64,000 nucleotides of DNA from Patescibacteria group bacterium. Its GTDB lineage: Bacteria > Patescibacteriota > Minisyncoccia > Phycocordibacterales > UBA9973. Each line of letters starts with the position of its first letter. Positions within the stretch are counted from its first letter, which is position 1. The stretch is from assembly GCA_038078255.1 (NCBI GenBank), contig JBBUEH010000002.1, positions 7,534-71,533 on the forward strand, written 5' to 3'. Both the position numbers and the translations under genes were made by a program. Below the pieces are notes generated by a model. That model saw only the letters and a list, made by a program, of their open reading frames with translations, had not been told where the DNA came from and did not search any database. Shown in pieces: positions 1 to 64,000 of this stretch.

Positions 1-375
1 TCACCTTGCACCCAGCCGAAATTTTCTTCATTAAGAGGTAGTCTTTAATCTGGAGTAGGGAATAATATTGCTTGAGGTAATTTACTTCTTCCGTTGCGCC
101 CAAATTCTCTTGCCCCCATTCGAGCTTGCGTCCGATTTCGTCGAGTTCACCGGAAAGGAGTGATCCAGAAACATTCTTACAAGAAAGCTCGGAGAGAAGT
201 GAAAATTGTGTTTCCGAAGAGAGAATGTTGATAGCGATTTTGTCTTGAATTGATTTTATTTGATCAATTCTTTTATCACCAAAATAATTACTCAAATAGC
301 TCGCAGTTAGAAAAAGACTGATGGTCAGAAGAAACACAATTAGATATTTTTTCCAATCAATATTGTTGTTATGCA
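1..375 (-). CDS. partial ORF (continues beyond window start): small N-terminally membrane-anchored hypothetical protein downstream of the GT2 gene
   Basis: Open minus-strand frame from ATG at 373-375 (MHNNNIDWKKYLIVFLLTISLFLTASY...). It has a hydrophobic N-terminal helix and runs off the window edge, which is why it is absent from the ORF track. Confidence 0.3.
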
Positions 376-387
376 TTATGGGTTAAT

Positions 388-1641
388 TTATCTCCAGGCT
401 GGTTTCCTGTTTAAAACAGTATTATAAAGCGCTTTTAAAAACCAGAAAGGAGCAAGGAGACGGAAAAGAATCAGGAAGTAAAACATGTTAAAAGAAAATA
501 CCCATTTACCTTCTGCCATTTTTCGCCCAAAAATTATTGCAAAAATAACAAAAGAATAAATAAATAATACTAAGAAAACAGAAGATCGAGTATCTATAAA
601 AAATAAATCGAAATTAAAAGTCGCTAGGCTTAAATTCCACCCCGTAGTGCTCAGAATTATAATTTTTGAATACAAAAAGTTGCCCAGATTGTAAACTATC
701 CTGCCAAAAAGATAACTCACCGCCAGAATAGAAACAACGCCGGTTGGTAAAGTAAAGAGAGCAAAATTCCCATACCTTTTCTTAAACAACACACTGCGAT
801 AATCAATTGTATTATTAATAAATCCGTAAATCCAACGAAGCCTTTGTTTATAGAGTTTCTTGATGGTGGTGGGTGTATTGGTATACACGAATGCATCATT
901 ACAGTGTTCGATTTTATATTCATTTTTTTGCATGCGATAGGCAATTTCCATATCTTCTGTATTGTGACCATGCGCATATGGCCCTAAGTCGTCGAATACT
1001 TTTTTCCTAAAAATCGTCAAGGGGCCCGGAGTCACATTGATTGCTCCCAAAAACCCAAGCATTTTTTTCGTATAAACACCCATGTGGTATTCAGCCTTTT
1101 GCGCCTTTTGTACAAAGTTTTTCGGATTATACACGGTCACCGAAGGAGCAACCGCCATCACACTCGCATCTTTTTCAAAATAACTCATAATGCGAACAAG
1201 GGCTTCGGGATCGGCGAAAGAATCAGCATCCAGACCACCAAAAAAATCTGTCTCCAGATGCTTAAGCCCTAGGTTGAGCGCAGTAAATTTACCACCATTT
1301 TCTTTGCGAAAAACTTTTATATTAGGATACTTTTCAAACTTGCGAATAATACTCCAAGTACCGTCAGTGGATCCATCATCCACCAGAAAAAGTTGGATTT
1401 TATCTTTCGGATAATTTAAATTTAAAAGGGAGCGAATTGTTTTATAAACAGTTTTTTCTTCATTCCAACACGGCACCACGATAGTCACCGCAGGATATTT
1501 AGATAATTTCACGACGCCATTTCGGGTAATTATTTTTTTTCTATTTTCTAAAAAAGTAACCAAGAAAAAGACCTGTACAAAGACAGAGAAAAAAATCAAA
1601 ATATAAAGTACTATATCTCCAGCTGATGCCATATCGCTCAA
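388..1641 (-). CDS. family 2 glycosyltransferase, processive membrane-embedded type (cellulose/chitin-synthase-like)
   Basis: N- and C-terminal transmembrane segments. Carries the DDGSTDGT (D,D,D) motif, the QRLRW (QxxRW) processivity motif and a GT2 catalytic core. Confidence 0.8.
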   Translation of the reverse strand: MSDMASAGDIVLYILIFFSVFVQVFFLVTFLENRKKIITRNGVVKLSKYPAVTIVVPCWNEEKTVYKTIRSLLNLNYPKDKIQLFLVDDGSTDGTWSIIRKFEKYPNIKVFRKENGGKFTALNLGLKHLETDFFGGLDADSFADPEALVRIMSYFEKDASVMAVAPSVTVYNPKNFVQKAQKAEYHMGVYTKKMLGFLGAINVTPGPLTIFRKKVFDDLGPYAHGHNTEDMEIAYRMQKNEYKIEHCNDAFVYTNTPTTIKKLYKQRLRWIYGFINNTIDYRSVLFKKRYGNFALFTLPTGVVSILAVSYLFGRIVYNLGNFLYSKIIILSTTGWNLSLATFNFDLFFIDTRSSVFLVLFIYSFVIFAIIFGRKMAEGKWVFSFNMFYFLILFRLLAPFWFLKALYNTVLNRKPAWR

Positions 1642-1697
1642 TATTAACTCAAGATTAATATAGCATTTATAGAGTTAAATGTAAATCGAAACTATTT

Positions 1698-1991
1698 TTA
1701 CATATTTTGCTCTCCAGCCGGAACCTGGCAAGAAGAACAAGAAGCGCAGGCTGTCATGCATTTCTTGCACTTGCAACCGATAAGCTTCATCACCGCCGCC
1801 ACTCCCACCAAAAGATAAACAACCGCCTCCAGGGTAGCCATGGAACCTAGAATCATGTGCACAACATTCCAAGAATCCATCTTTCCCAAAAGCATCCCCA
1901 GTCCGACCAAACCCCAATTCAACCCTCCGATCACGACTAAAACTTTTATCGTCATCGACACAGCACATCCACCCCATTTGCAATTACACAT
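1698..1991 (-). CDS. DUF378-family small membrane protein with Cys-rich C-terminal tail
   Basis: GGLNWGLVGLGML hallmark of DUF378 and two transmembrane helices. The likely true start is the internal Met (MTIKV, about position 1955). The C-terminus CKCKKCMTACASCSSC is unusual for this family. Confidence 0.55.
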   Translation of the reverse strand: MCNCKWGGCAVSMTIKVLVVIGGLNWGLVGLGMLLGKMDSWNVVHMILGSMATLEAVVYLLVGVAAVMKLIGCKCKKCMTACASCSSCQVPAGEQNM

Positions 1992-2087
1992 ATATTTATT
2001 AATTGTTAATTTATAATACTATTATTATAGCATATTGCTAAAAATATGTTACAATGGGGTTATTAATAATTAATAACAAATAAACTA

Positions 2088-2837
2088 ATGGAGGAAAATA
2101 ATTTAGAAAACAAAATGGCAAGTGTGCAGAATACAAATCAAGGCAATGGCCAGAAGCAGATTGTCGGAGCGATTATAATAGCTGGAATCATTATCGCTGG
2201 AGCAATTTTATTAAAAGGAACCAATACAGGAACCACGGCAGGAACTGGAGGCACCGTGACAAAAGTATCCACGGCTAAAAAAATAGGCCTGAATGTGAAA
2301 TCCTTTCAAGCTTGTTTGGCTAGTGGAAAATTCAAAGATAAAATCCAGGCCGACATTGACGATGGATCGAGGGCCGGCGTAAATGGAACACCCTCTTCCT
2401 TTATACTCAGAGATGGTGTCGTTGTTGACAATATCGGAGGCGCTCAACCGCTTGAACAAGTAATGCAAAAAGTTGCAGATGCATTAGCAAACAAGAAAAA
2501 CCCAACACCAACGCAAGTCAGGCCAGTATCGCCAGATGAGCATATCTTAGGAAATATTAATGCTAAAATAATTATCGTGGAATATTCAGACCTTGAATGT
2601 CCATTCTGTAAAGTATTCCACAACACTATGCATCAAGTGGTTGAAAAAAGTAATGGAGAGGTTGCTTGGGTATACAGACACTATCCAATCGCCCAGCTTC
2701 ATTCAAAAGCTTTTCGTGAAGCAGAAGCAACAGAGTGCGCATGGGAACAAGGAGGGAATGACACTTTTTGGAAATACACTGACAAAATTTTTGAGATTAC
2801 CCCATCCAACAATCGCCTCGAGGAGTCAGAGCTTTAG
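2088..2837 (+). CDS. membrane-anchored DsbA/BdbD-like thiol-disulfide oxidoreductase, rearranged and C-terminally truncated
   Basis: N-terminal transmembrane helix. The DsbA C-terminal signature (ACLASGKFKDKIQADIDDGSRAGVNGTPSSFI...GAQP) occurs BEFORE the N-terminal CxxC block (AKIIIVEYSDLECPFCKVF...FWKYTDKIFE). The ORF then stops without a second cis-Pro region. Confidence 0.6.
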   Translation: MEENNLENKMASVQNTNQGNGQKQIVGAIIIAGIIIAGAILLKGTNTGTTAGTGGTVTKVSTAKKIGLNVKSFQACLASGKFKDKIQADIDDGSRAGVNGTPSSFILRDGVVVDNIGGAQPLEQVMQKVADALANKKNPTPTQVRPVSPDEHILGNINAKIIIVEYSDLECPFCKVFHNTMHQVVEKSNGEVAWVYRHYPIAQLHSKAFREAEATECAWEQGGNDTFWKYTDKIFEITPSNNRLEESEL

Positions 2838-2865
2838 AGAAATAATTTAACATCTTTAAAATAAA

Positions 2866-3126
2866 ATGGGGGAAAAAACTAATTCATGGAAAGCTACTCC
2901 CGAAGAATTGGAAAACTTTAGAAGCAGGGCAGAAAGAACACGGGAAAAACAAAAAGAACATCGAGCACCAGCGAAGAAAGATCTTGAGGCAACTATTTTG
3001 CAAATTGAAGAATGGCTGAAAGATCAAGAACAAAAAAGAAATTCAGGTGAGGAAATAGATAAAACCCAAATTGAAAGAGAAAAAGAAAGACTTGCTCAAC
3101 TTCGACAAGAACTAGAAAGTTTATAA
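2866..3126 (+). CDS. hypothetical charged/coiled-coil small protein (possibly cargo or junk next to the IS element)
   Basis: 86-aa ORF rich in K/E/R/Q with no recognisable domain. It ends exactly at the left hairpin of the IS element. Confidence 0.2.
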   Translation: MGEKTNSWKATPEELENFRSRAERTREKQKEHRAPAKKDLEATILQIEEWLKDQEQKRNSGEEIDKTQIEREKERLAQLRQELESL

Positions 3127-3890
3127 TAAATGAGCAAGGGTAGTCCTTGCTCATTATTTGAGTTTGTGTATAATATATAGATGTATCGTAAAGCTCCATT
3201 TATTGAAAATGAACACTATCATATTTATTCTCGAGGAGTAGAAAAACGAAAAATTTTTCTTAATACAAAAGACTATAACCGTTTTGTGGCTCTTTTATAT
3301 ATTATGAATCAAAACATATCATTTAGAATGGATAATTTTTTGCGTAATGGAGAAAAAGACCTGGGAGAAATTTTCAAAGAGAAAAGGGGGGAAACTTTAG
3401 TGTCAATTCTAGGTTATTGTCTTATGCCAAATCATTTTCATATAATTTTATATGAACACACGGAGGGTGGGATTAGTAAATTCATGGGAAAACTTTTAAC
3501 CGCTTATTCAATGTATTTTAATACTAAATATGAGCGAAGTGGTCCCCTATTTACGCATCCTTTTAGATCAGAACACATTAAAGACGAGCCACAGTATATG
3601 TATATATTTTCTTATTTACACCTTAATCCACTTTCAATCATTTATAAAGAGTGGAAAGAAAATGGTATCAAAAATCGCCAAGAAGCAGAAAAATTTTTGA
3701 GAGAGTATAAATTTTCAAGCTATCAAGACTTTCTAGAAAAAGATCGATTGGAATCAGCAATTATTGATTTTATTCGTATCCCAAAATATATCAAGAATAT
3801 GAAATTAAATATAAAAACACAAGAACAAATATTTTCTGATAAAAGATCCATCGAGAAGCTTTGAGCAAGGACTACCCTTGCTCAAAGCTT
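3127..3890 (+). mobile_element. IS200/IS605-family single-ORF element (RAYT-like), bracketed by mutually inverted REP-like hairpins
   Basis: Left hairpin 3131-3153 is TGAGCAAGGGTAGTCCTTGCTCA; right hairpin 3862-3884 is TGAGCAAGGACTACCCTTGCTCA, the exact reverse complement. The right end extends to a 35-nt palindrome AAGCTTTGAGCAAGG..CCTTGCTCAAAGCTT at 3856-3890. The Y1 transposase ORF lies between them. Confidence 0.75.
3181..3864 (+). CDS. tnpA: IS200-like Y1 (HUH) tyrosine transposase TnpA / REP-associated tyrosine transposase
   Basis: HUH motif in LMPNHFHIIL and catalytic-Tyr region AYSMYFNTKYERSGPLF; typical IS200/RAYT N-terminus YHIYSRGVEKRKIF. Confidence 0.8.
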   Translation: MYRKAPFIENEHYHIYSRGVEKRKIFLNTKDYNRFVALLYIMNQNISFRMDNFLRNGEKDLGEIFKEKRGETLVSILGYCLMPNHFHIILYEHTEGGISKFMGKLLTAYSMYFNTKYERSGPLFTHPFRSEHIKDEPQYMYIFSYLHLNPLSIIYKEWKENGIKNRQEAEKFLREYKFSSYQDFLEKDRLESAIIDFIRIPKYIKNMKLNIKTQEQIFSDKRSIEKL

Positions 3891-5107
3891 TAATCAAAAT
3901 AATTTTTTAACCGTGCTATTTTTTCATGCTGGCGGAGTTTTTCGTGGACCTTCGCTTCGATTTGACGAATTCGTTCACGGGTTACATGAAATTCTTCGCC
4001 TACTCGCTCTAGGGTGTGCTGGATGCCATCTTTTAATCCATAGCGCATTTCTAAAATTCTACGCTCTTTCTCATTTAGTTCATCTAAGACTTCTTTAATT
4101 TGATCAGAAAGAATTCGACGAGAAGATTCTTGATCAGGACGCAAAATTTTATCATCTGGAATAAAGTTCTCCAGTGTTGATTTGTCGTCATCATCCCCCA
4201 CTGGTTGTTCAAGCGATACTGTCTCTTGCGAGATATTTTCAATCACATGAATTTTCTCCACTGGAAGACCCATTTCAGTCGCAATTTCTTCCGCCAACGG
4301 TTCACGACCTAAGTCTTGAGAGAGTCTACGGTGGGTTTGTTTATATTTAGAAATTGTTTCCACCATATGCACCGGTATACGAATAGTTCTCGACTGATCA
4401 GCCAATGCTCGAGTGATCGATTGGCGAATCCACCAAGTCGCATAAGTAGAAAATTTATACCCCTTCGTCCAATCAAATTTCTCTACCGCTTTGAACAAAC
4501 CCAAGTTCCCTTCCTGAATAAGGTCCAGGAGGGTCAGGTTGGCAGACCTGCCGGTATACTTTTTAGCAATAGAAACCACCAGACGCAAATTTGCTCGAGC
4601 TAATAAATTTTTTGCTTCTAAGTCGCCGTGTTCAATCCGTTTTGCCAGTTCCTTTTCTTCGCTTGCATGAATAAGCGGATACTGGCCTATTTCTTTGAGA
4701 TACATTTGAATAGAATCAGACATGATCGACTTGTTGATATCTTTATCAGACTGATCGTTGTCGAGGTTGAGCAGATTCCCCCCCTCCAACACATCGATTC
4801 CAGCAATACCGAATTTTTCATAAAGTTCATCTAAAAATAAAATATTATTTTCAATATCGGGAAAAGTTTTCAATATTTCATCGTAGGTGACGAACCCTCT
4901 TTTGCGCCCTTTTTCTATGAGTTCCTGCGATAAACGATCCAGATTTTCAGCTTTTCTTTCAGCTGAAGACAGTTTTCCGTCTTTTCGGCGGATCGCCGAT
5001 GAGACGATTTTTTTAAAAATCTTCTTCTTTGCTTTTTTGAAAATCTTTTTTTTCTTCTTTATAACTTTGATTTTTTTATTCAATTTTTTATTTTTCTTTT
5101 TTTTCAT
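3890..5107 (-). CDS. rpoD: RNA polymerase sigma-70 factor RpoD with Lys-rich N-terminal extension
   Basis: Regions 1.2 to 4 are conserved ([62 protein letters not shown]). The start codon is ambiguous within a poly-A/Lys tract. Confidence 0.9.
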
Positions 5108-6785
5108 GCTTTTTTTTATTTAACTCTTGTATTTCTTGTAATAGCTTGATCTCATCCGATTTGTCTTTGACTGCATGAAGCTCTTTCATTTTCTGCGACA
5201 GCTCTTCGTTTATTTTTTCTGTTTCTAGATTAGTAAGTAAATGGTCAATTTCCTTCTGCAAATCTTCACTATTTTGATAAAATACTTCTGCTTCAAAAAT
5301 TAAATCATCTTTTTCATTTCGGTATTTTTCTAAAGATACTCCCAGAATCTTCTCCAATTCATTATTCTGTTTCCAGAAAGCAATTCCTGCTAGTCTTCTC
5401 TCAATATAATCTTTTCGATACATCTTCGCAAGAGATTCTTCTGCCTCAATAATTTCTTTCTTTTCACTCTTTAACTCTTGCTCGACTTTCTGAAAATCAT
5501 CTTTGAGCGCAGACTCTGAAATTCCTGACAAATCGCTGATTTTTTTTATAAAATGCATTTTTTCTATCGAACTTTCGATGGCTCCGACAAATGGCAGTAC
5601 CTTATCTTTTATTTCTCTGCCAGCTTTGCGCATGTCATCCTTAGAATCCCTTAAAACTTTTTCTAGTATAAATTCTATTATGTGCTTCGAATTTTTTATT
5701 GCTTCTTTCCATGCCTCAGCGCCTTCCTTGAAAATCAAATCTGCTGGATCTACTCCCTCGAGCATTGATGCAACTTTTACATCCATCCCCAAGGATAGCG
5801 CAATGCGACCTGCGCGCAATGAAGCATTGAAACCTGCTTTGTCTGCATCGAATGCTAATACAACGTTTGGAGTAAGACGGCGAATCAGTCCAAGATTAGA
5901 AACTGTATTTTCTTTAGAAAGAGTGCTATCAGCAAGCGCAGTACCAGATGTTGCAATAGTATTTTTATATCCTGCCTGATGCGATAGTACTAAATCCATC
6001 TGACCTTCAACTAAAATTGAGAAATTATTCTTGCGAATAGATTCTTTGGCTTTGTCTAATCCATAAAGCACTGCATTTTTACTAAAAATAGGCGTTTCTG
6101 GACTGTTTAAATATTTCGCTGATTTCCCATCATCTATAAATATCCTACCAGAAAAAGCTATAATTCTGCCAGATGAATCTCCGATTGGGAACATCACTCG
6201 TCCGCGAAATCTGTCATACATAGCCTTGTTCTTATCTTCAGGATGTTTGGCCAACCCTGCTTTTTCTATTTCACTATCAGAAAAATTTTTAGATTTTAAA
6301 TAATCATAGAGTTTACGCCAGTCGAGCAAAGCAAACCCAATTCTGAAATCTTTAATACTTTTTTCTGTTAGCCCGCGAGATTTCAAATATTCTAGCGCTT
6401 CAATATTTCCAGCTAAATTATTTTCAAAAAACAAACTTGCCTCTTCCGTTACTCTGTATAACTTTTCTTTTTCACTTTCGGCTTCCTTCATTTCTTTACT
6501 GTAAACTTCAAGTGGGATTCCAGCTTTATTTGCCAGAAGTTTCAACGCTCCTCTGAAATCCAATCCCTCAAATTCTTCTACGAAAGTAAAGATATCTCCT
6601 GAAGCCCCGCAACCAAAACAATAATAACTTCCTCGATCGGGCGAGACAAAAAAGGACGGAGTTTTTTCGTTGTGAAAAGGACACTTGGCCTTCAGGTTTG
6701 CTCCTGCCCTTTCTAATTTTATATAAGTAGAGACTACTTCTTCGATTGTCAGTCTCTCCTTAATTTGTGAAACGGGTGAATTCAT
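5088..6785 (-). CDS. dnaG: DNA primase DnaG
   Basis: CHC2 zinc finger ([30 protein letters not shown]) and TOPRIM ([25 protein letters not shown]); classic dnaG-rpoD order. Confidence 0.9.
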
Positions 6786-6791
6786 AATTAA

Positions 6792-7079
6792 TTATTTTGT
6801 AAACTTAAATGTAGAAAGAATTTGATCAGCTTTCTCAAAAGAACCGCTAACAGAAACCATAAATCCATCACCGTTTTTATTAAAAACAGCTGGTTGTGTT
6901 GTTGCTTGAGTTGTTGGCTTTGTTTTCTGTAACCAAACAAAATAACCTGTTATCCCCAAAAGTACAACCAGCACCCCAATGAAAACTAGACTAGTAAAAC
7001 CTTTTTGATTATTTTTCATATTGTTTTTGGTTATGTCATTATTGGGCTTATAAAATAATGCTATTTTTAGACTTGACAC
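6792..7079 (-). CDS. small membrane/secreted protein ending in ...ILSTFKFTK (short paralog of the 211-aa protein at 11722-12357)
   Basis: N-terminal transmembrane helix. The C-terminal nonapeptide is shared with ORF 11722-12357, and the nucleotide junction TTTACAAAATAA..(A/G)TGAATTC is duplicated at both loci. Confidence 0.4.
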   Translation of the reverse strand: MSSLKIALFYKPNNDITKNNMKNNQKGFTSLVFIGVLVVLLGITGYFVWLQKTKPTTQATTQPAVFNKNGDGFMVSVSGSFEKADQILSTFKFTK

Positions 7080-7133
7080 ATACTCGACATTTGCTATACT
7101 TTACTCGTAAATGCTTTCCTTGTCGAAAGCTCC

Positions 7134-7158
7134 GAGAAACCCCCGAAAGGGGGTTTCG
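7134..7158. terminator. GC hairpin GAGAAACCCCC-GAAA-GGGGGTTTCG with flanking T-run; a repeat copy occurs at 11286-11312
   Basis: Perfect 9-bp stem directly 3' of the MazF-like gene 7163-7564 (minus strand). It is about 90% identical over about 35 nt to the element at 11268-11330. Confidence 0.55.
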
Positions 7159-7162
7159 TATT

Positions 7163-7564
7163 TTATACAATCTTACCTATTTTTACTTTTATCTCTTTTA
7201 ACTCTTCGTTCTCTATTTTACCCATAAGTCTTAATAATCTTTTTGCGTCAAAAAGTCTAACTTGCGAAAGTATTACCGTTGAATCAGAAAAAGAAATTAA
7301 TCTATGATAATATTTTCCATCTTTATTTTCATTTGAAGTTAAAGGAACTCCTAAAAATATATTATTGTTAAACTTTCTTACAATAAGAATTGGTCTTTCA
7401 AAAGTAGAATTTTTACCATCTTCTTCGTCTCCTATATTTTTACCTATTGATGTAAACCATACATCGCCTTTATGGAAATAAGCTCTTTTAGCTAAAGATA
7501 ATTGTTTTTTATTAATATTCCAATCATCATATTCTTTTTCCATATTTTTATTATCAGGAAACAA
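7163..7564 (-). CDS. MazF/PemK/EndoA-like endoribonuclease (toxin-fold) paralog 1, no cognate antitoxin gene
   Basis: Aligns to B. subtilis EndoA and E. coli MazF along its length ([31 protein letters not shown] vs [59 protein letters not shown] vs VILLEQIRTIDKQRLTDKI..). It overlaps the rpoC stop by 11 nt if the first ATG is used; the alternative start is ATG at 7543. Confidence 0.6.
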   Translation of the reverse strand: [133 protein letters not shown]

Positions 7565-10500
7565 TATTCTTACTTTTAAACCCTGTCCCAGCCGGAATTA
7601 GTCTTCCAATTATCACATTTTCTTTTAGACCTCGGAGAGAATCCACGCCACCCTTGATGGCATTTTCGATCAGCACCCGGTTAGTGTTTTGGAACGAGGC
7701 GGCAGAGAGCCAGCTTTTAGTGCGTAGTGATACTTCCGTAATGCCCAGCACCACTGTTTCGGCTTTTGCTTCTTTTCCACCTGACTGTTCAATTCTGACA
7801 TTCTCTTCTATGAGTGAAGTATTTTCAACGATATCACCGATAGAAAAATTCGTATCGCCTGCATCTTTTATTTTTCGACGAGAAAACATCTGGCGAATAA
7901 TTATTTCTGTGTGCTTTCGAGAAATCGAAGCGCTTTGTAATTCATAAACTTTATTTATTTCACGAATGATATATTCCTCAACAAATTCTTTGCCACCCCA
8001 TTTAAAAATTTCAGCAATATCAGCAGAACCATCAGTCAGAAGCTCTCCCGCTCCAACACGATCCCCTACCTTAACAATAGGCACTCTACGAAAGGCTACT
8101 GTATATTCCATCTCGTTTGGTTTACCATCAACTTTTGTATCTGATAATATTTTGATTACCTTTTCTTTCCCACCTACTCCGCCAGAAGCTGAATCTTTGG
8201 CTGTGATAGAAATAACCTCTCCGTTGGTTTCGGAAATAATTGCCGGATTTTTAGGAATTCTTCTTTCAAATATTTCTTCCACCCGAGGTAGCCCAGTGGT
8301 GATGTCTGTGCCAGCCACTCCTCCAGCATGAAAGGTGCGAAGGGTGAGCTGAGTTCCCGGCTCGCCTATCGCTTGAGCGGCAATGATCCCCACAGCTTCG
8401 CCCTGCTCCACTAGGCGATTCCGCCCCAGATCCAATCCGTAACACTGAACGCAAAGTCCATGAACAGTGTGACAAGTCAGTGGAGAACGAACAAAAACTT
8501 CTGTGAAACCCGCTTCTTCAATGTTGTATGCTTCTTCTTTGGTCACTAAAAATCCTCTCTTATAAACAGTTTTACCATTTTTGTCTTTCAGGTCTCCTGC
8601 TAAGATGCGCCCTCGAATATTTTTGGAAAGCGGAATTTCAATTCCAGAAATATTTTCTTTCGAAACAATCTTCCCTTCTTTAGTACCACAATCTTCTTCA
8701 GTAACAACCACATCCTGCGCCACATCAACCAATCTTCGGGTTAAATATCCAGCCTTGGCAGTATTGAGCGCAGTGTCAGAAGCGCCCTTTCTAGCGCCAT
8801 GAGTAATAACGAAATATTCAATCGGAGAAAGCCCTTCTTGATAACAAGGAATAATCGGAAACTCCAGTGTCCTCCCTTGGTTGTTTTGAATAAGTCCAAT
8901 CATTCCCGTCATTTGCATCAGAGAGCTCATCGTCCCTCGAGCCTTCGAAGTAAATAAATCATAAGTGGAACCGTTTTTTTCAAGCGTATTAGGTAGAACT
9001 TTCTCTAAATTTTTCTTGGTATGTGTCCAAATTTCAATAATTTTTTGATATTTTTCTTCTTCGGAAAGCAGACCTTCGTTCCACTGTGATATTATATCTT
9101 CTTCCAGTTTTTTGCCCTGCGCTATAATTTTGGGTTTCTCGGGGGGCACCGAAACATTATCCAACCCCCAGGTTGTACCAGAAACAGTTGAATATTTAAA
9201 ACCAAAGGCCTTAATCTTGTCTAAAATAGCAGGGGTATCGTCTATGCCATATTGCATAATGAGCTCATCTAGGAGCATGGACAATCTACCTTGGGTCATT
9301 TCATCATTCACATAGAAAAAATTAGAGGGTAGAATACTGTTGAAAAGTAATTTTCCGACAGAGGTGTCAAAAATTTTTCCATTAAATTTTTTGTATTTAT
9401 CTGAATCTGTGGCTAGCACTTTTATCTTCGCTCGAAGAGATACCACTCCGTATTCGTAAGCCAGAATTGCTGTATTGGGATTCGAAAAGTATTTGCCTTC
9501 ACCCTGTTCTCCATCAATATCTTTCGTCATCCAATAAGAACCAAGCACGATGTCCATACTGGGATGCACTATCGGATCGCCATTTTGGGGCTTGAGCAGA
9601 TTCTTATTTGATGCCATCAAATCCTTGGCTTCTCGTTGCGCTTCTTCAAGGAGAGGCACATAGACTGCCATTTGGTCTCCATCAAAGTCAGCATTGAAAG
9701 CCTGACATACTAGGGGGTGAACCTGAATAGCATTTCCTTCAATCAAAATAGGATTAAAAGCCTGGATACCCAGACGATGCAGAGTCGGCGCGCGGTTCAA
9801 AAGAACGAATTTACCTTTAATCACTTCTTCTAAAATGGCCCAGATTTCTCCTCCTCTCTCTTCTATCAATTTATTGGCACCCCGAATATTGAAGGCCAGT
9901 TCGGCGTGTAAAATTTTCGAAATTATAAATGGTTTGAAAAGTTCTAGCGCCATGTGTTTAGGCAATCCGCATTGATTTAATTTAAGTTCGGGGCCAACCA
10001 CAATAACTGAACGACCAGAATAGTCCACTCGTTTCCCGAGCAAATTCTGACGGAAGAGTCCCTGTTTCGATTTCAAGTTATCGGAAAGAGATTTCAACGG
10101 TCGTTTTTGAGACTGACTCATAGCGGCATTATCATTTTGTTTGGCAATAGAGTTGTCAATCAATGCATCCACTGCTTCTTGAATAATTCTTTTTTCATTT
10201 CGCAGAATAACATCCGGAGCGTTAATTTCTTTCAACTTCTTTAAACGATTATTTCTGTTGATCACTCGACGATAAAGATCGTTTAAGTCAGAGGTTGCAT
10301 GTCTCCCCCCGTCTAGCGCCACCATCGGACGAAGGACGGGCGGAATAACTGGAATAGTGGTTAAGAACATCCACTCGGGACGAATTCCCGCATAATTCAT
10401 CGCCCGAAGAAGCGAAAGCCTTTTTTGCAATTTTTCTTTTTCAGCCATACTGGCCTTCTCTAGCATTTTTTCGGTGTGAACTTTTAATTTGTTTAAATCA

Positions 10501-11174
10501 AGATTTTTAAAAATAGAATAGATCGCTTCAGCGCCAATGTTGGCTTCAAAGCAAGTTCCGTATTTCAAAGAATAATGATGAAAAGAAATTTCATTAAGCA
10601 CTTTCCCTTCGTAGATTTCTCCAATTTCCTTTTTCGTAATGGAAAGTAAATTTTTCAATTTCTCTCGGGTATCGTCATCATTCGCATTTTTTAACTTCGC
10701 TTTGTATTCTTTATCTAAACCGGTCATTAATTTTTCTTTTTCTTCTTCGTGCACACGAGTTATGATGTAACCAGCAAAATATATTACCTTTTCAAGGTCC
10801 GAGACAGAAATGTTCAACAAGATGCTCATTCGAGAAGGCACCCCCCTTAAGAACCAAATATGCGACACCGGAGTAGAAAGTTCAATATGCCCCATTCGTT
10901 CTCGTCTGACTATCGAACGAGTCACTTCCACTCCGCATTTCTCGCAAATAATATCTTTGTAACGGATGCGGCGATATTTTCCACAATAACATTCATAATC
11001 TTTTTCCGGTCCGAATATTTTTTCATCAAAAAGACCCCCTCGCTCAGACCTCCCTGTACGATAATTTATCGTTTCGGGCTTGGTTACTTCGCCATAAGAC
11101 CATTCTTTAATCTGCTCCGGTGAAGCCAAACGAAGCGCAATACTATCAAAATCAGTGGTGTTTAAAGTTTTCAT
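7554..11174 (-). CDS. rpoC: DNA-directed RNA polymerase subunit beta'
   Basis: N-terminal Zn ribbon ([23 protein letters not shown]), [11 protein letters not shown] catalytic motif, 1206 aa. Confidence 0.95.
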
Positions 11175-11245
11175 GTTATTGTTTCTTTGCTTTTAATAAT
11201 AATTTCTTATTTTGTTAATCTACTCCACCTCCTTGACTTTTATAT

Positions 11246-11719
11246 TCATTGGTTTATACTATCCGTATTAGTGGCTTCGGCCTCCGAGAAAGCCCCCGCA
11301 AGGGGGTTTTCGATTTTAAGGAGATTTTGCAACATTATAATTACTTCTTTAAAATCTGCTTCAGATATAGAGCCTACTTTTCTTAACAATCTTTTTGTGC
11401 TTATTGCTTTTACTTGAGACAAAACAACCCAGGATTTTAACTCTGTATGATTTAGCTTAAAGTAATATTTATTATTTTTCCCTTGAGTTGTAAGTGGTAA
11501 CGCCCACACCATATCTGCATTAAATTTTTTTATAATTAACATTGGTCTTTCAAAGTTTTCATGTTTCCCATCTGATTCCACACCAATATTAAGCCCAGCG
11601 CTACACCACCATATTTCCCGAGCATAAAAGAAAAGCTCTGTGTTTACGCTTTTCGCATCTACAAACTTTTTCTCTATATTCCATTTATCAAAATCTTTTT
11701 TATATTCCATGGAATTCAC
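11246..11719 (-). CDS. MazF/PemK/EndoA-like endoribonuclease paralog 2 (GTG or ATG-11710 start), C-terminally extended by read-through into the hairpin element
   Basis: Clear paralog of 7163-7564 (W.I.KK, NIG.E.DGK..FERP.LI..KFN, PLT, KYY, VILSQV, KRLLR). Its C-terminal 20 aa (ENPLAGAFSEAEATNTD) are translated from the hairpin repeat at 11268-11330. Confidence 0.6.
   Translation of the reverse strand: MNSMEYKKDFDKWNIEKKFVDAKSVNTELFFYAREIWWCSAGLNIGVESDGKHENFERPMLIIKKFNADMVWALPLTTQGKNNKYYFKLNHTELKSWVVLSQVKAISTKRLLRKVGSISEADFKEVIIMLQNLLKIENPLAGAFSEAEATNTDSINQ
11286..11312. repeat. second copy of the GAGAAAGCCCCC-GCAA-GGGGGTTTTCG hairpin element (inside the 3' end of ORF 11246-11719)
   Basis: About 90% identical to 7118-7170 and in the same position relative to the MazF-like paralog. 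Confidence 0.55.
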
Positions 11720-11721
11720 TG

Positions 11722-12357
11722 TTATTTTGTAAATTTAAAAGTGGAAAGAACATCATCAAAATCTTGCCAAACTCGTTCGGTCTTACTATCTCCGCCAGTA
11801 TCCAACAAAAAGATCACTTTATTATTTTCAATAATTACTGTTTTCCCATAACCCAATCCCTCCCATGAATAACTAATGGCCTTATGTTCAGCCAAGGTTT
11901 TATTTTCAAAATCAGCAAAACCATCTCCATTATAATTTGAAAAACTTCTATTGTATTCATCTTCTGCCCAATCTATGAGTGAAAGTTGCTTAGAATTATC
12001 CCACACGCCTATACTTATACTTGATAAAGGACCATATCCACCCTCTCCAGGACCGATTGTTGTACTATCAAGGATCACTGTAAACAAGCTTCCTCGAACT
12101 GTAGACTTGTCAAAAATCCTAATTGTATAAACTGGTGGATAACTGAACTCAAATTTGTATTGATCATTTCTATATATTTGCCAAGTTGATGTTACATCCT
12201 GTCGTGGAAAATAAACTTTATTTATCGTACAATCACGTGTGTGTTCGCCAAAGAAAGGTGCATTGCAGGTTCCTCGAACACCCCAAACTCCAAGATACAC
12301 CAGAGCTAGTAAACCAAGTATTTGCATGTAAGGAATATTTTTAAAATAATTTTTCAT
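11722..12357 (-). CDS. secreted/membrane-anchored hypothetical protein ending ...VLSTFKFTK, inserted between rpoB and rpoC
   Basis: N-terminal signal/transmembrane segment (MKNYFKNIPYMQILGLLALVYLGVWGV). The C-terminal nonapeptide and downstream junction are shared with 6792-7079; an NGDGF motif is also shared. Confidence 0.45.
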   Translation of the reverse strand: MKNYFKNIPYMQILGLLALVYLGVWGVRGTCNAPFFGEHTRDCTINKVYFPRQDVTSTWQIYRNDQYKFEFSYPPVYTIRIFDKSTVRGSLFTVILDSTTIGPGEGGYGPLSSISIGVWDNSKQLSLIDWAEDEYNRSFSNYNGDGFADFENKTLAEHKAISYSWEGLGYGKTVIIENNKVIFLLDTGGDSKTERVWQDFDDVLSTFKFTK

Positions 12358-12367
12358 ATTTTTTCAA

Positions 12368-15300
12368 TTAATTTTTCCCTGATTTTCTAAGATCGACATC
12401 CAGCGCCAAGCCCCGCAGATAATTTAGAAGCACATTGAACGAGGCGGGAGAATTCGGCGGTCGAATCGTTTCATTTTTAATAATGGAATCAAAGGTTGCT
12501 GATCGGCCTTGAATGTCATCTGATTTAATCGTCAGCATTTCACGCAAAGTATAAGCCGCCCCATAACCTTCGAGCGCCCAGACTTCCATTTCTCCAAATC
12601 TCTGTCCTCCGCCTTGAGCTTTTCCGCCCAAGGGTTGCTGGGTAATGAGAGAGTAAGGACCAATCGAACGCATATGAATTTTATCCTCTACCATGTGATG
12701 CAGTTTAAGCATGTACATATATCCTACTGCGACATCTTGCTCGAAAGCCTCCCCCGTCCGTCCATCAAAGAGTTTCACTTTTCCAGATTCTGGCAGTCCC
12801 GCTTTTACTAATTCTTCTTTTATTTCTTCGTGCTTCGCTCCCAGAAAGGGCGGAACGATAGCCTGATAACCCAAACTATTCGCCGCCATCCCAAGGTGCA
12901 TTTCTAAAATTTGCCCCAAGTTCATCCGAGAAGGAACACCAAGGGGTGAGAGAATAATATCAACCGGTGTGCCGTCAGCAGTGTAAGGCATGTCTTCTTC
13001 TGGTAAAATCGTGGAGATCACCCCCTTGTTCCCATGTCGTCCAGAGAGCTTGTCTCCGACTGAAATATTTCTAATCTGCGCCACTTCAATCACGATTTTT
13101 TTTATAATTCCCGCTTCCAGCGAATGTCCCAGATCACGAGAAAAGATCTTTACCCCAATAATTCTTCCTCGTTTGCCATGTTCCATTCGAAGCGAAGTAT
13201 CTTTCACATCCCGAGCTTTCTCCGCAAAGATTGAACGAAGCAATCGTTCTTCGGGAGTCAGTTCCGTTTCACCTTTAGGAGTAATCTTGCCCACCAAAAT
13301 ATCATTTTCCCGAACCTCTGCTCCAATACGAACGACGCCATCTTCATCCAGATCTTTCAATTTTAATTCTCCGACATTCGGTATATCTCGAGTAGTAATT
13401 TCAGGTCCCAACTTTGTATCCCGAACGACGGAAGTAAATTCTTCAACATAAACAGAAGTGAATTTGCTCTTTTTAACCAGTCGTTCCGAAACAATGATCG
13501 CATCTTCGTAAGTTGATCCAGACCAAGACAAAAAAGCCACAAAAATATTCTGACCCAAGGAAATTTGTCCACCGACTGTACTGCTAGTGTCTGCTAAGAC
13601 GGCCCCTTTCTTTATTTTGTCGCCGACATCCACAGAAGGTCGTTGATGAAACACAGAAAAGTTGTTATTCCGTATAAAATTTACTAAAGAATAAGTCTTT
13701 TCCGTTTTTCCTTTCACCACAATTTTTTTCGCATCTAAATACGAGACCACACCATCTTCTTCTGCTAAAATCAATCGCCCAGAATCTCGGGAAGCTAACT
13801 CTTCCATCCCTGTCGCCACCAAGGGCGCTTCGGGGAGAACACAAGGCACCGCTTGCTTCTGCATGTTTGATCCCATTAGAGCGCGATTGGCATTGTTGTG
13901 TTCTAAAAACGGAATCATCGAGGTCGCAATAGAGAAAGCTTGGTTGGTCGCCACATCAATAAAGTCCACTTCTTCCCGAGCGACAGTACCCGGTTCTGTT
14001 TTAATTCGAGCTTCTACTTTTTCCTCGGTTATTTTGCCATTTTCATCATAGGGAACCCCCGCATGCGCAATATTATATTTTTCTTCCTCCAGCGCATTCA
14101 GATACACCACCTCTCCAGTCAATTTCCCATTCTTCACCTTGATATAAGGAGTTTCAATAATTCCAAATTCATTTATTTTGGCATAAGTAGATAAGTGCAG
14201 AATCAGTCCAATGTTCGGACCTTCAGGAGTATGAATCGGACACACTCTTCCATAGTGCGAAGGATGCACATCCCGAACTTCGAGCCCTGCTCGTTCCCGA
14301 GTCAATCCGCCGGGGCCGAGCGCCGAGAGCTGTCTAATGTGCTCTGTTTCCACCAACACATTTTCTTGATTCATAAATTGAGAAAGCTGGTTGGTAGTGA
14401 AAAATTCTTTGATACGAGCTTGGAGTGGTCGCTGGTTGATAATAGCGATAGGCATCGCTGTATCCACATCAATAATAGACATTCTGTCTTGAACATTTCT
14501 CTTGATCTGCATCATACCCGTACGGACTTTCTGTTGCAGTATTTCACCCACAAATCGCACCCGCCTCTGACCCAAATGGTCAATGTCGTCGCTCTTTGCT
14601 CCTGGAGTATTGTTCAAAGAAATAATGTGCATGATGACAGTGGCTAGATCTTCTTTAGAAATAGTACGACGAAGAAGAGCTTGTTCATCCATGGGCTTAT
14701 TAAATCGCTGATTAAATCTAAATCTACCAACCGGAGAAAGGTCATATCGCTCAGCGGTAAACAAAGAATCAATAAATTCTTTAGCATTATCAGCTGTGGC
14801 CATATCTCCATCTCTGAGACGCTTATATATTTCTATATAGGCATCGTTTATATTTTTTAGTCCATCTTTCGCCAAACAAATCTTTATTGTTTCTTCAAAA
14901 TTCGAACTTAATTCTGTTTTACCACTGAATGCCTTTAAAATAGCTTCATCCGTCTCATAACCCATCGCCCGCAGGAGCGCAGTTGCGGGGAATTTTCTTT
15001 TTTTATCTATTCTGATATAAATTGCCCCATCAGATTCGGACTCTATCTCAATCCAAACTCCCCGAGCTGGAATAATTTTTGCTCCAAAATATCTGTTCCC
15101 CTTACTTTCGGATTCAGTAAAGAAAACTCCGAAGCTTCTCGCTAGTTGTGGAACGATGACCCGCTCTACGCCATTGATGATAAAAGTCCCATGCGAAGTC
15201 ATTAAAGGAAAATCCGACATGAAAATTTCTTGCTCCTTCACTGTGCCTAAGATTTTATTAGTCAATTTTACCCGCGCTTTCAACTGCCCCTGATAGGAGA

Positions 15301-15547
15301 GCTTATTTATTTTTGCATTATTTTCGTCTTGCTTAGACTCACCTAGTGTGAAAGAAGTAAATTCCAGTTGAAATTTCTTGGAAGAATAATCACTAATGGG
15401 AGAAAATTCTTTTAAAACTTCGCCGATGCCGATCTCGGTCAGCCACTTGAAACTCTTGACTTGAGCTTCAATTAAATTAGGAAATTCCACGAGGGGCTTT
15501 TTATACCTCCCAAAATATTTCTTCGGACGCTTTGTATCTATATGCAT
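12368..15547 (-). CDS. rpoB: DNA-directed RNA polymerase subunit beta
   Basis: GDKLSGRHGNKGVIS and other conserved RpoB blocks; 1059 aa. Confidence 0.95.
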   Translation of the reverse strand: MHIDTKRPKKYFGRYKKPLVEFPNLIEAQVKSFKWLTEIGIGEVLKEFSPISDYSSKKFQLEFTSFTLGESKQDENNAKINKLSYQGQLKARVKLTNKILGTVKEQEIFMSDFPLMTSHGTFIINGVERVIVPQLARSFGVFFTESESKGNRYFGAKIIPARGVWIEIESESDGAIYIRIDKKRKFPATALLRAMGYETDEAILKAFSGKTELSSNFEETIKICLAKDGLKNINDAYIEIYKRLRDGDMATADNAKEFIDSLFTAERYDLSPVGRFRFNQRFNKPMDEQALLRRTISKEDLATVIMHIISLNNTPGAKSDDIDHLGQRRVRFVGEILQQKVRTGMMQIKRNVQDRMSIIDVDTAMPIAIINQRPLQARIKEFFTTNQLSQFMNQENVLVETEHIRQLSALGPGGLTRERAGLEVRDVHPSHYGRVCPIHTPEGPNIGLILHLSTYAKINEFGIIETPYIKVKNGKLTGEVVYLNALEEEKYNIAHAGVPYDENGKITEEKVEARIKTEPGTVAREEVDFIDVATNQAFSIATSMIPFLEHNNANRALMGSNMQKQAVPCVLPEAPLVATGMEELASRDSGRLILAEEDGVVSYLDAKKIVVKGKTEKTYSLVNFIRNNNFSVFHQRPSVDVGDKIKKGAVLADTSSTVGGQISLGQNIFVAFLSWSGSTYEDAIIVSERLVKKSKFTSVYVEEFTSVVRDTKLGPEITTRDIPNVGELKLKDLDEDGVVRIGAEVRENDILVGKITPKGETELTPEERLLRSIFAEKARDVKDTSLRMEHGKRGRIIGVKIFSRDLGHSLEAGIIKKIVIEVAQIRNISVGDKLSGRHGNKGVISTILPEEDMPYTADGTPVDIILSPLGVPSRMNLGQILEMHLGMAANSLGYQAIVPPFLGAKHEEIKEELVKAGLPESGKVKLFDGRTGEAFEQDVAVGYMYMLKLHHMVEDKIHMRSIGPYSLITQQPLGGKAQGGGQRFGEMEVWALEGYGAAYTLREMLTIKSDDIQGRSATFDSIIKNETIRPPNSPASFNVLLNYLRGLALDVDLRKSGKN

Positions 15548-15674
15548 AAATTAAAAAAGGGCCAATTATTTTATAGCCAGCTTATAATTAATAAGGAGAT
15601 TGCATCCGATACTCAATCAATGAATCTCAACCAGCCTACTCTATTTACTATTTTTTGTCAACTAATTTTGTGAA

Positions 15675-16325
15675 TTAAGTTTTTGGTTGATATTTTTCCA
15701 GCCGCCAATCTAAAGATAATTTTTCAGCTAATTCTGGATCGACTGGATGGCGTTCAAATAAATTTTTATCCAAATTGAAGTTGGAATCATATTGAATAAG
15801 TGCACCTTGTGGATGCAAAACTCTCTCCATTTCCTCCACTACACTATCCGCATATTCTTTTTGCATTACAGATTCTAGCTGACTAGCAAAAATACTGACA
15901 CTTTTATCTGGCAACCTTCTTAAAAAACTCAACGCATCCGCCTTCACTGCCGTACGGGCAATTTGAGATAATAAATAGTGTGAAGTAGCCTGTTCAGCTT
16001 CTTCTAGGAATTGTTTTAGATTATCCACAAAATCATATGGTTCAACTCCTATGTACGCTTTTGCTCCAGAAAGTAAGACTACTTGGTAACCTGTTAATAA
16101 CTCGCCAGGCCCAATTTCCACAACAATTTGCCCCTTGAAAGGTTTAAAGAACTCTTGCAACTCAGGACTTTTACGCAACCCCTCCCTAATTTGAGCAGAC
16201 ACATTAGCCGGTTTGAGTGATCTGTATAATTCTTTTGGTTCCAATGGAAGAGGAGGTCTTATGTTTGGAATAATCGCCTCAACAGCAACAACACCAGATT
16301 CATTTGTTATCTTTTTTCCTTCCAT
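15675..16325 (-). CDS. hypothetical protein, possibly class I SAM-dependent methyltransferase-like
   Basis: [12 protein letters not shown] resembles methyltransferase motif I; there is no other recognisable signature. Confidence 0.3.
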
Positions 16326-16507
16326 TGGTTTATTTTAGCATGATTCCCAGAAAGTAAAACTTTCGGAACTTTATAATTTTTGCCACGGTATTTTAGAACT
16401 TCCGGTCGAGTGTAAACTTCGCTAGTAGATATGCGTTCTTCTTCTAGAGATTCATATCTGCCCAGGACTCCCGGAATCTGGCGTGAAATTGAGTCTATCA
16501 GAACCAT
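16307..16507 (-). pseudogene. orphan 3'-terminal fragment of trmD (diverged duplicate of the 3' end of the intact trmD at 19250-19951)
   Basis: Protein [55 protein letters not shown] matches the TrmD C-terminus. It is about 88% nucleotide identical over about 195 nt to 19283-19476. Confidence 0.75.
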
Positions 16508-16709
16508 CGCTGGAAGTTCGCCACCGGTACAAGGTGGGTCTGGAAACCTTAAACGCTTCTTTGGTTGCTAGATCCCCATACTTCTCCCAGAAAGCTAGAA
16601 CCCGGCACCTTTCTTTTGCTTGTTCGGTAATCATATACCGAAATCGTAGCACTCTTTGCCAGATGGTGATGAAGCCCTTGGTTCCTTTAAATTTGTTAAA
16701 TTGTCGCAT
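16452..16709 (-). pseudogene. transposase N-terminal helix-turn-helix remnant (IS3/IS481-like) running out of frame into the trmD fragment
   Basis: [26 protein letters not shown] is a typical transposase HTH. There is no catalytic domain and the frame collides with the trmD fragment. Confidence 0.45.
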
Positions 16710-16775
16710 TCTCCTTTTTGATTAAAGGAGTCTCATATGTATCTGAACTTATGCAATGCAGACTGGGGATTAAAT

Positions 16776-16813
16776 AATTACCTAACTTTTCCGACCAGTA
16801 GAATTGGGTAATT
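16776..16813. repeat. hairpin repeat AATTACCTAA-N18-TTGGGTAATT (copy 1 of 2; copy 2 at 18103-18140)
   Basis: 10-bp inverted repeat arms. The two copies share about 36 of 38 nt and both sit at 3' ends of island genes, so they are probably terminators. Confidence 0.5.
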
Positions 16814-17407
16814 TTATATTTTCACTGACCGGAATAAATCTATGATCGACACCACATATTTATCTACTTCTTCCATATATAAAACTTTTTCAGATAAAGA
16901 TAATTGGTGAAAATTTTTAGATTTAATAAAAATAGATAATTTTTCCTGTAAAGTTTTAATTTCCGATTTTAATTGATTATCTTCAGTAAACTCAATAATA
17001 GCTCCCACATAATTGAAAATAGACTGAAGGCGATTTACCCGCAATTTACTTTTTTCTCTTAATTGATAATACACTTTATAATCATCAGGGGCTTCTGTTT
17101 CTAGTCTTTCAGAAAAAGCTTTTCTTGATTCATGATCTTTGTCAAAACCATCAATTAAAATAACTGATTGGTGATTTAAAATTTCTAACAGACCTTCTAT
17201 GTATCTCAATATTTGCACTGGTGACTGAGGTATTGTAAATTGTGTGAACTTAGGATTAAAATCTTTTTCATAGATCACAATGTTCCTATCAGCAATTTTC
17301 ACTGTTTCCTTTAGCTTATAGCCACAAGTTTCCATGGTTTGTTCAAACTCACTCTTTGGTTGTGCTTCTCCTGGGTTCATATTTCTATTATAACTCTTTA
17401 TTTCCAC
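16814..17407 (-). CDS. hypothetical protein (island cargo)
   Basis: 197-aa ORF with good coding statistics and no recognisable domain. Confidence 0.4.
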   Translation of the reverse strand: MEIKSYNRNMNPGEAQPKSEFEQTMETCGYKLKETVKIADRNIVIYEKDFNPKFTQFTIPQSPVQILRYIEGLLEILNHQSVILIDGFDKDHESRKAFSERLETEAPDDYKVYYQLREKSKLRVNRLQSIFNYVGAIIEFTEDNQLKSEIKTLQEKLSIFIKSKNFHQLSLSEKVLYMEEVDKYVVSIIDLFRSVKI

Positions 17408-17444
17408 CTATTCCACGCATAGATAATACTGTGGATAACTATCC

Positions 17445-17473
17445 TTGCATATAATTTGTACATTTTGTACAAT
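17445..17473 (+). promoter_or_regulatory. putative sigma-70 promoter (TTGCAT -17- TACAAT) with two TGTACA palindromic operator half-sites overlapping the spacer and -10; leaderless start at 17482
   Basis: TTGCAT at 17445-17450 and TACAAT at 17468-17473. TGTACA occurs at 17457-17462 and 17466-17471, a typical toxin-antitoxin autoregulation layout. Confidence 0.4.
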
Positions 17474-17481
17474 ATATACAT

Positions 17482-17730
17482 ATGACCACAAAAACATTAT
17501 CTACAACAGAAGCAAGGGAAAGGATAAGCGACTTGGTAAATATCGTGTCTACGAGTCGTAAATCTATCGTCATCGGTCGTAGAAATGTACCCGAAGTGGT
17601 GCTTATTCCCTTTCCTGCATTTTGGAATGGTAAACTATCTGAAATAACAAACATAAACTCATATTCTAAAAGTTTTGACTTTCTAAAAAACGAACCTGAA
17701 ATTTATTCTATTAAAGATATTAAAAAATAG
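17482..17730 (+). CDS. Phd/YefM-family antitoxin
   Basis: TLSTTEARERISDLVNIVSTSRKSIVIGRRNVPEVVLIPF matches the Phd/YefM N-terminal fold; the stop is 2 nt before the toxin start. Confidence 0.65.
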   Translation: MTTKTLSTTEARERISDLVNIVSTSRKSIVIGRRNVPEVVLIPFPAFWNGKLSEITNINSYSKSFDFLKNEPEIYSIKDIKK

Positions 17731-17732
17731 AA

Positions 17733-18074
17733 ATGTATAAAATTGGAGATATAATCTTGACACCTTTCCCATTTACAGATCTTTCAGGAAACAAAGTTCG
17801 TCCTACCCTAATACTAGGCACGCAACCAGGTGGCGATGATGTTACAGTTTGTTTTATTTCTTCTAATTTAGAAAATAAAATTCATAAATTTAATATTTTA
17901 ATAGATTTAAAAGAAAAAAATTTTAGTAAAACTGGATTAAAATTAAAATCAGTTATTAAAGTAACGAAAATCGCCACTCTGGACAAAATAGTTATTCTGG
18001 GAAAAATCGGAGAATTAGATAATGAAACTATGAATAAGGTAGGGAAAGTTTTAAAAACTTATTTAAATCTATAA
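17733..18074 (+). CDS. PemK/MazF-family toxin (mRNA interferase)
   Basis: GDIILTPFPFTDLSGNKVRPTLILG...VTVCFISSN is the PemK/MazF signature. It is translationally coupled to the upstream antitoxin. Confidence 0.7.
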   Translation: MYKIGDIILTPFPFTDLSGNKVRPTLILGTQPGGDDVTVCFISSNLENKIHKFNILIDLKEKNFSKTGLKLKSVIKVTKIATLDKIVILGKIGELDNETMNKVGKVLKTYLNL

Positions 18075-18102
18075 TGCTTATATATCTTAATTTGGTCAAA
18101 CT

Positions 18103-18140
18103 AATTACCTAACTTTTCCAGTCAGCAGAATTAGGTAATT
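18103..18140. repeat. hairpin repeat AATTACCTAA-N18-TTAGGTAATT (copy 2), between convergent genes
   Basis: See 16776-16813. Confidence 0.5.
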
Positions 18141-19219
18141 TAAAATTTCATTTCTTTTAATTTATTTTTGTATAACTCCCAGATTTTTTCCTCAGTCTTC
18201 CCGTATTCATCTTTGTTAAAATGTCTCCAGTTGTTTGATTTGAGTTCTTGTTGGAATTGATTGAAGTCCAAAGATAATAAATAAGCCTTGCGTTTTTTAA
18301 AGAAATCGGTAGGCAAGCTTCCGCTTTTTAACAAATCCCAACATTCTTGATTGACAAGACCATAAGTATTACTAAACATCATCTGTTGCAGAAATAAAAT
18401 TTTTCTTTGAATAATTTCGTCAGTTTTACACCTCTTCCAGACATCGCTTGAATTATTCATCATCGCAGAAAATAGTGACGCCCTATCTTCTAAAGTACTT
18501 GTCTGAGCATATATGTCGATAAATCCTTTTTTGTTTTCCACAAGTTTATCAGTAGCATAAGCACCCGACTCATCTAAACCTAGCCATTCCAAGCGTCGAT
18601 TTTTATCTAAAAGACGATTGTCAAGCACATGAAAAAATTCATGATCAAAAGTTTTATTAAAAGGTTGTTTTTCATTCCAACCGAAAATTCTGCTTTTATT
18701 TAAGGGTCCTTCTGAAATTTCTATAAATATTTCAGACCCCTCATCACATGTTATTCCTTCTACATTACCACCACCATCGAGTAGATTATCAGCAATAAAA
18801 ATTGACCTAATATTCATCCTTCTAACAAATTCAAGGGGATATCTAGAAAATCCTTGGATTATATAATCCAGCGCTCTGTCATATTTTGATAAAGAATTTT
18901 TTTCATCTATACCGGAAATTTCCTGACCTAAGATTTTTCTTAATGACTGTTCTAATTCTTCTAAATCATTGAATTTTGATTTAACTTTTATCCCATACAT
19001 TTCCTTTATTAAAGAAGTTTTCTTTTCTATTTGTTCTAGAAGTGACTTTTCAAGAAATGTATCTTTGGCTTTGTCAACTGCCGAAGGCCCACCAACACCA
19101 AGAATCCCAGTCCCTGCTGCGACAGCCCCGGCTTTCAAAAAACCACGTCTAGAAATCAATGGCTTTTTAGGTTCTTTTTCTTCTTCAGAATCATATTTTA
19201 CTCCGAATAATTCTGGCAT
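18140..19219 (-). CDS. putative Tat-exported zinc metallopeptidase-like protein (HExxH)
   Basis: N-terminal twin-arginine motif SRRGFLKAGAVAAGTGILG and an HEFFH (HExxH) motif; no close family recognised. Confidence 0.4.
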   Translation of the reverse strand: MPELFGVKYDSEEEKEPKKPLISRRGFLKAGAVAAGTGILGVGGPSAVDKAKDTFLEKSLLEQIEKKTSLIKEMYGIKVKSKFNDLEELEQSLRKILGQEISGIDEKNSLSKYDRALDYIIQGFSRYPLEFVRRMNIRSIFIADNLLDGGGNVEGITCDEGSEIFIEISEGPLNKSRIFGWNEKQPFNKTFDHEFFHVLDNRLLDKNRRLEWLGLDESGAYATDKLVENKKGFIDIYAQTSTLEDRASLFSAMMNNSSDVWKRCKTDEIIQRKILFLQQMMFSNTYGLVNQECWDLLKSGSLPTDFFKKRKAYLLSLDFNQFQQELKSNNWRHFNKDEYGKTEEKIWELYKNKLKEMKF

Positions 19220-19249
19220 TTTTTTATTATACTATAAGTCTGTTAATTT

Positions 19250-19951
19250 TCATCCTCGCTTCTTCCACGCATCGATAAGTTTATGATTCCCAGAGAGTAA
19301 AACTTTCGGTACTTTATAATTCTTACCCCCATATTTTAGAACTTCCGGTCGAGTGTAAACTTCGCTACTTGAGACTCTTTCTTCTTCTAGAGATTCATAT
19401 TTACCCAAGACTCCGGGAATTTGACGCGAGATGCAATCGATCAGAACCATCGCTGGAAGCTCGCCACCAGTCAGCACATAATCCCCAATTGAAATTTCTT
19501 CCAGCCCTCCAGGGGCGAGTAAACCTTTGAGAATTTTCCCTACTCTTGCATCTATGCCTTCATATCTGCCAGAAATTAAAATAATATCCGTGTATTTCTG
19601 CTTCACCAACTTTTTCGCATAAGTTGTGTCGAACTTTTTACCAGAGGGAGAAAATAAAATAATCTTTATTGTCCCTTTCTTAGCTTTCTTGTCCGCCATA
19701 GCTTTAGCGACGGCAGAAAGCAGTGGCTCGGCTTTCATCACCATTCCGGGTCCGCCACCGTAGGGCTTGTCATCTACTGGACGATACCCATTATCTTTCA
19801 GCGCCCCGCCACGGCGGGCAGGCTTTATAAAATCACGAGGATTATAGAAATTAAAATTTATTAATTTATTCTTCACCGCCCGCCCGATAATAGACTCTTT
19901 GAGATAAGAATCGAACATCTCCGGAAAAATTGTAATAATATGAAATTTCAT
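19250..19951 (-). CDS. trmD: tRNA (guanine37-N1)-methyltransferase TrmD
   Basis: SPOUT fold; conserved GRYEGIDARV.. and C-terminal [15 protein letters not shown]...[10 protein letters not shown]. Confidence 0.9.
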   Translation of the reverse strand: MKFHIITIFPEMFDSYLKESIIGRAVKNKLINFNFYNPRDFIKPARRGGALKDNGYRPVDDKPYGGGPGMVMKAEPLLSAVAKAMADKKAKKGTIKIILFSPSGKKFDTTYAKKLVKQKYTDIILISGRYEGIDARVGKILKGLLAPGGLEEISIGDYVLTGGELPAMVLIDCISRQIPGVLGKYESLEEERVSSSEVYTRPEVLKYGGKNYKVPKVLLSGNHKLIDAWKKRG

Positions 19952-20055
19952 GTTTTATTAGTTATCCACAACTACTTGACTTTTTACTTAATTTTGCTAT
20001 TATGATCATGTCATTCGCAAAACGCCACGCTTCGTGGCGTTTTGTATTTATACTA

Positions 20056-20658
20056 CTAAACTTGCTTTTTTATCTGCATTTTCCAGTTATTTATCTCAAT
20101 AAGATTGACCTTACCCCTATTTTCATCTATCAACTTTTTAAGTTTTGTAGAAAATCTTTTTGTATTTATTCCTGGTTTCCTAACACCAGCATTAGAAGAC
20201 ACCACATAGACTTTTGTCCCTTTTTCTACTACTTTTCTTATTAGATATTCAAAATCACCATCACCTGTAAAAATAAGAAATTCTTTGTCGATTCCTGCTT
20301 CTTCCATACAATCCACAGTTAAGTCTACATCGCAATTAGATTTTCTATTGTAACCCATATCAACAACTTCGATATTATCTTTTCCACATTCAACACATTT
20401 TATGGAAATAGTTTTATCTGATTTTTTATAAGCAAAAACTGTTTTTGCCCTTACGATGCAACCATTCTTTGATAGAGTGTCAAATTCTTTAGCGGTTTCT
20501 GTATCCCCTTCATCAATACCTGAATAAAAGAAAATTTTCTCACAGTCCCATTTTTCTTTTAGATATTTACAGAGTTTATGCCAATCAACAATAAAACCCA
20601 ATAACTTTTGTGTAGTAGTGGCTGTGTTCTGAACATCTATAAAAGCGTATCTTTTCAT
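20056..20658 (-). CDS. NYN-domain (LabA-like PIN) putative RNase
   Basis: MKRYAFIDVQN..., DVDLTVD and FLIFTGDGDFEYLI motifs. The ORF is trimmed to the internal Met at 20658; the upstream track extension is implausible. Confidence 0.65.
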   Translation of the reverse strand: MKRYAFIDVQNTATTTQKLLGFIVDWHKLCKYLKEKWDCEKIFFYSGIDEGDTETAKEFDTLSKNGCIVRAKTVFAYKKSDKTISIKCVECGKDNIEVVDMGYNRKSNCDVDLTVDCMEEAGIDKEFLIFTGDGDFEYLIRKVVEKGTKVYVVSSNAGVRKPGINTKRFSTKLKKLIDENRGKVNLIEINNWKMQIKKQV

Positions 20659-20695
20659 ATAAAAATGATAGCACAAATTCAGGCACAAGCAAAAA

Positions 20696-20721
20696 ATCTC
20701 TGAGAACAAGTTCTCAGAGAT
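20696..20721 (-). terminator. Rho-independent terminator (minus strand): TCTCTGAGAAC-TTG-TTCTCAGAGA followed by TTTTTT
   Basis: 11-bp perfect stem with a U-run on the minus strand, downstream of the rpsP-KH operon and upstream of the NYN gene. Confidence 0.6.
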
Positions 20722-20775
20722 AAATTTGATAAAAAAACAAAAGAACATTTTGTTGCGGCCCCGTTAGGTCAGGTT

Positions 20776-21000
20776 TTTATTTACGGGGCCGCCTTTTTTT
20801 CTTACTTCATTCTTTCTTCTCCTTTCTTCCGAACAGGGTTCGGAAGAACCTTCTCACCCTCCACCCCACCGGGGGTGGAGGGGGGTTCAGAAACAGGGGG
20901 TTGGAGAGATGCTCAAAAGATCCTCCCCAACCCTCGTTCCTCAGGGAAAACCGACTTGATCGGGTTTCCCTGCACCATCCTGTAACCATGGTGTGGTTCC
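20776..21000. repeat. structured GC-rich intergenic block: GCGGCCCCGT..ACGGGGCCGC hairpin plus a cluster of palindromes sharing the AGGGGGTTGG / CCTCCCC cores of repeat family 1; possible structured RNA
   Basis: GC content is far above the local background. It contains CTTCCGAACAGGGTTCGGAAG, CCTCCACCCCACCGGGGGTGGAGG and CAGGGAAAACCGA..TCGGGTTTCCCTG hairpins. The overlapping ORF 20807-21037 is judged spurious. Confidence 0.45.
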
Positions 21001-21100
21001 TTTCACATATTTTATACCACACAAAAATAAAAATCACAACAAAAAAAACCCGAATTTCTTCGAGTTTTTCTAGAACCTAGTAACTAGCACCTAATTATCT

Positions 21101-21484
21101 CTATATCCCCTTTAAGTCTTCCATCGCTTCGTCTACTGTCTTCAGCGAACTTGGAGCTTTGCCCATACCGCTACCAGTGTTACCCATCATAGGGGCAGAA
21201 TCATGCCCACCTATGCTGTGCTCTTGCCTCATGCCTCCTTCTGGTTCGTTAATTTTCAAATTAACCCGAGCATTATTTTTCATGCCGATAATGCGGAGCA
21301 GTGTGCGGATAGCTTTCGCCGTATTGCCCATCCTGCCGATAATCTTGCCCATATCCGCAGGATTCACCGTCAAGCTAATAAGTACTCCCATTTCGTCCAC
21401 CGTGCGATCAATCTTGATATCATTCGGATTGTCTACTAATGCCTTCACGACATATTCCAGAAACACCTTGTCTGCTTCTTCCAT
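21101..21484 (-). CDS. KH-domain RNA-binding protein (YlqC/UPF0109 family)
   Basis: KIIGRMGNTAKAIRTLL GxxG KH motif; canonical position downstream of rpsP. Confidence 0.75.
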   Translation of the reverse strand: MEEADKVFLEYVVKALVDNPNDIKIDRTVDEMGVLISLTVNPADMGKIIGRMGNTAKAIRTLLRIIGMKNNARVNLKINEPEGGMRQEHSIGGHDSAPMMGNTGSGMGKAPSSLKTVDEAMEDLKGI

Positions 21485-21557
21485 GTTGTTTTATTAAATT
21501 ATAATAATCATGCAGTGTTACGACTTGATTTACTGCGTTATCTGTAATTATACAGAA

Positions 21558-21875
21558 CTATTTTTTTGCTTTCAACTCCTTTCTCTTGACTGTCGGTTTT
21601 TTCTTTGGCAACACATTCACCTTCTTGCCTTCTATTACTTTGTCGTGAACTAAAAAATTGTGCATCGTATCAGAACACTTTGCGCCCTGACTCATCCAAT
21701 ATTTGATCCGATCATTCACGAAGTTCTTTACTCCCGTCTTGTCCATTTTGGGATTGTAAGTGCCAAGTATTTCTAAAAATCTTCCACTCTTGGCGCTGTT
21801 CTTCGAATCAGTCAAAACAACCCGAAAACTCGGATCATTCTTCCTGCCTATTCTCTGCAGTCTTATTTTTAACAT
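21558..21875 (-). CDS. rpsP: 30S ribosomal protein S16
   Basis: MLKIRLQRIGRKNDPSFRVVLTDSKNSAKSGRFLEILGTYNPK. Confidence 0.9.
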   Translation of the reverse strand: MLKIRLQRIGRKNDPSFRVVLTDSKNSAKSGRFLEILGTYNPKMDKTGVKNFVNDRIKYWMSQGAKCSDTMHNFLVHDKVIEGKKVNVLPKKKPTVKRKELKAKK

Positions 21876-21927
21876 TGCAAAAAGAGTCTAACATAAATTT
21901 AAAAAAATGCAAAATTTATGTTGAGAT

Positions 21928-22620
21928 TTATCGGCGACCTCTATTAGATCGTGGTTGTTGAGAACCACCAACTCGTCCGCTGAATCTTCTGCTACCACTA
22001 ATACTGCCACCACCGCCATGGTGACCACTAATACTACCACCTCTATACCCACCGCCTCCGTAGTAACCGCCACCGTAAAGAAAAGGATTAACAAATTTTG
22101 GTTGACTGGCATCCGCTTCTTTTCTTTTAGTTTTTCCCTCTTCTTTAATCCTAAGTTTTTCTAGCTTTATCTCTTCTGGTGATAACTTTCTTACCCTTTT
22201 TTTACCCGTTGCTTTTCCGTCTGCATCAAGCATATCTTCTTCAACTTCACTAAACACAGCGAGATCTTTCTCTTTTTCATAAGGTGTACCGAACTTTTTA
22301 TCTGGATCTGAAACTTCTGATTTATCTGGAGTTTTTATTGCTTGTTCATCAGCAACATGTAAAGCTTTAGCTAACTCTACATCTACTGTCGCCAAGGCAA
22401 TCTTTTGTTCATTTGCTAATTTTGTTTTTTTATTTTGATCTTTTTCTTTATTAATTCTAGCCTCAAATTGAGCTGTAACTAAAGCTTTTTGAGTTAAAAA
22501 TTGTTCTCTAAGTGTTGCCTCACTTGCTTGTGCACCTTCTGGATGAAGCATACTAGCTGCTGCTAAAGCACCAACTTGAGCCACTCTTTTTATTTTTCCC
22601 CCAAACTTTTCCATTCCCAT
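21928..22620 (-). CDS. hypothetical secreted protein with Gly/Tyr-rich C-terminus
   Basis: Signal-peptide-like N-terminus, a charged coiled middle and a GGGYYGGGGYRGGSISGHHGGGGSISG tail. The start is uncertain (22620 or 22566). Confidence 0.35.
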   Translation of the reverse strand: MGMEKFGGKIKRVAQVGALAAASMLHPEGAQASEATLREQFLTQKALVTAQFEARINKEKDQNKKTKLANEQKIALATVDVELAKALHVADEQAIKTPDKSEVSDPDKKFGTPYEKEKDLAVFSEVEEDMLDADGKATGKKRVRKLSPEEIKLEKLRIKEEGKTKRKEADASQPKFVNPFLYGGGYYGGGGYRGGSISGHHGGGGSISGSRRFSGRVGGSQQPRSNRGRR

Positions 22621-22721
22621 AAATTTATTGGTTAATCTTTTAATAATTAAAAACTTTTATAAATAAAGTATGGTGTATTTGAAGTCTGTTGTCAATACCC
22701 ATTTTATGCTATATTTATTGA

Positions 22722-24728
22722 GTGAAACACCAGACGAACAAACTTCAGGGCATCATTTCAATTTCCTCCAAAGGTATTGGATATGTCGCCATTGGTGAAA
22801 ATAAAAATAAAGGGCAAGATCCAGAAATTGATTTCCGGCATTTGAACACTGCGCTCCATGGAGACACGGTGGAAATACTGCTCCATCCTAAGGGACACGG
22901 CAGGCAGACTGCTGAAGTTTCAAAAATAATTTCCCGAGCGAAAATGAACTTCGCCGGGGTGTTGGAAGTGGAGAATAAAATGCATTTTTTGAAACCTGAC
23001 GATAGTAAAATGTACACTGATATTTTAATTCCTGAAAGAAATTTACATGAGGCGAAGGTTGGGCAGAAAGTTTTCGTCGAAATAGTTTCCTGGCATGACT
23101 CCCGCAAAGCGCCAGAGGGAAAGGTGGTGAAAATTCTGGGTCAGCCTGGAGACAATACCGTAGAAATGCATGCGATAGCTTTAGAGAAGGGTTTCGCCGC
23201 AGAACTTCCAAAGAAAGTGGAAGACGAAGCAAGAAAAATCAAAATACTAGGAATGCAAAAAGCTGATTTTGTGGGACGGAGAGACTTTCGAAAAATTCTA
23301 ACCTTTACCATTGACCCCTCTGATGCAAAAGATTTTGATGATGCAATATCATTTAGAGAGCTCCCCTCCTTGAGTAAGGAGGGGGTTGGGGGTGGTAATT
23401 CCAAGCACCACCTCGCCTCCGGCACTCCTCCTTCAAAAGGAGGAGAGGGATTATTTGAAATAGGCATTCACATTGCCGATGTTTCGCATTTCGTGAAGGT
23501 CGGTAGCGCTCTCGATCTTGAAGCGCAAGAACGAGGAACCTCTGTGTATTTAGTCGACAGAACTATCCCCATGCTTCCAGAAACTTTATCAAATGATTTA
23601 TGTAGTCTCGTCCCTCACAAAGATCGACTCACCATGAGCGCCGTTTTTGTCTTGGATAAAAATGCTCAGGTGAAAAGCGAATGGTACGGACGAACTGTGA
23701 TTCATTCGCAAAAAAGATTTACTTATGAAGAAGCAGAAGTATCCATCCATAGGTCTGACGCTCCCCTGCATAAAGAATTAGCTATTTTAAATACTTTGGC
23801 AAAAAAATTAACTAAAGAAAGGTTTACGCAAGGTGCTATATCACTTGACCAAGAAGAAGTAAAATTCGTTTTAGATAAAAAGGGAGTGCCTCTCAAAGTA
23901 TTAAAAAAAGAACGAGGTGATTCCAACAGACTGATTGAAGAATTTATGCTCCTAGCAAATAAAAAAGTAGCGACGGTGTTGTCTCCCTATCCCTCTCTCT
24001 ATCGAGTGCACGATCTGCCGAGTAAAGAAAAAATGGCCGACTTGGCATTTTTCTTGCGTAGTTTAGGACATAAAGTGTCTCTCCGGGACGGAATAATTCC
24101 GACTCATGAGATAAATAAATTATTAGAAAATTTAGAAGACAAAAATGCAAAAGAAAACCTGAGTGATACTGTGCATCGAGCCGTCATTAGATCGATGGCG
24201 AAAGCCGTTTATTCGACCAAAAACATTGGACACTATGGATTGGCATTTTTATACTACACTCACTTTACCTCGCCAATTAGACGATATCCGGACATCATCA
24301 TCCATCGATTGCTTCAAGATTTTCTTTCTGGAAAAAAAAGAAAAAAAGAAAATATGCGAGAAAAAGTTTTAGAATATGAAAAAATAGCCAGGATATCATC
24401 CGAACAAGAAAAAAGGGCCTCCGATGCCGAAAGAGCCTCTATTAAATATAAACAAGTAGAATATATGTCTCTCCGTATGGGAGAAAAATTCGAGGGTATT
24501 ATTAGTGGTATTACCGAGTGGGGTCTATTCATTGAAGAAAAGGAAACAAAATGTGAAGGTATGGTACGAGTCCGAGATATGCAGGATGACTTTTATATTT
24601 TCAACGAAAAAAAATTAGAATTAGTAGGACAAAAAAAGAAAAAGAAATATCGCTTGGGTGATCGAGTGAAAATAAAAGTGAAAGGAGTTGATTTAGAACG
24701 AAAAACCATAGATTATATTTTAAGATGA
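22722..24728 (+). CDS. rnr: ribonuclease R (RNB family 3'-5' exoribonuclease)
   Basis: Cold-shock/OB N-terminus; RNB motifs DFDDAIS and GIHIADVSHFV; C-terminal S1 domain. Confidence 0.9.
   Translation: MKHQTNKLQGIISISSKGIGYVAIGENKNKGQDPEIDFRHLNTALHGDTVEILLHPKGHGRQTAEVSKIISRAKMNFAGVLEVENKMHFLKPDDSKMYTDILIPERNLHEAKVGQKVFVEIVSWHDSRKAPEGKVVKILGQPGDNTVEMHAIALEKGFAAELPKKVEDEARKIKILGMQKADFVGRRDFRKILTFTIDPSDAKDFDDAISFRELPSLSKEGVGGGNSKHHLASGTPPSKGGEGLFEIGIHIADVSHFVKVGSALDLEAQERGTSVYLVDRTIPMLPETLSNDLCSLVPHKDRLTMSAVFVLDKNAQVKSEWYGRTVIHSQKRFTYEEAEVSIHRSDAPLHKELAILNTLAKKLTKERFTQGAISLDQEEVKFVLDKKGVPLKVLKKERGDSNRLIEEFMLLANKKVATVLSPYPSLYRVHDLPSKEKMADLAFFLRSLGHKVSLRDGIIPTHEINKLLENLEDKNAKENLSDTVHRAVIRSMAKAVYSTKNIGHYGLAFLYYTHFTSPIRRYPDIIIHRLLQDFLSGKKRKKENMREKVLEYEKIARISSEQEKRASDAERASIKYKQVEYMSLRMGEKFEGIISGITEWGLFIEEKETKCEGMVRVRDMQDDFYIFNEKKLELVGQKKKKKYRLGDRVKIKVKGVDLERKTIDYILR
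23361..23450 (+). repeat. family-1 GC-rich palindromic element inserted in frame in rnr (encodes LPSLSKEGVGGGNSKHHLASGTPPSKGGEG)
   Basis: Three hairpins: CTCCCCTCCTT-GAGTA-AGGAGGGGG, GGTGGT-AATTCCAAGC-ACCACC and CTCCTCCTT-CAAA-AGGAGGAG. The 90 nt make 30 codons sitting between DFDDAIS and HIADVSH. Confidence 0.7.
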
Positions 24729-26635
24729 AAATAAAAACAGGAATTTTAATGATGCTGGCTGTTTTTGCGATATTTTTCTTTGCGTCAGATATTTTACATA
24801 ATATTATTTACAAAAAAATACTGCGCTCAAAAGATAGCTCAGCCTTATCAGCGCAAATTGTGGATAGAGAAGAAACGGAAAAATATTTCTATGTTAATAA
24901 AGATTCAAATTTAAAAGGAGGGCCCAATATTTCTGCCGCCGCCTATCTGGTGGGAGACTTAAATACGGGCGAAGTGATCCTGGCAAAAAATCAAGACGAG
25001 AAATTCCCCCTCGCTTCAGTCTCCAAACTCATGACGGCCTTGGTAACCAAAGAAATATCCAAGGAAGATGCTCTGGCCGAGGTAAGCAAGGGAGCATTAG
25101 AGACGCCCGGCAAAAATGGCGGTCTCAGAATTGGAGAGAAAATAAAAATATTAGACCTCCTCTACCCGCTTCTCCTAGAATCAAGCAACGATGCGGCAGA
25201 AATAATTGCAGGACATTTCGAACGAGATACTTTTTTAAAGAAAATGAATCAGGAAGCAGAAAATCTAAAAATGTCCTTGACGACATACGAAGACCCGAGC
25301 GGACTCTCTCCAAACAATCAGTCTACAGTTTCTGATATGTTCAAACTCGTGGGATATATAAATAAAAAAAATCCAGAATTACTAGAAATTACCACGAAAC
25401 GATCTTTTTCCAACAAAAAACATAGCTGGTCCAACATCAGCCAGTTCTTGCGAAAAGAGGGTTATCTAGGGGGCAAAAGCGGATACACCGATGAAGCTAG
25501 GCAAACTGGCATTTCACTTTTTTCTCTACCCCTCGGAGACCAAAATAAAAATACAGGCAACCGTCCCATCGCCATCACGCTTCTTCAAAGCAAAGATCGT
25601 TATCGAGATGTCGAAAACATTTTAAAATATTTGAAAAAATATATATACTACGGTGGCAACTTAGATGCAAACACTGACTGGGTAGCAGAGAAGGTGGGGG
25701 CGCCGGACATTCGGGAGCCAGATTTTGTAACTTTTACCTTCCTGGGCGACATGATGCTTGATCGTGGAGTGAAAAATTCTGTGCTAAAAAATTTCAACAA
25801 TGACTACTCGGCGCTTTTTGAAAAAATGGAGTTGCTCAAAGATTCAGACATTGTTTTCGCCAATCTAGAAGGTACCGCCTCGGATCAAGGCGCCGACCTA
25901 CGCAACCTATATTCCTTCCAAATGGATCCTGCTGTAGTCCCCGCCCTCGCCGGCGCTGGCATTGATGTCTTATCTGTCGCCAACAATCATGTTGGAGATT
26001 GGGGACGAATGTCTTTCGTTGACACTCTGGAAAATTTAAAAGAGAACGAGATTCGTTATACCGGAGGAGGAGAAAATAGTGTCGAAGCGGAGATGCCGAC
26101 CATTTTAGAAAAATACGGAATAAAAATAGGATTTCTTGGTTTTTCAGATGTAGGACCTAATTGGATGAAAGCAACAGAAGAACAAGCAGGATTATTGCTC
26201 GCTAGCAATCCTCGTTTCGAGGAAATAATTCAAGATGCTTCCAGGCAAGTAGACTTTCTCGTCGTCTCATTTCACTTTGGTGAAGAATATCAAACAAAAC
26301 ACAATGCCAGACAGGAACTATTAGCGCGCAAAGCGGTAGATAGTGGAGCCAAGATAGTGGTGGGCCATCATCCGCATGTTGTTGAAGATACAGAAATTTA
26401 TAGCCGAAAAGATTGCACTCAAAGTTCGTGCATGGGCTACATTGCCTACTCGCTTGGGAATTTTATTTTCGATCAATCATTTAGCGCAGAGACAATGCAA
26501 GGTATGTTGCTTAATCTTAAATTAAACAAAGATGGAAATATGACAATAAAGAAAGATGCAATAAAATTAAATAAAGCCTTTCAGCCGGATACGGTAATCA
26601 TGGGCAAGAAAGAGCAAATTGAATTTAAAAAGTAG
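24725..26635 (+). CDS. fusion protein: D-Ala-D-Ala carboxypeptidase (PBP5/S11) N-domain + CapA/PgsA-like metallophosphatase C-domain
   Basis: SxxK (ASVSKLM), SxN (SSND) and KSG motifs in the N-terminal half. FTFLGDMMLDRG, SVANNHVGDWG and GHHPHVV (PGA_cap/CapA) in the C-terminal half. Confidence 0.7.
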   Translation: MKIKTGILMMLAVFAIFFFASDILHNIIYKKILRSKDSSALSAQIVDREETEKYFYVNKDSNLKGGPNISAAAYLVGDLNTGEVILAKNQDEKFPLASVSKLMTALVTKEISKEDALAEVSKGALETPGKNGGLRIGEKIKILDLLYPLLLESSNDAAEIIAGHFERDTFLKKMNQEAENLKMSLTTYEDPSGLSPNNQSTVSDMFKLVGYINKKNPELLEITTKRSFSNKKHSWSNISQFLRKEGYLGGKSGYTDEARQTGISLFSLPLGDQNKNTGNRPIAITLLQSKDRYRDVENILKYLKKYIYYGGNLDANTDWVAEKVGAPDIREPDFVTFTFLGDMMLDRGVKNSVLKNFNNDYSALFEKMELLKDSDIVFANLEGTASDQGADLRNLYSFQMDPAVVPALAGAGIDVLSVANNHVGDWGRMSFVDTLENLKENEIRYTGGGENSVEAEMPTILEKYGIKIGFLGFSDVGPNWMKATEEQAGLLLASNPRFEEIIQDASRQVDFLVVSFHFGEEYQTKHNARQELLARKAVDSGAKIVVGHHPHVVEDTEIYSRKDCTQSSCMGYIAYSLGNFIFDQSFSAETMQGMLLNLKLNKDGNMTIKKDAIKLNKAFQPDTVIMGKKEQIEFKK

Positions 26636-26637
26636 TC

Positions 26638-26662
26638 CATACGGAGGCAACGCCTCCGTATG
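26638..26662 (+). terminator. Rho-independent terminator CATACGGAGGC-AAC-GCCTCCGTATG + TTATTTAT
   Basis: 11-bp perfect stem immediately after the 24725-26635 stop, followed by a T-rich tract. Confidence 0.65.
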
Positions 26663-26726
26663 TTATTTATACCCAGCTTCTTTTAATAATTTTTTTAGAA
26701 GATGAGCCGAGAATTAATTTCATAAA

Positions 26727-28856
26727 TTATTTTGCAATGGCCACTGCTTCGTCGAATTTTACGGAAAGAAGTTTCGAGGCGCCGTTACTGCCCACGGTAA
26801 CACCATAAAGCACTCCGGCTCTCGACATAGTTTCTCGATTGTGGGTCACGACGATAAGCTGGGAATGTTTGGAAAGTTTCTCCAGCATATCCCCGTACTT
26901 GCGAGAATTTGCTTCATCCAGCGCCGCATCTGTTTCATCTAAGACCAAGAAAGGTGGCGGGTTAACTTGAGACATGGCAAAGAGGAGAGCGATAGAAGTA
27001 AGCGATCTCTCCCCTCCCGAAAGCGCATGGAGTTCTTTGACCTTTTTATGCGGAAGCGAAACATTTATTTCTATCCCTTGCTCGAAGACAATTTCTTCTT
27101 CATCTTTTACTTCCATTTCTTCTTCTAGCCCAGCGGGCATGTTTCTCTTTTTCTTATTTTCAACAATAATCGAAAGAGCTCCTGTCCCTCCACCAAACAT
27201 CAGCGAAAAGAATTCCTGAAACTCCACATTTATCTTTTTTATGCCATTTTTAAATTCTACGGCTATCTTCTCCTTCAAGTCTTCTATCAGCTTTTCTAAG
27301 GCTTTCATACTTCGAGACAGATCGTCCAGCTCTTTGGCTAAAAATAAATCCCGCTCTGAAACTTCTTGGAACTCTTTCATGATTTCTGTTCCACTCCCTA
27401 GACCTGCATCTTCTAATTTTATTTTTATCCGTTCAATTTTTTTCTTTTGTTCTTCTTGGGTGTTTTCTTCTATGTCTTTTATTTCATAATCTTGATAAGT
27501 TGAGACTATCTGTCCAATGAGCGCCACCCCTTCTTTGATTTCATTGAGGAATGCTTCGTTTCTGTTTCTTAGATTCTCTTCCTTGATAGTCACCAGCCCC
27601 AGAGTGGAAGATAATTCTTGCTGTTTTACTTTCCAGGTAAATTTCTCTCGTTCTAAATCACGCAGGGTTTCAATTTCTTTATTTATTTCTTGTTTTAATT
27701 TTTCAACTAATTCCTTTTTTCCTTTTTCCTCTGCTTCCACTTTTTTAATTTCAACCACAATTAGAACCTGTGAATTTTTTAATTCCACCAACTCCTTTTC
27801 TTCATTTTGTCTTTTTTCTATCTGTTCCGGTTGTATTTCTTTGATTTCGTTCCCGCAGAGCGGGCATTTGCCCGCCAATTTAACCTTATTTTCCTTGGAC
27901 TCAAGCATTCCTTCAATTCGGCCGAGCTTACGCTCTAATTCATTTTTCAAAGCATGTATTTCATTCAACTTTTTCTCAATAACTCGAAGTTCTTCTATTT
28001 CCTTATTCCCTGTTGTAGAATTCCCCTCTTCGGTGCTAGAAATTTTACTCAGAACATCTTCGAGCTCTCTGACAGTTTTTTTTCTTTCGGCCAGCAAGCT
28101 GGACTTTTCTTTTTCTAAATAAACACTTTCTTTTTTTAAATACTCTCTGTAGAGCGCCAACAATTCCATCTGCATTTCTTTGCCTTTTTCAAATTTCTCT
28201 ACTTGTTTCTTGAGGAAATTAAGATGGGGAGCATTTTCTCTGCGAAGCATTGCTACTTCTTTCATATTGAGGGTCGTTCGTTCTAACTTTCTTTCTGATT
28301 CTTTGATTTTATATTGATAAATTTTGAGCCCCAAGGCGTCTTCTACCATTTCTTTTCTATCTTTCGGACTAGCATTTAAAATTCTGTCCGCTTCGCCTTG
28401 AGAAATAATGTGGTGCCCAGAGGAACCGACATTCACCGAAGCAAGCAGATTGTGAATATCTTTCAACCTCACTTCTTCTCCATTTAAAATATATTTATTC
28501 AGCCCATCCATATGCACTTCCCGGGAGATGCTCACCGTGCTGAAATTTAAATTTACATTTTCTCCGCTCTGATTGGAAAGTTTAAAAACCTTGTCGGCAT
28601 TATTGAAATGAATTGCAACCGAAGCCCGAGACCCTTTCGGTAAATTTTTAGATCCTTTAAAAATTAAATCCGAGCCAGTCTTCCCCCGCATCGACTTCAT
28701 TGATTGCTCACCTAAAACGAAACGGAAGGCCTCCACCACATTGGATTTTCCAGAACCATTCGGACCCACAATAGAAACAACTGGATGATGAAACTCTAAA
28801 ATAGTTTTGTGAGCAAAAGATTTGAAACCGTTTAATTCTAGGGTCTTGAGTCGCAT
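26727..28856 (-). CDS. smc: SMC/Rad50-family chromosome-maintenance ATPase, short form with central CPLCG (zinc-hook-like) motif
   Basis: Walker A (GPNGSGKSN) in the N-terminal head. C-terminal LSGGERSLTSIALLFAM signature plus Walker B (LVLDETDAALD). A long coiled coil carries KCPLCG at its midpoint. Conserved rnc-smc synteny. Confidence 0.75.
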   Translation of the reverse strand: MRLKTLELNGFKSFAHKTILEFHHPVVSIVGPNGSGKSNVVEAFRFVLGEQSMKSMRGKTGSDLIFKGSKNLPKGSRASVAIHFNNADKVFKLSNQSGENVNLNFSTVSISREVHMDGLNKYILNGEEVRLKDIHNLLASVNVGSSGHHIISQGEADRILNASPKDRKEMVEDALGLKIYQYKIKESERKLERTTLNMKEVAMLRRENAPHLNFLKKQVEKFEKGKEMQMELLALYREYLKKESVYLEKEKSSLLAERKKTVRELEDVLSKISSTEEGNSTTGNKEIEELRVIEKKLNEIHALKNELERKLGRIEGMLESKENKVKLAGKCPLCGNEIKEIQPEQIEKRQNEEKELVELKNSQVLIVVEIKKVEAEEKGKKELVEKLKQEINKEIETLRDLEREKFTWKVKQQELSSTLGLVTIKEENLRNRNEAFLNEIKEGVALIGQIVSTYQDYEIKDIEENTQEEQKKKIERIKIKLEDAGLGSGTEIMKEFQEVSERDLFLAKELDDLSRSMKALEKLIEDLKEKIAVEFKNGIKKINVEFQEFFSLMFGGGTGALSIIVENKKKRNMPAGLEEEMEVKDEEEIVFEQGIEINVSLPHKKVKELHALSGGERSLTSIALLFAMSQVNPPPFLVLDETDAALDEANSRKYGDMLEKLSKHSQLIVVTHNRETMSRAGVLYGVTVGSNGASKLLSVKFDEAVAIAK

Positions 28857-28866
28857 AATGAATATT

Positions 28867-29574
28867 TTAATCCATCCAATTCTTTACTTTTAATGCGGCT
28901 TCGGCTGCTTTTTGTTCTGCTTCTTGTTTTGATTTGCCTTTGCCTTCGGCAATTAAATTCGGCCCGAAATAAATTCCCACCGTAAAATGCTTATCATGAT
29001 CCGGACCTGATTCATTCATAACTTTATAAGAGGGTGTGACATTTACAAATTCCTGAGCTTTTTCCTGCACCAGGGACTTCGCATCACGCCAAAGTTTTTT
29101 ATTCACTATTTCATCGGTTTTCGGTAAAAGGGTTTTGTGAATAAATTTATTCACCACCTCTATTCCTTGATCTAGATACAATGCTCCAATATACGCTTCG
29201 TATGTATTGGCCAAAATATATTGTCTGGCTTTGCCGTTATCTTTCGCCTCACCTCGGGACAAAAGCAAATAATCATTCATACCTATTTCGAGAGCCGCTT
29301 CAGAGATGATAATAGCGTTCACGAGAGCTGAGCGAAGCGCCGTTAGTTCACCTTCGGTATAACTCGAATATTTTTTATAAAGAAAATCCGTCACGACAAG
29401 CTCGAGCACTGCATCTCCAAGAAATTCCAGCCGTTCATTGTGCGAGAATCCAGCTGATGGATTCTCGTTAATAAAAGAACGATGAATGAAAGCTTGCTTC
29501 AGTAGATCTTTGTTCTTGAAAATTACTTTTGTTTTTTTCTCAAAATCTGAAAAATTAATTGTTTTATTTGTCAT
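28867..29574 (-). CDS. rnc: ribonuclease III
   Basis: ERLEFLGDAVLELVV signature and C-terminal dsRBD. Confidence 0.9.
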   Translation of the reverse strand: MTNKTINFSDFEKKTKVIFKNKDLLKQAFIHRSFINENPSAGFSHNERLEFLGDAVLELVVTDFLYKKYSSYTEGELTALRSALVNAIIISEAALEIGMNDYLLLSRGEAKDNGKARQYILANTYEAYIGALYLDQGIEVVNKFIHKTLLPKTDEIVNKKLWRDAKSLVQEKAQEFVNVTPSYKVMNESGPDHDKHFTVGIYFGPNLIAEGKGKSKQEAEQKAAEAALKVKNWMD

Positions 29575-29578
29575 TTTA

Positions 29579-30517
29579 TTATTTTTTGCTAATAATTTCT
29601 ATGGCCTGAGCAATAAGCGGAATAATGTCGTTATAAATACGAAGTTCCGGCACTTCGGACATCTCGAACCACCTGGCGCCGTCCAGCCCGCCAGATTTTT
29701 CCAGCAACAACTCCCTATAATCACTCGAAGCCAGAAAATACACAACTTGTTTTAAACTTTTGCCCTTGGACGGATGAGTAGCAACATATTCATTTTCGCC
29801 CAGTTTTTGTTCTATAACAATATCCAGCCCAATTTCCTCCTTGATTTCTCTTTTAGTGCCTTCTTCTATGTTCTCGCCGACTTCCACTTTACCCTTAGAC
29901 AAAGTCCAATATCCAAAAACATCATGCACAAAGGCAAATAAAATTTTGCCATCTTTTTTTGCATAAACCAACGCGCCGCCTAAATTTTCAACCGGCAATT
30001 TAGAAACATCCAGCGGCTCCTTGGACTCCTCTTCATTTTTCTTTTTACTTGTTTGTTCTTTGCCGGGCTCACCCAACTCTTTATATACTGCGCCCAAAAC
30101 TCCGTTGACAAATTTACCAGAATTTTCTCCACCGAAGGTTTTGGCTAGCTCTATCGCTTCGTTAATAGCTACTTTGGGTGGCACTTCTTTTCGGTCGCCA
30201 AAAAGAAGTTCTGTCAAACCAATTCTTAAAATATTTCTATCCACCAGAGAAATTTTATCGATGGGCCAATCCGGCGCCGCCTTCTCGATAATTTCATCAA
30301 CAATCGTTCGCTTCTTTTGTACTTCATTGATCAAAGAAAAAACAAACTGATCATCCTCCAGTCCAGTGGCGAATTCTTTTAAATTTTTATCGAGAATCTC
30401 TTTAAGCTGTCCAGTTGAGGGAAGCTCGCCTTCGCCAAGCTTCGTCGAGGCAAGCAAGAAATCCCATTCGAAAAGAGTCTGGAGCACTATTGATCTTGAA
30501 AGGTGCCTATTTGCCAT
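29579..30517 (-). CDS. fusion protein: NusB-like antitermination domain + NUDIX hydrolase domain
   Basis: N-terminal NusB fold ([14 protein letters not shown]...). C-terminal Nudix box [23 protein letters not shown]. Confidence 0.7.
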
Positions 30518-30539
30518 AAATTAATGAACGAGGTGAGGT

Positions 30540-30770
30540 TTATTTGCCCGCTTCCGCCTGCTTTGCTTTTGTCTTTTTCTGTTTCTTTTCTATTTTCTTC
30601 ACTAAATCTAAAACTTTTTTGCCCCGATAAAACCCACAAGATACGCACACCGTATGGCGCCTCTTCAGGGCCTGACAGTTTTCGCACTTGGCAAAACTCG
30701 TACTTTTGAGCGCATGATGCGAGCGCCTATTCTTCGTATGCGATTTTGTATGTCTCATTCGAACTACCAT
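30540..30770 (-). CDS. rpmF: 50S ribosomal protein L32
   Basis: MRHTKSHTKNRRSHHALK....CENCQALKRRHTVCVSCGFYRGKKV. Confidence 0.85.
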   Translation of the reverse strand: MVVRMRHTKSHTKNRRSHHALKSTSFAKCENCQALKRRHTVCVSCGFYRGKKVLDLVKKIEKKQKKTKAKQAEAGK

Positions 30771-30839
30771 AATATTTCCATCTTAGCACATTACTAACGA
30801 AAAGCAACAAAAAATTTTGGGAAAATAATTAAATATGTT

Positions 30840-32084
30840 ATGCTAAACGATATGGAAAACGAAAATCAGATGGATAAAAATGACCACAGGATTATTGGCA
30901 AGGAACTGGACCTATTCACCTTTTCTGAGCTAGTTGGACCCGGACTTCCTATGTGGACGCCCAAAGGCACCGTACTACGAGAAGAACTAGACAAATTTAT
31001 TTGGGAACTCCGTGCTAAATATGGATATGAAAGAGTCACCATTCCCCACATAACAAAAAAGGAATTATACGAAAAATCAGGACATTGGGATAAATTTTCC
31101 AGTGAGCTTTTCCGAATTACTTCCCGTGAAGGCAAGGAGTATGCTATGAAGCCAATGAATTGCCCGCATCACACTCAAATCTTTAATCGTAAGCCGCATT
31201 CATACAGAGAAATGCCACAAAGATATGCGGAGACAACGATGGTTTATCGGGATGAACAATCTGGCGAGCTCGGAGGGTTGACCCGTGTACTTTCTATCAC
31301 TCAAGACGACGCTCATGTGTTCTGTCGAGAGGGTCAGATCAAGGACGAATTTCTAAAAATTTGGGATATTGTTGAAAAATTTTATAATACTTTTGGATTT
31401 AGTTTAAAAGTAAGACTATCTTTCCGTAATTTAGAGGAACCAGAAAAATATCTAGGCACGCCCCTGATTTGGAATAATGCTGAAAAAATCTTGCGGACTA
31501 TTGCGGAAGAACGAGGGGCAGACTATTTCGAAGGACCAGGCGAGGCGGCGCTCTATGGACCTAAATTAGACTTCATGGCAAAAAATTCTGCTGGACGAGA
31601 ATGGCAAGTGGCAACTATCCAGCTCGATATGAATTTGCCCGAACGATTTGATCTAACCTGTATAAATGAAAAAGGGGAGAAGGAGAGAATCACAATGATT
31701 CATGCCGCCATTGCGGGCTCCTTAGAGAGATGCGCAGCAATACTCATCGAACACTTTGCTGGAGCATTCCCTCTCTGGCTCTCACCCGTGCAAGTAAAAG
31801 TTATTCCGGTACGCACCAATCACAACGAATACGCAAAAGAAGTTTTTAAATTATTGAAAGAAAACAACATCCGGGCAGAATTAGATGATGCTGATGAAAA
31901 TTTGGGTTCCAGAGTCAGAGATGCGAAAACAAATAAAATCCCCTACTGGATAGTGATCGGGGACAAAGAAATAGAAGCACAAAAAGTCACATTAGAATCC
32001 AGAGACTCTGGCAACCTCGGTCAAATGTCTAAAGAAGACCTCCTTTCAAAACTTTTAACAGAAATAAAAGAGAAGAAAAACTAG
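30840..32084 (+). CDS. thrS: threonyl-tRNA synthetase, minimal form (catalytic + anticodon-binding domains only; no TGS/editing domains)
   Basis: Starts at the equivalent of the E. coli ThrRS catalytic-domain entry (HRIIGKELDLFTF). Class II motifs MNCPHHTQIF and motif 3; C-terminal anticodon-binding domain. 414 aa. Confidence 0.8.
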   Translation: MLNDMENENQMDKNDHRIIGKELDLFTFSELVGPGLPMWTPKGTVLREELDKFIWELRAKYGYERVTIPHITKKELYEKSGHWDKFSSELFRITSREGKEYAMKPMNCPHHTQIFNRKPHSYREMPQRYAETTMVYRDEQSGELGGLTRVLSITQDDAHVFCREGQIKDEFLKIWDIVEKFYNTFGFSLKVRLSFRNLEEPEKYLGTPLIWNNAEKILRTIAEERGADYFEGPGEAALYGPKLDFMAKNSAGREWQVATIQLDMNLPERFDLTCINEKGEKERITMIHAAIAGSLERCAAILIEHFAGAFPLWLSPVQVKVIPVRTNHNEYAKEVFKLLKENNIRAELDDADENLGSRVRDAKTNKIPYWIVIGDKEIEAQKVTLESRDSGNLGQMSKEDLLSKLLTEIKEKKN

Positions 32085-32179
32085 AATCTTATTCTAGGAA
32101 ATAAAAAATCGATCAAGGTTATGACCCCATCGTAAAGAAATTCTAATGCTTTTAATAAATTTTCCCTCGCATTTATCTA

Positions 32180-32213
32180 GTTTACTACTCTCACGGCCGT
32201 GAATATAGTAAAC
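32180..32213. repeat. 34-nt nested palindromic repeat GTTTACTAC-TCT-CACGGCCGTG-AATA-TAGTAAAC (copy 1; flanks the Cas2-like gene)
   Basis: Direct-repeat partner at 32811-32844 with about 80% identity. Both have the same CACGGCCGTG core and GTTTAC/GTAAAC arms. Confidence 0.6.
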
Positions 32214-32223
32214 AAATATAACT

Positions 32224-32802
32224 TTAAAGCTTATTTATCTTTTTCAATGTTCCCATTTTACTAATTTCAAAAATTTCAATATATTCTAAAATCTTTAGTC
32301 TCTCTAAATCTAATAAAAAATCCTTTGGAATTTTTACCTTTCCCACCCAAACACTTTGATGAATCATTTTAAATCCTAAGTTTTTAATAACTTCTCTAAG
32401 CCAATCTCTTTTTCGTCGAAGTTTTTCAGGAATATCAAAACTTATGATAATTGAACTGTTTTGAGTAAATACTTTATAATGTCGATCAGGGAAATTACTT
32501 TTTAATTTATCGAACTTTCTTCTTCCATCGCTAGATATTGTAAACTTTGCGTTCTCCTTTTTTATCAGACCATCGTGTTTCATCTTAGATATAAACACGA
32601 CTAGTCGTCTTTTCCTCTCTTTAAGATTTTCTACTTGAAACTTGTTGGATTCGGAAAATCTTTGACGCTTTTGGTATTCGTATTCAATTTTGCTTCCACT
32701 GGCTCCATAGCCGGCATCTAAGACAGCACCGAAAAAATCAACTTGGGTCATTGCTCCGTCGTGAAGAAGTTCTAGGGCTTTTAATAAAATCTCTCCTTTC
32801 AT
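32224..32802 (-). CDS. hypothetical wHTH + Cas2/VapD-fold protein
   Basis: C-terminal IIISFDIPEKLRRKRDWLREVIKNLGFKMIHQSVWVGKV..LERLKILEYIEIFEI follows the Cas2 beta1-alpha1-beta2 pattern (VSYDI..RRR..V...L..YG.RVQYSVFEC). The N-terminal roughly 100 aa look like a winged helix. RBS AGGAGA precedes the ATG. Confidence 0.4.
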   Translation of the reverse strand: MKGEILLKALELLHDGAMTQVDFFGAVLDAGYGASGSKIEYEYQKRQRFSESNKFQVENLKERKRRLVVFISKMKHDGLIKKENAKFTISSDGRRKFDKLKSNFPDRHYKVFTQNSSIIISFDIPEKLRRKRDWLREVIKNLGFKMIHQSVWVGKVKIPKDFLLDLERLKILEYIEIFEISKMGTLKKINKL

Positions 32803-32810
32803 ATATTCAA

Positions 32811-32844
32811 GTTTACCATACTAACGGCCGTGAGTACAGTAAAC
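32811..32844. repeat. 34-nt palindromic repeat (copy 2) GTTTACCATACTAACGGCCGTGAGTACAGTAAAC
   Basis: See 32180-32213. Confidence 0.6.
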
Positions 32845-32866
32845 ATTAGTACAAAGTAACATACTT

Positions 32867-35286
<2,420 letters not shown>

Positions 35287-35303
<17 letters not shown>

Positions 35304-36753
35304 CTAAATTTTTTTCTATTATTTTATTTCCTTCATTGTACGCCACATGCATTTCTTCCCCATTTTTCTTAAACACTGTTCCTATTTCAAAAATTTTTAT
35401 TTCACTTAGGCCTAGAAATGAGGCATTTATTTTATTTAATTTTACACTCTCCAGCAATCCATCACTCAAATTCGTTCTCAAGAATTTTTTATCAGAAGCA
35501 CTTTGCATAACTTCTACTTCGCCCTTATCTCTAAAAGTATAAGTCATCACTTCATTGTATCCATCAGCTAATAATTTCTTCCTCACCCATTCTATTTTGG
35601 CGTAAGTTTCATTTACTTTAGGTTTAAAGTTTATTTTAGGTATATTCCCTTTTATTTTATCGTAACCCAAAATTCTTCCTATCTCTTCCGCCATATCTTC
35701 TTCTATCTCTAAATCAAGGCGCATCATCGGCACAGTTATTTTGAATACTCCTTTGTTTTCTGTATATACAAAATTATATCTTTTCAAAATATCTTCAATC
35801 TCATCACTCGACACATTCAAACCTAAAATTTTAGAAATTCTCTCTGCTGAAAAAGAAAGCTTTCGCTCTGCCTGTTTCTCTGGATAAGTATCTACAATGT
35901 CTTCAAACACTGCCTCTGGACACATCTCTAGAACTAAAGCCGAGAGTTCATGCATGGCATATGACGCAAGCTCGGGTGATAAATCATTTTCGAAACGCTT
36001 TCTGGCATCGGTAAAAATATTAAGCGCTTGACCTGTTTTTCTAGCAAACACTGGATCAAAATTATCAGCTTCCAAAATAAGGTCGGTCGTGGAAGTCGTA
36101 ATTTCTGCGTATTTGCCTCCCTTGATGCCCGTATCAAGCGGATTTCCTTCTCCGTCAGAAATAATTACCATTGTATTATTTAATTCCTTTTCTTCTCCGG
36201 TAAGTAAAGTTATTTTTTGTCCATTTTGAGCAGCGTTAATATTTAATCGAGCACCCTTTACTTTATTCAAATCAAAAGCATGAGTGGGTTGCCCACAATC
36301 AAACATCACTAAATTCGTTGCATCTACTATATTATTTATTGATCTCTGCCCAATTGATTCTAAATGTTTTACTACCCACTCTGGTGAAGGACCAATTTTT
36401 ACATTACGCACAATGCGCCCGACATGTCTGCGATCTTTTGCTGTATTTATTTCTATTTTTAATTCAGTTGGCTTGGATTCTGGAATTTTATATTTTGCCG
36501 TTGGATCAACAAAGTTAATATTCAAAAGTGAGGCAAGTTCACGAGCAATGCCTAGATGAGAAAGTAGATCATGCGCCCGATTTGGCAAAATATTTATATC
36601 AAAAATAAAATCACCACCCCCAGCCCCCTCCTCCCCAAGGAGGGGAGTTAGACTCTCAACCTCAGCAATATGATAAGTAATAATATCTGCTAGCTTCTCT
36701 GCTTCTGGAGCATCCGGTATATACCATTTAAGCCAATTGTAAGAAATTTTCAT
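35287..36753 (-). CDS. pheT: phenylalanyl-tRNA synthetase beta subunit (reduced form), C-terminal domain split off
   Basis: N-terminal MKISYNWLKWYIPDAP... and B3/4 and B5 core. Carries an in-frame family-1 element (LLGEEGAGGGD). Confidence 0.8.
36613..36650 (-). repeat. family-1 GC-rich palindromic element in frame in pheT
   Basis: CTCCTCCCCAAGGAGGGGAG hairpin. Shares AAGGAGGGGGNTGGGGGTGGT with the rnr and recG copies. Confidence 0.6.
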
Positions 36754-36828
36754 CCCAGTACTAAAATTTTAAGTTGTTAATAATATTGGTCATGTTTTAT
36801 AATCAAAAATTTAGTACGGGACAGGTAA

Positions 36829-37521
36829 TTAGAATTGATTAAGTCGCAAATCTCCTTGATAAAAAAGACGAACATCTGGAATATCCCATTTCACCATCGC
36901 AATACGATCCAGCCCCCCACCAAAAGCAAAGCCTTGTACTTTTGTAGGATCAAGGCCGACATTACGGAGAACATTCGGATGAATCACTCCTGCTCCCATC
37001 ATTTCAAGCCATTTACCTTTGAATTTAGCAAAAACTTCTATTGAGGGTTCGGTAAAAGGGAAAAAACTTGGACGAAATTCTACCTCTACTTGTTCACCTA
37101 ACATTTTTTTATAAAATTGTGTAAGCACACCTTTTAAATGAGCTAAAGAAATATTTTCTCCAATCATCCCCCCATCTATTTGAAAAAATTGCATTTCATG
37201 AGTTACATCCGTTGCCTCGTTTCGAAAGACTTTACCAATTGAAATAAAAGCAAAAGGGGTTCTGCCTTCTTTGCCTGCTTGCTCAATAGTTCGTGCAATA
37301 ACAGCCGTAGTATGTGTACGAAGCACATACTCTTTTCTATTTTTTATCCAAAAAGTGTCTTGCATATCTCGCGCTGGATGATCATCAGGGAAATTTAAGA
37401 CACCAAAATTATACCAATCACTTTCGATTTCGGGACCATCAATCGTAATCTCAAAACCCATTTCAGAAAAAGCCTGATAAGCTTCATTTGCTAAAATAGA
37501 AAGCGGATGTTCGGTGCTCAT
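36829..37521 (-). CDS. pheS: phenylalanyl-tRNA synthetase alpha subunit (catalytic core only)
   Basis: Class II motifs, FQIDGG and GAGVIHPNVL. Confidence 0.85.
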   Translation of the reverse strand: MSTEHPLSILANEAYQAFSEMGFEITIDGPEIESDWYNFGVLNFPDDHPARDMQDTFWIKNRKEYVLRTHTTAVIARTIEQAGKEGRTPFAFISIGKVFRNEATDVTHEMQFFQIDGGMIGENISLAHLKGVLTQFYKKMLGEQVEVEFRPSFFPFTEPSIEVFAKFKGKWLEMMGAGVIHPNVLRNVGLDPTKVQGFAFGGGLDRIAMVKWDIPDVRLFYQGDLRLNQF

Positions 37522-37566
37522 GTTTTTATTCTATCAAATTAACTTCCACTCTACTAATCCTCTACC

Positions 37567-40482
37567 TTATTTATAAATCTTTGCCATTTTGCAATATTCA
37601 CATTCGGTGTTTTTGCCGTAAGAATTATATTTACATGGACGATTGATCCACTCTCCATTTTTTACAAGCTGGTCGTAGTCCACAATGTCTTTAATTAAAA
37701 GCTCAATTTCTTTGGAAGTTATCACTCTATCATAAAAAGCTTCTTTTGGATCTTTGGCTTCAAGAAATTCTAATCGGCTTTCACTTACATGAATTTTAGA
37801 TTTAACATTCTGCTCTAGTAGATACGAATACATCGCAAGCTGACGCAAGTAGCTACTCATCCTTCCCTCCTCATCCATTTTCTCTATCTCTCCCCTTTTT
37901 CTCACGCTTCCGGTTTTAAAGTCTGTCACCCGAACACTGTCGTGACTCAAATACTCCACCAAATCTATCTTTCCGTAAATATTCAAATGTGAAAATCTAT
38001 CGTCATGAAGTGAGACACTTTGCTCGTTCTCTCTTTTTGCATTAATAGCAGAAAGTCTGTTTGTTACCCATTTTGAAATAATTTTAAAAACTTCTTTGTT
38101 GTCTCCCGTTATTTCCCCCAATTCTTTCTGGTTGGGAACTTTTTTTAATTTCAGAATCTGATCAACGGCAAGATGCACTCTGTTCCCAAATTCTAAACTT
38201 TCAGACTTTGCCTCCGGCAGTTGGAGCAAATTTCTAAAATACCACTTCCATGGACATTCAAAGAAATTATTGAGGAGCGACACAGAAACCTTACGATCCT
38301 CATAGTCTTTAGCAACTAGTTTCGCCAGATCCACCACACTTGTGTGTTTTTCTTTTTTTATTTTCTTTTCTATGTACATTTTTGGATCATGTTCTAAAAT
38401 AATTTTTTCCGTTTCATCAGCTTTTTGTTTTTTAAAATTTATAGAGATATCGGAAATAATGTGAGCCAGCTCCTGATCTCTCTCTGTGTACGAATGAAGA
38501 GCATAGGAAATCGTGCAGAATCTTTTGGCCCGAGTCATCGCTACATATAATTCTCTTTTTAAAACTATTTCATCTCTTTTATGGACTGTTTCTTTGATGT
38601 ATTCTGGCAGAGTAAAACCATCTCGTTTGCTCCCGGCAAAAGATTTTTCATCCATGTGCGCTATCCACACGAAATCAAACTCCAGCCCCTTTGAACCATG
38701 TAAGGTTAACACTTTCACGCCTTCGTTGGGAGAAAAAACAGCGAGCGGAATACTCTCTCCGTAATCTTCTATTCTTTCTAAAAAATCTAAAAAATCTTTC
38801 AACTGAAGCTTGGAATTTTTCTCTGTCTGTCCCAAAACCAGATGAAGCATGGTTCTCAAAACTTCGATGCGCCCCACTAATTCTTCGTGGTCCCCTGCAG
38901 TATCAAGCAGAAATTCTGTGCCAACTTTTTGGATAAAGGAATAAAGTGGTAAGGTAGAATTCGAAAGCCATAATTTTAATTTTTGAATCCAAGTATTTAC
39001 TTCATTTTGACCATTAAATAAATCATTTTTTTCTTCTTTAATATTAAGTAAAGAAAAATCTCGCATCTTGTTCTCCTTTATAAACTCATGCGCTTTGAAT
39101 GGAGAAATTAAAGAATGTTTGTCGAAAAAAGAGGCCGCCAGCGTTACACCATCGCTCGGATTGGCAATAATTTTTAAAATCCGCAAAAATGCAAGGGCTT
39201 CCGGAATGTCAAAAAAGTCTACCTTCTCTCCGCTGGCTACTGATATTCCCATATCTTTCAAAATCATCACGACACTTTTTACTTGACGGTTTTTGGGAAC
39301 TAAAATAGCTACATCATTCAGATTGAGAGCTTCTGTTTTAATCTGAAGCGCGCAAGCAATGATTTCATCTCTCGGATAGTAAGCTTCCACTAAACGAAAT
39401 GCATGATTCTCTTTGTTGTTACTCTTCAGTTTGTTCGCAAAGAAAGTACTTTCCAGTAAATCATGAGCGGAGTCGAGAATCTTTTGAGTGGAGCGATAAT
39501 TTTCTATGAGGGAAATTAATTTTGCTTTTCCAAAGGTGCTTTTAAAATTTTCAAAATATTCAAGCGAGGCGCCTCCAAACCCATAAATTAACTGACGATC
39601 GTCTCCCACGACAAAAATATTTGGTTTATCAACACCCCTCCATATTTTTTCTAAAAATTCATTCTGCATACCACTCGAATCCTGGTGTTCATCTATCAAA
39701 ACATACAAGAAATTCTCTTTAATATAATTTTTTGCTTCCGAGGATTCTTCCACAATCAAAACAAGCGCTTCGAGAATATCATCATAATCAAATAAATTTT
39801 TTTCTTTCTTTTCCGTTTCATATAAACTATAAAACTTCACTGCTTCGAGTGTGCGGAGAAGACCTTCCATCCTTTTTTGCATTTCTTTTCTTATTTCACC
39901 CTTCCTCTCGCCCCGGGAAGAAATATTCAAGGGATCATTTTCGATATTATCAATCTCTTTTTTTATTTCATGCTCGAAATTCTTTGCCGTAATTCGTTCT
40001 CTCTTTAAAAAAGAAATTAAACTTTTTAAATCTTTGAAATACCGAGAGGTATCCGATCGTGGACGAATATACTCCCAATCATTCTGGTGTAAAATTTTAT
40101 CATACAAAACAATTGTGTCCCGCTCATCCATTAATTCTGGTCTTTCATTTAATCCCAAAACGGTAAAATATTTATCCAATATTTCCATGCCAAAACTGTG
40201 AAATGTGGAAACTTTTACTTTCGAGGCTTCAGGACCGATATATCTCCGCAACCTCTCCCGCATTGCTTTAACTGCCGAATTAGTAAAAGTCAAGCAAAGA
40301 ATACTGTCTGCTTTCGTATCAGTTTTCAGTAAAATATTTCCTATTCGCAGGGCCAGAATTTGCGTTTTCCCCGTCCCCGGACCTGCCACCACCATGACCG
40401 GACCGTCTATGGTATCAACGGCTTCTTTTTGAGCTTTGTTTAACTTTTTATATTCTTTTTGGAAGACATCATTCTTGGCCAT
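37567..40482 (-). CDS. UvrD/PcrA-like superfamily-1 helicase fused to C-terminal PD-(D/E)XK (RecB/AddB/Cas4-like) nuclease with Cys cluster
   Basis: Walker A (VVAGPGTGKTQ) and UvrD motifs. The C-terminal nuclease-like domain ends in CKYNSYGKNTECEYCK. Confidence 0.75.
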   Translation of the reverse strand: MAKNDVFQKEYKKLNKAQKEAVDTIDGPVMVVAGPGTGKTQILALRIGNILLKTDTKADSILCLTFTNSAVKAMRERLRRYIGPEASKVKVSTFHSFGMEILDKYFTVLGLNERPELMDERDTIVLYDKILHQNDWEYIRPRSDTSRYFKDLKSLISFLKRERITAKNFEHEIKKEIDNIENDPLNISSRGERKGEIRKEMQKRMEGLLRTLEAVKFYSLYETEKKEKNLFDYDDILEALVLIVEESSEAKNYIKENFLYVLIDEHQDSSGMQNEFLEKIWRGVDKPNIFVVGDDRQLIYGFGGASLEYFENFKSTFGKAKLISLIENYRSTQKILDSAHDLLESTFFANKLKSNNKENHAFRLVEAYYPRDEIIACALQIKTEALNLNDVAILVPKNRQVKSVVMILKDMGISVASGEKVDFFDIPEALAFLRILKIIANPSDGVTLAASFFDKHSLISPFKAHEFIKENKMRDFSLLNIKEEKNDLFNGQNEVNTWIQKLKLWLSNSTLPLYSFIQKVGTEFLLDTAGDHEELVGRIEVLRTMLHLVLGQTEKNSKLQLKDFLDFLERIEDYGESIPLAVFSPNEGVKVLTLHGSKGLEFDFVWIAHMDEKSFAGSKRDGFTLPEYIKETVHKRDEIVLKRELYVAMTRAKRFCTISYALHSYTERDQELAHIISDISINFKKQKADETEKIILEHDPKMYIEKKIKKEKHTSVVDLAKLVAKDYEDRKVSVSLLNNFFECPWKWYFRNLLQLPEAKSESLEFGNRVHLAVDQILKLKKVPNQKELGEITGDNKEVFKIISKWVTNRLSAINAKRENEQSVSLHDDRFSHLNIYGKIDLVEYLSHDSVRVTDFKTGSVRKRGEIEKMDEEGRMSSYLRQLAMYSYLLEQNVKSKIHVSESRLEFLEAKDPKEAFYDRVITSKEIELLIKDIVDYDQLVKNGEWINRPCKYNSYGKNTECEYCKMAKIYK

Positions 40483-40525
40483 AAATACATTTTAACACTT
40501 AAAGCAATTTAGCTCCATTTGCCGT

Positions 40526-40969
40526 TTACGATCGAGAAAGCGGTTGTAGATGTGCGGCAATACCAATAGCAGCTGATATTATCACGAGGTTTTTTATAAT
40601 GTATTGACCTTCTAAAGTAGGAACCAAGAAAGCACTCCAGGTAACTTCGGGCAACATAAACAAAGGCATGAAAGTCATAATCATATGTAAAAAAAGTAAT
40701 GGTATCACAATCCGCTCTAATCCACGAATAATAAAAAGAACACCAATCAAACATTCAAATAAACCAAAAAGAATAATGAAAGTACCAAAAGGCATGAAGC
40801 CTATGGTGTTCTCAAAAAGATTTTGTACTAACTGACTAGCTGGAGATAAACCTACAACCTTCAAAATACCAAAATAGAAAAAAACCACAAATAAAGAAAA
40901 CCGTGCCAAGGGCATTGAAATTCTTTTTAAAAAATCTATAATCTTAATATCGATCTTTTCAATTTGCAT
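40526..40969 (-). CDS. DoxX-family membrane protein
   Basis: Four transmembrane helices; RI.LG..F...G pattern. Confidence 0.45.
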   Translation of the reverse strand: MQIEKIDIKIIDFLKRISMPLARFSLFVVFFYFGILKVVGLSPASQLVQNLFENTIGFMPFGTFIILFGLFECLIGVLFIIRGLERIVIPLLFLHMIMTFMPLFMLPEVTWSAFLVPTLEGQYIIKNLVIISAAIGIAAHLQPLSRS

Positions 40970-40999
40970 ATTTGTATTATAGCAAATTTTAAAAATTCC

Positions 41000-41090
41000 T
41001 GGCGGAACCGGAGAGATTTGAACTCTCGAGACCCTTTCGAGCCTGCCACCTTTCCAAGGTGGTGCACTAGACCGCTATGCGACGGTTCCA
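41000..41090 (-). tRNA. tRNA-Ser (anticodon GGA), class II with long variable arm, CCA encoded
   Basis: Acceptor GGAACCG/CGGTTCC; anticodon arm CCACC-TTGGAAA-GGTGG; T-arm GAGAG-TTCAAAT-CTCTC; discriminator G then CCA. Confidence 0.8.
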
Positions 41091-41138
41091 TATTTACAAA
41101 GATACATTATTTATATATAAAATACCACCTCAATAAAA

Positions 41139-43250
<2,112 letters not shown>

Positions 43251-43305
43251 TTACCAAAACTATAATTACACACGATCTAATATTTCAGAATAATACTTAA
43301 TAATA

Positions 43306-44319
43306 TTAATCTATTTCAATAGCGTTAATTTGAGCGTTATCCACAACTGTGATAAATTGAATTATAATTTGACCGCTTCCGTTTGCAGTAGCAGAAAAAC
43401 TTTTATCCACCGCCTTAAAATTAGACCCGACATCTTGAATTATATCAAAATTTGTAAGCACAGATGTGCCATTTATATTTACATTAAAAACTCTTTGTCC
43501 TGGGCTACTCCAAAAAATTTCTGCAAACTTTAGTATCACAGTATAAGATGCGCTAGGTGTTAGACCTGTTACAGTATAAGTCATATTTCCATATCTTAAG
43601 TCCTGATAAAGTGTCTGATCGCTAGTTCCGATAATGGAATTAGTCGTTGAATATAGACTTCCACCTGAAAAACTATTATCTGCGCTCCAACTTCTAGAAA
43701 GTGAATCTGTATAAGCTCCACCTCCAGAATTTATCAAAGCAACCGGTACGACTGAAGCCGCCCCAACCCCATAGCTAGCTTTAATCTCTCGTTCAATACG
43801 ATTCGGGTTAGATGAATTGCAAGAGGGATCGCCAATATTGTATCCTTTGGAAGTGAGGGTGGTGACGATAAAAGGAGGATCGATGGCGGCATCTTTAAAA
43901 ACACTTACCTTGGCGCAACTTGTCCCATTATTACTCAAACCAGTAACAAGAAAAGTGTAAAGTCCTGTATTAGTTCCGGCAGAATAAGTAGGTATGCCAG
44001 CTGCGCAAGTCAAGGCTGTGGCCGGCCCAGCTACGGAGAATTTACTAACGGGCTTATCATTCATGAGCGCGCATTCGATGCCAGTATCAGCCGCAAAAAA
44101 GGCTTCATTGGTGTCTTTCGCCGAAGTGCTAAATTTCATTTCTTTAAGCGTAATATTAGAAACACCCAAAGCTATTGCCAAAATAAGGCTGGAGAGCGTC
44201 ACGGCAAAAAGGATGACGAATCCTTTTTTATTTTTAATTTTTAATATTATTTTTATCATTTGATTTAACGAAATCATGCCGCGCAATCGTCCATTAAAGC
44301 GCAGCGCTATTCTATCCAA
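43306..44319 (-). CDS. large minor-pilin-like protein (PilX/GspK-like) with prepilin-type N-terminus
   Basis: KKGFVILFAVTLSSLILAI N-terminal hydrophobic segment; secreted beta-rich remainder. Confidence 0.45.
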   Translation of the reverse strand: MDRIALRFNGRLRGMISLNQMIKIILKIKNKKGFVILFAVTLSSLILAIALGVSNITLKEMKFSTSAKDTNEAFFAADTGIECALMNDKPVSKFSVAGPATALTCAAGIPTYSAGTNTGLYTFLVTGLSNNGTSCAKVSVFKDAAIDPPFIVTTLTSKGYNIGDPSCNSSNPNRIEREIKASYGVGAASVVPVALINSGGGAYTDSLSRSWSADNSFSGGSLYSTTNSIIGTSDQTLYQDLRYGNMTYTVTGLTPSASYTVILKFAEIFWSSPGQRVFNVNINGTSVLTNFDIIQDVGSNFKAVDKSFSATANGSGQIIIQFITVVDNAQINAIEID

Positions 44320-44927
44320 TTAAATAAATTCTCAGAAAAAACAACACTATAATTACCAGAACCCTGCGACCAAGAAACAGTGGAAATAATTTTTGTTTCG
44401 TCGGCGCTTACCACCACTGTTCTAATTTTTCTAGTTAGACCAGAAGCTGTCCCAGAAAAACCATATTTGCCTGTCGCAGAATTGTACAAAAGAGCTCCAT
44501 TGGAACAAGTAGAAGATGCGCAAGCAGTCAACGCAATATCAATCATTGGTTGGGTACTATCACTATAATTTAAACTATCAGCGTTAATATAACAACCGTT
44601 CACCCCGTTGCAGGCAGAAATATCAACCAGGGTGGCATTAAAATTATTCCAGCCTGTCTGCGCTCCGCCAGAATAAAGCATATAAGTATCCCGCATATTT
44701 CTCATATATTCAACACCCTCTTGCGCCAAATATGAAGCAATGACTTTCCTTTTGGCATAGCCTGTATTGGAAATCCCTTGAGCTAAAATCCCAAGCAATG
44801 CCAAAATCGATGCGGTAAAAATTGAAACAGCCACCAGCATTTCTACTAAAGTAAAGCCCCGCCTGCAAAAGCTATGCTTTAAGCATGGCGGGCAGGCCTT
44901 CTTCTTTTGTTTGCGAAAAAGTTTCAT
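44307..44927 (-). CDS. type IV (pseudo)pilin-like protein with 24-aa leader containing an in-frame family-2 palindromic insertion
   Basis: CRRG/FTLVEMLVAVSIF prepilin cleavage motif and hydrophobic helix. The leader MKLFRKQKKK[ACPPCLKHSFCRR]G. Confidence 0.6.
   Translation of the reverse strand: MKLFRKQKKKACPPCLKHSFCRRGFTLVEMLVAVSIFTASILALLGILAQGISNTGYAKRKVIASYLAQEGVEYMRNMRDTYMLYSGGAQTGWNNFNATLVDISACNGVNGCYINADSLNYSDSTQPMIDIALTACASSTCSNGALLYNSATGKYGFSGTASGLTRKIRTVVVSADETKIISTVSWSQGSGNYSVVFSENLFNWIE
44859..44897 (-). repeat. family-2 GC-rich palindromic element (39 nt = 13 codons) inside the prepilin leader
   Basis: GCCTGCCCGCCATGCTTAAAGCATAGCTTTTGCAGGCGG, homologous to 48197-48268 and 60076-60114. 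Confidence 0.65.
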
Positions 44928-44936
44928 GGTTATTTT

Positions 44937-45569
44937 TTAAACATCTATCAACCTTTGAGACACTGAAGTTTGAAGTGAAAAAGGCGTTGCGATATTATTA
45001 ATGGTGACGGTGCCGACCAATCTGATGGTGACAAAAGGTTGTTGCTGATTTCCGACTGGCGCCTCGGCGCCCAGAATGGAAAAAGATGAAGCAGTGGTAT
45101 TGACAACAACCTCATTTGGAGTTAACTGAACAAAATTAGAAAGAATATAGGGTCCTTGAGTAGACTTAAAAAGTTTTCCAGTGCCATCAATATAATAAAC
45201 CCATTGATCGTTAGTCACACCAGGATCAGGATCACCAAAGGCATATTCGAAGGCGATACCCCAGCCACTTGCGCAACTCTTTGGATCATCCATGATGGGA
45301 GAGTTATCACTACTTGGGATCGTGTCCCCCGAGACAAAGCAGTGATAATTATACCCTGTCCTTAAATTTCTAGACATATCTTCCATCACAAAACTTAAAT
45401 TATCCAGAATCGAACGCATGGTCTGCGATTTACGATGAACTGCGTTCGCATTTAAAAGAACTCCCATGCCCGTCATGACCACCACCAGAAAAATAGAAAT
45501 CGAGATCATTGTTTCTATTATCGTGTATCCCTGATTTAATTTATGAATTTTTTTCAAAAATAATTTCAT
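44937..45569 (-). CDS. type IV minor pilin / pseudopilin
   Basis: NQG/YTIIETMISISIFLVVV prepilin N-terminus. Confidence 0.55.
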   Translation of the reverse strand: MKLFLKKIHKLNQGYTIIETMISISIFLVVVMTGMGVLLNANAVHRKSQTMRSILDNLSFVMEDMSRNLRTGYNYHCFVSGDTIPSSDNSPIMDDPKSCASGWGIAFEYAFGDPDPGVTNDQWVYYIDGTGKLFKSTQGPYILSNFVQLTPNEVVVNTTASSFSILGAEAPVGNQQQPFVTIRLVGTVTINNIATPFSLQTSVSQRLIDV

Positions 45570-45583
45570 TACTTTTTAATTAC

Positions 45584-46237
45584 CTAATTCACCTGCACCC
45601 TGCCTGAAGGATAAAGTTTTATTTTAGCAGTCGCTCCTTTGGGAGAAAGAATATTGATCTCGACATAATAAATCGAGGAGGCAAGAGGAGGATTTGATTT
45701 AATGATAGCGCCTGAGTTGGGTCTCATAAAGGTGACTGTGAGATTATTTATGGGATTAGGGGTGGTCGGAGTGCCGGAATAAAAAACATTCATGCTAGAA
45801 ATAGTGTTGCCCTTGGTAATGGTGATTTTCTCTAGACATTCCCCAGTGCCCGGACAAGTAGAAGCTTCATATAAACCGTTTTGTGAAGGATTTTTAAAAT
45901 CAGTGAAAAAAGTAAAACTTTTATTGTCCGCTATCCGATCGACAAAAACTCCATAAGACGGTTTCCAGGTTGGATCACTACTCGTATAGGTACTTTGGGC
46001 GACTGGAGGGAATTTACCAGAAAGAGATGCTTTCTGCGCTTCCACTACTTTCAAAGCGATATCACTGGCCAAAATTTTAATATCTATCTGCGCTTGAAAT
46101 CCTCCGTAATTATAAACAACGATAGAAGACATGACCGAAATAATAGACAGGACAACAATCAGCTCCACATAAGTCATTCCCCCATTCTTTTTTAATTTTT
46201 TTAATAAAAGTAACATAAAATTAAAAACCAACAGCAA
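45584..46237 (-). CDS. type IV minor pilin / pseudopilin
   Basis: KKNGG/MTYVELIVVLSIISV prepilin N-terminus. Confidence 0.55.
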   Translation of the reverse strand: MLLVFNFMLLLLKKLKKNGGMTYVELIVVLSIISVMSSIVVYNYGGFQAQIDIKILASDIALKVVEAQKASLSGKFPPVAQSTYTSSDPTWKPSYGVFVDRIADNKSFTFFTDFKNPSQNGLYEASTCPGTGECLEKITITKGNTISSMNVFYSGTPTTPNPINNLTVTFMRPNSGAIIKSNPPLASSIYYVEINILSPKGATAKIKLYPSGRVQVN

Positions 46238-47036
46238 AAAAGTTTAACTGCAAGACAAACGCTACGAATGCGCCACCAACCAAATATATAGCAAAAGGAA
46301 TTTCACTTTTCATTCCGTAACCCCAACCATAAATCTTGGAGAAGAAAATAAGCCCAAGCCCGGTCAGGGCTCCAGAAAAAAAAGCCAAGACAAGGGCAGA
46401 AAGCACAGCCGGGAAACCGAGGAGCCATCCGAGTCCTAAAATAAGTTTAGCGTCTCCGAGACCCATCCAAGCGCCCCGAGACACAAGCCAAAGCAGAGCA
46501 AAGGGTAAGGCTACTAATATTCCAGACAAAAATTCTAACAACGAAGGAATATGCGGAAAAAATCCATAACTATTATTAAAGATAAATAAACCAAAAAACG
46601 CTAAAATTCCAAAAAGAAAAACAAGGGTGTCGGGAATTATCTTATGCCTTAAATCATAAACTGCAACAATCATTAGAATAGAAAACATGCTGGCGTAATA
46701 TAAATAAGAAATGACGAAGTCTAGAATAGATAAAAGAAAAAGATCTTGAAACTTAAAAAACAAAATAACGAAAATTAAGCCAGTGATGACTTCAACCAAG
46801 GGATAGATGTGTGATATTCGTGTCTGACAAGTTCTACATCTTCCTTTAAGAGCCAGAAAACTAAACAATGGCACAAGATCATACCAAGCAAGATTGTACT
46901 GACAAGACATGCAGGCGCTTCTTCCACCAAAAGATTTTTTGGTATTGAGCCGGCAAATTACAACATTTAAAAAACTCCCAATAATAAGACCCAGAATAAA
47001 GAAAACAAAAGAAATGAGAGGAAGAATGGATATCAT
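46221..47036 (-). CDS. pilD: prepilin peptidase (A24 family, PilD/ComC)
   Basis: Polytopic membrane protein; the IGSFLNVVICRL and LGDAKLILGLG Asp-containing motifs are characteristic of A24. Confidence 0.85.
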   Translation of the reverse strand: MISILPLISFVFFILGLIIGSFLNVVICRLNTKKSFGGRSACMSCQYNLAWYDLVPLFSFLALKGRCRTCQTRISHIYPLVEVITGLIFVILFFKFQDLFLLSILDFVISYLYYASMFSILMIVAVYDLRHKIIPDTLVFLFGILAFFGLFIFNNSYGFFPHIPSLLEFLSGILVALPFALLWLVSRGAWMGLGDAKLILGLGWLLGFPAVLSALVLAFFSGALTGLGLIFFSKIYGWGYGMKSEIPFAIYLVGGAFVAFVLQLNFFAVGF

Positions 47037-47047
47037 TTTAAATTATG

Positions 47048-47575
47048 TTAATTGCAAGTAAAACTGCTACTATTGATAGCTCCTGCGGGGACAGAATTTA
47101 CCATTTTGGCTGTTCCTGTAGTATCTACGCACCAAGAAGTGCCTAGTGTTAATTTCAAGCCCACGGCCACAGCCCAAGCATTGGCGGAGTTATAACAAGA
47201 ACTGCCATTGCCTCTCTTGATTGCTTCGGCTAAAGCATCAGCGATAACTTTGTCTTTAGACAGCATGTTGGTCCCCTGTGGGTCATAGTTAGGACAAGCG
47301 CCAGCAACATTAACGCCACCAGCTGGCAAATATGAATTAAGATTATTCAGAAAAAAAATTTCAGCCACTTGTCGCAAGGTAGCTAAATTAGTCTTGACAG
47401 CTGTATCATTACCTTTATTCCTAGCATCACCCGAGTTAACTAAAATAACTGACGCCAAAACACCGATAATCGCCACGACAACTAAAAGTTCAATCAAGGT
47501 AAACCCGCCCCCCTTCGGGGTCACACCAAATTTTGGTGTGCGGGTAAATCCTTTTTCTAAATTTATTTTTTTCAT
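47048..47575 (-). CDS. type IV pilin with 24-aa leader carrying a 36-nt palindromic insertion flanked by a 9-bp direct repeat
   Basis: MKKINLEKGFT[RTPKFGVTPKGGGFT]LIELLVVVAIIG, with the canonical G/FTLIELL processing site. Confidence 0.75.
   Translation of the reverse strand: MKKINLEKGFTRTPKFGVTPKGGGFTLIELLVVVAIIGVLASVILVNSGDARNKGNDTAVKTNLATLRQVAEIFFLNNLNSYLPAGGVNVAGACPNYDPQGTNMLSKDKVIADALAEAIKRGNGSSCYNSANAWAVAVGLKLTLGTSWCVDTTGTAKMVNSVPAGAINSSSFTCN
47498..47551 (-). repeat. palindromic mini-insertion CGCACACCAAAATTTGGTGTGACCCCGAAGGGGGGC flanked by direct repeats GGATTTACC / GGGTTTACC (TSD-like)
   Basis: Perfect palindrome CACACCAAA|TTTGGTGTG plus ACCCGC/GCGGGT outer arms. Insert plus one DR is 45 nt (15 codons) and duplicates the GFT cleavage tripeptide. 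Confidence 0.65.
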
Positions 47576-47627
47576 AAAAATTTATTAATACTTATAATAC
47601 TTTATATTATATCACATCTAAAAACAC

Positions 47628-47665
47628 AAAAACCACCTTTTGTGGTCTTACTTAAGGTGGTTTTT
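47628..47665 (-). terminator. Rho-independent terminator AAAAACCACCTT-loop-AAGGTGGTTTTT between the two pilin genes
   Basis: 11-bp stem with a U-run on the minus strand after pilin 47688-48086. Confidence 0.65.
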
Positions 47666-47687
47666 GAAAAACAAAATTTATGTTTTA

Positions 47688-48086
47688 TTATGGACAAACT
47701 GTAATAGCCCCTAACCCTGCGGCAGTTGATTTTGAGGTTCCTGTACTATCTACACACCAGCCGCCAGAAGATTTTAGGCCCGCCCATCCGGCCCACGCAG
47801 TAGCACTGGCTGTACATACTCCTCCATTACCCCCTGCCAATACAGCTGCAGCTTGAGCTTTGGCCATATTTGCATCAGCGCAAACTCCTGTGTAAGTTGA
47901 TCCTATATCGTAGAACAACTCAGCCTGTGCTCTCATATTTGCCAAGTTTGCCTTGACGGCCGCATCGGCGCCTTTGGCCCGCGCAGTGTTTAGTGATGCC
48001 AAAACAACCGAGGCAAGAATCCCGATTATTGCAACAACCACCAAAAGTTCAATCAATGTAAAACCTTTTTTAAAGTTCATTTTCAT
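47688..48086 (-). CDS. type IV pilin (canonical short leader)
   Basis: MKMNFKKG/FTLIELLVVVAIIGILASV; C-terminal Cys pair. Confidence 0.8.
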   Translation of the reverse strand: MKMNFKKGFTLIELLVVVAIIGILASVVLASLNTARAKGADAAVKANLANMRAQAELFYDIGSTYTGVCADANMAKAQAAAVLAGGNGGVCTASATAWAGWAGLKSSGGWCVDSTGTSKSTAAGLGAITVCP

Positions 48087-48196
48087 AATTATTTAAACTA
48101 TTAATAATACCTATAATAATAATTCGACTTGTTTTTATTTTTAATAGTTAAATTATAACACAAGAAAGAAAACATAACGCAAGAAAGTTATCCACA

Positions 48197-48268
48197 CCTG
48201 CCCGCAATGCTTTCAGCATACCCGCCAGCAACGCTTCGCATAGCGATGCGGGCTGGGCCTGATGCAGG
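48197..48268. repeat. family-2 GC-rich palindromic element, intergenic copy (with internal expansion)
   Basis: CCTGCCCGCAATGCTTTCAGCATACCCGCC...CGCATAGCGATGCGGGCTGGGCCTGATGCAGGCGGG. Same termini (CCTGCCCGC[A/C]ATGC...GCAGGCGGG) as the 44859 and 60076 copies. Confidence 0.6.
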
Positions 48269-48285
48269 CGGGATCTAGCTAATTT

Positions 48286-49494
48286 CTAGCTAATTGACCC
48301 AGCCAAATTGTAAATCGGTATTAAGATAGAAACAAGCAATATTCCAACAGCTAAACCTAAAACCACAATCATCACTGGCTCTATCAAGCCGACCAATGTA
48401 TCAATTGCATCATCTACTTCCCGTCTGTAGAAATTTGTTAAAGTTTTTAAAATAGTTCCGAGCGAACCTGTTTCTTCACCCACTTGCACCATTTGTACTA
48501 GAATATTTGGTATTTCATTTCTATGTTTTGAAAGCGCAATAGAGAAAGATAAGCCAGACTTTACTCCATCCGCCACTTCTCTGAGGGCGCTTTTATATAC
48601 AAGACTGCCGACAACATTCGCAGTAATGTCTATCGCTCGAACTATCGGCACACCCGAAGTCAGCATTGTATCCATATTGTCCGTTACTCTAGAGAGATAA
48701 AGTTTTCTATAAAGATTGCCTATAAGAGGCATAGATATGCGCATTCCATCTAAATATTCTTTTCCTCTTTCTGTAGAAGATAGTCGCCAAAGCCAAATAG
48801 AGAGAAGCACCAAAAAAATCAGAACAATGAAACCGTAATTAACAAAAAAGGTCGAAATCGCTATAACTATCTGAGTATAGAAAGGCACCTCTTGTCCAGA
48901 ATCCAGAATGATTGCGGAAAGTTTCGGGATCACCAACACAAACATCAGAGTCATCACAACAAAAAAAGTAATAATAACAAAAATTGGATAGATGAGCGCA
49001 TTTCGAGCTTTAGAAGTAAGGACATATTGGCGATCTAGGTATTCTGCTAAATGTAAGAATGTTTGATTTAACTTCCCCGTTTCTTCACCCACCTTCACCA
49101 TGTTGATATAAAAATCTGAAAATACATCAGGATGGTGAGCCAGAGCCCCAGAAATGGAGCTCCCTGCTTGAAGATCGTCGGTGATTTCTGTGAGTTTACG
49201 ACTCAAAAGTTTGTTTTCCGTATTGGTTGCAAGCATAGTAAAAGATTTGAGCGCCGAGACTTGCGCTTCAAATAAAGTTGCAATTTGACGAGACAGAATC
49301 ACAATCTCTCTGTTTGATATTTTTTCAAACAGAGAATGAGAAAAAAATGATTTGGCTTCTGTCTCGTCTTTAATGGAAATAATGACAAATCCCCTTCTCT
49401 GGAGTCCGCTAATTGCCATATCACGATTGGGCGCGTCAATGTCTCCTTCTTTATTTACTCCCCCATCATCAATTGCTTTATATTTAAATAACAT
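48286..49494 (-). CDS. pilC: type IV pilus assembly platform protein PilC (GspF family)
   Basis: Two T2SS_F repeats and three transmembrane helices. Confidence 0.9.
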   Translation of the reverse strand: MLFKYKAIDDGGVNKEGDIDAPNRDMAISGLQRRGFVIISIKDETEAKSFFSHSLFEKISNREIVILSRQIATLFEAQVSALKSFTMLATNTENKLLSRKLTEITDDLQAGSSISGALAHHPDVFSDFYINMVKVGEETGKLNQTFLHLAEYLDRQYVLTSKARNALIYPIFVIITFFVVMTLMFVLVIPKLSAIILDSGQEVPFYTQIVIAISTFFVNYGFIVLIFLVLLSIWLWRLSSTERGKEYLDGMRISMPLIGNLYRKLYLSRVTDNMDTMLTSGVPIVRAIDITANVVGSLVYKSALREVADGVKSGLSFSIALSKHRNEIPNILVQMVQVGEETGSLGTILKTLTNFYRREVDDAIDTLVGLIEPVMIVVLGLAVGILLVSILIPIYNLAGSIS

Positions 49495-49520
49495 AATTGT
49501 TGTTCCACATGTCGGACTTG

Positions 49521-50579
49521 TTATATCATGCGCTTGAGTCCTTTGGGATTAAGGGAATACTGGTAAGCATTTTCTATCGAAATTTCACCGGAGCGCACCA
49601 ACTCCGTGAGAGAATGATTCAAATCTATCATGCCAGACTCTGATCCTGTTTCTATAACCACATTAATTTCATGCGTCCGTTTCTCGCGAATTAAATTCGA
49701 CACAGCATTATTGTTTAAAAGAAGTTCGTAAGCAGGAATCAGTCCCCCAGCAATTCTGGGTAGAAGTCTTTGGGAGAAAATCCCGAGCAACGAAGATGAA
49801 AGCTGAACCCGAATTTGATCTTGCTGATCGCCCGGAAAGGAATCAATAATTCTATCTATGGTCTGCGCAGCATTGTTGGTATGGAGAGTAGAAAGCACAA
49901 GATGTCCAGTTTCAGCCGCCGTCACTGCCGTGGCCATGGTCTCTGGTGTACGCATTTCGCCGATCATTATAACATTCACATCTTCCCGAAAGACAGATCG
50001 AAGCGCAATGTGAAAATCTTTAGTATCAATGCCCACCTCTCTTTGACTGATGATAGATTTATTAGGTATATAAACATGCTCAATCGGATCTTCGATAGTA
50101 ATAATGTTGCAAGCTTTTTCGTTGTTAATTAAATTAACCATAGCCGAAAGAGTAGTTGACTTTCCTTGTCCCACAGGACCCACCACTAGGAAAAATCCTT
50201 GTTTCTTGCAAGCTAGATCAGCCAAAATAGGAGGTAAATTTAATTCTTTCAGAGTCTTCACCTTCGGCACCAAACGAAAAGCCATACTAATCAAACCTTT
50301 TTGGAAAAAAGCATTGCCTCGAAGTCGAGCCTTCCCGTGAAAATCATAAGAAAAATCTACTTCTTGGTTTTTCATAAACGCATCAACTTTTTGTTTTTCT
50401 AACACCTCACCCAAAACACCCATCATATCTTCTTGGGTAAAAACTTGGTGTTTGACTAAAAAGATCAGCTCTCCGGACAGACGAATAGCCGGCACTCGTC
50501 CTGCGCCAAGATGCAAGTCTGAACCATTTTCATTAATCACAGTTGAAATAAGATCTTCTAGTTCTTTTTTATAATCCAT
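49521..50579 (-). CDS. pilT: twitching-motility retraction ATPase PilT
   Basis: 352 aa; Walker A GPVGQGKST; PilT-type Asp/His boxes. Confidence 0.85.
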   Translation of the reverse strand: MDYKKELEDLISTVINENGSDLHLGAGRVPAIRLSGELIFLVKHQVFTQEDMMGVLGEVLEKQKVDAFMKNQEVDFSYDFHGKARLRGNAFFQKGLISMAFRLVPKVKTLKELNLPPILADLACKKQGFFLVVGPVGQGKSTTLSAMVNLINNEKACNIITIEDPIEHVYIPNKSIISQREVGIDTKDFHIALRSVFREDVNVIMIGEMRTPETMATAVTAAETGHLVLSTLHTNNAAQTIDRIIDSFPGDQQDQIRVQLSSSLLGIFSQRLLPRIAGGLIPAYELLLNNNAVSNLIREKRTHEINVVIETGSESGMIDLNHSLTELVRSGEISIENAYQYSLNPKGLKRMI

Positions 50580-50590
50580 GTGTTTTTGTT

Positions 50591-50992
50591 TTATTTCGGA
50601 ATGACAATTTTCTTAGATAAAATATTGACTACTTCGTTGATGACTTCGAGCGGAGTAGAATTGGCCTTGATGATATAGCCCGACACTCCTAATTTGTTTC
50701 CTCGCTCCACATCTGCCTGTTCGCTCTTGTTGGATAAAATTATTTTCACCGAATCCGGAGACAAATTATCTTTATTTATTTTTTCTAACATCTCAAAACC
50801 ATCCATTTCAGGCATTATGATATCAACTAAAAAAATGTTCGGCTGAAGCCCACTTTTAATTTTTTCGATAGCTTCTACGCCATTCTCTGCTGTATAAACA
50901 TCGAAATTATTCTGGCTAAATTTCAATGCATACATGTCTAAAAGAAAATTATCATCATCTACTATCAAAATTTTTCTTTTTTCTCCTTCCAT
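50591..50992 (-). CDS. single-domain response regulator (CheY/PilH-like REC)
   Basis: KILIVDDDNFLLDMY...VDIIMPEMDG; a stand-alone receiver domain. Confidence 0.8.
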   Translation of the reverse strand: MEGEKRKILIVDDDNFLLDMYALKFSQNNFDVYTAENGVEAIEKIKSGLQPNIFLVDIIMPEMDGFEMLEKINKDNLSPDSVKIILSNKSEQADVERGNKLGVSGYIIKANSTPLEVINEVVNILSKKIVIPK

Positions 50993-51053
50993 ATTATATT
51001 AGACAATTATACTACAAAACGGCTTTGAATTGGCTTGAGTGTGGATAACTCCC

Positions 51054-52802
51054 TTATTCATTTTCATTACTAAAATTATACACTTCGGTAAAAGGAATCG
51101 TTCCTTGGATAGATTTGAGCATGGCGTCTTCTTTCATCATCAGCATTCCATTCTTGCGAGCTACTTTATAAATTTCTCCATTGGTAGGACTTTTTAATAT
51201 GACATTTTGCATTTCTTTGTCTACATTAAACATTTCAAAAACAGCAATACGGCCCCTTGTGCCAGAAGGACAATCGTTCGATGGAACGGTGTCATACATT
51301 TGCCCCTTAATTCCAATTTCCTGTTTAAATTTATCTGGCAAATCTTTCATCTGCTCTTCAATTTGCATTTTAATGCTTTCGTCCATCGGCACAAGTTTGC
51401 GTGAAGACGGACAAGTAAGACGAGCTAGACGTTGCGCCACGGACAGAATCAGAGTGGGCGCAATTAAATACGGATCAACTCCCATGTCCACCAAACGAGG
51501 CACTGCGCCGATGGCGTTGTTGGTATGTAAAGTGGAGAGAACCAGGTGTCCAGTCAAAGCCGCTTGAATGGCCAATTGAGCTGTTTCTTTGTCACGAATT
51601 TCTCCAACCATGATGATGTCCGGATCTTGCCGAAGAACGGAACGAAGTCCGGAAGCAAAAGTATATCCAATCTCCGGCATCATTTGCGACTGATTCACAT
51701 CGGGCATGTGATATTCCACGGGATCTTCGAGAGAAACAATGTTGCTTTTTTCTTTATCCAGTTCGTTCATCATGGAGTAAAGAGTGGTAGATTTTCCAGA
51801 TCCGGTCGGACCAGTAATTAGAATGAGTCCGTACGGTTTCTTGATCGCCTCTCGCATCATGTTCAGATTTCTTTCTGAGAGACCTAATTGATCTAAAGGT
51901 TTTACCCCCTTTTCAGAATCGAGAATTCGCATGACCACCTTTTCTCCATAATATGCCGGCAGAGTAGAAACACGAAAATCAATTTTCCGTCCATCAATAT
52001 TGGCGCTGAATGATCCATCTTGGGGTTTTCTTTTCTCATCTAATCGAAGTTTGGATAAAATTTTCACTCGGGCTACTATCCCACTGTAAATATTTGGTGG
52101 CAACATTATGGTAGTGCGCAGAATTCCATCCACTCGAAAACGCACTTTCACCTTTTCTCCAGTGTGTTCAATATGGATGTCGGAAGCGTTGCCCTCTATC
52201 GCATTACGCAAGATAACCGCCACGATCTTGATCACCGGGGCATCTTCGACTATTTTCTTTTCTTCGCCTGATTTGACACCCTTGATTTCTTTACTTAAAT
52301 TTTCTTCACTTACATTTTTAGCATCAAATGACTCATCGTCCCCGAACTCTCCCAAGGCTTCATCTACTTGACTCGACAAACCTTTATAAGTTTCTAAAAT
52401 ACTCTCAAAGTCGCTCTTGGAAATAAGAAAAATCTTAAAGGGAATGCCTTCTTTGGCAGAAATAAATTGCAAAGCATCCATCGCTTGCATATTTTCCGGA
52501 TCCGTAATGCCCACCTCGAGCACCCCATCCTTTAGTTCAATTGGAGCAAAATGATAATGCGTGGCTGAGTCTTCCGAAATATATTTTAATACATCAAAGG
52601 GGTGTTTCTGTTGATCAATTTTCTTAATAGGAATTTGCAAATATTTCCCTTTGATTTCAAGAATTTTTTCTTCCGTTATGCCAGATTCGATTAATGCTTC
52701 GTCTATGTCTCCATTATATTTCTCTTTGGCCCGAGTTTTTATATCACCTATTTGGCTTTTTTGAATTACATTTTCTTTTACTAACTCTTCTAAAAAACTC
52801 AT
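51054..52802 (-). CDS. pilB: type IV pilus assembly ATPase PilB (GspE family)
   Basis: GspE N-terminal domains; Walker A GPTGSGKST; tetracysteine motif. Confidence 0.9.
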   Translation of the reverse strand: MSFLEELVKENVIQKSQIGDIKTRAKEKYNGDIDEALIESGITEEKILEIKGKYLQIPIKKIDQQKHPFDVLKYISEDSATHYHFAPIELKDGVLEVGITDPENMQAMDALQFISAKEGIPFKIFLISKSDFESILETYKGLSSQVDEALGEFGDDESFDAKNVSEENLSKEIKGVKSGEEKKIVEDAPVIKIVAVILRNAIEGNASDIHIEHTGEKVKVRFRVDGILRTTIMLPPNIYSGIVARVKILSKLRLDEKRKPQDGSFSANIDGRKIDFRVSTLPAYYGEKVVMRILDSEKGVKPLDQLGLSERNLNMMREAIKKPYGLILITGPTGSGKSTTLYSMMNELDKEKSNIVSLEDPVEYHMPDVNQSQMMPEIGYTFASGLRSVLRQDPDIIMVGEIRDKETAQLAIQAALTGHLVLSTLHTNNAIGAVPRLVDMGVDPYLIAPTLILSVAQRLARLTCPSSRKLVPMDESIKMQIEEQMKDLPDKFKQEIGIKGQMYDTVPSNDCPSGTRGRIAVFEMFNVDKEMQNVILKSPTNGEIYKVARKNGMLMMKEDAMLKSIQGTIPFTEVYNFSNENE

Positions 52803-52809
52803 AATTAAA

Positions 52810-53241
52810 TTACGGGGTTAGGGGTGGAGCTGGATTAGTTGTGGGAGGAACTGTGGCTGGAATTCCGGTGGTGGCTGGAGCGGTAGTATCTATAGGTGGC
52901 AACACCACAACATCGGTGCCAATTGGAGCAAATGGATTAGGTCTACCTTCATTGCCATCTGGAATCAGAATAATGCTGGAGTCATGCAAAGAACGAAAGG
53001 CATTGCTAGAAAAAATAGCATCGTTTAATTTAATATTTTTAACATTTAAAAGAAGAGCCAAAAATTCTTGAGCGATAGCTGAAGTGTCGCCAGAAATTGT
53101 AGTCATTGGTTCCTGCGAATCCGGCAAAGAAGAGACCAACGAAGCATCTTCGTCCGGAGAAGCCTTGATGAAAAAAATATAAACTAAGACGAGAATTATT
53201 CCAATCACTAAGAATATTATTATGTTTTTTATTTTTGGCAT
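52810..53241 (-). CDS. membrane-anchored Pro/Thr-rich protein (PilP-like position)
   Basis: N-terminal transmembrane helix and C-terminal PATTGIPATVPPTTNPAPPLTP. Confidence 0.35.
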   Translation of the reverse strand: MPKIKNIIIFLVIGIILVLVYIFFIKASPDEDASLVSSLPDSQEPMTTISGDTSAIAQEFLALLLNVKNIKLNDAIFSSNAFRSLHDSSIILIPDGNEGRPNPFAPIGTDVVVLPPIDTTAPATTGIPATVPPTTNPAPPLTP

Positions 53242-53254
53242 TTTTGATTTTATT

Positions 53255-53878
53255 TTAATTTTTTAACCAATAAGTTTTAATTTTGAAACTATATTTGTAA
53301 ACCTCGTCACTGGATAACTTGCCGACCAGAGGAGCCACCCTGGTATCTGTAGACGAAAATTGGACGGCTGCTATGTCTACAATCCTCAGGTTGCTTTGGA
53401 GATCTCTTGAAAAATGAAGAAAATTATTGTAAGTACCCATGGTGGAAAATTCTAAATTCCAGATCCCATAATCCTTTTGCAAAGCCGGATCTACTGCGCC
53501 CCCTTGAATATCTCCCGCCGGCAGAGATTTACTAGGATCTGTTGTAACCTTCTTCATGGGTGTATCGTATTTCACATCTTTCAGCGTCATGCCATACGGA
53601 GAAGCTACTTGTTCTATTTCTAGAATCAGGCGAATGTTGTCAATATTTTCGGGCAAAAGTTTTTGGAGTTTTATCAAATCCTCTGGATTAATAGAATTAT
53701 ATTTGGCTGTTAGTTTGTCTCTTTCATTTTCAAGCATTTTGGAATTATTTAAAGCTTCGTCATAAGACGCCACCTCTGTTCGCAAAAGAGAAATGCTGTT
53801 GTAAATAGGATGAGTAAAGACGAAAAAAACAGCGATGGAAACTCCTACTAAAATGATGGGGGTAATGAATCTTGTCAT
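53255..53878 (-). CDS. PilO-like pilus assembly protein
   Basis: Single N-terminal transmembrane helix, coiled coil and periplasmic domain. Position after the PilN-like gene. Confidence 0.45.
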   Translation of the reverse strand: MTRFITPIILVGVSIAVFFVFTHPIYNSISLLRTEVASYDEALNNSKMLENERDKLTAKYNSINPEDLIKLQKLLPENIDNIRLILEIEQVASPYGMTLKDVKYDTPMKKVTTDPSKSLPAGDIQGGAVDPALQKDYGIWNLEFSTMGTYNNFLHFSRDLQSNLRIVDIAAVQFSSTDTRVAPLVGKLSSDEVYKYSFKIKTYWLKN

Positions 53879-53892
53879 AAAAATAAAATAAA

Positions 53893-54489
53893 TCAGCTCT
53901 CCACCTCGAGGGTGGTTTTGTAATCAAATAAAAGCGGATCGACCATAAATTCTAAATCAAAAAGCACACTGCCTTTGTCGTCCAACGAAAGATTGAAAAA
54001 AATGGGATCAATCAAATTTCTATTTTGAGCAAAGAGATCAGACTGAAGCGCCACCGAACGATACCCTATTGCCTGTCCGCTCATTTTAATAGTAACAATT
54101 CTGGTTTGATCACCCTTGAAATCATAACTGAATTTCGTATAACGAACGGTTTTCATCGTAATAGCTTGGAGCGCCTCGAAAATGGGAGTCACCGCAATGT
54201 GTTTTGCTAAAATTTCCTCCGATGCGTCCAAGCGCCTGCTCAACACTTGAAGTTCTGTTATTTTAGAAGGCTCAAAACGATTTTTGGCCAAAGTGAGATC
54301 GCTTTCCATCTTGACCAGACTGCGAGCCACAATCTTTTTATAAAAATAAAGACCAGCGGAAGTGAGTAGGATTGAAAATAATATAAAAATAGAGACAACC
54401 GAAAAAATACCAAAAGATCGGGGTGCTCCCACCCGTTCGTCGATCATGGGCTTTTTAGGTATAAATGATGTTTGAAAATTCGGTTCCAT
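53893..54489 (-). CDS. PilN-like pilus assembly protein
   Basis: Short cytoplasmic N-terminus, transmembrane helix and periplasmic domain; directly follows pilM. Confidence 0.45.
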   Translation of the reverse strand: MEPNFQTSFIPKKPMIDERVGAPRSFGIFSVVSIFILFSILLTSAGLYFYKKIVARSLVKMESDLTLAKNRFEPSKITELQVLSRRLDASEEILAKHIAVTPIFEALQAITMKTVRYTKFSYDFKGDQTRIVTIKMSGQAIGYRSVALQSDLFAQNRNLIDPIFFNLSLDDKGSVLFDLEFMVDPLLFDYKTTLEVES

Positions 54490-54581
54490 TTTACCCTACT
54501 ATTATATTACAAAAACAATTTTAAATGAAGTATGTTGTGTATAACTTTAAGTAATAACCGTAATTTTGTCGATTATTATGT

Positions 54582-55721
54582 TTATTGAAGTTTTCGCAAC
54601 GCAAGCCCAATCGCTACTCCAAATTCGGGACCGATATTTTGCAGTACTTTTTCTAAGAATGCCGGAGTGTTCACTTTCGAGAACGGGTGACCCACTTCTA
54701 TTTCTGCTCGAAGATTGTTGGCCGCTACTTCGACTAATCCCTTTAAAAGAGCTCCGCCACCGGTGAAGATTACTTTGCTGATAGTCCTATTGTACTTTTT
54801 CTCATATCCCAATAACACATTATTGATTTCAGCAAAAATATAATCAAGGTGCACTCTGATAATATCCGGCAAACCCTTTTCTGCTCCATTTTCAAAAAGA
54901 CCAAACTCTTTTTTCATCTTTTCCGCTTCGAAAAATGGAATGCTGAGAGCGGTGGAAATAGAAGTGGAGATGTCCGCTCCTCCCCTCTCGATGGTGTGAT
55001 AACTCTTGATCATGCCAAATTCGACAATAGAAAGTTTCGTCCGAGCGGCGCCGAAGTCTATCAACAACACTGGGGAAAGTTCATGTTCAAAATTAGCTCT
55101 AATGGAAGAAAATATTTCAATCTCAAAAAAGGAAGCAGTCAGAGAAGATTCTGAAACAATGGAGCGAAATTTGGAAATAGCATCATTTTGAGTGGCCACA
55201 ACAAGCACATTTTTCTTTTCTTCGGATTGAGCTGAAACATTGGAATCACTCACTTCTTTATTCATCTCTTCAAAAGAAGCTTCTTTCTGGGGTAAAACAA
55301 AATAATCCAGAGAAACTTCTGTCATGGCTATCGGAATATATTTACGAGCTTCGGTCGAAATTATCGTCGGCATTTCACTCTCGGACACTTGACCCGGAAG
55401 CGAAATGGAAAAAATCAAACTAGCCTGGACTGGGATAGCGAAGGCTCCTTCGGTACTACTCACCCCGGACTGCTTGAAAACTTCTTTGATGGCTTCGGCT
55501 ATTTTAAAAACTGGAAGATTCGTCACACTTCCAGCAGGGAGAGTGGCATAGGGGCCTAGAGCGATTGTTCCGTAAGTTTCCAGTATTGCTTTGCCTCTCT
55601 TTTTTTTAATCTCCACGATCTTGATGGCTGAAGAACCTATGTCAATACCGACAGCGCTCCCTTCTGCGCTACTTCCAAGATTGCTGATTTGTTCGAAAAA
55701 ACTTTTTAATGGATTACGCAT
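54582..55721 (-). CDS. pilM: type IV pilus assembly protein PilM (actin-like ATPase)
   Basis: VGIDIGSSAIKIVEI actin-fold phosphate-1 motif. Trimmed to Met at 55721; the longer track ORF overlaps comF. Confidence 0.8.
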   Translation of the reverse strand: MRNPLKSFFEQISNLGSSAEGSAVGIDIGSSAIKIVEIKKKRGKAILETYGTIALGPYATLPAGSVTNLPVFKIAEAIKEVFKQSGVSSTEGAFAIPVQASLIFSISLPGQVSESEMPTIISTEARKYIPIAMTEVSLDYFVLPQKEASFEEMNKEVSDSNVSAQSEEKKNVLVVATQNDAISKFRSIVSESSLTASFFEIEIFSSIRANFEHELSPVLLIDFGAARTKLSIVEFGMIKSYHTIERGGADISTSISTALSIPFFEAEKMKKEFGLFENGAEKGLPDIIRVHLDYIFAEINNVLLGYEKKYNRTISKVIFTGGGALLKGLVEVAANNLRAEIEVGHPFSKVNTPAFLEKVLQNIGPEFGVAIGLALRKLQ

Positions 55722-55743
55722 TCGTGTTAAGATTATAACATAT

Positions 55744-56415
55744 ATGCAGTTTTTAAACACAGTCTTAAACATCCTCTTCCCAATAAAGTGCCTCTCTTGC
55801 GGAATATCTGGAGCAGATTTATGTTTAACCTGCCTCGCTGACTGTCCGCCCGCCGAACGAGAAAGCGCCAAGTGGATTTTCCCTATTTTTGATTATCGCC
55901 ATCCACCGATCAAGAAAGCGTTGTGGTTCTTCAAATACAAAGGCAAGAAAGGGTTGGCAAACATCTTCGCCGAAATTTTATATGAAAGAATTTTAGAAGA
56001 AATGGCAGACTTGAGTGTTCTGGAAAATTTTCGTCACCCACTTTTGATCCCTATCCCTCTTTCTCCTTCCAGATATCGTGAACGAGGATACAATCAAGCC
56101 GAGTTGCTTGGTCGAGCATTAGTAAAAATAGACACTCTCCGCTCTGGCTTAGATCTAAAGTTAGAAAATAATATTTTAATTAAACCAAAAGACACAATAC
56201 ATCAAGCGCATATTGAAAACAGGTCAGAACGGCTCCGAAACATCATCGGTTCTTTCGCCCTAAAAAATAAAGAAGAAAATTTGAATAAAATAAAAAATAG
56301 AAACATCATTCTGATAGACGACATCACCACCACCGGCGCCACCCTGACCGAAGCCAAGAAAATCTTGAAACAACATGGTGCCAGAAAAATAATAGCTTTC
56401 ACCCTAGCGCATTAG
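55744..56415 (+). CDS. comF: competence protein ComF (phosphoribosyltransferase-like, ComFC)
   Basis: N-terminal 4-Cys (CLSCG...CLTCLADC) and PRTase motif IILIDDITTTGATL. Trimmed to Met at 55744. Confidence 0.75.
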   Translation: MQFLNTVLNILFPIKCLSCGISGADLCLTCLADCPPAERESAKWIFPIFDYRHPPIKKALWFFKYKGKKGLANIFAEILYERILEEMADLSVLENFRHPLLIPIPLSPSRYRERGYNQAELLGRALVKIDTLRSGLDLKLENNILIKPKDTIHQAHIENRSERLRNIIGSFALKNKEENLNKIKNRNIILIDDITTTGATLTEAKKILKQHGARKIIAFTLAH

Positions 56416-56438
56416 AAATTAATTTTTGATATACTGCT

Positions 56439-57464
56439 GTGATGAAACCTGCAATCGGAATTTATATACCGTATTGGTTCCAAAATTGTAGTGAGTCAGA
56501 TAAAATGTTTGCGGACGAATTATTTAAGACCATAAAAAACAGTGGTCATTATAATCCGTTATTATTAAATTTATCTAAACTCAAACTATCTTCTCAAAAA
56601 GAGGCTCTAAAATTTTGTCATCACAATAATCTTGCGCTAATTATGCACCATGATTCACCATTTTTCTCATCAAATATAAGATATAAAAATAATGTCAGAT
56701 TTTTAGAAAACTGTGTTCCATTTGTTAATTCTACAAAAGCTCAAGAAATAGGTTATAACAAAATAACTACAAAAAATATTTTAAGAGAAAAAGGTTTACC
56801 TGTTTTAGATGATAAAATTGTGAGTTCTTTGTTAGATTTAGAAAATCACCTAGAAGAAGGTAAGCATTATGTGATAAAACCTCCCGATCAGGGCGCAGGT
56901 ACTGGAGTAAAACTTATTAAAAAAGAAGGTCAGCAACATCACGCATACCATAACGGAAAATGGCAAAAAGTAAAAATTTCAGACAACAAAAGAAAAGACA
57001 AGCCAAATAGTTTAACTTTAAAATATAGTTTTAATTTTTTTAAATCCCCATTTTTATTTCTTCAGAAAATTAATATTGATTTTACCTATAATCCTATGCT
57101 TGTAGAACCATATTTTAATGATGATGCAGAAGGATTTTCAAGTTTGCGTTGCACTGTTATCGGCAGTGAAGTAGTGGAAGCTGTCAAAAGAACTAACCAT
57201 AATAACATAACCTCAAATGTTTCCAGCGGAGGAACAGCAAAAAAATTTGAATTAAGTGATTATCAAAAAGAAATTGCTGTAGCCGCCAAAAATGCGATAG
57301 GTGCGGATTATGCTGGTGTTGATTTTCTGGTCAGTGGTGAAAAAACAGTTATCGGAGAAGTGAACATCGGACCATTTACTTTATGGCATGAACATTCTGG
57401 CGTAAATGTTGGTAAAATATTTGGCGAGTATCTTATGAAAAAATGTGATGGGATGCGGAAGTAA
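56439..57464 (+). CDS. ATP-grasp domain protein (RimK/GSH-synthetase-like ligase)
   Basis: NKITTKNILREKGLPV, YVIKPPDQGAGTGVKLI and DYAGVDFLVSGEKTVIGEVNIGP. Confidence 0.55.
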   Translation: MMKPAIGIYIPYWFQNCSESDKMFADELFKTIKNSGHYNPLLLNLSKLKLSSQKEALKFCHHNNLALIMHHDSPFFSSNIRYKNNVRFLENCVPFVNSTKAQEIGYNKITTKNILREKGLPVLDDKIVSSLLDLENHLEEGKHYVIKPPDQGAGTGVKLIKKEGQQHHAYHNGKWQKVKISDNKRKDKPNSLTLKYSFNFFKSPFLFLQKINIDFTYNPMLVEPYFNDDAEGFSSLRCTVIGSEVVEAVKRTNHNNITSNVSSGGTAKKFELSDYQKEIAVAAKNAIGADYAGVDFLVSGEKTVIGEVNIGPFTLWHEHSGVNVGKIFGEYLMKKCDGMRK

Positions 57465-57467
57465 TTG

Positions 57468-57671
57468 TTACTTTTTGGAAGTTGAAGATTTGGTTTTTTC
57501 TTTTTCACTTTGTTCATCACGCCTAGCATCAGAAAGTTCCTGTTTGCGTTGCTCAAGTGTTTGTTCGATTTCTCGAACAGCCTGTTTAGCATCCTCTAGT
57601 TTTCTTCTTCTTATTTGAAGCTCTTCTTCGTTCCATCTTACTTTACCTTCTAGTTCGCTTACTTGACTCAT
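57468..57671 (-). CDS. small coiled-coil protein
   Basis: 67 aa, highly charged heptad pattern; lies between the two ATP-grasp genes. Confidence 0.3.
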   Translation of the reverse strand: MSQVSELEGKVRWNEEELQIRRRKLEDAKQAVREIEQTLEQRKQELSDARRDEQSEKEKTKSSTSKK

Positions 57672-57733
57672 ATAAATTTATAAGTTAATTAATAAAATAA
57701 TCCCCTGTTTTTTATTATAACTAAATTTAAACT

Positions 57734-58927
57734 TTACCGCCACAAATCCCAAATCGCGCCGGCGATGTTGCGAGGAGTGCCTTCGAGCGCATAATAATGT
57801 AAATCGATGAAAGGTAAAGTGTTGCACTCAATAATCCCCCAGCGTTGTGCATCAGCCGACTTCGTGGGGTCTGGAATAATAACATCAAAGCCAACAACCG
57901 GCAGATCCACAATATCAGCCGCTCGTTTTAAAATAGGAACAAAACTTGGATGTAATTGATCAAGCATCTCTCTCGTCCTCCCGCCGAAAAGTCGACCGGT
58001 GCGATAGGAAAGCGCTAAAGGAAATCCGAAAGGCAAAATATCCTTCAAGCCAAAGCCAGATCGTCGAATATAATTTTCCAATTCTTTATTCATTAAAACT
58101 TTTTCTACTCGATCGGGGCGCTTCTCATCTTTTTCTAAAATAAGTTCTCTGACGGTTTGCTTGCCGTCCCCGACGATAATAGGTGGAGATCCTCGATAAA
58201 ATCCCAATAATTTTCCCTGGACAAACGAGGCTCTACAGACATCTCCTTCTAGATGTTCCTCGACCGCTACGAAGGCGCATATTTCTCGAGCAATCTTGAT
58301 GCCCGCCCGAAACTGTTCCAGCGTATGAATATTGGTCACCGTATGCCGACCCCGAGAGCCTATTCTCGGCTTGACGATTATCGGCTTTTTGAATTTAGAA
58401 AATATTTGTTCTATATTTCGAGGGAAAAAAGTTGCAAATTGCAGATAGTGTGGAATAGGAATATTATTTTTAGAAAATTCTTTTTTCAATAAAAATTTAT
58501 CATCCCAATTTCTCTTCATGCTTAAAAGTCTCGAAGGTATCGGTAAACTATTGAAATAAACTAATTTACCCCTTCGTCTAGTTCGATATTGATCGAGCGG
58601 CCTGCCCCAAAGCATGAGTTGTTTCATTTTTATTCCTCGTCTTCTAGCTTCTTCCCAAATAACCCTGGAACGAAAGGTCTTGGCTTGATCAAGGTCGCTC
58701 GAGAGTTCGGCTAGACGAAAAAATAAAAGAGTTTCAAAAAAAGCCGTCAAAAGCCAATCCACGAAATCCTTCATGAAATCCGGAGCACGCCTCGTCGTTT
58801 TGATTATATGATTGTCAAAAGTAGTGGAAATTAAACTGACAAAATAAAAGAGAGCATGATGAATGGGCGCATCTCCACAATAAATACACGAACTCTTTTC
58901 TCGTTGTGGTTCTTTGAATTTTTTCAT
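57734..58927 (-). CDS. ATP-grasp domain protein (cyanophycin-synthetase/RimK-like)
   Basis: KPIIVKPRIGSRGRHTV, PPIIVGDGKQTVRELI and VVGFDVIIPDP...WGIIECNTLP. Confidence 0.5.
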   Translation of the reverse strand: MKKFKEPQREKSSCIYCGDAPIHHALFYFVSLISTTFDNHIIKTTRRAPDFMKDFVDWLLTAFFETLLFFRLAELSSDLDQAKTFRSRVIWEEARRRGIKMKQLMLWGRPLDQYRTRRRGKLVYFNSLPIPSRLLSMKRNWDDKFLLKKEFSKNNIPIPHYLQFATFFPRNIEQIFSKFKKPIIVKPRIGSRGRHTVTNIHTLEQFRAGIKIAREICAFVAVEEHLEGDVCRASFVQGKLLGFYRGSPPIIVGDGKQTVRELILEKDEKRPDRVEKVLMNKELENYIRRSGFGLKDILPFGFPLALSYRTGRLFGGRTREMLDQLHPSFVPILKRAADIVDLPVVGFDVIIPDPTKSADAQRWGIIECNTLPFIDLHYYALEGTPRNIAGAIWDLWR

Positions 58928-59069
58928 CCCAGTATTATGTAAAGAGACAGCCTAAGCTGTCTCTTTAAAAACGAACGAGCATTTTTAGTGACCTCCTGTC
59001 ATAAAGAATTTGACTTGAGATTAATAATGGCGACCTTTGATATTATAGCACAAAAATAATGGAAGCAAG

Positions 59070-59158
59070 CGGAGCCGGGCGGATTCGAACCGCCGAGGGG
59101 TTTTGAAGCCCCTGCCTCTTTAGCAAAGAGGTACGTTAGACCACTCTGACACGGCTCC
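59070..59158 (-). tRNA. tRNA-Ser (anticodon GCU), class II
   Basis: Acceptor GGAGCCG/CGGCTCC; anticodon arm CCTCT-TTGCTAA-AGAGG; long variable arm; T-arm GGCGG-TTCGAAT-CCGCC; discriminator G; no encoded CCA. Confidence 0.8.
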
Positions 59159-59233
59159 ATTTCACCTAAATACTCTAACACATTATTATTGATTTTCCAT
59201 TTCATTTTTTTCTGCTATACTTTCTTTGCTTTT

Positions 59234-59320
59234 GGATGAGTGGGTGAGTGGCTTAAACCAGCGGTTTACTAAACCGCCGTCCCTTTAAAAGGACCGTGAG
59301 TTCGAATCTCACCTCATCCG
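59234..59320 (+). tRNA. class II (long-variable-arm, G73) tRNA with atypical anticodon loop UUACUAA (apparent anticodon ACU)
   Basis: Acceptor GGATGAG/CTCATCC; 3-bp D-stem; anticodon stem GCGGT/ACCGC; variable arm GTCC-CTTTAAAA-GGAC; T-arm GTGAG-TTCGAAT-CTCAC. Confidence 0.55.
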
Positions 59321-59381
59321 CCTTCGGTTTGCAATAGCGAACCTTTAATGTAATGAAATCAATTATAGAAAATAAAAAAAT

Positions 59382-59723
59382 ATGAAAGATTTATCTCCAA
59401 TTATTTTAAGAATAGGAATCGGATTAGTAATAATCTGGTTTGGTTTACAACAAATTAATACTCCCCTTGCTTGGGTTGTATATCTACCAACTTTTACAGA
59501 GAACCTGCCAATCAGTCAGACAACTTTTGTTTCCTTGAATGGATATTTCGAATTAATCTTCGGGATTTTGCTCGTAGCGGGATTTTTTACTAGAATTGTT
59601 GCTTTTTTCTTGGCATTACATCTCTTAGGAATAGTTTTGACTGTGGGGTATAACGAAATAGGTGTTCGGGATTTCGGTATTTTTATTGCCCTAGTCTCAA
59701 TTTTCTTATATGAAATGGAGTGA
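59382..59723 (+). CDS. DoxX-family small membrane protein
   Basis: RIGIGLVIIWFGLQQ and three or four transmembrane helices. Confidence 0.45.
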   Translation: MKDLSPIILRIGIGLVIIWFGLQQINTPLAWVVYLPTFTENLPISQTTFVSLNGYFELIFGILLVAGFFTRIVAFFLALHLLGIVLTVGYNEIGVRDFGIFIALVSIFLYEME

Positions 59724-61986
59724 CAAATTAGAATTAAAATTCCGCTTAGATGAAAAACAAAAAAAAGCTTTGCGTAAGCTGAAACTTTTCTCGGTGGCTG
59801 ATCTCTTATACCACTTCCCTGTCAGATATAGCGACATAAGTACAGTGAAAAAAATTAGCGAACTAATTCCCGGTGAAATTGCCACGATCTATGGAAAAGT
59901 TTCAAATTTAAAAACTAAAAAAGGTTTCCACTCCAAGATTCCCATGGCAGAAGGCACGATTGAAGATATCTCTGGAAAAATAAAAATTATTTGGTTCAAC
60001 CAAGCGTATCTGGCAAAAATGCTTCATGAAGACGATAGCGTTAAACTCACGGGCAAGGTGACTCAAAGTAAAAGTCCTGCCCGCAATGCCTCCAGCATAG
60101 CTGGCGCAGGCGGGGGTATATACCTAGCCAATCCAGAATTTGAAAAAGTGCCAGATATGCCAATAGATGCGCATGATACTCTTTTTAGACCCCCTCGCCC
60201 TTTGGGCACTCCCCCTTCGCAGGGGGAGAGGATTCCTCCCCGCCTTAAGAAGGAGGGGGCAGGGGGTGGTCTCTCTTACCCCATCTATGCTGAGACCCGT
60301 GGAATAACTTCCAAGTGGTTTTATCATGCGATTGAAAAATTCTTGAGAGAAAAAACTCTCGATGGTGTTGCAGACTATCTTCCGAGTGATATTTTAAAAA
60401 AATATAATTTACCAGCCTTGAAAACTTCGTTCATCTGGATTCATAAACCGAAAAATAAAAACGATGCTGAATCTGCGAGGAAAAGATTTGCCTTTGAGGA
60501 AGTTTTTTGCATCCAACTCGAACGACAACATGACAAATTTGAATATAGGAAAAATAAATCTTTCCAAATTGTTTCGGAAAAAGAAAATGTTGAGAAGTTT
60601 TTAAAACGCTTTCCTTTTGAACCCACAAATTCTCAAAAAAAATCCATTGAAACAGTACTGGAAGATATGTCAAAAGATTTTCCAATGTCCCGTCTGCTTG
60701 AAGGAGATGTAGGGTCTGGGAAAACTGCCGTAGCGGCAACGGCAAGCTATATAACAGTGGCGCAAAGACCCTTCGACCACACTCAGGGCAAGCCACAAAA
60801 TTTCGGTAATCTGCAGGTTGCCTACATGGCACCGACAGAAATACTAGCCACCCAACACTTCGAATCATTCATTGAATATTTCCAACATCTGCCAATCAAT
60901 ATCGGACTGATTACTGGATCCGGTTGTCGTAAATTTCCTTCCAAAGTAAATCCGAGTGGCTGGACCACCATCTCTCGAGCACAACTATTGAAGTGGGTAG
61001 CCAATGGAGAAATACCAATTCTAATCGGCACCCATGCCCTCATTCAAAAAACAGTTAAATTTAAAAACTTGGCGCTCGTGGTAATAGATGAACAGCATAG
61101 ATTTGGCACGGAACAAAGAAGGAGATTAGTTAAAAAAGATGGACTGGCACCACACCTCCTCTCCATGACTGCCACTCCCATCCCTCGCACCCTGGCGTTC
61201 ACTATTTATGGCGATCTCGATCTCTCCCTCCTCGATGAAATGCCTCTGGGACGAAAACAAATAATTACAGAAATTATTCCGCCCAATAAAAGAGAAGAAA
61301 CTTACGAACAAATCAAGCAGGAATTAAAAAACGGCAGACAACTTTATGTAATTTGTCCGAGGATATTTGCACCTGACCCTGAAAAAGAATTAGCGCTGAA
61401 TGTAAAGTCTGCCACAGAAGAAGCTAAGCGATTAAAAAAAGAAGTTTTTCAAAAATATGAAATAGGCGTCTTGCACAGCCAGATGAGTAAAATTAAAAAA
61501 GAAGAAATAATGAAGGAATTTGCGAATGGCAAATTGAATATTCTCTGCGCCACCTCGGTAGTAGAAGTGGGTGTCAATGTGCCGAATGCTACAGTGATTG
61601 TTATTGAGGGCGCTGAACGGTTTGGTCTAGCCCAACTTCATCAACTTCGTGGACGAGTCATCCGAAGTAACCATCAAGCGTATTGCTACATTTTTGCCGA
61701 TGCTAAAAGTGACAAGACAATTGCCAGATTAAAAGCTCTCAAAACTGCCAAGAATGGCTTTGAATTAGCTGAACTTGACTTGACCCTCCGGGGCGCAGGC
61801 GAACTCGGCGGGACCAAACAGTGGGGCATCACCGACCTCGGCATGGAAGCGATTAAAAATATAAAAATGGTAGAAGCCGCCCGCACTGAAGCTATAAGAA
61901 TAATAGCCGAAGACCCTGAACTAAATAAATACCCTCTGCTTAAACAAAAAGTTCATGAAAAAGCTGGAGAATTCCATTTTGAGTAA
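59710..61986 (+). CDS. recG: ATP-dependent DNA helicase RecG with two in-frame palindromic-element insertions in the N-terminal domain
   Basis: RecG N-terminus (LGI.TV.DLLYHFPVRY), helicase motifs I to VI and C-terminal TRG motif. Insertions at 60076-60114 and 60189-60270. Confidence 0.9.
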   Translation: MKWSDKLELKFRLDEKQKKALRKLKLFSVADLLYHFPVRYSDISTVKKISELIPGEIATIYGKVSNLKTKKGFHSKIPMAEGTIEDISGKIKIIWFNQAYLAKMLHEDDSVKLTGKVTQSKSPARNASSIAGAGGGIYLANPEFEKVPDMPIDAHDTLFRPPRPLGTPPSQGERIPPRLKKEGAGGGLSYPIYAETRGITSKWFYHAIEKFLREKTLDGVADYLPSDILKKYNLPALKTSFIWIHKPKNKNDAESARKRFAFEEVFCIQLERQHDKFEYRKNKSFQIVSEKENVEKFLKRFPFEPTNSQKKSIETVLEDMSKDFPMSRLLEGDVGSGKTAVAATASYITVAQRPFDHTQGKPQNFGNLQVAYMAPTEILATQHFESFIEYFQHLPINIGLITGSGCRKFPSKVNPSGWTTISRAQLLKWVANGEIPILIGTHALIQKTVKFKNLALVVIDEQHRFGTEQRRRLVKKDGLAPHLLSMTATPIPRTLAFTIYGDLDLSLLDEMPLGRKQIITEIIPPNKREETYEQIKQELKNGRQLYVICPRIFAPDPEKELALNVKSATEEAKRLKKEVFQKYEIGVLHSQMSKIKKEEIMKEFANGKLNILCATSVVEVGVNVPNATVIVIEGAERFGLAQLHQLRGRVIRSNHQAYCYIFADAKSDKTIARLKALKTAKNGFELAELDLTLRGAGELGGTKQWGITDLGMEAIKNIKMVEAARTEAIRIIAEDPELNKYPLLKQKVHEKAGEFHFE
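60076..60114 (+). repeat. family-2 element in frame in recG (encodes SPARNASSIAGAGGG)
   Basis: CCTGCCCGCAATGCCTCCAGCATAGCTGGCGCAGGCGGG, near-identical termini to 48197-48268. Confidence 0.65.
60189..60270 (+). repeat. family-1 element in frame in recG (encodes PPRPLGTPPSQGERIPPRLKKEGAGGG)
   Basis: GGCACTCCCCCTTCGCAGGGGGAGAGG (B module) followed by AAGGAGGGGGCAGGGGGTGGT (A module 3' half). Hairpins CCCCCT-TCGC-AGGGGG. Confidence 0.65.
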
Positions 61987-63230
61987 AGAAGAATATTTTC
62001 AATTTCCATCAATCTGTCATACTTGCAAACTCTCTCTCCTCTTTCAAGCGAACCAGATTTAAAATACTCACAAGAAAGACCAACAGCAAGATCTGCGATA
62101 AAAGTATCTGTGGTTTCGCCAGAGCGATGAGAAACAAACGGCACCCAACCTTGTTTTTTTGTAAGTTGAATAGATTCTATCGTTTCAGAGAGAGTGCCGA
62201 TTTGATTCAGCTTTATAAGAACAGAGTTTATGGCTTTTTTCTCAATGGCGATTTGTATTCTTTTTACATTTGTAACAGTCAAATCATCACCTACAATTTT
62301 TATTTTATCACCAAGTTTTTTAGTCATTTCTGTAAATCCTTCCCAGTCATCTTCTGCCAATCCGTCCTCAATAAAAATTATTGGATGCTTTTTTGCTAAT
62401 TCTATATACCAATCAATCATCTCTCCGCTTGTTTTATTTTCTTTTTTCCCAGAAATTTTTAGATGATACATACCATCCTTGTAAAAAGTAGAAGCGGCAG
62501 CGTCTATGCCAATTTTTATTTCATCGAAAGAATGTCCAGCATCAAGAATTGCCTGCTCGATAAGTTCAAAGACTTCTTCGTTCGATGTAAGTTTGGGCGC
62601 AAATCCTCCCTCGTCTCCGACACTTATGGTATAGTTTTTTGCTTGTAATATTTTTTTGAGAGATGAAATAACTTCAGCTCCAGCTTGAATCTTTTTATGA
62701 AATGAATCGAATCCAATAGGAGCAAGCATAAACTCTTGAAAATCAAGCCCACTGTCAGAATGTTTACCCCCATTGATAACATTTAGCATCGGTTGTGGTA
62801 ACTTAAATTTTTTATTTTCAACGAGATTTCCTAAATATTCATATAACTCGATTTTTTGTTCTTTGGCGCAAGCGCGAGCAAAAGCTAAAGACACGCCAAG
62901 TATGGCGTTTGCGCCTAGTCGTGATTTATTTACTGTTCCATCCAGTTTTATCAGGGCTTGATCGAGCGTTGCTTGATTAAAATCTTTATTTTTAACAAAT
63001 TGGTAAATTTCAGAATTTACATTATGAACTGCCTTCAGCACTCCGAGGCCTTGATATCTCTCGTTGTCATCGTCACGTAATTCCAGAGCTTCATGTGTGC
63101 CTGTACTCTTACCGGATGGAATAGAAACTTCACCTAGTGAGCCATTTTCGAGCTTGCAAGAAACTTCAATAGTTGGGTTTCCTCGCGAATCAAGAATTTC
63201 CGTTGCTTTAAGTAATTTTATTTTTGCCAT
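61953..63230 (-). CDS. eno: enolase
   Basis: MAKIKLLKATEILDSRGNPTIEVSCKLENGSLGE...; trimmed to Met at 63230. Confidence 0.9.
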   Translation of the reverse strand: MAKIKLLKATEILDSRGNPTIEVSCKLENGSLGEVSIPSGKSTGTHEALELRDDDNERYQGLGVLKAVHNVNSEIYQFVKNKDFNQATLDQALIKLDGTVNKSRLGANAILGVSLAFARACAKEQKIELYEYLGNLVENKKFKLPQPMLNVINGGKHSDSGLDFQEFMLAPIGFDSFHKKIQAGAEVISSLKKILQAKNYTISVGDEGGFAPKLTSNEEVFELIEQAILDAGHSFDEIKIGIDAAASTFYKDGMYHLKISGKKENKTSGEMIDWYIELAKKHPIIFIEDGLAEDDWEGFTEMTKKLGDKIKIVGDDLTVTNVKRIQIAIEKKAINSVLIKLNQIGTLSETIESIQLTKKQGWVPFVSHRSGETTDTFIADLAVGLSCEYFKSGSLERGERVCKYDRLMEIENILLYSKWNSPAFS

Positions 63231-63231
63231 T

Positions 63232-63981
63232 TTACAAAGGATTAAGGTGCGCTTTTTTATCCATATGCTTTTCTGCTTCAATTACAATTCTCTCCATCAT
63301 TGCCACAGCATCAACCGGATACTTACCTTTAGCTGTTTCTTCAGAAAGCATAACTGCATCAGAACCTTGAAGAATAGCATTGGCCACATCTGTTACTTCC
63401 GCTCTAGTTGGTATCTTATTTTCAACCATTGAAAGAAGCATCTGCGTTGCAACTATTACGGACTTGCCAAGACTTTTGGATATTTTGATTATTTTATCTT
63501 GAATAAATGGTATTTTTTCAATAGCAACATCATTGCCTAAATCCCCTCGTGCAATCATGACGGCATCTGCCTTTTCGACAATTTGATGAATAAATTCCAA
63601 AGCTACCGCTCGTTCTATTTTCGCAATTATTTTCTGTTTTCCGCCAAAATCATTTATGACTTTTCGGCATTTTTCTATATCTTCCGGCCCGGCGACAAAA
63701 GAAACCGCGACATAATCAATATTGTTTTCTACCGCAAACTTTATAAATTCCTCATCGTGCTCGGTAATTGAAGAGATAGCTCGATTGTCATAAGTATGAC
63801 CATCGTCCTTTTTGATGCGCGGTCCGGGCAAATCCACAATAATCGGAATTTTTTTATTGAATTCTTTTTCGAGATCTCGAATTAGGATTATTTGCGCTAT
63901 GCGTGTATTTATATCACTCCATGAAAAATTCAACCTGACAACATCAAGTTGATGCAAAACCATGGCTCTAAGCGTTTCCAT
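63232..63981 (-). CDS. pyk: pyruvate kinase (C-terminal part; N-terminus lies beyond the window end)
   Basis: VVRLNFSWSD..., K+/Mg site motifs and MIARGDLG. The track Met at 63981 is internal, so the gene continues past 64000. Confidence 0.8.
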   Translation of the reverse strand: METLRAMVLHQLDVVRLNFSWSDINTRIAQIILIRDLEKEFNKKIPIIVDLPGPRIKKDDGHTYDNRAISSITEHDEEFIKFAVENNIDYVAVSFVAGPEDIEKCRKVINDFGGKQKIIAKIERAVALEFIHQIVEKADAVMIARGDLGNDVAIEKIPFIQDKIIKISKSLGKSVIVATQMLLSMVENKIPTRAEVTDVANAILQGSDAVMLSEETAKGKYPVDAVAMMERIVIEAEKHMDKKAHLNPL

Positions 63982-64000
63982 TTTTGAAGAAGCCGGACCT

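Follow-up and report, generated by a model that had tools for sequence, protein, structure and literature searches.

PemK/MazF-like genes flanking rpoC in a Patescibacteria genome are each paired with a convergent small RNA unit that is a candidate antitoxin

We analyzed a 64-kb stretch of Patescibacteria DNA (the window), in which two PemK/MazF-like genes (A and B) flank rpoC. Their ORFs (7163 to 7564 and 11246 to 11719, both on the minus strand) lie where an earlier sequence-only reading of this DNA had placed them, but the starts were corrected to the ATG codons at 7543 and 11710, because the orthologues are 126 aa (P0121) and 154 aa (P0001, a protein identical to the gene B product) long. 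The protein-coding features are as follows.

7163 to 7543, minus strand: PemK/MazF-like gene A, 126 aa, ATG at 7543, stop codon at 7163-7165 (PF02452, E = 1.9e-10)
7554 to 11174, minus strand: rpoC, 1206-aa ORF (context only, outside the module)
11246 to 11710, minus strand: PemK/MazF-like gene B, annotated length 154 aa, ATG at 11710 (PF02452, E = 4.2e-14)
11722 to 12357: 211-aa secreted-type protein, upstream of gene B
12368 to 15547: rpoB, upstream of rpoC and gene B

A 71-nt gap separates gene B from rpoC, and genes for a 95-aa membrane protein, dnaG, and rpoD follow downstream of the locus. Close orthologues were found in unrelated contexts (i.e., TsaE-PolA, SHMT/thymidylate synthase, and T4SS-like genes), and rpoC is a neighbor in only 4 of 91 homologous modules. 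The place beside rpoC is where the modules inserted in this lineage, and it reflects no functional tie to RNA polymerase; the earlier suggestion that the genes are tied to RNA polymerase expression is not supported. Among the options previously listed, an addiction module parasitizing an essential operon comes nearest to the reading given below.

Both proteins passed the cutoff (23.1 bits) of the Pfam family PF02452 (PemK_toxin; 41.4 bits for A and 53.1 bits for B), while their scores against the NCBIfam MazF/ChpB equivalogs were far under the cutoffs. On the basis of these profile searches, a check that the earlier reading had proposed, A and B are assigned to the PemK/MazF family and not to the orthologues of E. 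coli MazF. They are 40% identical to each other over 128 aa (E = 4e-31). Gene A has more than 240 orthologues, and the 120 listed are 55 to 87% identical and mostly 122 to 128 aa in length (most commonly 126 aa); among the closest 120 listed homologues of gene B, identities are likewise 55 to 87%. The AlphaFold (AF2) models of A (pLDDT 83; helix 2-17 plus MazF core) and B (pLDDT 76; tail of low confidence) place a MazF beta-core between an N-terminal and a C-terminal helix. The best PDB matches of the gene B model in Foldseek were MazF-mt1, MoxT, S. aureus MazF, and YdcE/EndoA (probability, 1.0; TM-score normalized to the target, 0.7 to 0.79). The alignment of the two ORFs with each other and with the MazF fold, previously noted from the letters, is thus borne out. 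R55 of gene B is invariant and T74 is at least 90% conserved (84 sequences); in the alignment they correspond to R25 and T48, the catalytic residues of B. subtilis MazF (1NE8/4MDX). The gene A equivalents are R50 (invariant) and T69 (at least 90% conserved). No defense-system model of PADLOC fits.

Pfam and NCBIfam searches of the neighboring genes revealed no MazE/PemI-like gene beside A or B, and no antitoxin domain in rpoC, the 211-aa secreted-type protein, or the 95-aa membrane protein; no recurrent protein family adjoining the 91 homologous modules was found either. The sequence-only reading was therefore correct that no MazE/PemI-like gene adjoins these genes. Its broader statement that they have no antitoxin is not supported, since each gene has a candidate in the form of a conserved convergent small RNA unit. 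This small predicted transcription unit lies on the opposite strand at the 3' end of each PemK gene. It begins with a near-consensus sigma-70 promoter and a short leader, continues with hairpin 1, a UCCGA linker, and a GNRA hairpin, and ends in a U-run. R1 denotes the covariance model of the PemK-associated RNA (Patescibacteria/CPR).

7073 to 7100, plus strand: predicted sRNA-A promoter, TTGACA-16-TATACT, TG before the -10 box (11/12 to the sigma-70 consensus)
7107 to 7164, plus strand: predicted sRNA-A (~58 nt); R1 match at 7105-7172 (43.9 bits, E = 4.8e-14)
Preceding hairpin 1, plus strand: sRNA-A leader, GUAAAU
7113 to 7130, plus strand: sRNA-A hairpin 1, GCUUUC-CUUGUC-GAAAGC
7131 to 7135, plus strand: sRNA-A linker, UCCGA
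7136 to 7157, plus strand: sRNA-A hairpin 2, GAAA loop
Overlapping the gene A stop codon, plus strand: sRNA-A tail, GUAUUUU
11233 to 11260, plus strand: predicted sRNA-B promoter, TTGACT-16-TATACT (10/12), in the gap between gene B and rpoC
11267 to 11317, plus strand: predicted sRNA-B (~51 nt); R1 match at 11265-11326 (77.3 bits, E = 2.5e-27)
Preceding hairpin 1, plus strand: sRNA-B leader, AUUAGU
11273 to 11282, plus strand: sRNA-B hairpin 1, GGC-UUCG-GCC
11283 to 11287, plus strand: sRNA-B linker, UCCGA
11288 to 11311, plus strand: sRNA-B hairpin 2, GCAA loop
Plus strand: sRNA-B tail, GAUUUU

The linker is invariant and single stranded, the second hairpin is GC rich, and the hairpin 1 loop is UUCG in the B type. 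The predicted RNA unit overlaps coding sequence by 2 nt at gene A and by about 70 nt at gene B. The sRNA-A promoter overlaps the start of the opposite-strand 95-aa gene, and its position with respect to hairpin 1 is that seen at other loci; homologues of sRNA-A, with compensatory changes, lie behind A-type genes in L007, L010, and L014. Minimum free energies were -24.3 kcal/mol (z, -4.3) for sRNA-A and -22.8 kcal/mol (z, -3.1) for sRNA-B. Within the window, R1 was significant at these two positions only. Across the same 64 kb, only three tRNAs reached Rfam gathering scores, and a search of 11150-11450 with E values up to 10 returned nothing relevant. A similar convergent unit also accompanies an NYN-domain RNase gene of the window.

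The predicted structure is supported by covariation. In an alignment fitted to the R1 model itself, 97.1% of the cells were paired, with double changes in 10 of 12 pairs (154 cells). In 500 shuffles, the paired fraction, the count of double-change cells, the pair types, and the covariation score never reached the observed values, and the tally of pairs with double changes was reached in 6 of the 500; slid controls were 42 to 65% paired. The promoter strand was favored over the toxin strand (97.1% versus 92.7% paired, the latter with 44 G-U cells). A UUCG loop was present in 68 of 83 units, the second loops were mostly of the GNRA type, and the tails were GAUUUU. Promoters matched the consensus at 10 or more of 12 positions in 68 of 82 homologous units, and the distance from the end of the -10 box to hairpin 1 was 12 nt in 63 of the 82.

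The 5' half of the RNA (i.e., leader, hairpin 1, and linker) was 82 to 99% identical, while four-fold synonymous sites of the adjacent gene exhibited 33% identity (i.e., were saturated). Comparison of these sequences shows purifying selection on the RNA sequence, which is strong at unpaired positions. Codons ~131-154 of gene B (the last ~23) are read-through of the sRNA-B gene and no conserved peptide; across homologues, this stretch of nucleotides is translated in all three frames, giving SEAEATN, LGGRSH, or SRRPKP. The leader ending in UUAGU occurs with a G-V-E loop in the protein in 44 of 45 modules, and that ending in AAAU is accompanied by a G-[DFYA]-E-[EQ]-DG loop in all 10, a co-variation that involves few clades and is phylogenetically confounded.

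The hairpin unit might instead be a mere bidirectional intrinsic terminator or insulator, with the PemK genes being true orphans that are otherwise controlled or tolerated. Hairpin 2, which by itself could serve as a bidirectional terminator, is located at the stop codon and followed by a U-run, and both units of the window sit within a long operon of co-directional genes, a setting in which insulation could be of use. However, a terminator needs no near-consensus promoter at a fixed distance, a second conserved hairpin and an invariant linker would be superfluous, and the sequence identity at saturating divergence would be left unexplained. In addition, R1 hits are limited to the 3' ends of PemK genes rather than to gene ends generally, and the hairpin on the toxin strand is followed by CUCGGAGG, with no U-run. 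We regard this explanation as quite improbable.

In 704 kb of Patescibacteria DNA, R1 yielded 83 hits (E <= 1e-5), 81 of which were convergent with a PemK ORF within 200 nt, an association that is essentially obligate. When loci were retrieved from metagenomes by the RNA motif only, an intact PemK gene was present at the expected place in 59 of 73 testable loci, and PemK remnants were present in 2; these decayed remnants adjoin intact RNAs. In the remaining loci (~12 of 73), the RNA has no PemK gene and neighbors NYN, ParE-like, rpoC, ClpS-like, or HAD genes. Such copies fit orphan antitoxins and also an RNA with its own function. The subfamily comprises 403 clusters at 50% identity (E <= 1e-30) and occurs in many Patescibacteria lineages with tiny genomes, including as tandem arrays (four modules in L057). 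As far as these sequences indicate, the pairing of PemK with a convergent RNA runs across the whole Patescibacteria (CPR) group.

Relatives occur on the pVir plasmid of Campylobacter, on plasmids of Nitratiruptor and Helicobacter, and in CJIE4 prophages. A convergent hairpin-rich stretch was present in all three plasmid loci that we read, with a promoter, recognized by eye, at the pVir and Nitratiruptor loci. One viral contig carries the same RNA at the same place. Rfam searches of the Campylobacterota and Firmicutes relatives returned no family at threshold. There is also a match to a PHROG family annotated as "MazF-like growth inhibitor."

There are two further explanations. PemK and its RNA might form a nontoxic ribonucleoprotein or enzyme-substrate pair that serves a housekeeping or regulatory function (i.e., a domesticated MazF), in which PemK might process or protect the RNA or might be guided by it. 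Consistent with this are the range of identities among the closest 120 listed for each paralogue, which is unusually high for a toxin, the presence across many lineages with tiny genomes, an RNA whose primary sequence is more conserved than that of the protein, and the RNAs that lack PemK. However, the variable copy number with tandem arrays, the variable genomic contexts, the PemK remnants beside intact RNAs, the relatives on plasmids, prophages, and a viral contig, and the PHROG match are typical of selfish or defense modules, and we consider domestication unlikely. Alternatively, a distant conventional protein antitoxin might neutralize both paralogues in trans. Some orphan toxins are known to have antitoxins that act in trans, and the genome was inspected over 64 kb only; however, the 91 modules, which come from many genomes, have no conserved protein neighbor, and the compact PemK-RNA unit spreads on plasmids and a viral contig, which dependence on a distant partner would not allow. 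Such an antitoxin is very improbable.

The N-terminal extension of the proteins, also pointed out in the sequence-only reading, proved to be conserved (D8, W10, N11, K14, and K15, at least 90% in 84 homologues), with a predicted helical motif, FDxWNxxKK. It is missing in canonical MazF; when the profile was matched to solved MazF structures, the matches began no earlier than profile position 24-29, and those to E. coli and S. aureus MazF began later still. A conserved helix of this kind might sit in the MazE groove and keep the RNase inactive in cis until the helix is displaced or cleaved. However, the tail of MazE is acidic, while this helix carries basic and aromatic residues (W, K, K), and an RNA partner accompanies it in every case; an RNA-binding role therefore fits the helix better. 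With the RNA partner recognized, inhibition in cis becomes unnecessary, and we find it highly unlikely.

We propose that each locus is probably a two-part toxin-antitoxin (TA)-like module, consisting of a MazF/PemK endoribonuclease gene and a convergent small RNA (~50 to 60 nt). Judged from sequence and predicted structure, the RNA most likely replaces the missing protein antitoxin and acts as an RNA antitoxin. The best reading is an RNA-antitoxin TA module with the layout of type I and possibly the mechanism of type III.

The modules share with type II systems (MazEF, PemIK, and Kid-Kis) the PF02452 family, the fold, and equivalents of the catalytic Arg and Thr. Unlike those systems, they have neither an upstream MazE/PemI gene nor a conserved protein neighbor (an adjacent co-transcribed protein antitoxin gene is absent at both A and B), the partner is an RNA, and the proteins have an additional N-terminal helix and a 5-residue beta1-beta2 loop insertion. 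Type I systems with convergent, 3'-overlapping antisense RNAs include txpA/RatA and bsrG/SR4 of B. subtilis. The gene layout is the same, with a predicted small RNA that has its own predicted promoter, is aimed at the toxin gene, and overlaps or abuts its 3' end; however, the toxin here is a soluble MazF-fold RNase of 126 to 154 aa rather than a small hydrophobic peptide, and the primary sequence of the RNA is conserved across a phylum-level group, which cis-antisense does not need. Type III systems are ToxIN, CptIN, and TenpIN, and ToxN is reported to be structurally similar to Kid/MazF. The likeness lies in an endoribonuclease toxin with a structured RNA as candidate direct inhibitor, whose conserved single-stranded motifs could fill the active-site groove. 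Unlike in type III, the RNA is single copy and convergent rather than a same-strand upstream tandem-repeat array (none was found between 6500 and 12600), it needs no processing step, and the toxin matches PF02452, with no ToxN-type Pfam family or PADLOC model in the scans.

The pemK RNA motif is found upstream of Firmicutes pemK genes and has a possible antitoxin role. It resembles the present element in being a conserved RNA structure at pemK genes for which no protein antitoxin is evident. The present element, however, is convergent at the 3' end rather than in the 5' UTR and has no Rfam threshold match. An Rfam family for that motif exists (10.1101/2024.10.12.618037). On C. jejuni pVir, cjrA/cjpT is described, in papers citing Shen et al. 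2016 (PMC10470494 and PMC7826846), as a type I system with an antisense RNA antitoxin and a protein toxin. The plasmid encodes a PemK-subfamily homologue (WP_011117588, with FDEWNEVKK) that is possibly CjpT; a promoter-like TTGATT-17-TATAAT, read by eye, and several hairpins are convergent at its 3' end. The CPR model R1 does not detect the Campylobacter RNA, and the published sRNA CJpv2 lies elsewhere on pVir.

We infer that the RNA is transcribed, from its own strong sigma-70 promoter just past the toxin gene and back toward it, and that it would end at the GC-rich hairpin abutting or overlapping the toxin 3' end. Two routes of neutralization are likely and can coexist. In a type I-like route, the toxin mRNA should carry the full sRNA complement at its 3' end, since the toxin strand has no good terminator past the hairpin, and the duplex and head-on transcription would lower toxin expression. 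In a type III-like route, the RNA would bind the MazF dimer directly, with the UCCGA linker and leader filling the RNA groove as a decoy; we favor this route as the account of the RNA sequence conservation. Support for such a complex is indirect and comes from the strong purifying selection on unpaired RNA positions and from the co-variation of protein loop and RNA leader. Type I action by pairing at the toxin translation start was ruled out, as complementarity there was not special (cognate, -16.2 kcal/mol; noncognate, -15.5 kcal/mol; shuffled, -16.2 kcal/mol). More tentatively, it is possible, although doubtful, that RNase toxins of Patescibacteria (MazF/PemK, NYN-domain, and perhaps ParE/RelE-like), whose counterparts elsewhere have protein antitoxins, are generally under single-copy convergent small RNAs, the PemK RNA being a pseudo-substrate decoy that binds its toxin directly.

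With this module, a MazF-family toxin would join the few toxins that are neutralized by RNA, and it brings a new RNA family that is not in Rfam (about 55 nt, two hairpins, and an invariant UCCGA linker). The module would account for hundreds of "orphan" MazF annotations in CPR genomes, and it shows the conserved C-terminal "tails" of many database entries to be RNA-gene read-through. As both parts are small, type I versus type III is directly testable. In this lineage, the modules lie inside the rpoB-rpoC-dnaG-rpoD operon, and the predicted strong antisense promoter may alter essential-gene expression. If the more tentative reading, with RNase toxins of Patescibacteria generally under convergent small RNAs, is true, it would represent a new TA architecture, combining a type I layout with a type III mechanism, that is widespread in a major, poorly understood branch of bacteria, and RNA recognition would fall to the toxin's conserved N-terminal helix.

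The window carries a minus-strand gene run comprising rpoB, a secreted-type protein gene, ORF-B, rpoC, ORF-A, a membrane protein gene, dnaG, and rpoD, and its source organism is a member of the Patescibacteria (CPR) of the Nomurabacteria/Paceibacteria kind. ORF-A and ORF-B encode PemK-A and PemK-B, which the sequence-only reading had described as paralogous MazF-like proteins flanking rpoC. The profile search bears this out: the two ORFs belong to PF02452 (PemK_toxin; 41.4 and 53.1 bits versus a curated cutoff of 23.1) and are 40% identical to each other across 128 residues (E = 4e-31). Both score far under the thresholds of the NCBIfam equivalogs of Escherichia coli MazF and ChpB, and we therefore regard them, from their sequences, as divergent PF02452 members rather than MazF orthologues. 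A predicted small RNA (sRNA-A or sRNA-B) converges with the 3' end of each gene, and we refer to a PemK gene with its sRNA as a module.

Features of the window discussed here (coordinates, strand, description)
6792..7079, minus strand: gene for a 95-aa membrane protein
7073-7100, plus strand: predicted sRNA-A promoter (TTGACA-16-TATACT; near-consensus sigma-70)
~7107-7164, plus strand: predicted sRNA-A (two hairpins; -24.3 kcal/mol; z = -4.3)
7163..7564, minus strand: ORF-A (PF02452; real start, ATG 7543)
7554..11174, minus strand: rpoC
11233-11260, plus strand: predicted sRNA-B promoter (TTGACT-16-TATACT; near-consensus sigma-70)
~11267-11317, plus strand: predicted sRNA-B (two hairpins; -22.8 kcal/mol; z = -3.1)
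11246..11719, minus strand: ORF-B (PF02452; real start, ATG 11710)
11722..12357, minus strand: gene for a 211-aa secreted-type protein
12368..15547, minus strand: rpoB
19976-20003, plus strand: predicted promoter of a third convergent unit (TTGACT-16-TATTAT)
~20017-20045, plus strand: 13-bp hairpin and U-run of the third unit (minimum free energy, -20.2 kcal/mol; z = -5.8)
20056..20748, minus strand: NYN-domain RNase gene (PF01936; E = 8.9e-16), its 3' end faced by the third unit

AlphaFold models based on homologue alignments (pLDDT, 83 for PemK-A and 76 for PemK-B) predict an N-terminal helix, the MazF beta-core, and a C-terminal helix, and the top PDB matches of the PemK-B model in Foldseek were MazF-mt1, MoxT, Staphylococcus aureus MazF, and Bacillus subtilis YdcE/EndoA (probability, 1.0 each). 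In the family profile, the invariant Arg (R55 of PemK-B) and the near-invariant Thr (T74) line up with R25 and T48, the catalytic residues of B. subtilis MazF, and the profile alignment places five additional residues in the beta1-beta2 loop of the subfamily. Orthologue lengths (126 aa for relatives of PemK-A [A type] and 129 to 160 aa for relatives of PemK-B [B type]) place the true starts at ATG 7543 and ATG 11710. The N-terminal motif that had been pointed out earlier is real: D8, W10, N11, K14, and K15 are each at least 90% conserved, and a basic, aromatic N-terminal helix is common to the whole subfamily. The extension is also spanned by PHROG 9567 ("MazF-like growth inhibitor"). Among 1.84 billion representative proteins, the subfamily profile matched 403 clusters at E <= 1e-30 and 1888 at E <= 1e-10.

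Opposite each of the two PemK genes lies a separate sRNA unit, in which a promoter and a leader are followed by hairpin 1, an unpaired linker (UCCGA), a second, GC-rich hairpin whose loop is of the GNRA type, and a U-run. The -10 box is ~12 nt from hairpin 1, and about half of this distance would be transcribed leader if transcription starts 6 to 7 nt past the box. The tail of sRNA-A overlaps the ORF-A stop codon, and sRNA-B sits within the last ~23 codons of ORF-B. The identical arrangement was seen at every other PemK locus first inspected. When one genome per GTDB species was scanned, 430 relatives came up, and the best 80 of these loci were all from Patescibacteria. Of these 80 loci, 70 have the core RNA motif on the strand antisense to PemK, and the remaining ten have diverged versions.

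A covariance model of the sRNA family (R1), constructed from 58 units, gave significant matches in the 64-kb window only at sRNA-B (77.3 bits) and sRNA-A (43.9 bits). On 704 kb from 84 sources it gave 83 matches at E <= 1e-5, and a convergent PemK ORF lay within 200 nt of 81 of them. In an alignment that had been fitted to R1, a caveat on all pairing figures, 97.1% of the cells were paired, and two-sided changes occurred in 10 of the 12 pairs (154 cells). None of 500 shuffles came up to the real alignment in paired fraction, double-change cells, pair types, or covariation score, and 6 of 500 did so in the number of pairs showing a double change; slid controls were 42 to 65% paired. The strand antisense to PemK appears to be the transcribed one: pairing on the other strand falls to 92.7%, a difference of 44 G-U cells. 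Hairpin 1 carries a UUCG loop in 68 of the 83 matches, the second loop is mostly of the GNRA type, and the tail is GAUUUU. The promoter matches at least 10 of 12 positions in 68 of 82 units, and in 63 of 82 the distance from the end of the -10 box to hairpin 1 is 12 nt. No Rfam family, including the existing "pemK RNA motif," matched the window or the plasmid relatives at gathering or permissive thresholds, and the weak matches to RAGATH-17, rli22, and CRISPR-repeat families were at chance level.

Between loci whose PemK proteins are 30 to 45% identical, four-fold synonymous sites are saturated (33% identical), while the RNA leader, hairpin 1, and linker are 82% identical (up to 99% for closer pairs). 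These figures show selection on the RNA sequence itself. Anti-Shine-Dalgarno mimicry by CCUCC was dropped as an explanation, given hairpin 1 variants (GCC-UUCG-GGC) that lack this sequence. Many B-type proteins end in KIE[NS]PLAGAFSEAEATN, whereas GGFLGGRSH or SRRPKP forms the terminus of others. In the DNA, a single stretch of ~50 nt lies behind all these tails, read in three frames and sometimes past the stop codon, and the conserved object is therefore a nucleic acid and not a protein. We rejected the C-terminal peptide of ORF-B as a cis-acting antitoxin or degron, as the nucleotides are constant while the frame shifts (SEAEATN, LGGRSH, SRRPKP). Homologues in databases (e.g., P0001 to P0120) bear spurious C-terminal extensions of variable length with these endings, which arise when gene callers extend the ORF across the antisense RNA gene.

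The association also holds from the RNA side. A metagenome search with an exact 21-mer of the RNA yielded 105 stretches, and 73 fetched loci had sufficient flanking DNA. Of these, 59 carry an intact convergent PemK gene and 2 carry decayed remnants; at ~12, the RNA stands alone, adjoining NYN-domain, ParE-like, rpoC, ClpS-like, or HAD genes. Three of these metagenome loci (L107, L126, and L147) have an orphan PemK-type sRNA beside an NYN-domain or ParE-like gene that possesses its own, different convergent promoter-plus-hairpin unit, which suggests a general design of an RNase toxin plus a convergent sRNA in CPR genomes. The window contains five strong promoter-plus-terminator combinations, of which three are short: sRNA-A, sRNA-B, and the unit facing the NYN-domain gene.

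The sequence-only reading had found no antitoxin. With respect to proteins this stands: neither Pfam nor NCBIfam detected an antitoxin-like protein adjoining the PemK genes of the window, and clustering of every ORF lying up to 700 bp from any of 91 modules brought out no recurring family. PADLOC defense models gave no match. However, the convergent sRNA unit at each gene is a candidate RNA antitoxin. The largest neighbor groups among the 91 modules were PemK paralogues (9), a membrane protein (8), rpoC (4), and dnaG (4), and close orthologues occur between TsaE and PolA, by SHMT and thymidylate synthase, near T4SS-like genes, and between rpoC and dnaG. These unrelated contexts argue against the earlier suggestion of a tie to RNA polymerase. 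PemK paralogues are adjacent in some genomes (L001, L003, and L014), and tandem arrays exist, including four PemK-like genes within 3.9 kb of a Kaiserbacteria contig (L057, 1-3867). Since R1 detects an sRNA at just two of these four, there are probably RNA variants that have diverged further. We rejected the idea that PemK-A and PemK-B form an obligate pair or heterodimer, as many loci have a single module and L057 has four genes; each of the two genes also comes with an RNA of its own.

Several other features were observed at these loci. The secreted-type protein and PemK-B genes (11246-12357) split rpoB from rpoC, which directly overlap in a Zambryskibacteria relative (L004), and the strong predicted sRNA-B promoter opposes the rpoB-to-rpoC transcript. 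The 95-aa and 211-aa proteins (6792-7079 and 11722-12357) adjoining the PemK genes have a common N-terminal membrane segment and an identical C-terminal motif, D.(I/V)LSTFKFTK, and neither Pfam nor NCBIfam has a family that matches them; membrane proteins of a similar family adjoin 8 of the 91 modules. By eye, several loci among L012 to L091 have a -10-like sequence (e.g., TATAAT, TAGAAT, or GATAAT) that ends ~6 to 8 nt before the PemK ATG and no Shine-Dalgarno sequence, which suggests leaderless toxin mRNAs. Both PemK copies in the window lack such a -10-like sequence and seem to depend on operon read-through. At L003 (7481-8462 of a 755-kb contig), TGA occupies conserved Trp positions in both PemK genes, and this lineage, a carrier of CPR-type modules, looks like a case of code-4-like reassignment (TGA = Trp).

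Outside the CPR, relatives with the N-terminal motif occur on Nitratiruptor, Helicobacter, and Campylobacter plasmids (including Campylobacter jejuni pVir), in Campylobacter CJIE4 prophages, on Lactobacillaceae and Bacillaceae plasmids, and on two IMG/VR viral contigs, one of which has a CPR-type RNA at the expected place. At the three Campylobacterota plasmid loci that were read, a stretch rich in hairpins converges with the 3' end of the gene, and a promoter is recognizable by eye in pVir and Nitratiruptor. R1 did not match the Campylobacterota plasmid loci. Further plasmid loci include L094 (1162-2477) and L096 (640-1920): on Lactobacillaceae plasmids, the N-extended PemK gene lies directly 3' of a DUF3800 gene, and Parageobacillus and Bacillus cereus plasmids have repeated hairpin units downstream; no Rfam family matched these plasmid loci.

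On the toxin strand, CUCGGAGG takes the place of a U-run after the big hairpin. The toxin transcript, which in the window would be the rpoB-to-rpoD operon transcript, is thus expected to continue past the hairpin and to include a sequence fully complementary to the sRNA. If both RNAs are made, they would almost inevitably form a duplex, and transcription would be head-on. Pairing of the sRNA with the toxin translation start gave no signal (cognate, -16.2; noncognate, -15.5; shuffled, -16.2 kcal/mol), and the equality of cognate and shuffled energies rules out this target. Action as a cis-antisense RNA needs no conserved primary sequence, and the near-invariant UUCG hairpin, UCCGA linker, and leader point to a putative conserved trans-acting reader, for which the co-inherited PemK dimer would be the obvious candidate. 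Leaders ending in UUAGU accompany a beta1-beta2 loop of G-V-E in 44 of 45 cases and those ending in AAAU accompany G-[DFYA]-E-[EQ]-DG in 10 of 10, both phylogenetically confounded; this tracking and the basic, aromatic N-terminal helix are consistent with the PemK dimer as the reader. Because the conservation exceeds what cis-antisense action needs, we favor an RNA antitoxin that would act at least partly by binding as a decoy (type III-like) and would exert antisense effects in addition, and we infer all of its functional steps.

Without a protein antitoxin, the module does not belong to type II. Its predicted convergent, 3'-overlapping antisense RNA resembles type I in layout only; PemK, unlike a type I toxin, is not a small peptide. 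Type III differs in layout: no ToxI-like repeat array was found between 6500 and 12600, and none of the Pfam families matched by the window proteins is of the ToxN type. For C. jejuni pVir, two articles (PMC10470494 and PMC7826846), which cite Shen et al. 2016, record a protein toxin (CjpT) whose antitoxin is an antisense RNA (CjrA). The pVir plasmid encodes a PemK subfamily homologue (WP_011117588), and by eye, hairpins and a promoter-like site converge with the 3' end of its gene. This homologue is only a candidate for CjpT, and if the two are the same, the Campylobacter system would be an experimental precedent; literature text searches for cjpT found nothing relevant, and the published pVir sRNA CJpv2 maps elsewhere on the plasmid. 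The window holds two copies of a compact protein-RNA module inserted in the rpoB-rpoC-dnaG region of this lineage, and what is new here is a MazF-family toxin with a predicted RNA partner that is phylum-wide, structurally defined, and convergent.

Follow-up and report, generated by a model that had tools for sequence, protein, structure and literature searches.

A candidate PemK toxin and antisense RNA module on accessory DNA between rpoB and rpoC in a Patescibacteria genome

The 1.2 kb lying between rpoB and rpoC in the Patescibacteria group bacterium analysed here (JBBUEH010000002.1, GCA_038078255.1) is genuine accessory DNA. The reading that we consider probable is that this accessory junction carries a selfish toxin/antisense-RNA module, type I-like in organization but with a toxin of a type II family, which would be transcribed on read-through from rpoB and whose function we infer from sequence. 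The window, that is, the whole stretch of DNA that was analysed, comprises 64,000 nt, and all coordinates refer to it (Table 1). Both polymerase genes are full-length on the minus strand with two reading frames, ORF-A and ORF-B, in between; an earlier note on this DNA was thus right in describing them as non-adjacent, and the interval it gave (11175-12367) is exact.

Table 1. Features of the rpoB-rpoC locus and its surroundings, in window coordinates
Feature	Position	Strand	Basis and remarks
rpoD	3890-5107	-	Pfam, gene table; conserved partner downstream of rpoBC in the clade
dnaG	5088-6785	-	Pfam, gene table; conserved partner downstream of rpoBC in the clade
ORF-A-like remnant	6792-7019	-	75 aa; N-terminal anchor and C-terminal STFKFTK kept; family HMM E=4e-13
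Second antisense sRNA gene (predicted)	7073-7167	+	R1 34.7 bits, E=6e-12; fold z -4.3
PemK2, second PemK-subfamily toxin gene	7163-7543	-	126 aa; starts 10 nt past rpoC stop
rpoC (beta' subunit), intact	7554-11174	-	1206 aa; TIGR02386 full length
AT-rich leader, sRNA promoter to rpoC start codon	11175-11232	-	58 nt; sequence scan
Sigma-70-type promoter TTGACT-16-TATACT (predicted)	11233-11260	+	10/12 match, joint second in 6700-12600
ORF-B, PemK/MazF-fold endoribonuclease (predicted)	11246-11710	-	154 aa from ATG; 157 aa from GTG at 11719
Antisense sRNA (predicted)	11266-11318	+	~52 nt; covariance model R1, 70.7 bits, E=2e-27; folding
ORF-A, exported or membrane-anchored protein (predicted)	11722-12357	-	211 aa; N-terminal hydrophobic signal/anchor; starts 10 nt past rpoB stop
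rpoB (beta subunit), intact	12368-15547	-	1059 aa; NCBIfam PRK00405 full length

The window rpoB scores 1435.8 bits against PRK00405 (cut-off 896) and is 75-93 % identical to rpoB in 80 related loci, while rpoC scores 1487.7 bits against TIGR02386 (cut-off 963.5). From the rpoB stop to the rpoC start there are 1193 nt, beyond the ~100 nt taken as adjacency. The identities proposed earlier for the intervening products, one exported protein and one MazF/PemK-like RNase, hold as predictions. The spacers of 2-10 nt that had been reported are found between rpoB and ORF-A (10 nt) and between ORF-A and ORF-B (2 nt if the latter starts at GTG, 11 nt from its ATG), but ORF-B and rpoC are 71 nt apart. 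Likewise, the notion of two unrelated inserted genes is correct in that the insert is real, but a third gene was overlooked, namely a predicted antisense small RNA (sRNA) gene, which together with its plus-strand promoter occupies the 71-nt gap and the 3' end of ORF-B and is convergent with the operon. Nor is the pairing of the two reading frames random; ORF-A-like and PemK-subfamily genes are again neighbours elsewhere (L215, L016, L004). The near-certain co-transcription asserted in the earlier note relied on short spacers, the last of which in fact measures 71 nt. The stretch from ORF-B to rpoC holds a GC-rich hairpin and a near-consensus promoter opposing the operon, and the leader that follows shows neither a promoter-like nor a terminator-like site on the minus strand. 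Transcription reading through into rpoC appears likeliest, since the scan of this stretch revealed neither a promoter nor a U-tract terminator on the minus strand. Sense transcripts might nevertheless terminate in part at the GC-rich hairpin, which would argue against simple co-transcription.

The predicted sRNA gene, which has a near-consensus promoter and an intrinsic terminator to itself, lies on the strand opposite to ORF-B and its RNA falls entirely within the 3' end of that gene. The RNA would begin with UAUUAGU, followed by a small hairpin P1, GGC(UUCG)GCC, at 11273-11282, the linker UCCGA, a terminator stem-loop GAAAGCCCCC-GCAA-GGGGGUUUUC at 11288-11311 and then GAUUUU. The covariance model R1 gives 51 matches at 43 loci in total; within the 64-kb window it finds only two (E=2e-27 and 6e-12), both at the 3' ends of PemK genes, and over 1.4 Mb of related loci its matches lie beside PemK-subfamily genes only, apart from two orphans in the same intervals. 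Each element folds as P1 and a terminator stem of 9-12 bp, followed by U's, with 95.9 % of the cells paired as against 82.4 % in shuffles. There are 57 double-change cells where 15.4 are expected, a number reached in 0 of 500 shuffles, and both values collapse once the pairing partners are slid; the covariation is present in the terminator stem of the sRNA. A promoter scoring at least 9/12 accompanies 44 of 49 homologous elements, and in 39 of these 44 the distance from the end of the -10 box to the RNA is 4-6 nt. The core of the sRNA, GGCUUCGGCCUCCGAG, is identical next to PemK proteins sharing only 44-45 % identity (L033, L090). In most other instances the invariance of this 16-mer is by construction, because they were found through an exact 16-mer search; the corresponding metagenome scan yielded mainly chance occurrences in GC-rich coding DNA, with real elements making up 41 of its 135 instances. 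A known RNA family, a ribozyme or a tRNA-like element was rejected as an identity for the element: at gathering thresholds Rfam 15 recognises three tRNAs only in the window, and in 11100-11500 at E<=10 there is no credible match (the best reaches 17.6 bits where the gathering score is 90).

It is unlikely, in our judgement, that the element works on the sense strand, stabilising or terminating the toxin mRNA from within its 3'-UTR, or as DNA, serving recombination or mobility in the manner of attC or of an IS200/IS605-type end. Such an element could be expected from its constant position at the toxin gene's 3' end and from the DNA homology of the module, which stops exactly at the outer edge of the element (with the L215 module at ~11232, at the -35 box); moreover, a Y1 transposase gene lies ~7 kb off (3181-3864) and the hairpin also forms in the sense RNA. 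However, the -35 and -10 boxes, spaced by 16-18 nt and placed at a fixed 4-6 nt before the structure in 44 of 49 copies, read correctly on the antisense strand only, and on that strand alone a U-tract comes after the stem. The sense fold of the window copy, with a z-score of -0.47, resembles shuffles, as opposed to -1.8 (11262-11325) and -4.3 (7103-7170) for the antisense folds. Counts of G-U and non-standard cells (~22 and ~20) are uninformative about the strand, favouring neither clearly. In a non-exhaustive search neither an integrase nor a matching left-end hairpin was seen, and within that scope an integron attC or IS200/IS605 end was set aside, because the promoter-terminator reading accounts for all conserved blocks.

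For ORF-B, the ATG at 11710 is preferred as start by gene callers as well as by the alignment of its homologues (n=254, identity up to 87 %). The protein matches Pfam PF02452 (PemK_toxin) at E=4e-14 and 53.1 bits, above the cut-off of 23.1, and it bears a conserved N-terminal extension of ~30 aa (KDFDKWNxEKK). Residues E54-R55-P56 are invariant and L73-T74 near-invariant, T74 being present in at least 90 % of 58 homologues; we take R55 and T74 to be the catalytic R29 and T52 of E. coli MazF, and alignment of the ORF-B family to MazF chains yields the same Arg/Thr correspondence. A profile of the family detects only MazF/EndoA chains in the PDB, and with an AF2 model of modest quality (mean pLDDT 66) the top 50 Foldseek PDB matches are all of the MazF family (E ~2e-3, TM 0.35-0.48). 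ORF-B is thus plausibly active as a toxin. None of ORF-A, ORF-B and PemK2 matches the PADLOC defence models. The MazF domain ends near residue 134 (~11309), and the last ~20 codons are the sRNA gene read in frame. This region is conserved as nucleotides whatever the frame, being translated in the +1 frame in P0035, and homologues of 129-130 aa stop before it. The C-terminal tail KIENPLAGAFSEAEATNT was accordingly rejected as a protein motif, since it lies in another frame in P0035 and past the stop codon in L033.

A second PemK/sRNA pair directly after rpoC, which went unmentioned in the earlier note, shows the same layout. PemK2 matches PF02452 at E=1.9e-10 (41.4 bits, cut-off 23.1) and is 40 % identical to ORF-B and 80 % identical to P126 of L215. 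The promoter of its predicted sRNA, TTGACA-16-TATACT with a TG element at 7073-7100, scores 11/12 and is the top match in 6700-12600; the RNA itself (~7105-7167) has a longer P1 (GCUUUC...GAAAGC) and a terminator at 7136-7157 that was flagged by the scan.

The association of toxin and sRNA extends beyond the window. An sRNA-like element was found at 16 of 16 PemK genes in loci that had not been ascertained by the RNA, 13 of them by R1 at E<1e-3, a weak one in L042 and two in L016 by eye. Each toxin gene has a single sRNA copy, which lies downstream of it and is encoded by the other strand. Toxins without the sRNA were not seen, while orphan sRNAs were (L004, L044), and in L139 the sRNA stands beside a 54-aa PemK remnant. 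Among 45 PemK-subfamily ORFs at 38 loci no conserved small protein that might be an antitoxin recurs as a neighbour; the recurrent neighbours are exported ORF-A-like genes, rpoC, dnaG and other PemKs only. These observations suggest that the sRNA probably replaces the missing protein antitoxin. The predicted module is also mobile: the PemK shares 82 % identity with a Zambryskibacteria copy as compared with 69 % for rpoB, only one of 24 metagenome copies sampled regardless of location is near rpoC, and homologues occur on Campylobacterota plasmids. Immediately after the plasmid homologues come small HTH- or RHH-like ORFs, which could be protein antitoxins, so that an RNA antitoxin may not be a rule for the whole family.

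An ordinary type II module, in which a protein antitoxin (ORF-A, a small unannotated ORF or the toxin's own N-terminal extension) was overlooked and the sRNA only fine-tunes expression, as aMEF does for mazEF, seems improbable to us. NCBI labels ORF-B as a type II PemK/MazF toxin, and an antisense RNA modulating a type II mazEF locus is described in PMC8749433. The small ORFs of DNA-binding type downstream of the Campylobacterota homologues would also be in keeping with a protein antitoxin. In L004, L015, L033 and L044, however, rpoC and dnaG, or other large genes, directly flank the copies and leave no room for an antitoxin gene. A classical Phd/YefM partner is found with a third PemK of the window (17733-18074), which is unrelated to ORF-B (E=0.11). 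As for ORF-A, it stands 11 nt ahead of the toxin, in the usual position of an antitoxin, and this order is repeated in L215, but an ORF-A-like neighbour is missing at most PemK-subfamily genes, other conserved small proteins being found at none, and the protein belongs to an exported family, some members of which are lipoproteins.

ORF-A itself has no match in NCBIfam or in Pfam (at E<0.01). It has 12 homologues, of which those at 43-66 % identity carry PF18933 (PsbP_2), and the protein at the corresponding position in L018 exceeds the cut-off for this family (33 bits, cut-off 27). The motif W-x-Y-x-N-x-x-Y-x-F-E-F-x-Y-P and the C-terminus STFKFTK are characteristic of the protein, and the family alignment shows a lipoprotein-type signal, LAAGC, in some members. 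Having a signal or anchor and belonging to an exported family, ORF-A therefore cannot meet a cytoplasmic RNase; on these grounds, and in view of its absence from most PemK loci, it was rejected as an antitoxin. Most likely it is a bystander paralogue in a locally expanding family of exported proteins and does not act together with the toxin. A functional link between ORF-A-like and PemK genes may exist all the same, because they are adjacent with tiny spacers in several loci.

The synteny of related genomes agrees with the view that the arrangement is unusual. In 75 of 79 related species representatives rpoB directly precedes rpoC, the gap ranging from -11 to 114 nt, so the arrangement is not a lineage-wide feature with which the earlier note had reckoned. 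The four exceptions carry PemK and a transmembrane protein (L016), PsbP-like and Bro-N (L018), PsbP-like and RelB/YafQ (L021) and NYN (L068), and L004, counted in addition, carries Bro-N with a PADLOC PDC-S13 match (E=2e-118). In L068 a duplicate of ~30 nt of the rpoC 5' end remains at the insertion point. The next junction is affected as well: of 70 related species, 60 have dnaG no more than 150 nt after rpoC, and in seven inserts of more than 400 nt separate the two. The rpoB/rpoC junction has thus received insertions repeatedly, in independent events, within this Nomurabacteria-like clade of Patescibacteria and is a recurrent landing site.

Domestication of the MazF-like protein for regulating RNA polymerase synthesis, by processing the rpoB-rpoC transcript, might be read from the presence of PemK-subfamily genes at rpoB|rpoC or just after rpoC in at least nine related species in addition to the window, from the unusual conservation of the protein and from the sRNA target within the rpoC leader. 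We find it quite improbable, however, as the occurrence is sporadic (in ~70 of 80 related species PemK is absent from the vicinity of rpoBC), unrelated cargo is found at the same junctions, 23 of the 24 location-blind copies lie elsewhere and homologues are present on plasmids.

That rpoB and rpoC were falsely joined through unrelated DNA can practically be discarded, even though the source is a metagenome assembly and several similar PemK and ORF-A paralogues in the clade could mislead assemblers, since seven contigs from several Hainich groundwater samples (L001-L003) share one gene order, the independent, indel-rich assembly ERZ1286166 (contig_642, L214) is collinear with window positions 5000-17000 in a single 11.3-kb match (98.5 % identity, 77 gaps), the junctions are clean gene boundaries between full-length genes, and comparable inserts occupy the same junction in five other genomes from assemblies of other groups; misassembly, which the earlier note had named as refuting its claim, is thereby ruled out.

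In the selfish toxin/antisense-RNA module that we propose, the toxin gene would have no promoter of its own and be transcribed via read-through from rpoB, and the convergent sRNA would be made constitutively. The sRNA would neutralise the toxin by annealing to the transcript that bears it, the 3' segment of which is perfectly complementary, in the type I-like manner of RatA/txpA and SR4/bsrG; in an alternative, type III-like mode it could bind the RNase as a decoy. A pure antisense mechanism leaves the identity of the 16-nt core unexplained, because the flanking PemK proteins have diverged so far. The pair would be addictive, which would explain its persistence inside an essential operon as well as the existence of orphan sRNAs without sRNA-less toxins. 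Since rpoC has no detectable promoter, its expression would depend on transcripts that traverse the sRNA region, where the hairpin has no U-tract in the sense direction, and the rpoC leader would consequently carry an sRNA target 43 nt before the start codon. We put forward only tentatively, as a possibility, that there is in Patescibacteria a widespread MazF/PemK-fold toxin family without any protein antitoxin, one module of which resides inside the RNA polymerase core operon with its toxin made by rpoB read-through only and the rpoC leader serving as sRNA target. If true, this target could couple beta' synthesis and toxin control through one RNA.

The adjacency of rpoB and rpoC has been treated as near-inviolable, but in this clade the junction tolerates and repeatedly gains cargo of selfish or defence type, which bears on the evolution of operons in reduced genomes. 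In bioRxiv 10.1101/2025.04.14.645983 the adjacency is described as belonging to a universally conserved locus. Our literature searches found no direct description of a separation of the two genes, nor of a PemK/MazF toxin that has an antisense RNA as its antitoxin, surveys of CPR toxin-antitoxin systems included. A subfamily with an antisense sRNA as constant partner would blur the classes of type I, II and III systems, and it would be mis-annotated wholesale, ORF-B being called type II and the RNA gene being translated as a protein tail. To our knowledge, almost no regulatory RNAs are known in Patescibacteria, and the predicted element would give them a defined small RNA.

Like the canonical rplKAJL-rpoBC operon, the locus has rpoB before rpoC on one strand with no promoter detected before rpoC; unlike it, rpoBC in this clade has dnaG-rpoD after it and no rplKAJL ahead, and in this genome 1.2 kb separates rpoB from rpoC. 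MazF/PemK proteins are textbook type II toxins. ORF-B resembles this family in its above-threshold PF02452 match, its conserved Arg-Pro and Thr and its MazF-only structure matches, but a MazE/PemI-type antitoxin is adjacent in 0 of 38 loci, and instead the ~30-aa N-terminal extension and a convergent sRNA gene are the constant features.

The predicted antisense RNA is short and convergent, has a promoter and a terminator to itself and overlaps the toxin transcript at its 3' end; in these features it resembles those of the type I pairs txpA/RatA, bsrG/SR4 and yonT/SR6 of Bacillus subtilis. SR4 and SR6 are described as such 3'-overlapping RNAs in PMC3834814 and PMC5848175. Orphan antitoxin RNAs and decayed toxins are likewise what would be expected for pairs of this kind. 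The toxins of these pairs are, however, small hydrophobic peptides, as opposed to a soluble RNase fold of 126-160 aa, and an RNA core of 16 nt that is identical over distant toxin variants would not be needed for simple pairing. RNA antitoxins controlling nuclease-type toxins are found in symE/SymR and ralR/RalA of E. coli (PMC1891008 and PMC4041452), both exceptions to the hydrophobic-peptide rule of type I toxins. Neither toxin has a MazF fold: SymE is AbrB/MazE-like and SymR overlaps the 5' end of symE, while RalA is a trans-acting RNA with a complementarity of 16 nt.

The Campylobacter jejuni plasmid pVir carries cjrA/cjpT, a type I system (Shen et al. 2016, Mol Microbiol 101:909, as cited in PMC7826846 and PMC10470494), to which the Patescibacteria module may correspond. 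The pVir protein WP_011117588.1, encoded at pVir positions 30634-31038, is a PemK-subfamily member, 32 % identical and with the N-terminus FDEWNEVKK; among ten small pVir ORFs scanned it is the sole Pfam-recognised toxin-family gene found, and it is the sole toxin in the annotation. Its gene has no small protein ORF adjacent to it on pVir; there is a hairpin at its stop codon, and a TG-extended promoter 90 nt downstream is aimed back at it. The RNA, at 31040-31120 on the minus strand of pVir, would be longer (~80 nt), however, with no detectable sequence similarity to the Patescibacteria RNA, and WP_011117588.1 could be VirT, the RNase toxin of a type II pair of pVir, instead of CjpT. If cjrA/cjpT is of the same kind, a studied plasmid system would be linked to dozens of loci in uncultured lineages, and possibly to many more.

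ToxN is structurally related to Kid/MazF. The type III systems ToxIN, CptIN and TenpIN have in common with our proposal an endoribonuclease toxin that is inhibited by RNA. Type III antitoxins are tandem repeats that are encoded ahead of the toxin gene, on its own strand, and that the toxin processes (PMC3401426, PMC8860590), unlike the sRNA gene predicted here, which is single-copy, downstream and on the opposite strand; the strong conservation of the sRNA core, on the other hand, would fit binding to a protein, as in the type III systems.

Both genes found between rpoB and rpoC in the window, ORF-A (coding for an exported PsbP_2-like protein) and ORF-B (coding for a PemK/MazF-like toxin), are co-oriented with the polymerase genes. 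The earlier note, according to which two unrelated genes split rpoB from rpoC with spacers of 2 to 10 nt, was correct in its coordinates and gene identities and in the separation itself, and its interpretation is supported to that extent; its spacer claim, however, holds only for the first two junctions, which measure 10 nt (rpoB/ORF-A) and 2 nt (ORF-A/ORF-B, or 11 nt from the ATG), and fails for ORF-B/rpoC, which measures 71 nt. The ATG start of ORF-B is favoured by gene callers and by the homologues. NCBI records from a 'Patescibacteria group bacterium' MAG describe the ORF-B protein (MEK9181483.1) as a PemK/MazF toxin and the ORF-A protein (MEK9181484.1) as hypothetical.

Features of the rpoB-rpoC region in the window, and contents of rpoB/rpoC inserts in comparison loci of related genomes
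Feature	Position	Strand	Description
ORF-A remnant	6792-7019		75 aa, after the second toxin module
Second sRNA promoter, beside PemK2	7073-7100	plus	TTGACA-16-TATACT; its predicted RNA has a longer P1 (first hairpin)
PemK2 (second PemK-subfamily toxin gene)	7163-7543	minus	126 aa; 40% identical to ORF-B; start 10 nt after rpoC stop
rpoC	7554-11174	minus	1206 aa; full-length equivalog match
ORF-B	11246-11719	minus	157 aa from GTG, 154 aa from ATG at 11710; Pfam PemK_toxin E=4e-14
ORF-A	11722-12357	minus	211 aa; no direct family match
rpoB	12368-15547	minus	1059 aa; full-length equivalog match
L016 insert			PemK-subfamily gene + small membrane protein
L018 insert			ORF-A-like PsbP_2 protein + Bro-N protein
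L021 insert			ORF-A-like protein + RelB/YafQ pair
L068 insert			NYN nuclease
L004 insert (locus found via toxin)			Bro-N protein; PADLOC candidate defence family PDC-S13, E=2e-118

A misjoin can be excluded for practical purposes, since the identical ORF-A sequence occurs with the same gene order on seven Hainich groundwater metagenome contigs (the longest among those shown being 69 kb, ERZ1292616) and a separate assembly is collinear with the window. The latter, ERZ1286166 contig_642, contains numerous gene fragments with frameshifts, like a long-read assembly that has not been corrected, and aligns to window positions 5000-17000 as one 11.3-kb match (98.5% identity, 77 gaps).

A scan with RpoC residues 1-400, covering a single genome for each species, gave 80 loci from Nomurabacteria/Paceibacteria-type genomes, 80-96% identical over that stretch. 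The arrangement is not lineage-wide, as rpoB is directly followed by rpoC in 75 of the 79 loci with both gene ends (gaps of -11 to 114 nt), while inserts of 765-1451 nt are seen in four loci, each with different content. In the window, L018 and L021, the first inserted gene begins (ATGAAAA) where rpoC of the uninterrupted relatives begins. The usual cluster in the clade is rpoB-rpoC-dnaG-rpoD, with dnaG starting at most 150 nt from rpoC in 60 of 70 species; at the rpoC/dnaG junction, seven of the 70 have inserts longer than 400 nt, four of which include a PemK-subfamily gene. The varied inserts at both junctions therefore show that genes of toxin, nuclease and defence type land repeatedly on either flank of rpoC, the window providing one instance. 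The insert is a real, strain-stable and clade-sporadic acquisition at a hotspot, and its most interesting content is a predicted toxin and antisense-RNA module mislabelled by annotation pipelines.

Some further features of these junctions were observed. At the left junction of the NYN-nuclease insert (L068, 9226-10001) there is a ~30-nt copy of the rpoC 5' end (ATGAAAACTTTAAACACAACTGAATTTGAT), which looks like the footprint of an insertion event. Bro-N-domain proteins are encoded directly upstream of rpoC in L004 (3459-4289) and L018 (5578-6417). The RNAP core genes of the clade (window 3890-15547, loci L014-L093) lack a preceding rplKAJL and have dnaG and rpoD directly after them (60/70 species), a gene order that differs from the textbook rplKAJL-rpoBC locus. 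At the edge of this cluster, directly beyond rpoD, lies an IS200/IS605-type Y1 transposase gene (3181-3864, 227 aa, PF01797). About 800 nt upstream of rpoB, a 66-aa ORF (16307-16507) matches only the C-terminal part of TrmD (PF01746, E=1.4e-10). The window also has trmD in full length (19250-19951, 233 aa), and the short ORF is probably a fragment that was duplicated and left behind in a rearrangement.

By sequence, ORF-B belongs to the MazF/PemK family, with 254 detectable homologues, many of them 70-87% identical, in Nomurabacteria, Zambryskibacteria and 'Minisyncoccia'. The family shows a conserved N-terminal extension (KDFDKWNxEKK), an invariant E54-R55-P56 and a nearly invariant L73-T74. 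MazF/EndoA chains were the only matches of the family profile amongst solved structures, and the best 50 fold matches of a modest AlphaFold model (pLDDT 66) were all MazF-family chains. A PemK copy in Zambryskibacteria is 82% identical to ORF-B as against 69% for rpoB, and this contrast in identities points to either horizontal spread or very strong constraint. The third PemK gene of the window (17733-18074, plus strand) is unrelated in sequence to ORF-B (E=0.11) and has a classical Phd/YefM-like antitoxin partner (17482-17730), the two forming a type II pair.

The last ~20 residues of ORF-B (KIENPLAGAFSEAEATNT...) seemed conserved in the protein alignment. One homologue ends in PLAGGFLGGRSH, a reading of this DNA shifted by one base, and homologues of 129-130 aa stop before the tail, the same DNA element lying 3' of the stop codon in L033. 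The conservation therefore resides in the DNA, and a protein motif was rejected. In the DNA alignment the element consists of a covarying hairpin, an invariant CTCGGAGGCCGAAGCC, an AGTATA block and a GTCAAG block. Read on the opposite strand it is a textbook transcription unit as predicted from sequence: a -35 box TTGAC(A/T), a 16-18-nt spacer, a -10 box TATACT or TATAAT and a gap of 4-6 nt, followed by UAUUAGU, GGC(UUCG)GCC, UCCGA, a 9-12-bp GC-rich stem-loop and CGAUUUU. In a promoter scan of the 6-kb region, the best match (7073-7100, 11/12, with TG) and the joint second-best (11233-11260, 10/12) both read along the plus strand, one at the 3' end of each of the two PemK-subfamily genes; a terminator was also flagged at 7136-7157. 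rpoC is flanked on both sides by a toxin and a convergent predicted small-RNA module, window 7073-7543 being the second.

Metagenome contigs were searched with an exact 16-mer, which gave many chance matches in GC-rich coding DNA and about 40 AT-rich loci in which a PemK-subfamily gene (30-85% identity with ORF-B) terminates in the element. In every copy the fold shows these two hairpins and then U's; RNAalifold recovered P1 as well as the terminator stem's base, and compensatory changes affect five pairs. A covariance model (R1) built from 26 copies, run with filters off, found only 11265-11321 (70.7 bits, E=2e-27) and 7105-7167 (34.7 bits, E=6e-12) in the 64-kb window; in 1.4 Mb of rpoC- and toxin-anchored loci it matched only beside PemK-subfamily genes, apart from two orphan copies in the same intervals (L004 and L044). 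Where both toxin types are present (L215), each has the matching RNA type. In a 51-copy model alignment, 95.9% of cells were paired as against 82.4% in shuffles, and double changes occurred in 57 cells as against 15.4 expected, a value reached by none of 500 shuffles; shifting the partners by one to three columns makes all of these measures collapse. Of 49 copies, 44 have a promoter matching at 9/12 or better, the -10 box ending 4-6 nt before the RNA in 39 of these. Since the exact 16-mer served to ascertain most metagenome copies, its invariance in them is by construction; amongst copies ascertained otherwise, about half have the exact core, including some beside toxins only 44-45% identical (L033, L090), and the remainder are variants keeping the architecture. 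The predicted ~52-nt small RNA had no family match in Rfam.

In 9 of 50 copies from other contigs, the -35 box of the small-RNA promoter is directly adjoined by an exact DnaA box, 44-60 nt upstream of the RNA start (L170, L188, L189, L158 twice, L203, L193 twice, L129), and four more have one mismatch; this pattern hints at DnaA control of the RNA in a sub-branch. Neither window copy has a DnaA box nearby. Elsewhere in the 64 kb, the exact 9-mer (TTATCCACA) occurs six times (16021, 17430, 19962, 43337, 48188, 51040) against 0.58 expected from shuffles, with 0 of 100 shuffles reaching six, and the boxes are scattered, unlike a clustered origin; the one at 17430-17438 lies 44 nt upstream of the start of the Phd/YefM pair. 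Two divergent tRNA-Ser genes 75 nt apart were also predicted by ARAGORN, at 59234-59322 (unusual anticodon ACT) and 59069-59158 (GCT).

Around 45 PemK-subfamily ORFs (38 loci), no conserved small cytoplasmic protein was found within 400 nt; what recurs there is limited to ORF-A-like exported proteins, rpoC, dnaG and other PemKs. The sRNA-like element is present at all 16 toxin genes in unbiased loci (13 via the model, one weak, two by eye). RNA copies lacking an intact toxin gene are seen in L004 (8473-8535), L044 (13599-13654) and L139 (2698-2756), the last beside a 54-aa C-terminal PemK remnant. No toxin gene of the unbiased loci lacks an sRNA-like element, whereas some RNA copies lack the toxin, an asymmetry predicted for a toxin-antitoxin pair. 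Of 24 copies sampled irrespective of location, a single one is near rpoC, and three copies share one contig. The module is thus mobile in general, its rpoBC location being local to this clade.

ORF-A family members are exported proteins with a signal-anchor or lipoprotein signal, sharing the motif W-K-T-Y-T-N-x-x-Y-G-F-E-F-x-Y-P and a C-terminal STFKFTK; PsbP_2 is matched by several members and by the L018 counterpart. Paralogues occupy the rpoC-dnaG interval in several relatives. The order in L215 is rpoB-rpoC-...-A1-PemK(126)-sRNA-A2-PemK(147)-sRNA-dnaG. ORF-A is closest to A1 (51%) and ORF-B to the toxin after A2 (84%), which suggests recombination through the A-gene 3' ends, these being conserved. 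The window and L215 modules are homologous at the DNA level as far as ~11232 and no further, a boundary that coincides exactly with the -35 box of the small-RNA promoter.

Regarding the polymerase operon, the scan detected no minus-strand promoter-like site (at least 9/12) or terminator-like site between ORF-B and rpoC, and the sense-direction hairpin is weaker (A-C mismatch) with no U's after it, so read-through from rpoB would be the simplest explanation of rpoC expression. In the polycistronic transcript, ~52 nt would then be perfectly complementary to the small RNA, the last of them 43 nt ahead of the rpoC start.

A protein antitoxin is the defining feature of type II systems and is absent here, although the toxin is MazF/PemK by sequence, and unlike type III systems there is no repeat array. 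The system appears alike in kind to the type I pairs RatA/txpA, SR4/bsrG and SR6/yonT, with their 3'-overlapping antisense RNAs, except that its toxin is enzymatic, for which SymE/SymR and RalR/RalA provide precedents. Amongst Campylobacterota plasmids, other homologues have small HTH- or RHH-type ORFs downstream, and a protein antitoxin in that branch is possible. For the C. jejuni plasmid pVir, a validated type I pair named cjrA/cjpT has been reported (Shen et al. 2016, as cited in PMC7826846 and PMC10470494). The only recognised toxin-family gene that we found on pVir (NC_008770; L218, 30634-31160) also belongs to this PemK subfamily: it is 32% identical, has the N-terminal motif in common and is not adjoined by any small ORF. 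A hairpin lies at its stop codon, a TG-extended promoter is directed back towards the gene, and the predicted antisense RNA has a favourable fold (z=-3.2). A hairpin at the stop codon and a back-pointing TG-extended promoter likewise accompany a PemK-subfamily gene on a Nitratiruptor plasmid (L216, 1501-1960). If CjpT is this pVir protein, the toxin/RNA system could be one already known in kind.

Follow-up and report, generated by a model that had tools for sequence, protein, structure and literature searches.

The question raised by this locus is how a second 3′ end of trmD came to lie beyond an intact trmD gene, with several unrelated genes in between. The stretch of DNA that was analysed, hereafter the window, is 64,000 nt long and belongs to a groundwater Nomurabacteria (CPR) genome. 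Its trmD-rpoB spacer measures 3.7 kb, and 2.7 kb separates the two trmD copies. The original prediction took the region for a decayed integrative element that had used site-specific recombination to enter trmD and had brought a substitute gene end with it. We find that it is most likely DNA borrowed from related bacteria and incorporated at a hotspot of gene exchange lying between trmD and rpoB, of which the orphan trmD end is the mark. Such a finding is ordinary in kind, and of modest interest for CPR genome evolution.

The intact trmD gene (233 aa, 19250..19951, minus strand) scores 219.6 bits with the NCBIfam TrmD equivalog and 125.8 bits with Pfam tRNA_m1G_MT. Its last 222 nt (19250-19471) form the right-hand copy of the repeat. 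The orphan 3′ end, 73 codons and a stop with the frame intact, lies on the same strand at 16307..16528; counted as 66-73 codons, it matches TrmD model positions 143-207, and its final 19 nt are shared with the beginning of the gene that follows (15675..16325). A repeat search reported one direct repeat, 16340-16528 against 19283-19471 (189 nt, 86% identical, spacing 2943), for which identity at fixed offset is 162/189. The whole collinear stretch aligns without indels at 177/222 identical positions, and each copy ends at its stop codon; just outside, identity falls to background (7/32 upstream, 8/27 downstream). The direct trmD repeat of about 195 nt announced at the outset is thus real and collinear, although its left coordinates were 8-11 nt off and its identity, given as 88%, slightly high. 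Runs of 8-36 nt are identical between the copies. In the repeat core 22 of 33 differences fall at third positions and most are synonymous, dS being 0.75-0.9 and dN/dS 0.10-0.15, which indicates that each end evolved in a lineage of its own as part of a working gene. Species-level relatives are at most 84% identical in the repeat at the nucleotide level, too distant to assign the native copy.

These values bear on the simplest explanation, a tandem duplication of the trmD end in situ, followed by divergence and by later insertion of genes between the copies. Direct orientation and perfect collinearity would fit such an origin, but purifying selection on both copies is not expected of an orphan fragment, and the upstream boundary coincides with a junction internal to an insertion sequence (IS, see below); we regard this origin as very improbable. 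An assembly chimera, in which co-occurring strains had been fused through the trmD repeat, was also considered, as some assemblies from Hainich do break in the repeat (L003 ends in the orphan, L008 starts just past it). Against this, contigs assembled independently of one another, each from a different Hainich sample, show the same arrangement, as does the NCBI MAG GCA_964364195.1. Four of these assemblies demonstrably cross the IS/orphan junction, while a contig from well H51 covers the segment interior only. Because it recurs in independent contigs and in a MAG, the arrangement is not an assembly artefact; moreover, the 9-nt overlap at the junction is far below assembler k-mer sizes, and a chimera is scarcely credible. 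All close matches proved to be the same strain, and neither an empty-site sister strain nor a donor was recovered among them.

The upstream boundary of the orphan adjoins an IS481-like remnant (16520..16755, minus strand) made of the left IS terminus TGCATAAGTTCAGA (16742-16755) and the first 64 codons of a DDE transposase gene, which is truncated within the HTH (..SRPTLYRW) at residue 64 of about 350. Full-length relatives of this IS encode about 350 aa with HTH_32, rve and rve_3 domains; DNA homology to L089, L090 and L091 extends from the IS terminus to ..TACCGGTGGC. The remnant is the sole copy of its kind in the window. As the original prediction had stated, a transposase HTH remnant is fused out of frame to the orphan: an 85-aa ORF (16452..16709) has the transposase N-terminus as its first 64 residues and out-of-frame orphan trmD as its tail. 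The IS homology reaches ...TTGTACCGGTGGC and the trmD homology starts at ACCGGTGGCGAA; 9 nt, ACCGGTGGC (16520..16528, minus strand), are therefore common to the two genes. The parental sequences, TACCGGTGGCAAGG in the IS transposase gene of L090 and ACTGGTGGCGAG in the right trmD copy, were deduced: for the IS, from a homolog that is 89% identical, and for trmD, from its other copy. The orphan junction thus sits inside a truncated transposase gene, not at an element end or an att arm, and its sequence marks it as an illegitimate microhomology junction rather than an att core.

This position weighs on the integrative element reading. Integrase islands enter tRNA or protein genes at the 3′ end, and an element-borne copy of that end makes the gene whole again. 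Here, an integrase island would have entered the 3′ part of trmD and supplied the replacement end 19250-19471, the native end being displaced to 16307-16528. The classical signature of such islands is a gene 3′ end present twice in direct orientation, one copy being intact; the identical runs between the copies could act as a core, and the orphan is contiguous with a gene (p216, see below) which follows trmD in other genomes. However, the attR-side boundary lies within the transposase ORF, with a 9-nt overlap, which would require a later IS insertion and then a deletion whose endpoint coincided exactly with the att core. The reading needs both a later loss of the integrase and the landing of an IS beside attR. 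Pfam tables gave no integrase, intact or otherwise, in the region or within about 10 kb, in agreement with the absence of an intact integrase noted at first, and trmD is unreported as an integration site in the literature searched.

We then considered the contents of the segment. At least four cargo units form a mosaic in the spacer, and remnants of the locus flanks (trmD terminator hairpin, rpoB-promoter upstream motif, trmD 3′ end) lie between them. The first unit (18140..19219, minus strand) encodes a 359-aa secreted HExxH (HEFFH) protein, a putative zinc metallopeptidase or lipoprotein, whose TAT signal scores 23.3 bits with TIGR01409 (cutoff 16.7); matches to Peptidase_Mx1, LIC13305 lipoprotein and TIGR04549 were sub-threshold. 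A 38%-identical homolog immediately follows trmD in L047. The second unit, in inverse orientation (plus strand), is a Phd/YefM antitoxin (17482..17730) and PemK/MazF toxin (17733..18074) pair, with 59.3 bits for PemK_toxin, 23.1 bits for TIGR01552 (Phd, cutoff 20.8) and a PHROG MazF-like match; a palindromic operator-like sequence, TTGTACAAAATGTACAA, is found beside it at 17456-17472. The same pair occurs in the trmD-rpoB spacer of L010 (79-84% aa and 82% nt identity). The third unit, p197 (16814..17407, minus strand), is a hypothetical protein of 197 aa, or 188 aa from the gene-caller ATG, without a family match in profile, PHROGs and PADLOC searches; a 36%-identical homolog resides in the same hotspot of L052. 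The fourth, p216 (216 aa, 15675..16325, minus strand), has a class-I SAM-methyltransferase-like motif (VVDIGPG), with a weak Methyltransf_11 match and a G-x-G motif conserved in the family alignment. It was absent from all 80 species-representative loci. Its homologs lie directly 3′ of an intact trmD in L093/L094, L097/L098 and L099, the uninterrupted arrangement whose existence the integrative reading had anticipated. All cargo units of the window recur in the trmD-rpoB spacer of some relative.

The inventory drawn up initially (197-aa hypothetical, Phd-MazF pair, Tat-signal HExxH protein, two 38-nt hairpins) was accordingly confirmed. The search of defence and prophage databases suggested with it yielded nothing beyond MazF in PHROGs and PADLOC, and the segment had no match in phage or plasmid DNA. 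The lack of mobile-element modules or backbone is a further point against a decayed element.

Instead, scars of the locus itself were detected. The 38-nt palindrome is present at 16776-16813 and at 18103..18140, and nowhere else in the 64 kb, against 0 copies expected in shuffles. Copy 2 abuts the stop codon of the HExxH gene, folds at -9.5 to -11.4 kcal/mol (z about -2) and aligns to a hairpin that comes after the trmD stop in L013; past it, the minus strand has a promoter-like remnant, TTGACC-N17-CATTAT (18099-18071). Copy 1 forms with TAATCCCCAG (16763-16772) a displaced unit of trmD terminator and rpoB-promoter upstream sequence (16763..16813). Indeed, window positions 16827 to 16764 match L013 3120-3183 at 83%, and these comprise the L013 trmD stop, the hairpin and ATCCCCA, the rpoB -35 box coming next; the hairpin and ATCCCCAG that follow p197 thus resemble the L013 trmD-stop/hairpin/rpoB-promoter junction. 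Another copy of the upstream motif, TTATCCACAG (17429..17438, minus strand), is the point where homology with L010 breaks off; this motif normally stands 8-12 nt 5′ of the rpoB -35 box. The resident counterpart (15595..15676, minus strand) consists of AATTCACAAAA (15666-15676), TTGACA (15656-15661), TAGGCT (15633-15638) and the leader GATTCATTGATTGAGTATCGGATGCAATCTCC (15595-15626). More than 45 relatives keep it ahead of rpoB, and it probably functions as the rpoB promoter; a generic promoter scan did not place it above background. With two copies of the trmD terminator hairpin and two of the rpoB-promoter upstream motif, the segment between the trmD copies is composed of pieces of the trmD-rpoB intergenic locus from related genomes, which counts against a decayed element.

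Comparison with relatives leads to the same picture. The order S16-KH-trmD-rpoB is conserved among them, and 59 related species had both trmD and rpoB in view. The spacer is empty in 28 of these (98-368 nt) and filled with cargo in 31 (620-4002 nt); the island genes are therefore not core genes. The cargo of relatives is unrelated from one to the next (Y1_Tnp/RAYT, PaaX-like, EEP nuclease, GMP reductase, reverse transcriptase, and many orphan genes), and the cargo genes examined at the 31 occupied sites included no integrase. Orphan trmD 3′ ends were detected in eight more species (L016, L023, L028, L030, L045, L046, L084 and L093/94), all extending to the trmD stop and 66-96% identical to the resident copy. 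Their 5′ boundaries differ, at profile positions 127-178, as against 3 in the window, a variation that also counts against an integrase. Six of nine orphan 5′ ends fall at profile positions 145-161, the most conserved trmD block, which could reflect a preferred site or, alternatively, the limit of detectable diverged homology. In the RAYT-bearing L016 and L084, the canonical trmD terminus is on the orphan and the intact gene ends within inserted DNA; there, the orphan is therefore the displaced native end, as an integrative element would have it. Taking the evidence together, that an integrase island once entered trmD is unlikely. The broader claim that a horizontally acquired segment, bounded by a diverged trmD 3′-end duplicate, was inserted here is supported.

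A Campbell-type insertion was also weighed: a circular, recombinase-free cassette (trmD 3′ segment, cargo and IS stub), formed in a donor by microhomology excision, would have integrated by a single RecA-dependent crossover in roughly 220 nt of trmD homology, regenerating flanking direct repeats, and could re-excise and spread. This would yield exactly the observed structure and explain the same junction. It would also account for the recurrent flanking duplications (aligned length 39-98 nt) around single genes in relatives, for instance in L084, where a 96%-identical pair of trmD ends flanks a RAYT-REP unit. A single crossover is nevertheless inefficient when the homology amounts to 190 nt at 86% identity, no circular junction sequence was present in the collections searched (only the same strain matched), and the copies have no obvious chimeric pattern, at poor resolution. 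We hold such a circle to be quite unlikely.

We conclude that the trmD-rpoB spacer of Nomurabacteria/Paceibacteria is a hotspot flanked by core genes, where accessory genes probably pass from one related genome to another through host recombination, without a self-mobile element; the best reading of its growth is homology-facilitated illegitimate recombination (HFIR). A stretch of DNA from a related lineage, whose trmD is about 86% identical, would have recombined with the resident locus and left the orphan end. Homologous recombination would account for one of the two joins, placed either within trmD or within rpoB and its promoter. The other would be an illegitimate join at the 9-nt GC-rich microhomology, where codon 64 of an IS481-like transposase gene, whether resident or incoming, meets codon 163 of trmD. 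The outcome would be a 3′-end displacement, with one full trmD kept and the trmD tail of the other genome stranded downstream, together with the gene overlapping that tail. The IS would have been a passive substrate, and not the creator of the 222-nt duplication. Pathway, direction of transfer and route of DNA entry (transformation or other) are all inferred.

Compared with integrase islands, the locus has the 3′-end direct repeat around the insert and the intact target gene and, as in many of them, a toxin-antitoxin pair and an IS remnant. It departs from them by the lack of a recombinase, here and in the occupied sites examined, by a boundary within an IS transposase ORF, by orphan boundaries that vary between genomes, and by an insert pieced together from related chromosomes at the homologous locus instead of a mobile-element backbone. 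As for the IS, the left terminus and first 64 codons are those of the IS481 family (HTH_32 and rve), but about 236 nt are left, with neither catalytic domain nor right end.

Precedents for mechanism and outcome exist. HFIR is thought to produce the C-terminal or 3′-end displacement arrays of Rhs, CDI and Vibrio cholerae T6SS effector-immunity loci (PMC5361080, citing de Vries & Wackernagel 2002, Prudhomme et al. 2002 and Meier & Wackernagel 2003). Here too a conserved gene would serve as homologous anchor with the incoming module placed beside it, an old or foreign anchor 3′ end is stranded downstream in the same orientation with its following gene, a short GC-rich microhomology marks the second junction, arrays would grow through repeated events, and there is no integrase. 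The anchor is, however, a housekeeping tRNA methyltransferase gene, with rpoB, in CPR rather than a polymorphic toxin locus, its cargo is of mixed kinds (peptidase, TA pair, methyltransferase-like, RAYT, PaaX-like and others), and the pathway is read from sequence scars alone. Hotspots without mobile elements are known to turn over when the core genes on either side recombine (Oliveira et al. 2017, PMC5635113). Like these, the present one concentrates gene turnover in a single interval between two core genes across a clade, with many occupied sites devoid of integrases or transposases. It belongs to the Patescibacteria, a clade outside that survey, and whereas clean double homologous crossovers replace the cargo in the published model, the scars seen here suggest accretion, with one side joined by homology and the other illegitimately.

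The intact trmD gene (19250..19951, minus strand) encodes a full-length protein of 233 aa (NCBIfam TrmD equivalog, 219.6 bits), and its last 222 nt (19250-19471) are repeated in direct orientation at 16307-16528. Both copies run collinearly, without indel, to their stop codons at a fixed offset of 2943 nt, with 177 of 222 positions identical, and identity drops to background directly outside the repeat. A repeat search returned 189 nt at 86% identity (16340-16528 against 19283-19471). The duplicated trmD 3′ end put forward in the original prediction is therefore real and its structure stands, with two corrections: the left copy had been placed about 10 nt off, and identity is 86% rather than 88%. 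Direct repeats derived from the target gene thus surround the insert, next to an intact trmD. Read in the direction of trmD, the gene is followed by a TAT-signal HExxH protein of 359 aa (18140..19219), one copy of a 38-nt palindrome (18103-18140), a Phd-MazF pair inverted relative to trmD (17482..18074), a 197-aa hypothetical protein (p197, 16814..17407), the other palindrome copy (16776-16813), an 85-aa ORF (16452..16709) that continues in a different frame into the end of the orphan trmD, a 216-aa gene (p216, 15675..16325) whose start overlaps the last 19 nt of the orphan, and lastly rpoB (12368..15547). The same arrangement was recovered in contigs assembled separately for several groundwater samples of Hainich, as well as in MAG GCA_964364195.1, and an assembly chimera was therefore rejected; four contigs span the junction between the orphan and the transposase ORF, and a contig from well H51 covers the segment interior only. 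Rfam and tRNA scans of the window gave no match near the repeats, the closest tRNA lying more than 20 kb away.

The region was compared with the 80 closest species-representative loci, from Candidatus Nomurabacteria / Paceibacterota (CPR) MAGs, which have in common the gene order RNase R, S16, KH, trmD, rpoB (L numbers designate such homologous loci or contigs). Both trmD and rpoB were visible in 59 loci, which form the informative set. The distance between them was 98-368 nt in 28 of these (empty sites) and 620-4002 nt in the other 31 (occupied sites), the variable region being held between conserved anchors (S16-KH-trmD on one side, rpoB on the other). An empty site consists of the trmD stop, often a lineage-specific hairpin, AATCC(C/A)CA, a promoter-like element TTGACA-N17-TAnnnT, and a leader beginning with GATTCATTGATTGAGT. 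Occupied sites contain unrelated genes, mostly co-oriented with trmD: IS200-like Y1 transposases (RAYT) with inverted REP hairpins on their flanks, PaaX/Cas2-like proteins, an EEP nuclease, a GMP reductase, a reverse transcriptase, membrane proteins and many singletons. No integrase was found among the cargo genes examined in these sites. Ancestrally, trmD was followed at once by rpoB and not by the 216-aa gene. With 28 empty sites alongside 31 sites occupied by unrelated genes, the trmD-rpoB interval is a clade-wide hotspot.

Every cargo unit of the window was found in the trmD-rpoB spacer of some other genome. The Phd-MazF pair is present in L010 (79-84% aa, 82% nt identity), there between the trmD terminator and the rpoB promoter; a homolog of the HExxH protein lies directly after trmD in L047, and one of p197 in the spacer of L052. 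An uninterrupted trmD followed by the 15675-16325 gene, which had been suggested as a check in relatives, was found in L093/L094, L097/L098 and L099, where homologs of the 216-aa gene are immediately downstream of an intact trmD. In two of these three arrangements (L097/L098 and L099) the TrmD tail is orphan-like, NHAKI(N/D), and in L093/L094 it is NHKLID, like the intact copy (NHKLIDAWKKRG). The 216-aa family is rare (10 homologs) and has a class-I SAM-methyltransferase-like motif, VVDIGPG. The toxin-antitoxin pair is of type II, Phd/YefM-MazF(PemK), with adjacent genes 2 nt apart, a palindrome upstream, and family-level matches for both members (PemK_toxin 59.3 bits for a cutoff of 23.1; Phd 23.1 with TIGR01552, cutoff 20.8, and 28.6 with Pfam, just below the 29.8 cutoff).

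The two trmD ends differ chiefly at synonymous sites (dN/dS 0.10-0.15, dS 0.75-0.9) and neither contains an indel or an internal stop: both diverged within working genes of different lineages. The same values excluded an old in-situ duplication, and the stranded fragment behaves as a xenologous sequence rather than as a duplicate decayed in place. At 86% identity the copies resemble each other more than either resembles any species representative (≤84%), so that the partner lineage must be a fairly close, unsampled relative. Segment-wise nucleotide identity could not discriminate the polarity of the copies, both being at 70-84% to all 80 relatives with near-identical rankings (Spearman 0.90). 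The right copy was closer to 103 of 118 TrmD homologs, by a margin of about 2.5 residues out of 73 and in a set picked by a query that contained the right copy.

Scars of other spacers were found inside the insert. The 38-nt palindrome occurs twice in 64 kb where no copy is expected, and folds weakly better than shuffles. Outside this strain it was present only in L013, after the trmD stop and before ATCCCCA and the rpoB -35 box, a junction that the window matches at 83% (16827->16764). The p197 hairpin is followed by TAATCCCCAG, then by an IS terminus where relatives have TTGACA; after the hairpin of the HExxH gene comes a TTGACC-N17-CATTAT remnant, and homology with L010 ends right after TTATCCACAG (17429-17438). 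The inserted DNA is therefore a composite of trmD-rpoB spacers from other related chromosomes, and its backbone is not that of a phage, plasmid or ICE. Consistent with this is the lack of PHROGs or PADLOC signal beyond MazF in the insert, as are the DNA searches, in which the segment had no phage or plasmid similarity. Three repeat-based candidates were rejected. The hairpin is not a REP-, MITE- or attC-like mobile repeat, given its two copies in 64 kb and its single other location after the trmD stop of L013. AATCC(C/A)CA, taken as a recombination site, belongs to the rpoB promoter region of empty sites and is present once in most multi-gene hotspots of relatives, which have a single promoter motif. 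An integron-like cassette array would need an IntI integrase and an attC-type site for each cassette; no integrase is present, and the hairpin, found twice here and once in L013, is in the latter the trmD terminator.

A generic promoter/terminator scan was not above background, and promoter calls therefore rest on cross-species conservation. The rpoB promoter-like element is strongly conserved, in the window (15595-15661) and in more than 45 loci (for instance L012, 8760-8830). After it comes a conserved leader, GATTCATTGATTGAGTATCGGATGCAATCTC, of which short and long versions exist; this leader matched no Rfam family and could have a regulatory role for rpoBC in Paceibacteria that is as yet undescribed.

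The 85-aa ORF corresponds to the N-terminal part of a DDE transposase, whose close homologs go on with SRPTLFRWQKALKENKGKLEALNKKSTAPK; in a profile search its full-length relatives were about 350 aa long, with the HTH_32, rve and rve_3 domains of an IS481-like architecture. DNA homology to three such elements begins at a common terminus (TGCATAAGTTCAGA, 16742-16755) and stops at TTGTACCGGTGGC, and from ACCGGTGGCGAA onward the sequence is that of trmD. Nine nucleotides, ACCGGTGGC (16520-16528), are common to both parents, the IS transposase gene (TACCGGTGGCAAGG in L090, an IS homologue) and trmD (ACTGGTGGCGAG in the other copy), the parental sequences being deduced from homologs. This overlap falls within the short (3-10 nt), GC-rich microhomologies looked for at illegitimate junctions. 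Instead of an intact rve transposase between two TIRs, the window has just the left terminus and codons 1-64, and no other piece of this element was found in the 64-kb window. The fusion of a transposase, broken off at residue 64, to codon 163 of trmD through a GC-rich microhomology is the signature of illegitimate recombination; neither a site-specific att core nor an IS-end-mediated event would leave such a join.

Orphan trmD ends are also present in other species. A profile of the trmD 3′ end detected further ones in the hotspot of L016, L023, L028, L030, L045, L046, L084 and L093/L094, all reaching the trmD stop and all but that of L046 in frame, with 66-96% identity to the resident intact copy. 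Their 5′ ends fall at profile positions 127-178, versus 3 in the window, and such varying boundaries argue against a single att site. The orphans of L016 and L084 lie after a RAYT-REP unit and have kept the canonical trmD terminus, and the intact gene ends inside the REP. RAYT genes were seen at the trmD stop codon in L009 (8690-9410), L016 (8650-9390), L029 (8655-9385) and L084 (8755-9465), flanked by inverted REP-type hairpin copies (GCTAGGCCTTGCCTAGC and its complement; a different palindrome in L084), and on either side of those of L016 and L084 the trmD end is duplicated over 55-70 nt, with 96% identity in L084.

The segment had been interpreted as a decayed island, left by an integrative element targeting the trmD 3′ end and supplying a replacement copy. 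An integrase-driven island is not supported, because two defining features were looked for and found missing. The ORFs between and around the repeats have no recombinase domain. Instead of fixed att arms with a constant crossover, the left boundary is inside the transposase ORF, at the 9-nt overlap, and orphan starts vary; and instead of a mobile-element backbone or cargo, PHROGs and PADLOC, run as the defence and prophage searches that had been advised, recognised MazF and NYN and nothing further, with trmD-terminator and rpoB-promoter fragments inside the segment. That no intact integrase remains is correct, the sole rve-type relic being the 64 codons of IS transposase; the origin from an integrative element is not supported. 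A literature search for trmD as an integration site found no relevant paper.

The most economical explanation is homology-facilitated illegitimate recombination (HFIR) at a hotspot between core genes. Incoming DNA of a related genome would pair at one end via trmD, or via rpoB and its promoter, and its other end would be joined illegitimately. New cargo would thereby be stacked, and the trmD tail of one genome stranded together with the gene overlapping it. One predicted precursor would be trmD-HExxH-hairpin-MazF/Phd-p197-hairpin-AATCCCCAG, followed by a full-length IS481-like element adjoining the rpoB promoter; the other would be a trmD running straight into p216 and the rpoB promoter. Parent-like arrangements exist in other species, trmD-p216 in L093, L097 and L099, and trmD-hairpin-toxin-antitoxin-rpoB promoter in L010. 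No strain-level precursor was present in the collections searched: exact-protein look-ups of TrmD and p216, for a sister strain or donor, returned the same strain only, as did a protein-guided scan with the HExxH protein (well H51), and an exact 28-mer specific to the orphan copy had no match in the metagenome collection. P0028 (100% identity over 90% of the query) was discarded as an alternative allele, since it is a frameshifted contig of 1x coverage. An identical structure would be left by a circular cassette inserting in Campbell fashion through trmD homology, which is kept as a rival. As to the direction of an HFIR event, two possibilities are tied. Either a resident trmD-p216-rpoB chromosome received everything from 19471 to 16529, in line with L016 and L084, where the orphan is clearly the displaced native end, or an L010-like resident (trmD-hairpin-toxin-antitoxin-rpoB promoter) received the orphan and p216, in line with the unusual AATTCACA promoter variant common to the window and L010 alone.

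Of the nine orphan 5′ ends, six lie within the most conserved trmD block, a pattern that may stem from a preference of recombination or from the limit to which homology can be detected. We consider it very improbable that the trmD 3′ end of Paceibacteria is dedicated to capturing small gene cassettes, where recombinase-free or trans-handled circles carrying a piece of trmD tail would insert in the conserved block and stack between trmD and rpoB. Such a site would explain the orphans of nine species (this genome and eight relatives), the clustering of their 5′ ends and the duplicated flanks of RAYT-REP units; genes would in effect be acquired as by an integron, but without integron integrase, with cargo placed in co-transcription with core genes.

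Several other insertions were observed. The reverse-transcriptase gene of the hotspot lies in L064 (7412-8395; RVT_1, 87.5 bits). In L041 the rpoB promoter (AATCCNCAG...TTGACAAAAAA) is present on both sides of a PaaX-like cargo gene (8739-8770 and 9520-9550), a different type of flank duplication at this hotspot. An NYN-domain gene (20056-20748, minus strand; Pfam 59.1 bits) separates the KH-domain gene from trmD in the window; these two are adjacent in most of the 80 relatives, and an NYN homolog (57%) was found at that position only in L022, and it seems to mark another small site of insertion, the second in this string of core genes. On the minus strand, a 211-aa gene (11722-12357) and a PemK/MazF-family toxin gene (11246-11719) are located between rpoB and rpoC, and another PemK-family gene directly after rpoC (7163-7564), which with the spacer MazF makes three MazF/PemK genes within 12 kb of RNA polymerase genes. 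An IS481-like remnant of the same family was seen with a MazE-like antitoxin gene and two unknown genes between rplD (L4) and rplW (L23) in L089 (5170-7100), within the S10 operon of ribosomal-protein genes in a different CPR genome, again a case of accessory genes in a core operon. Elsewhere in the window, two divergent tRNA-Ser genes, both confirmed as tRNAs by Rfam, lie 75 nt apart (59069-59158, minus; 59234-59322, plus), one having the unusual anticodon ACT according to ARAGORN.

A toxin-antitoxin pair and a transposase stub, together with a repeated gene 3′ end, resemble a dead integrative island, a tempting misannotation that is corrected here; the junctions, as read from their sequences, rather appear to show accretion driven by host recombination at a hotspot. 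The locus illustrates at the sequence level how ultra-small CPR genomes gain accessory genes within rigid core-gene strings, here S16-KH-trmD-rpoB-rpoC, with further toxin genes around rpoB and rpoC. The trmD-rpoB spacer is a variable marker locus in Nomurabacteria/Paceibacteria, and could help to type strains and to detect lineage-specific genes. The advance is incremental, because the general principle, hotspots without mobile elements, HFIR and 3′-end displacement, is already established in other bacteria. HFIR and displacement arrays are known at Rhs, CDI and T6SS loci (PMC5361080), and hotspots devoid of mobile elements, with turnover via recombination in flanking core genes, are general (PMC5635113). 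The trmD-rpoB locus adds a case of this known type of hotspot, with 3′-end displacement scars, at a pair of housekeeping genes in CPR bacteria.
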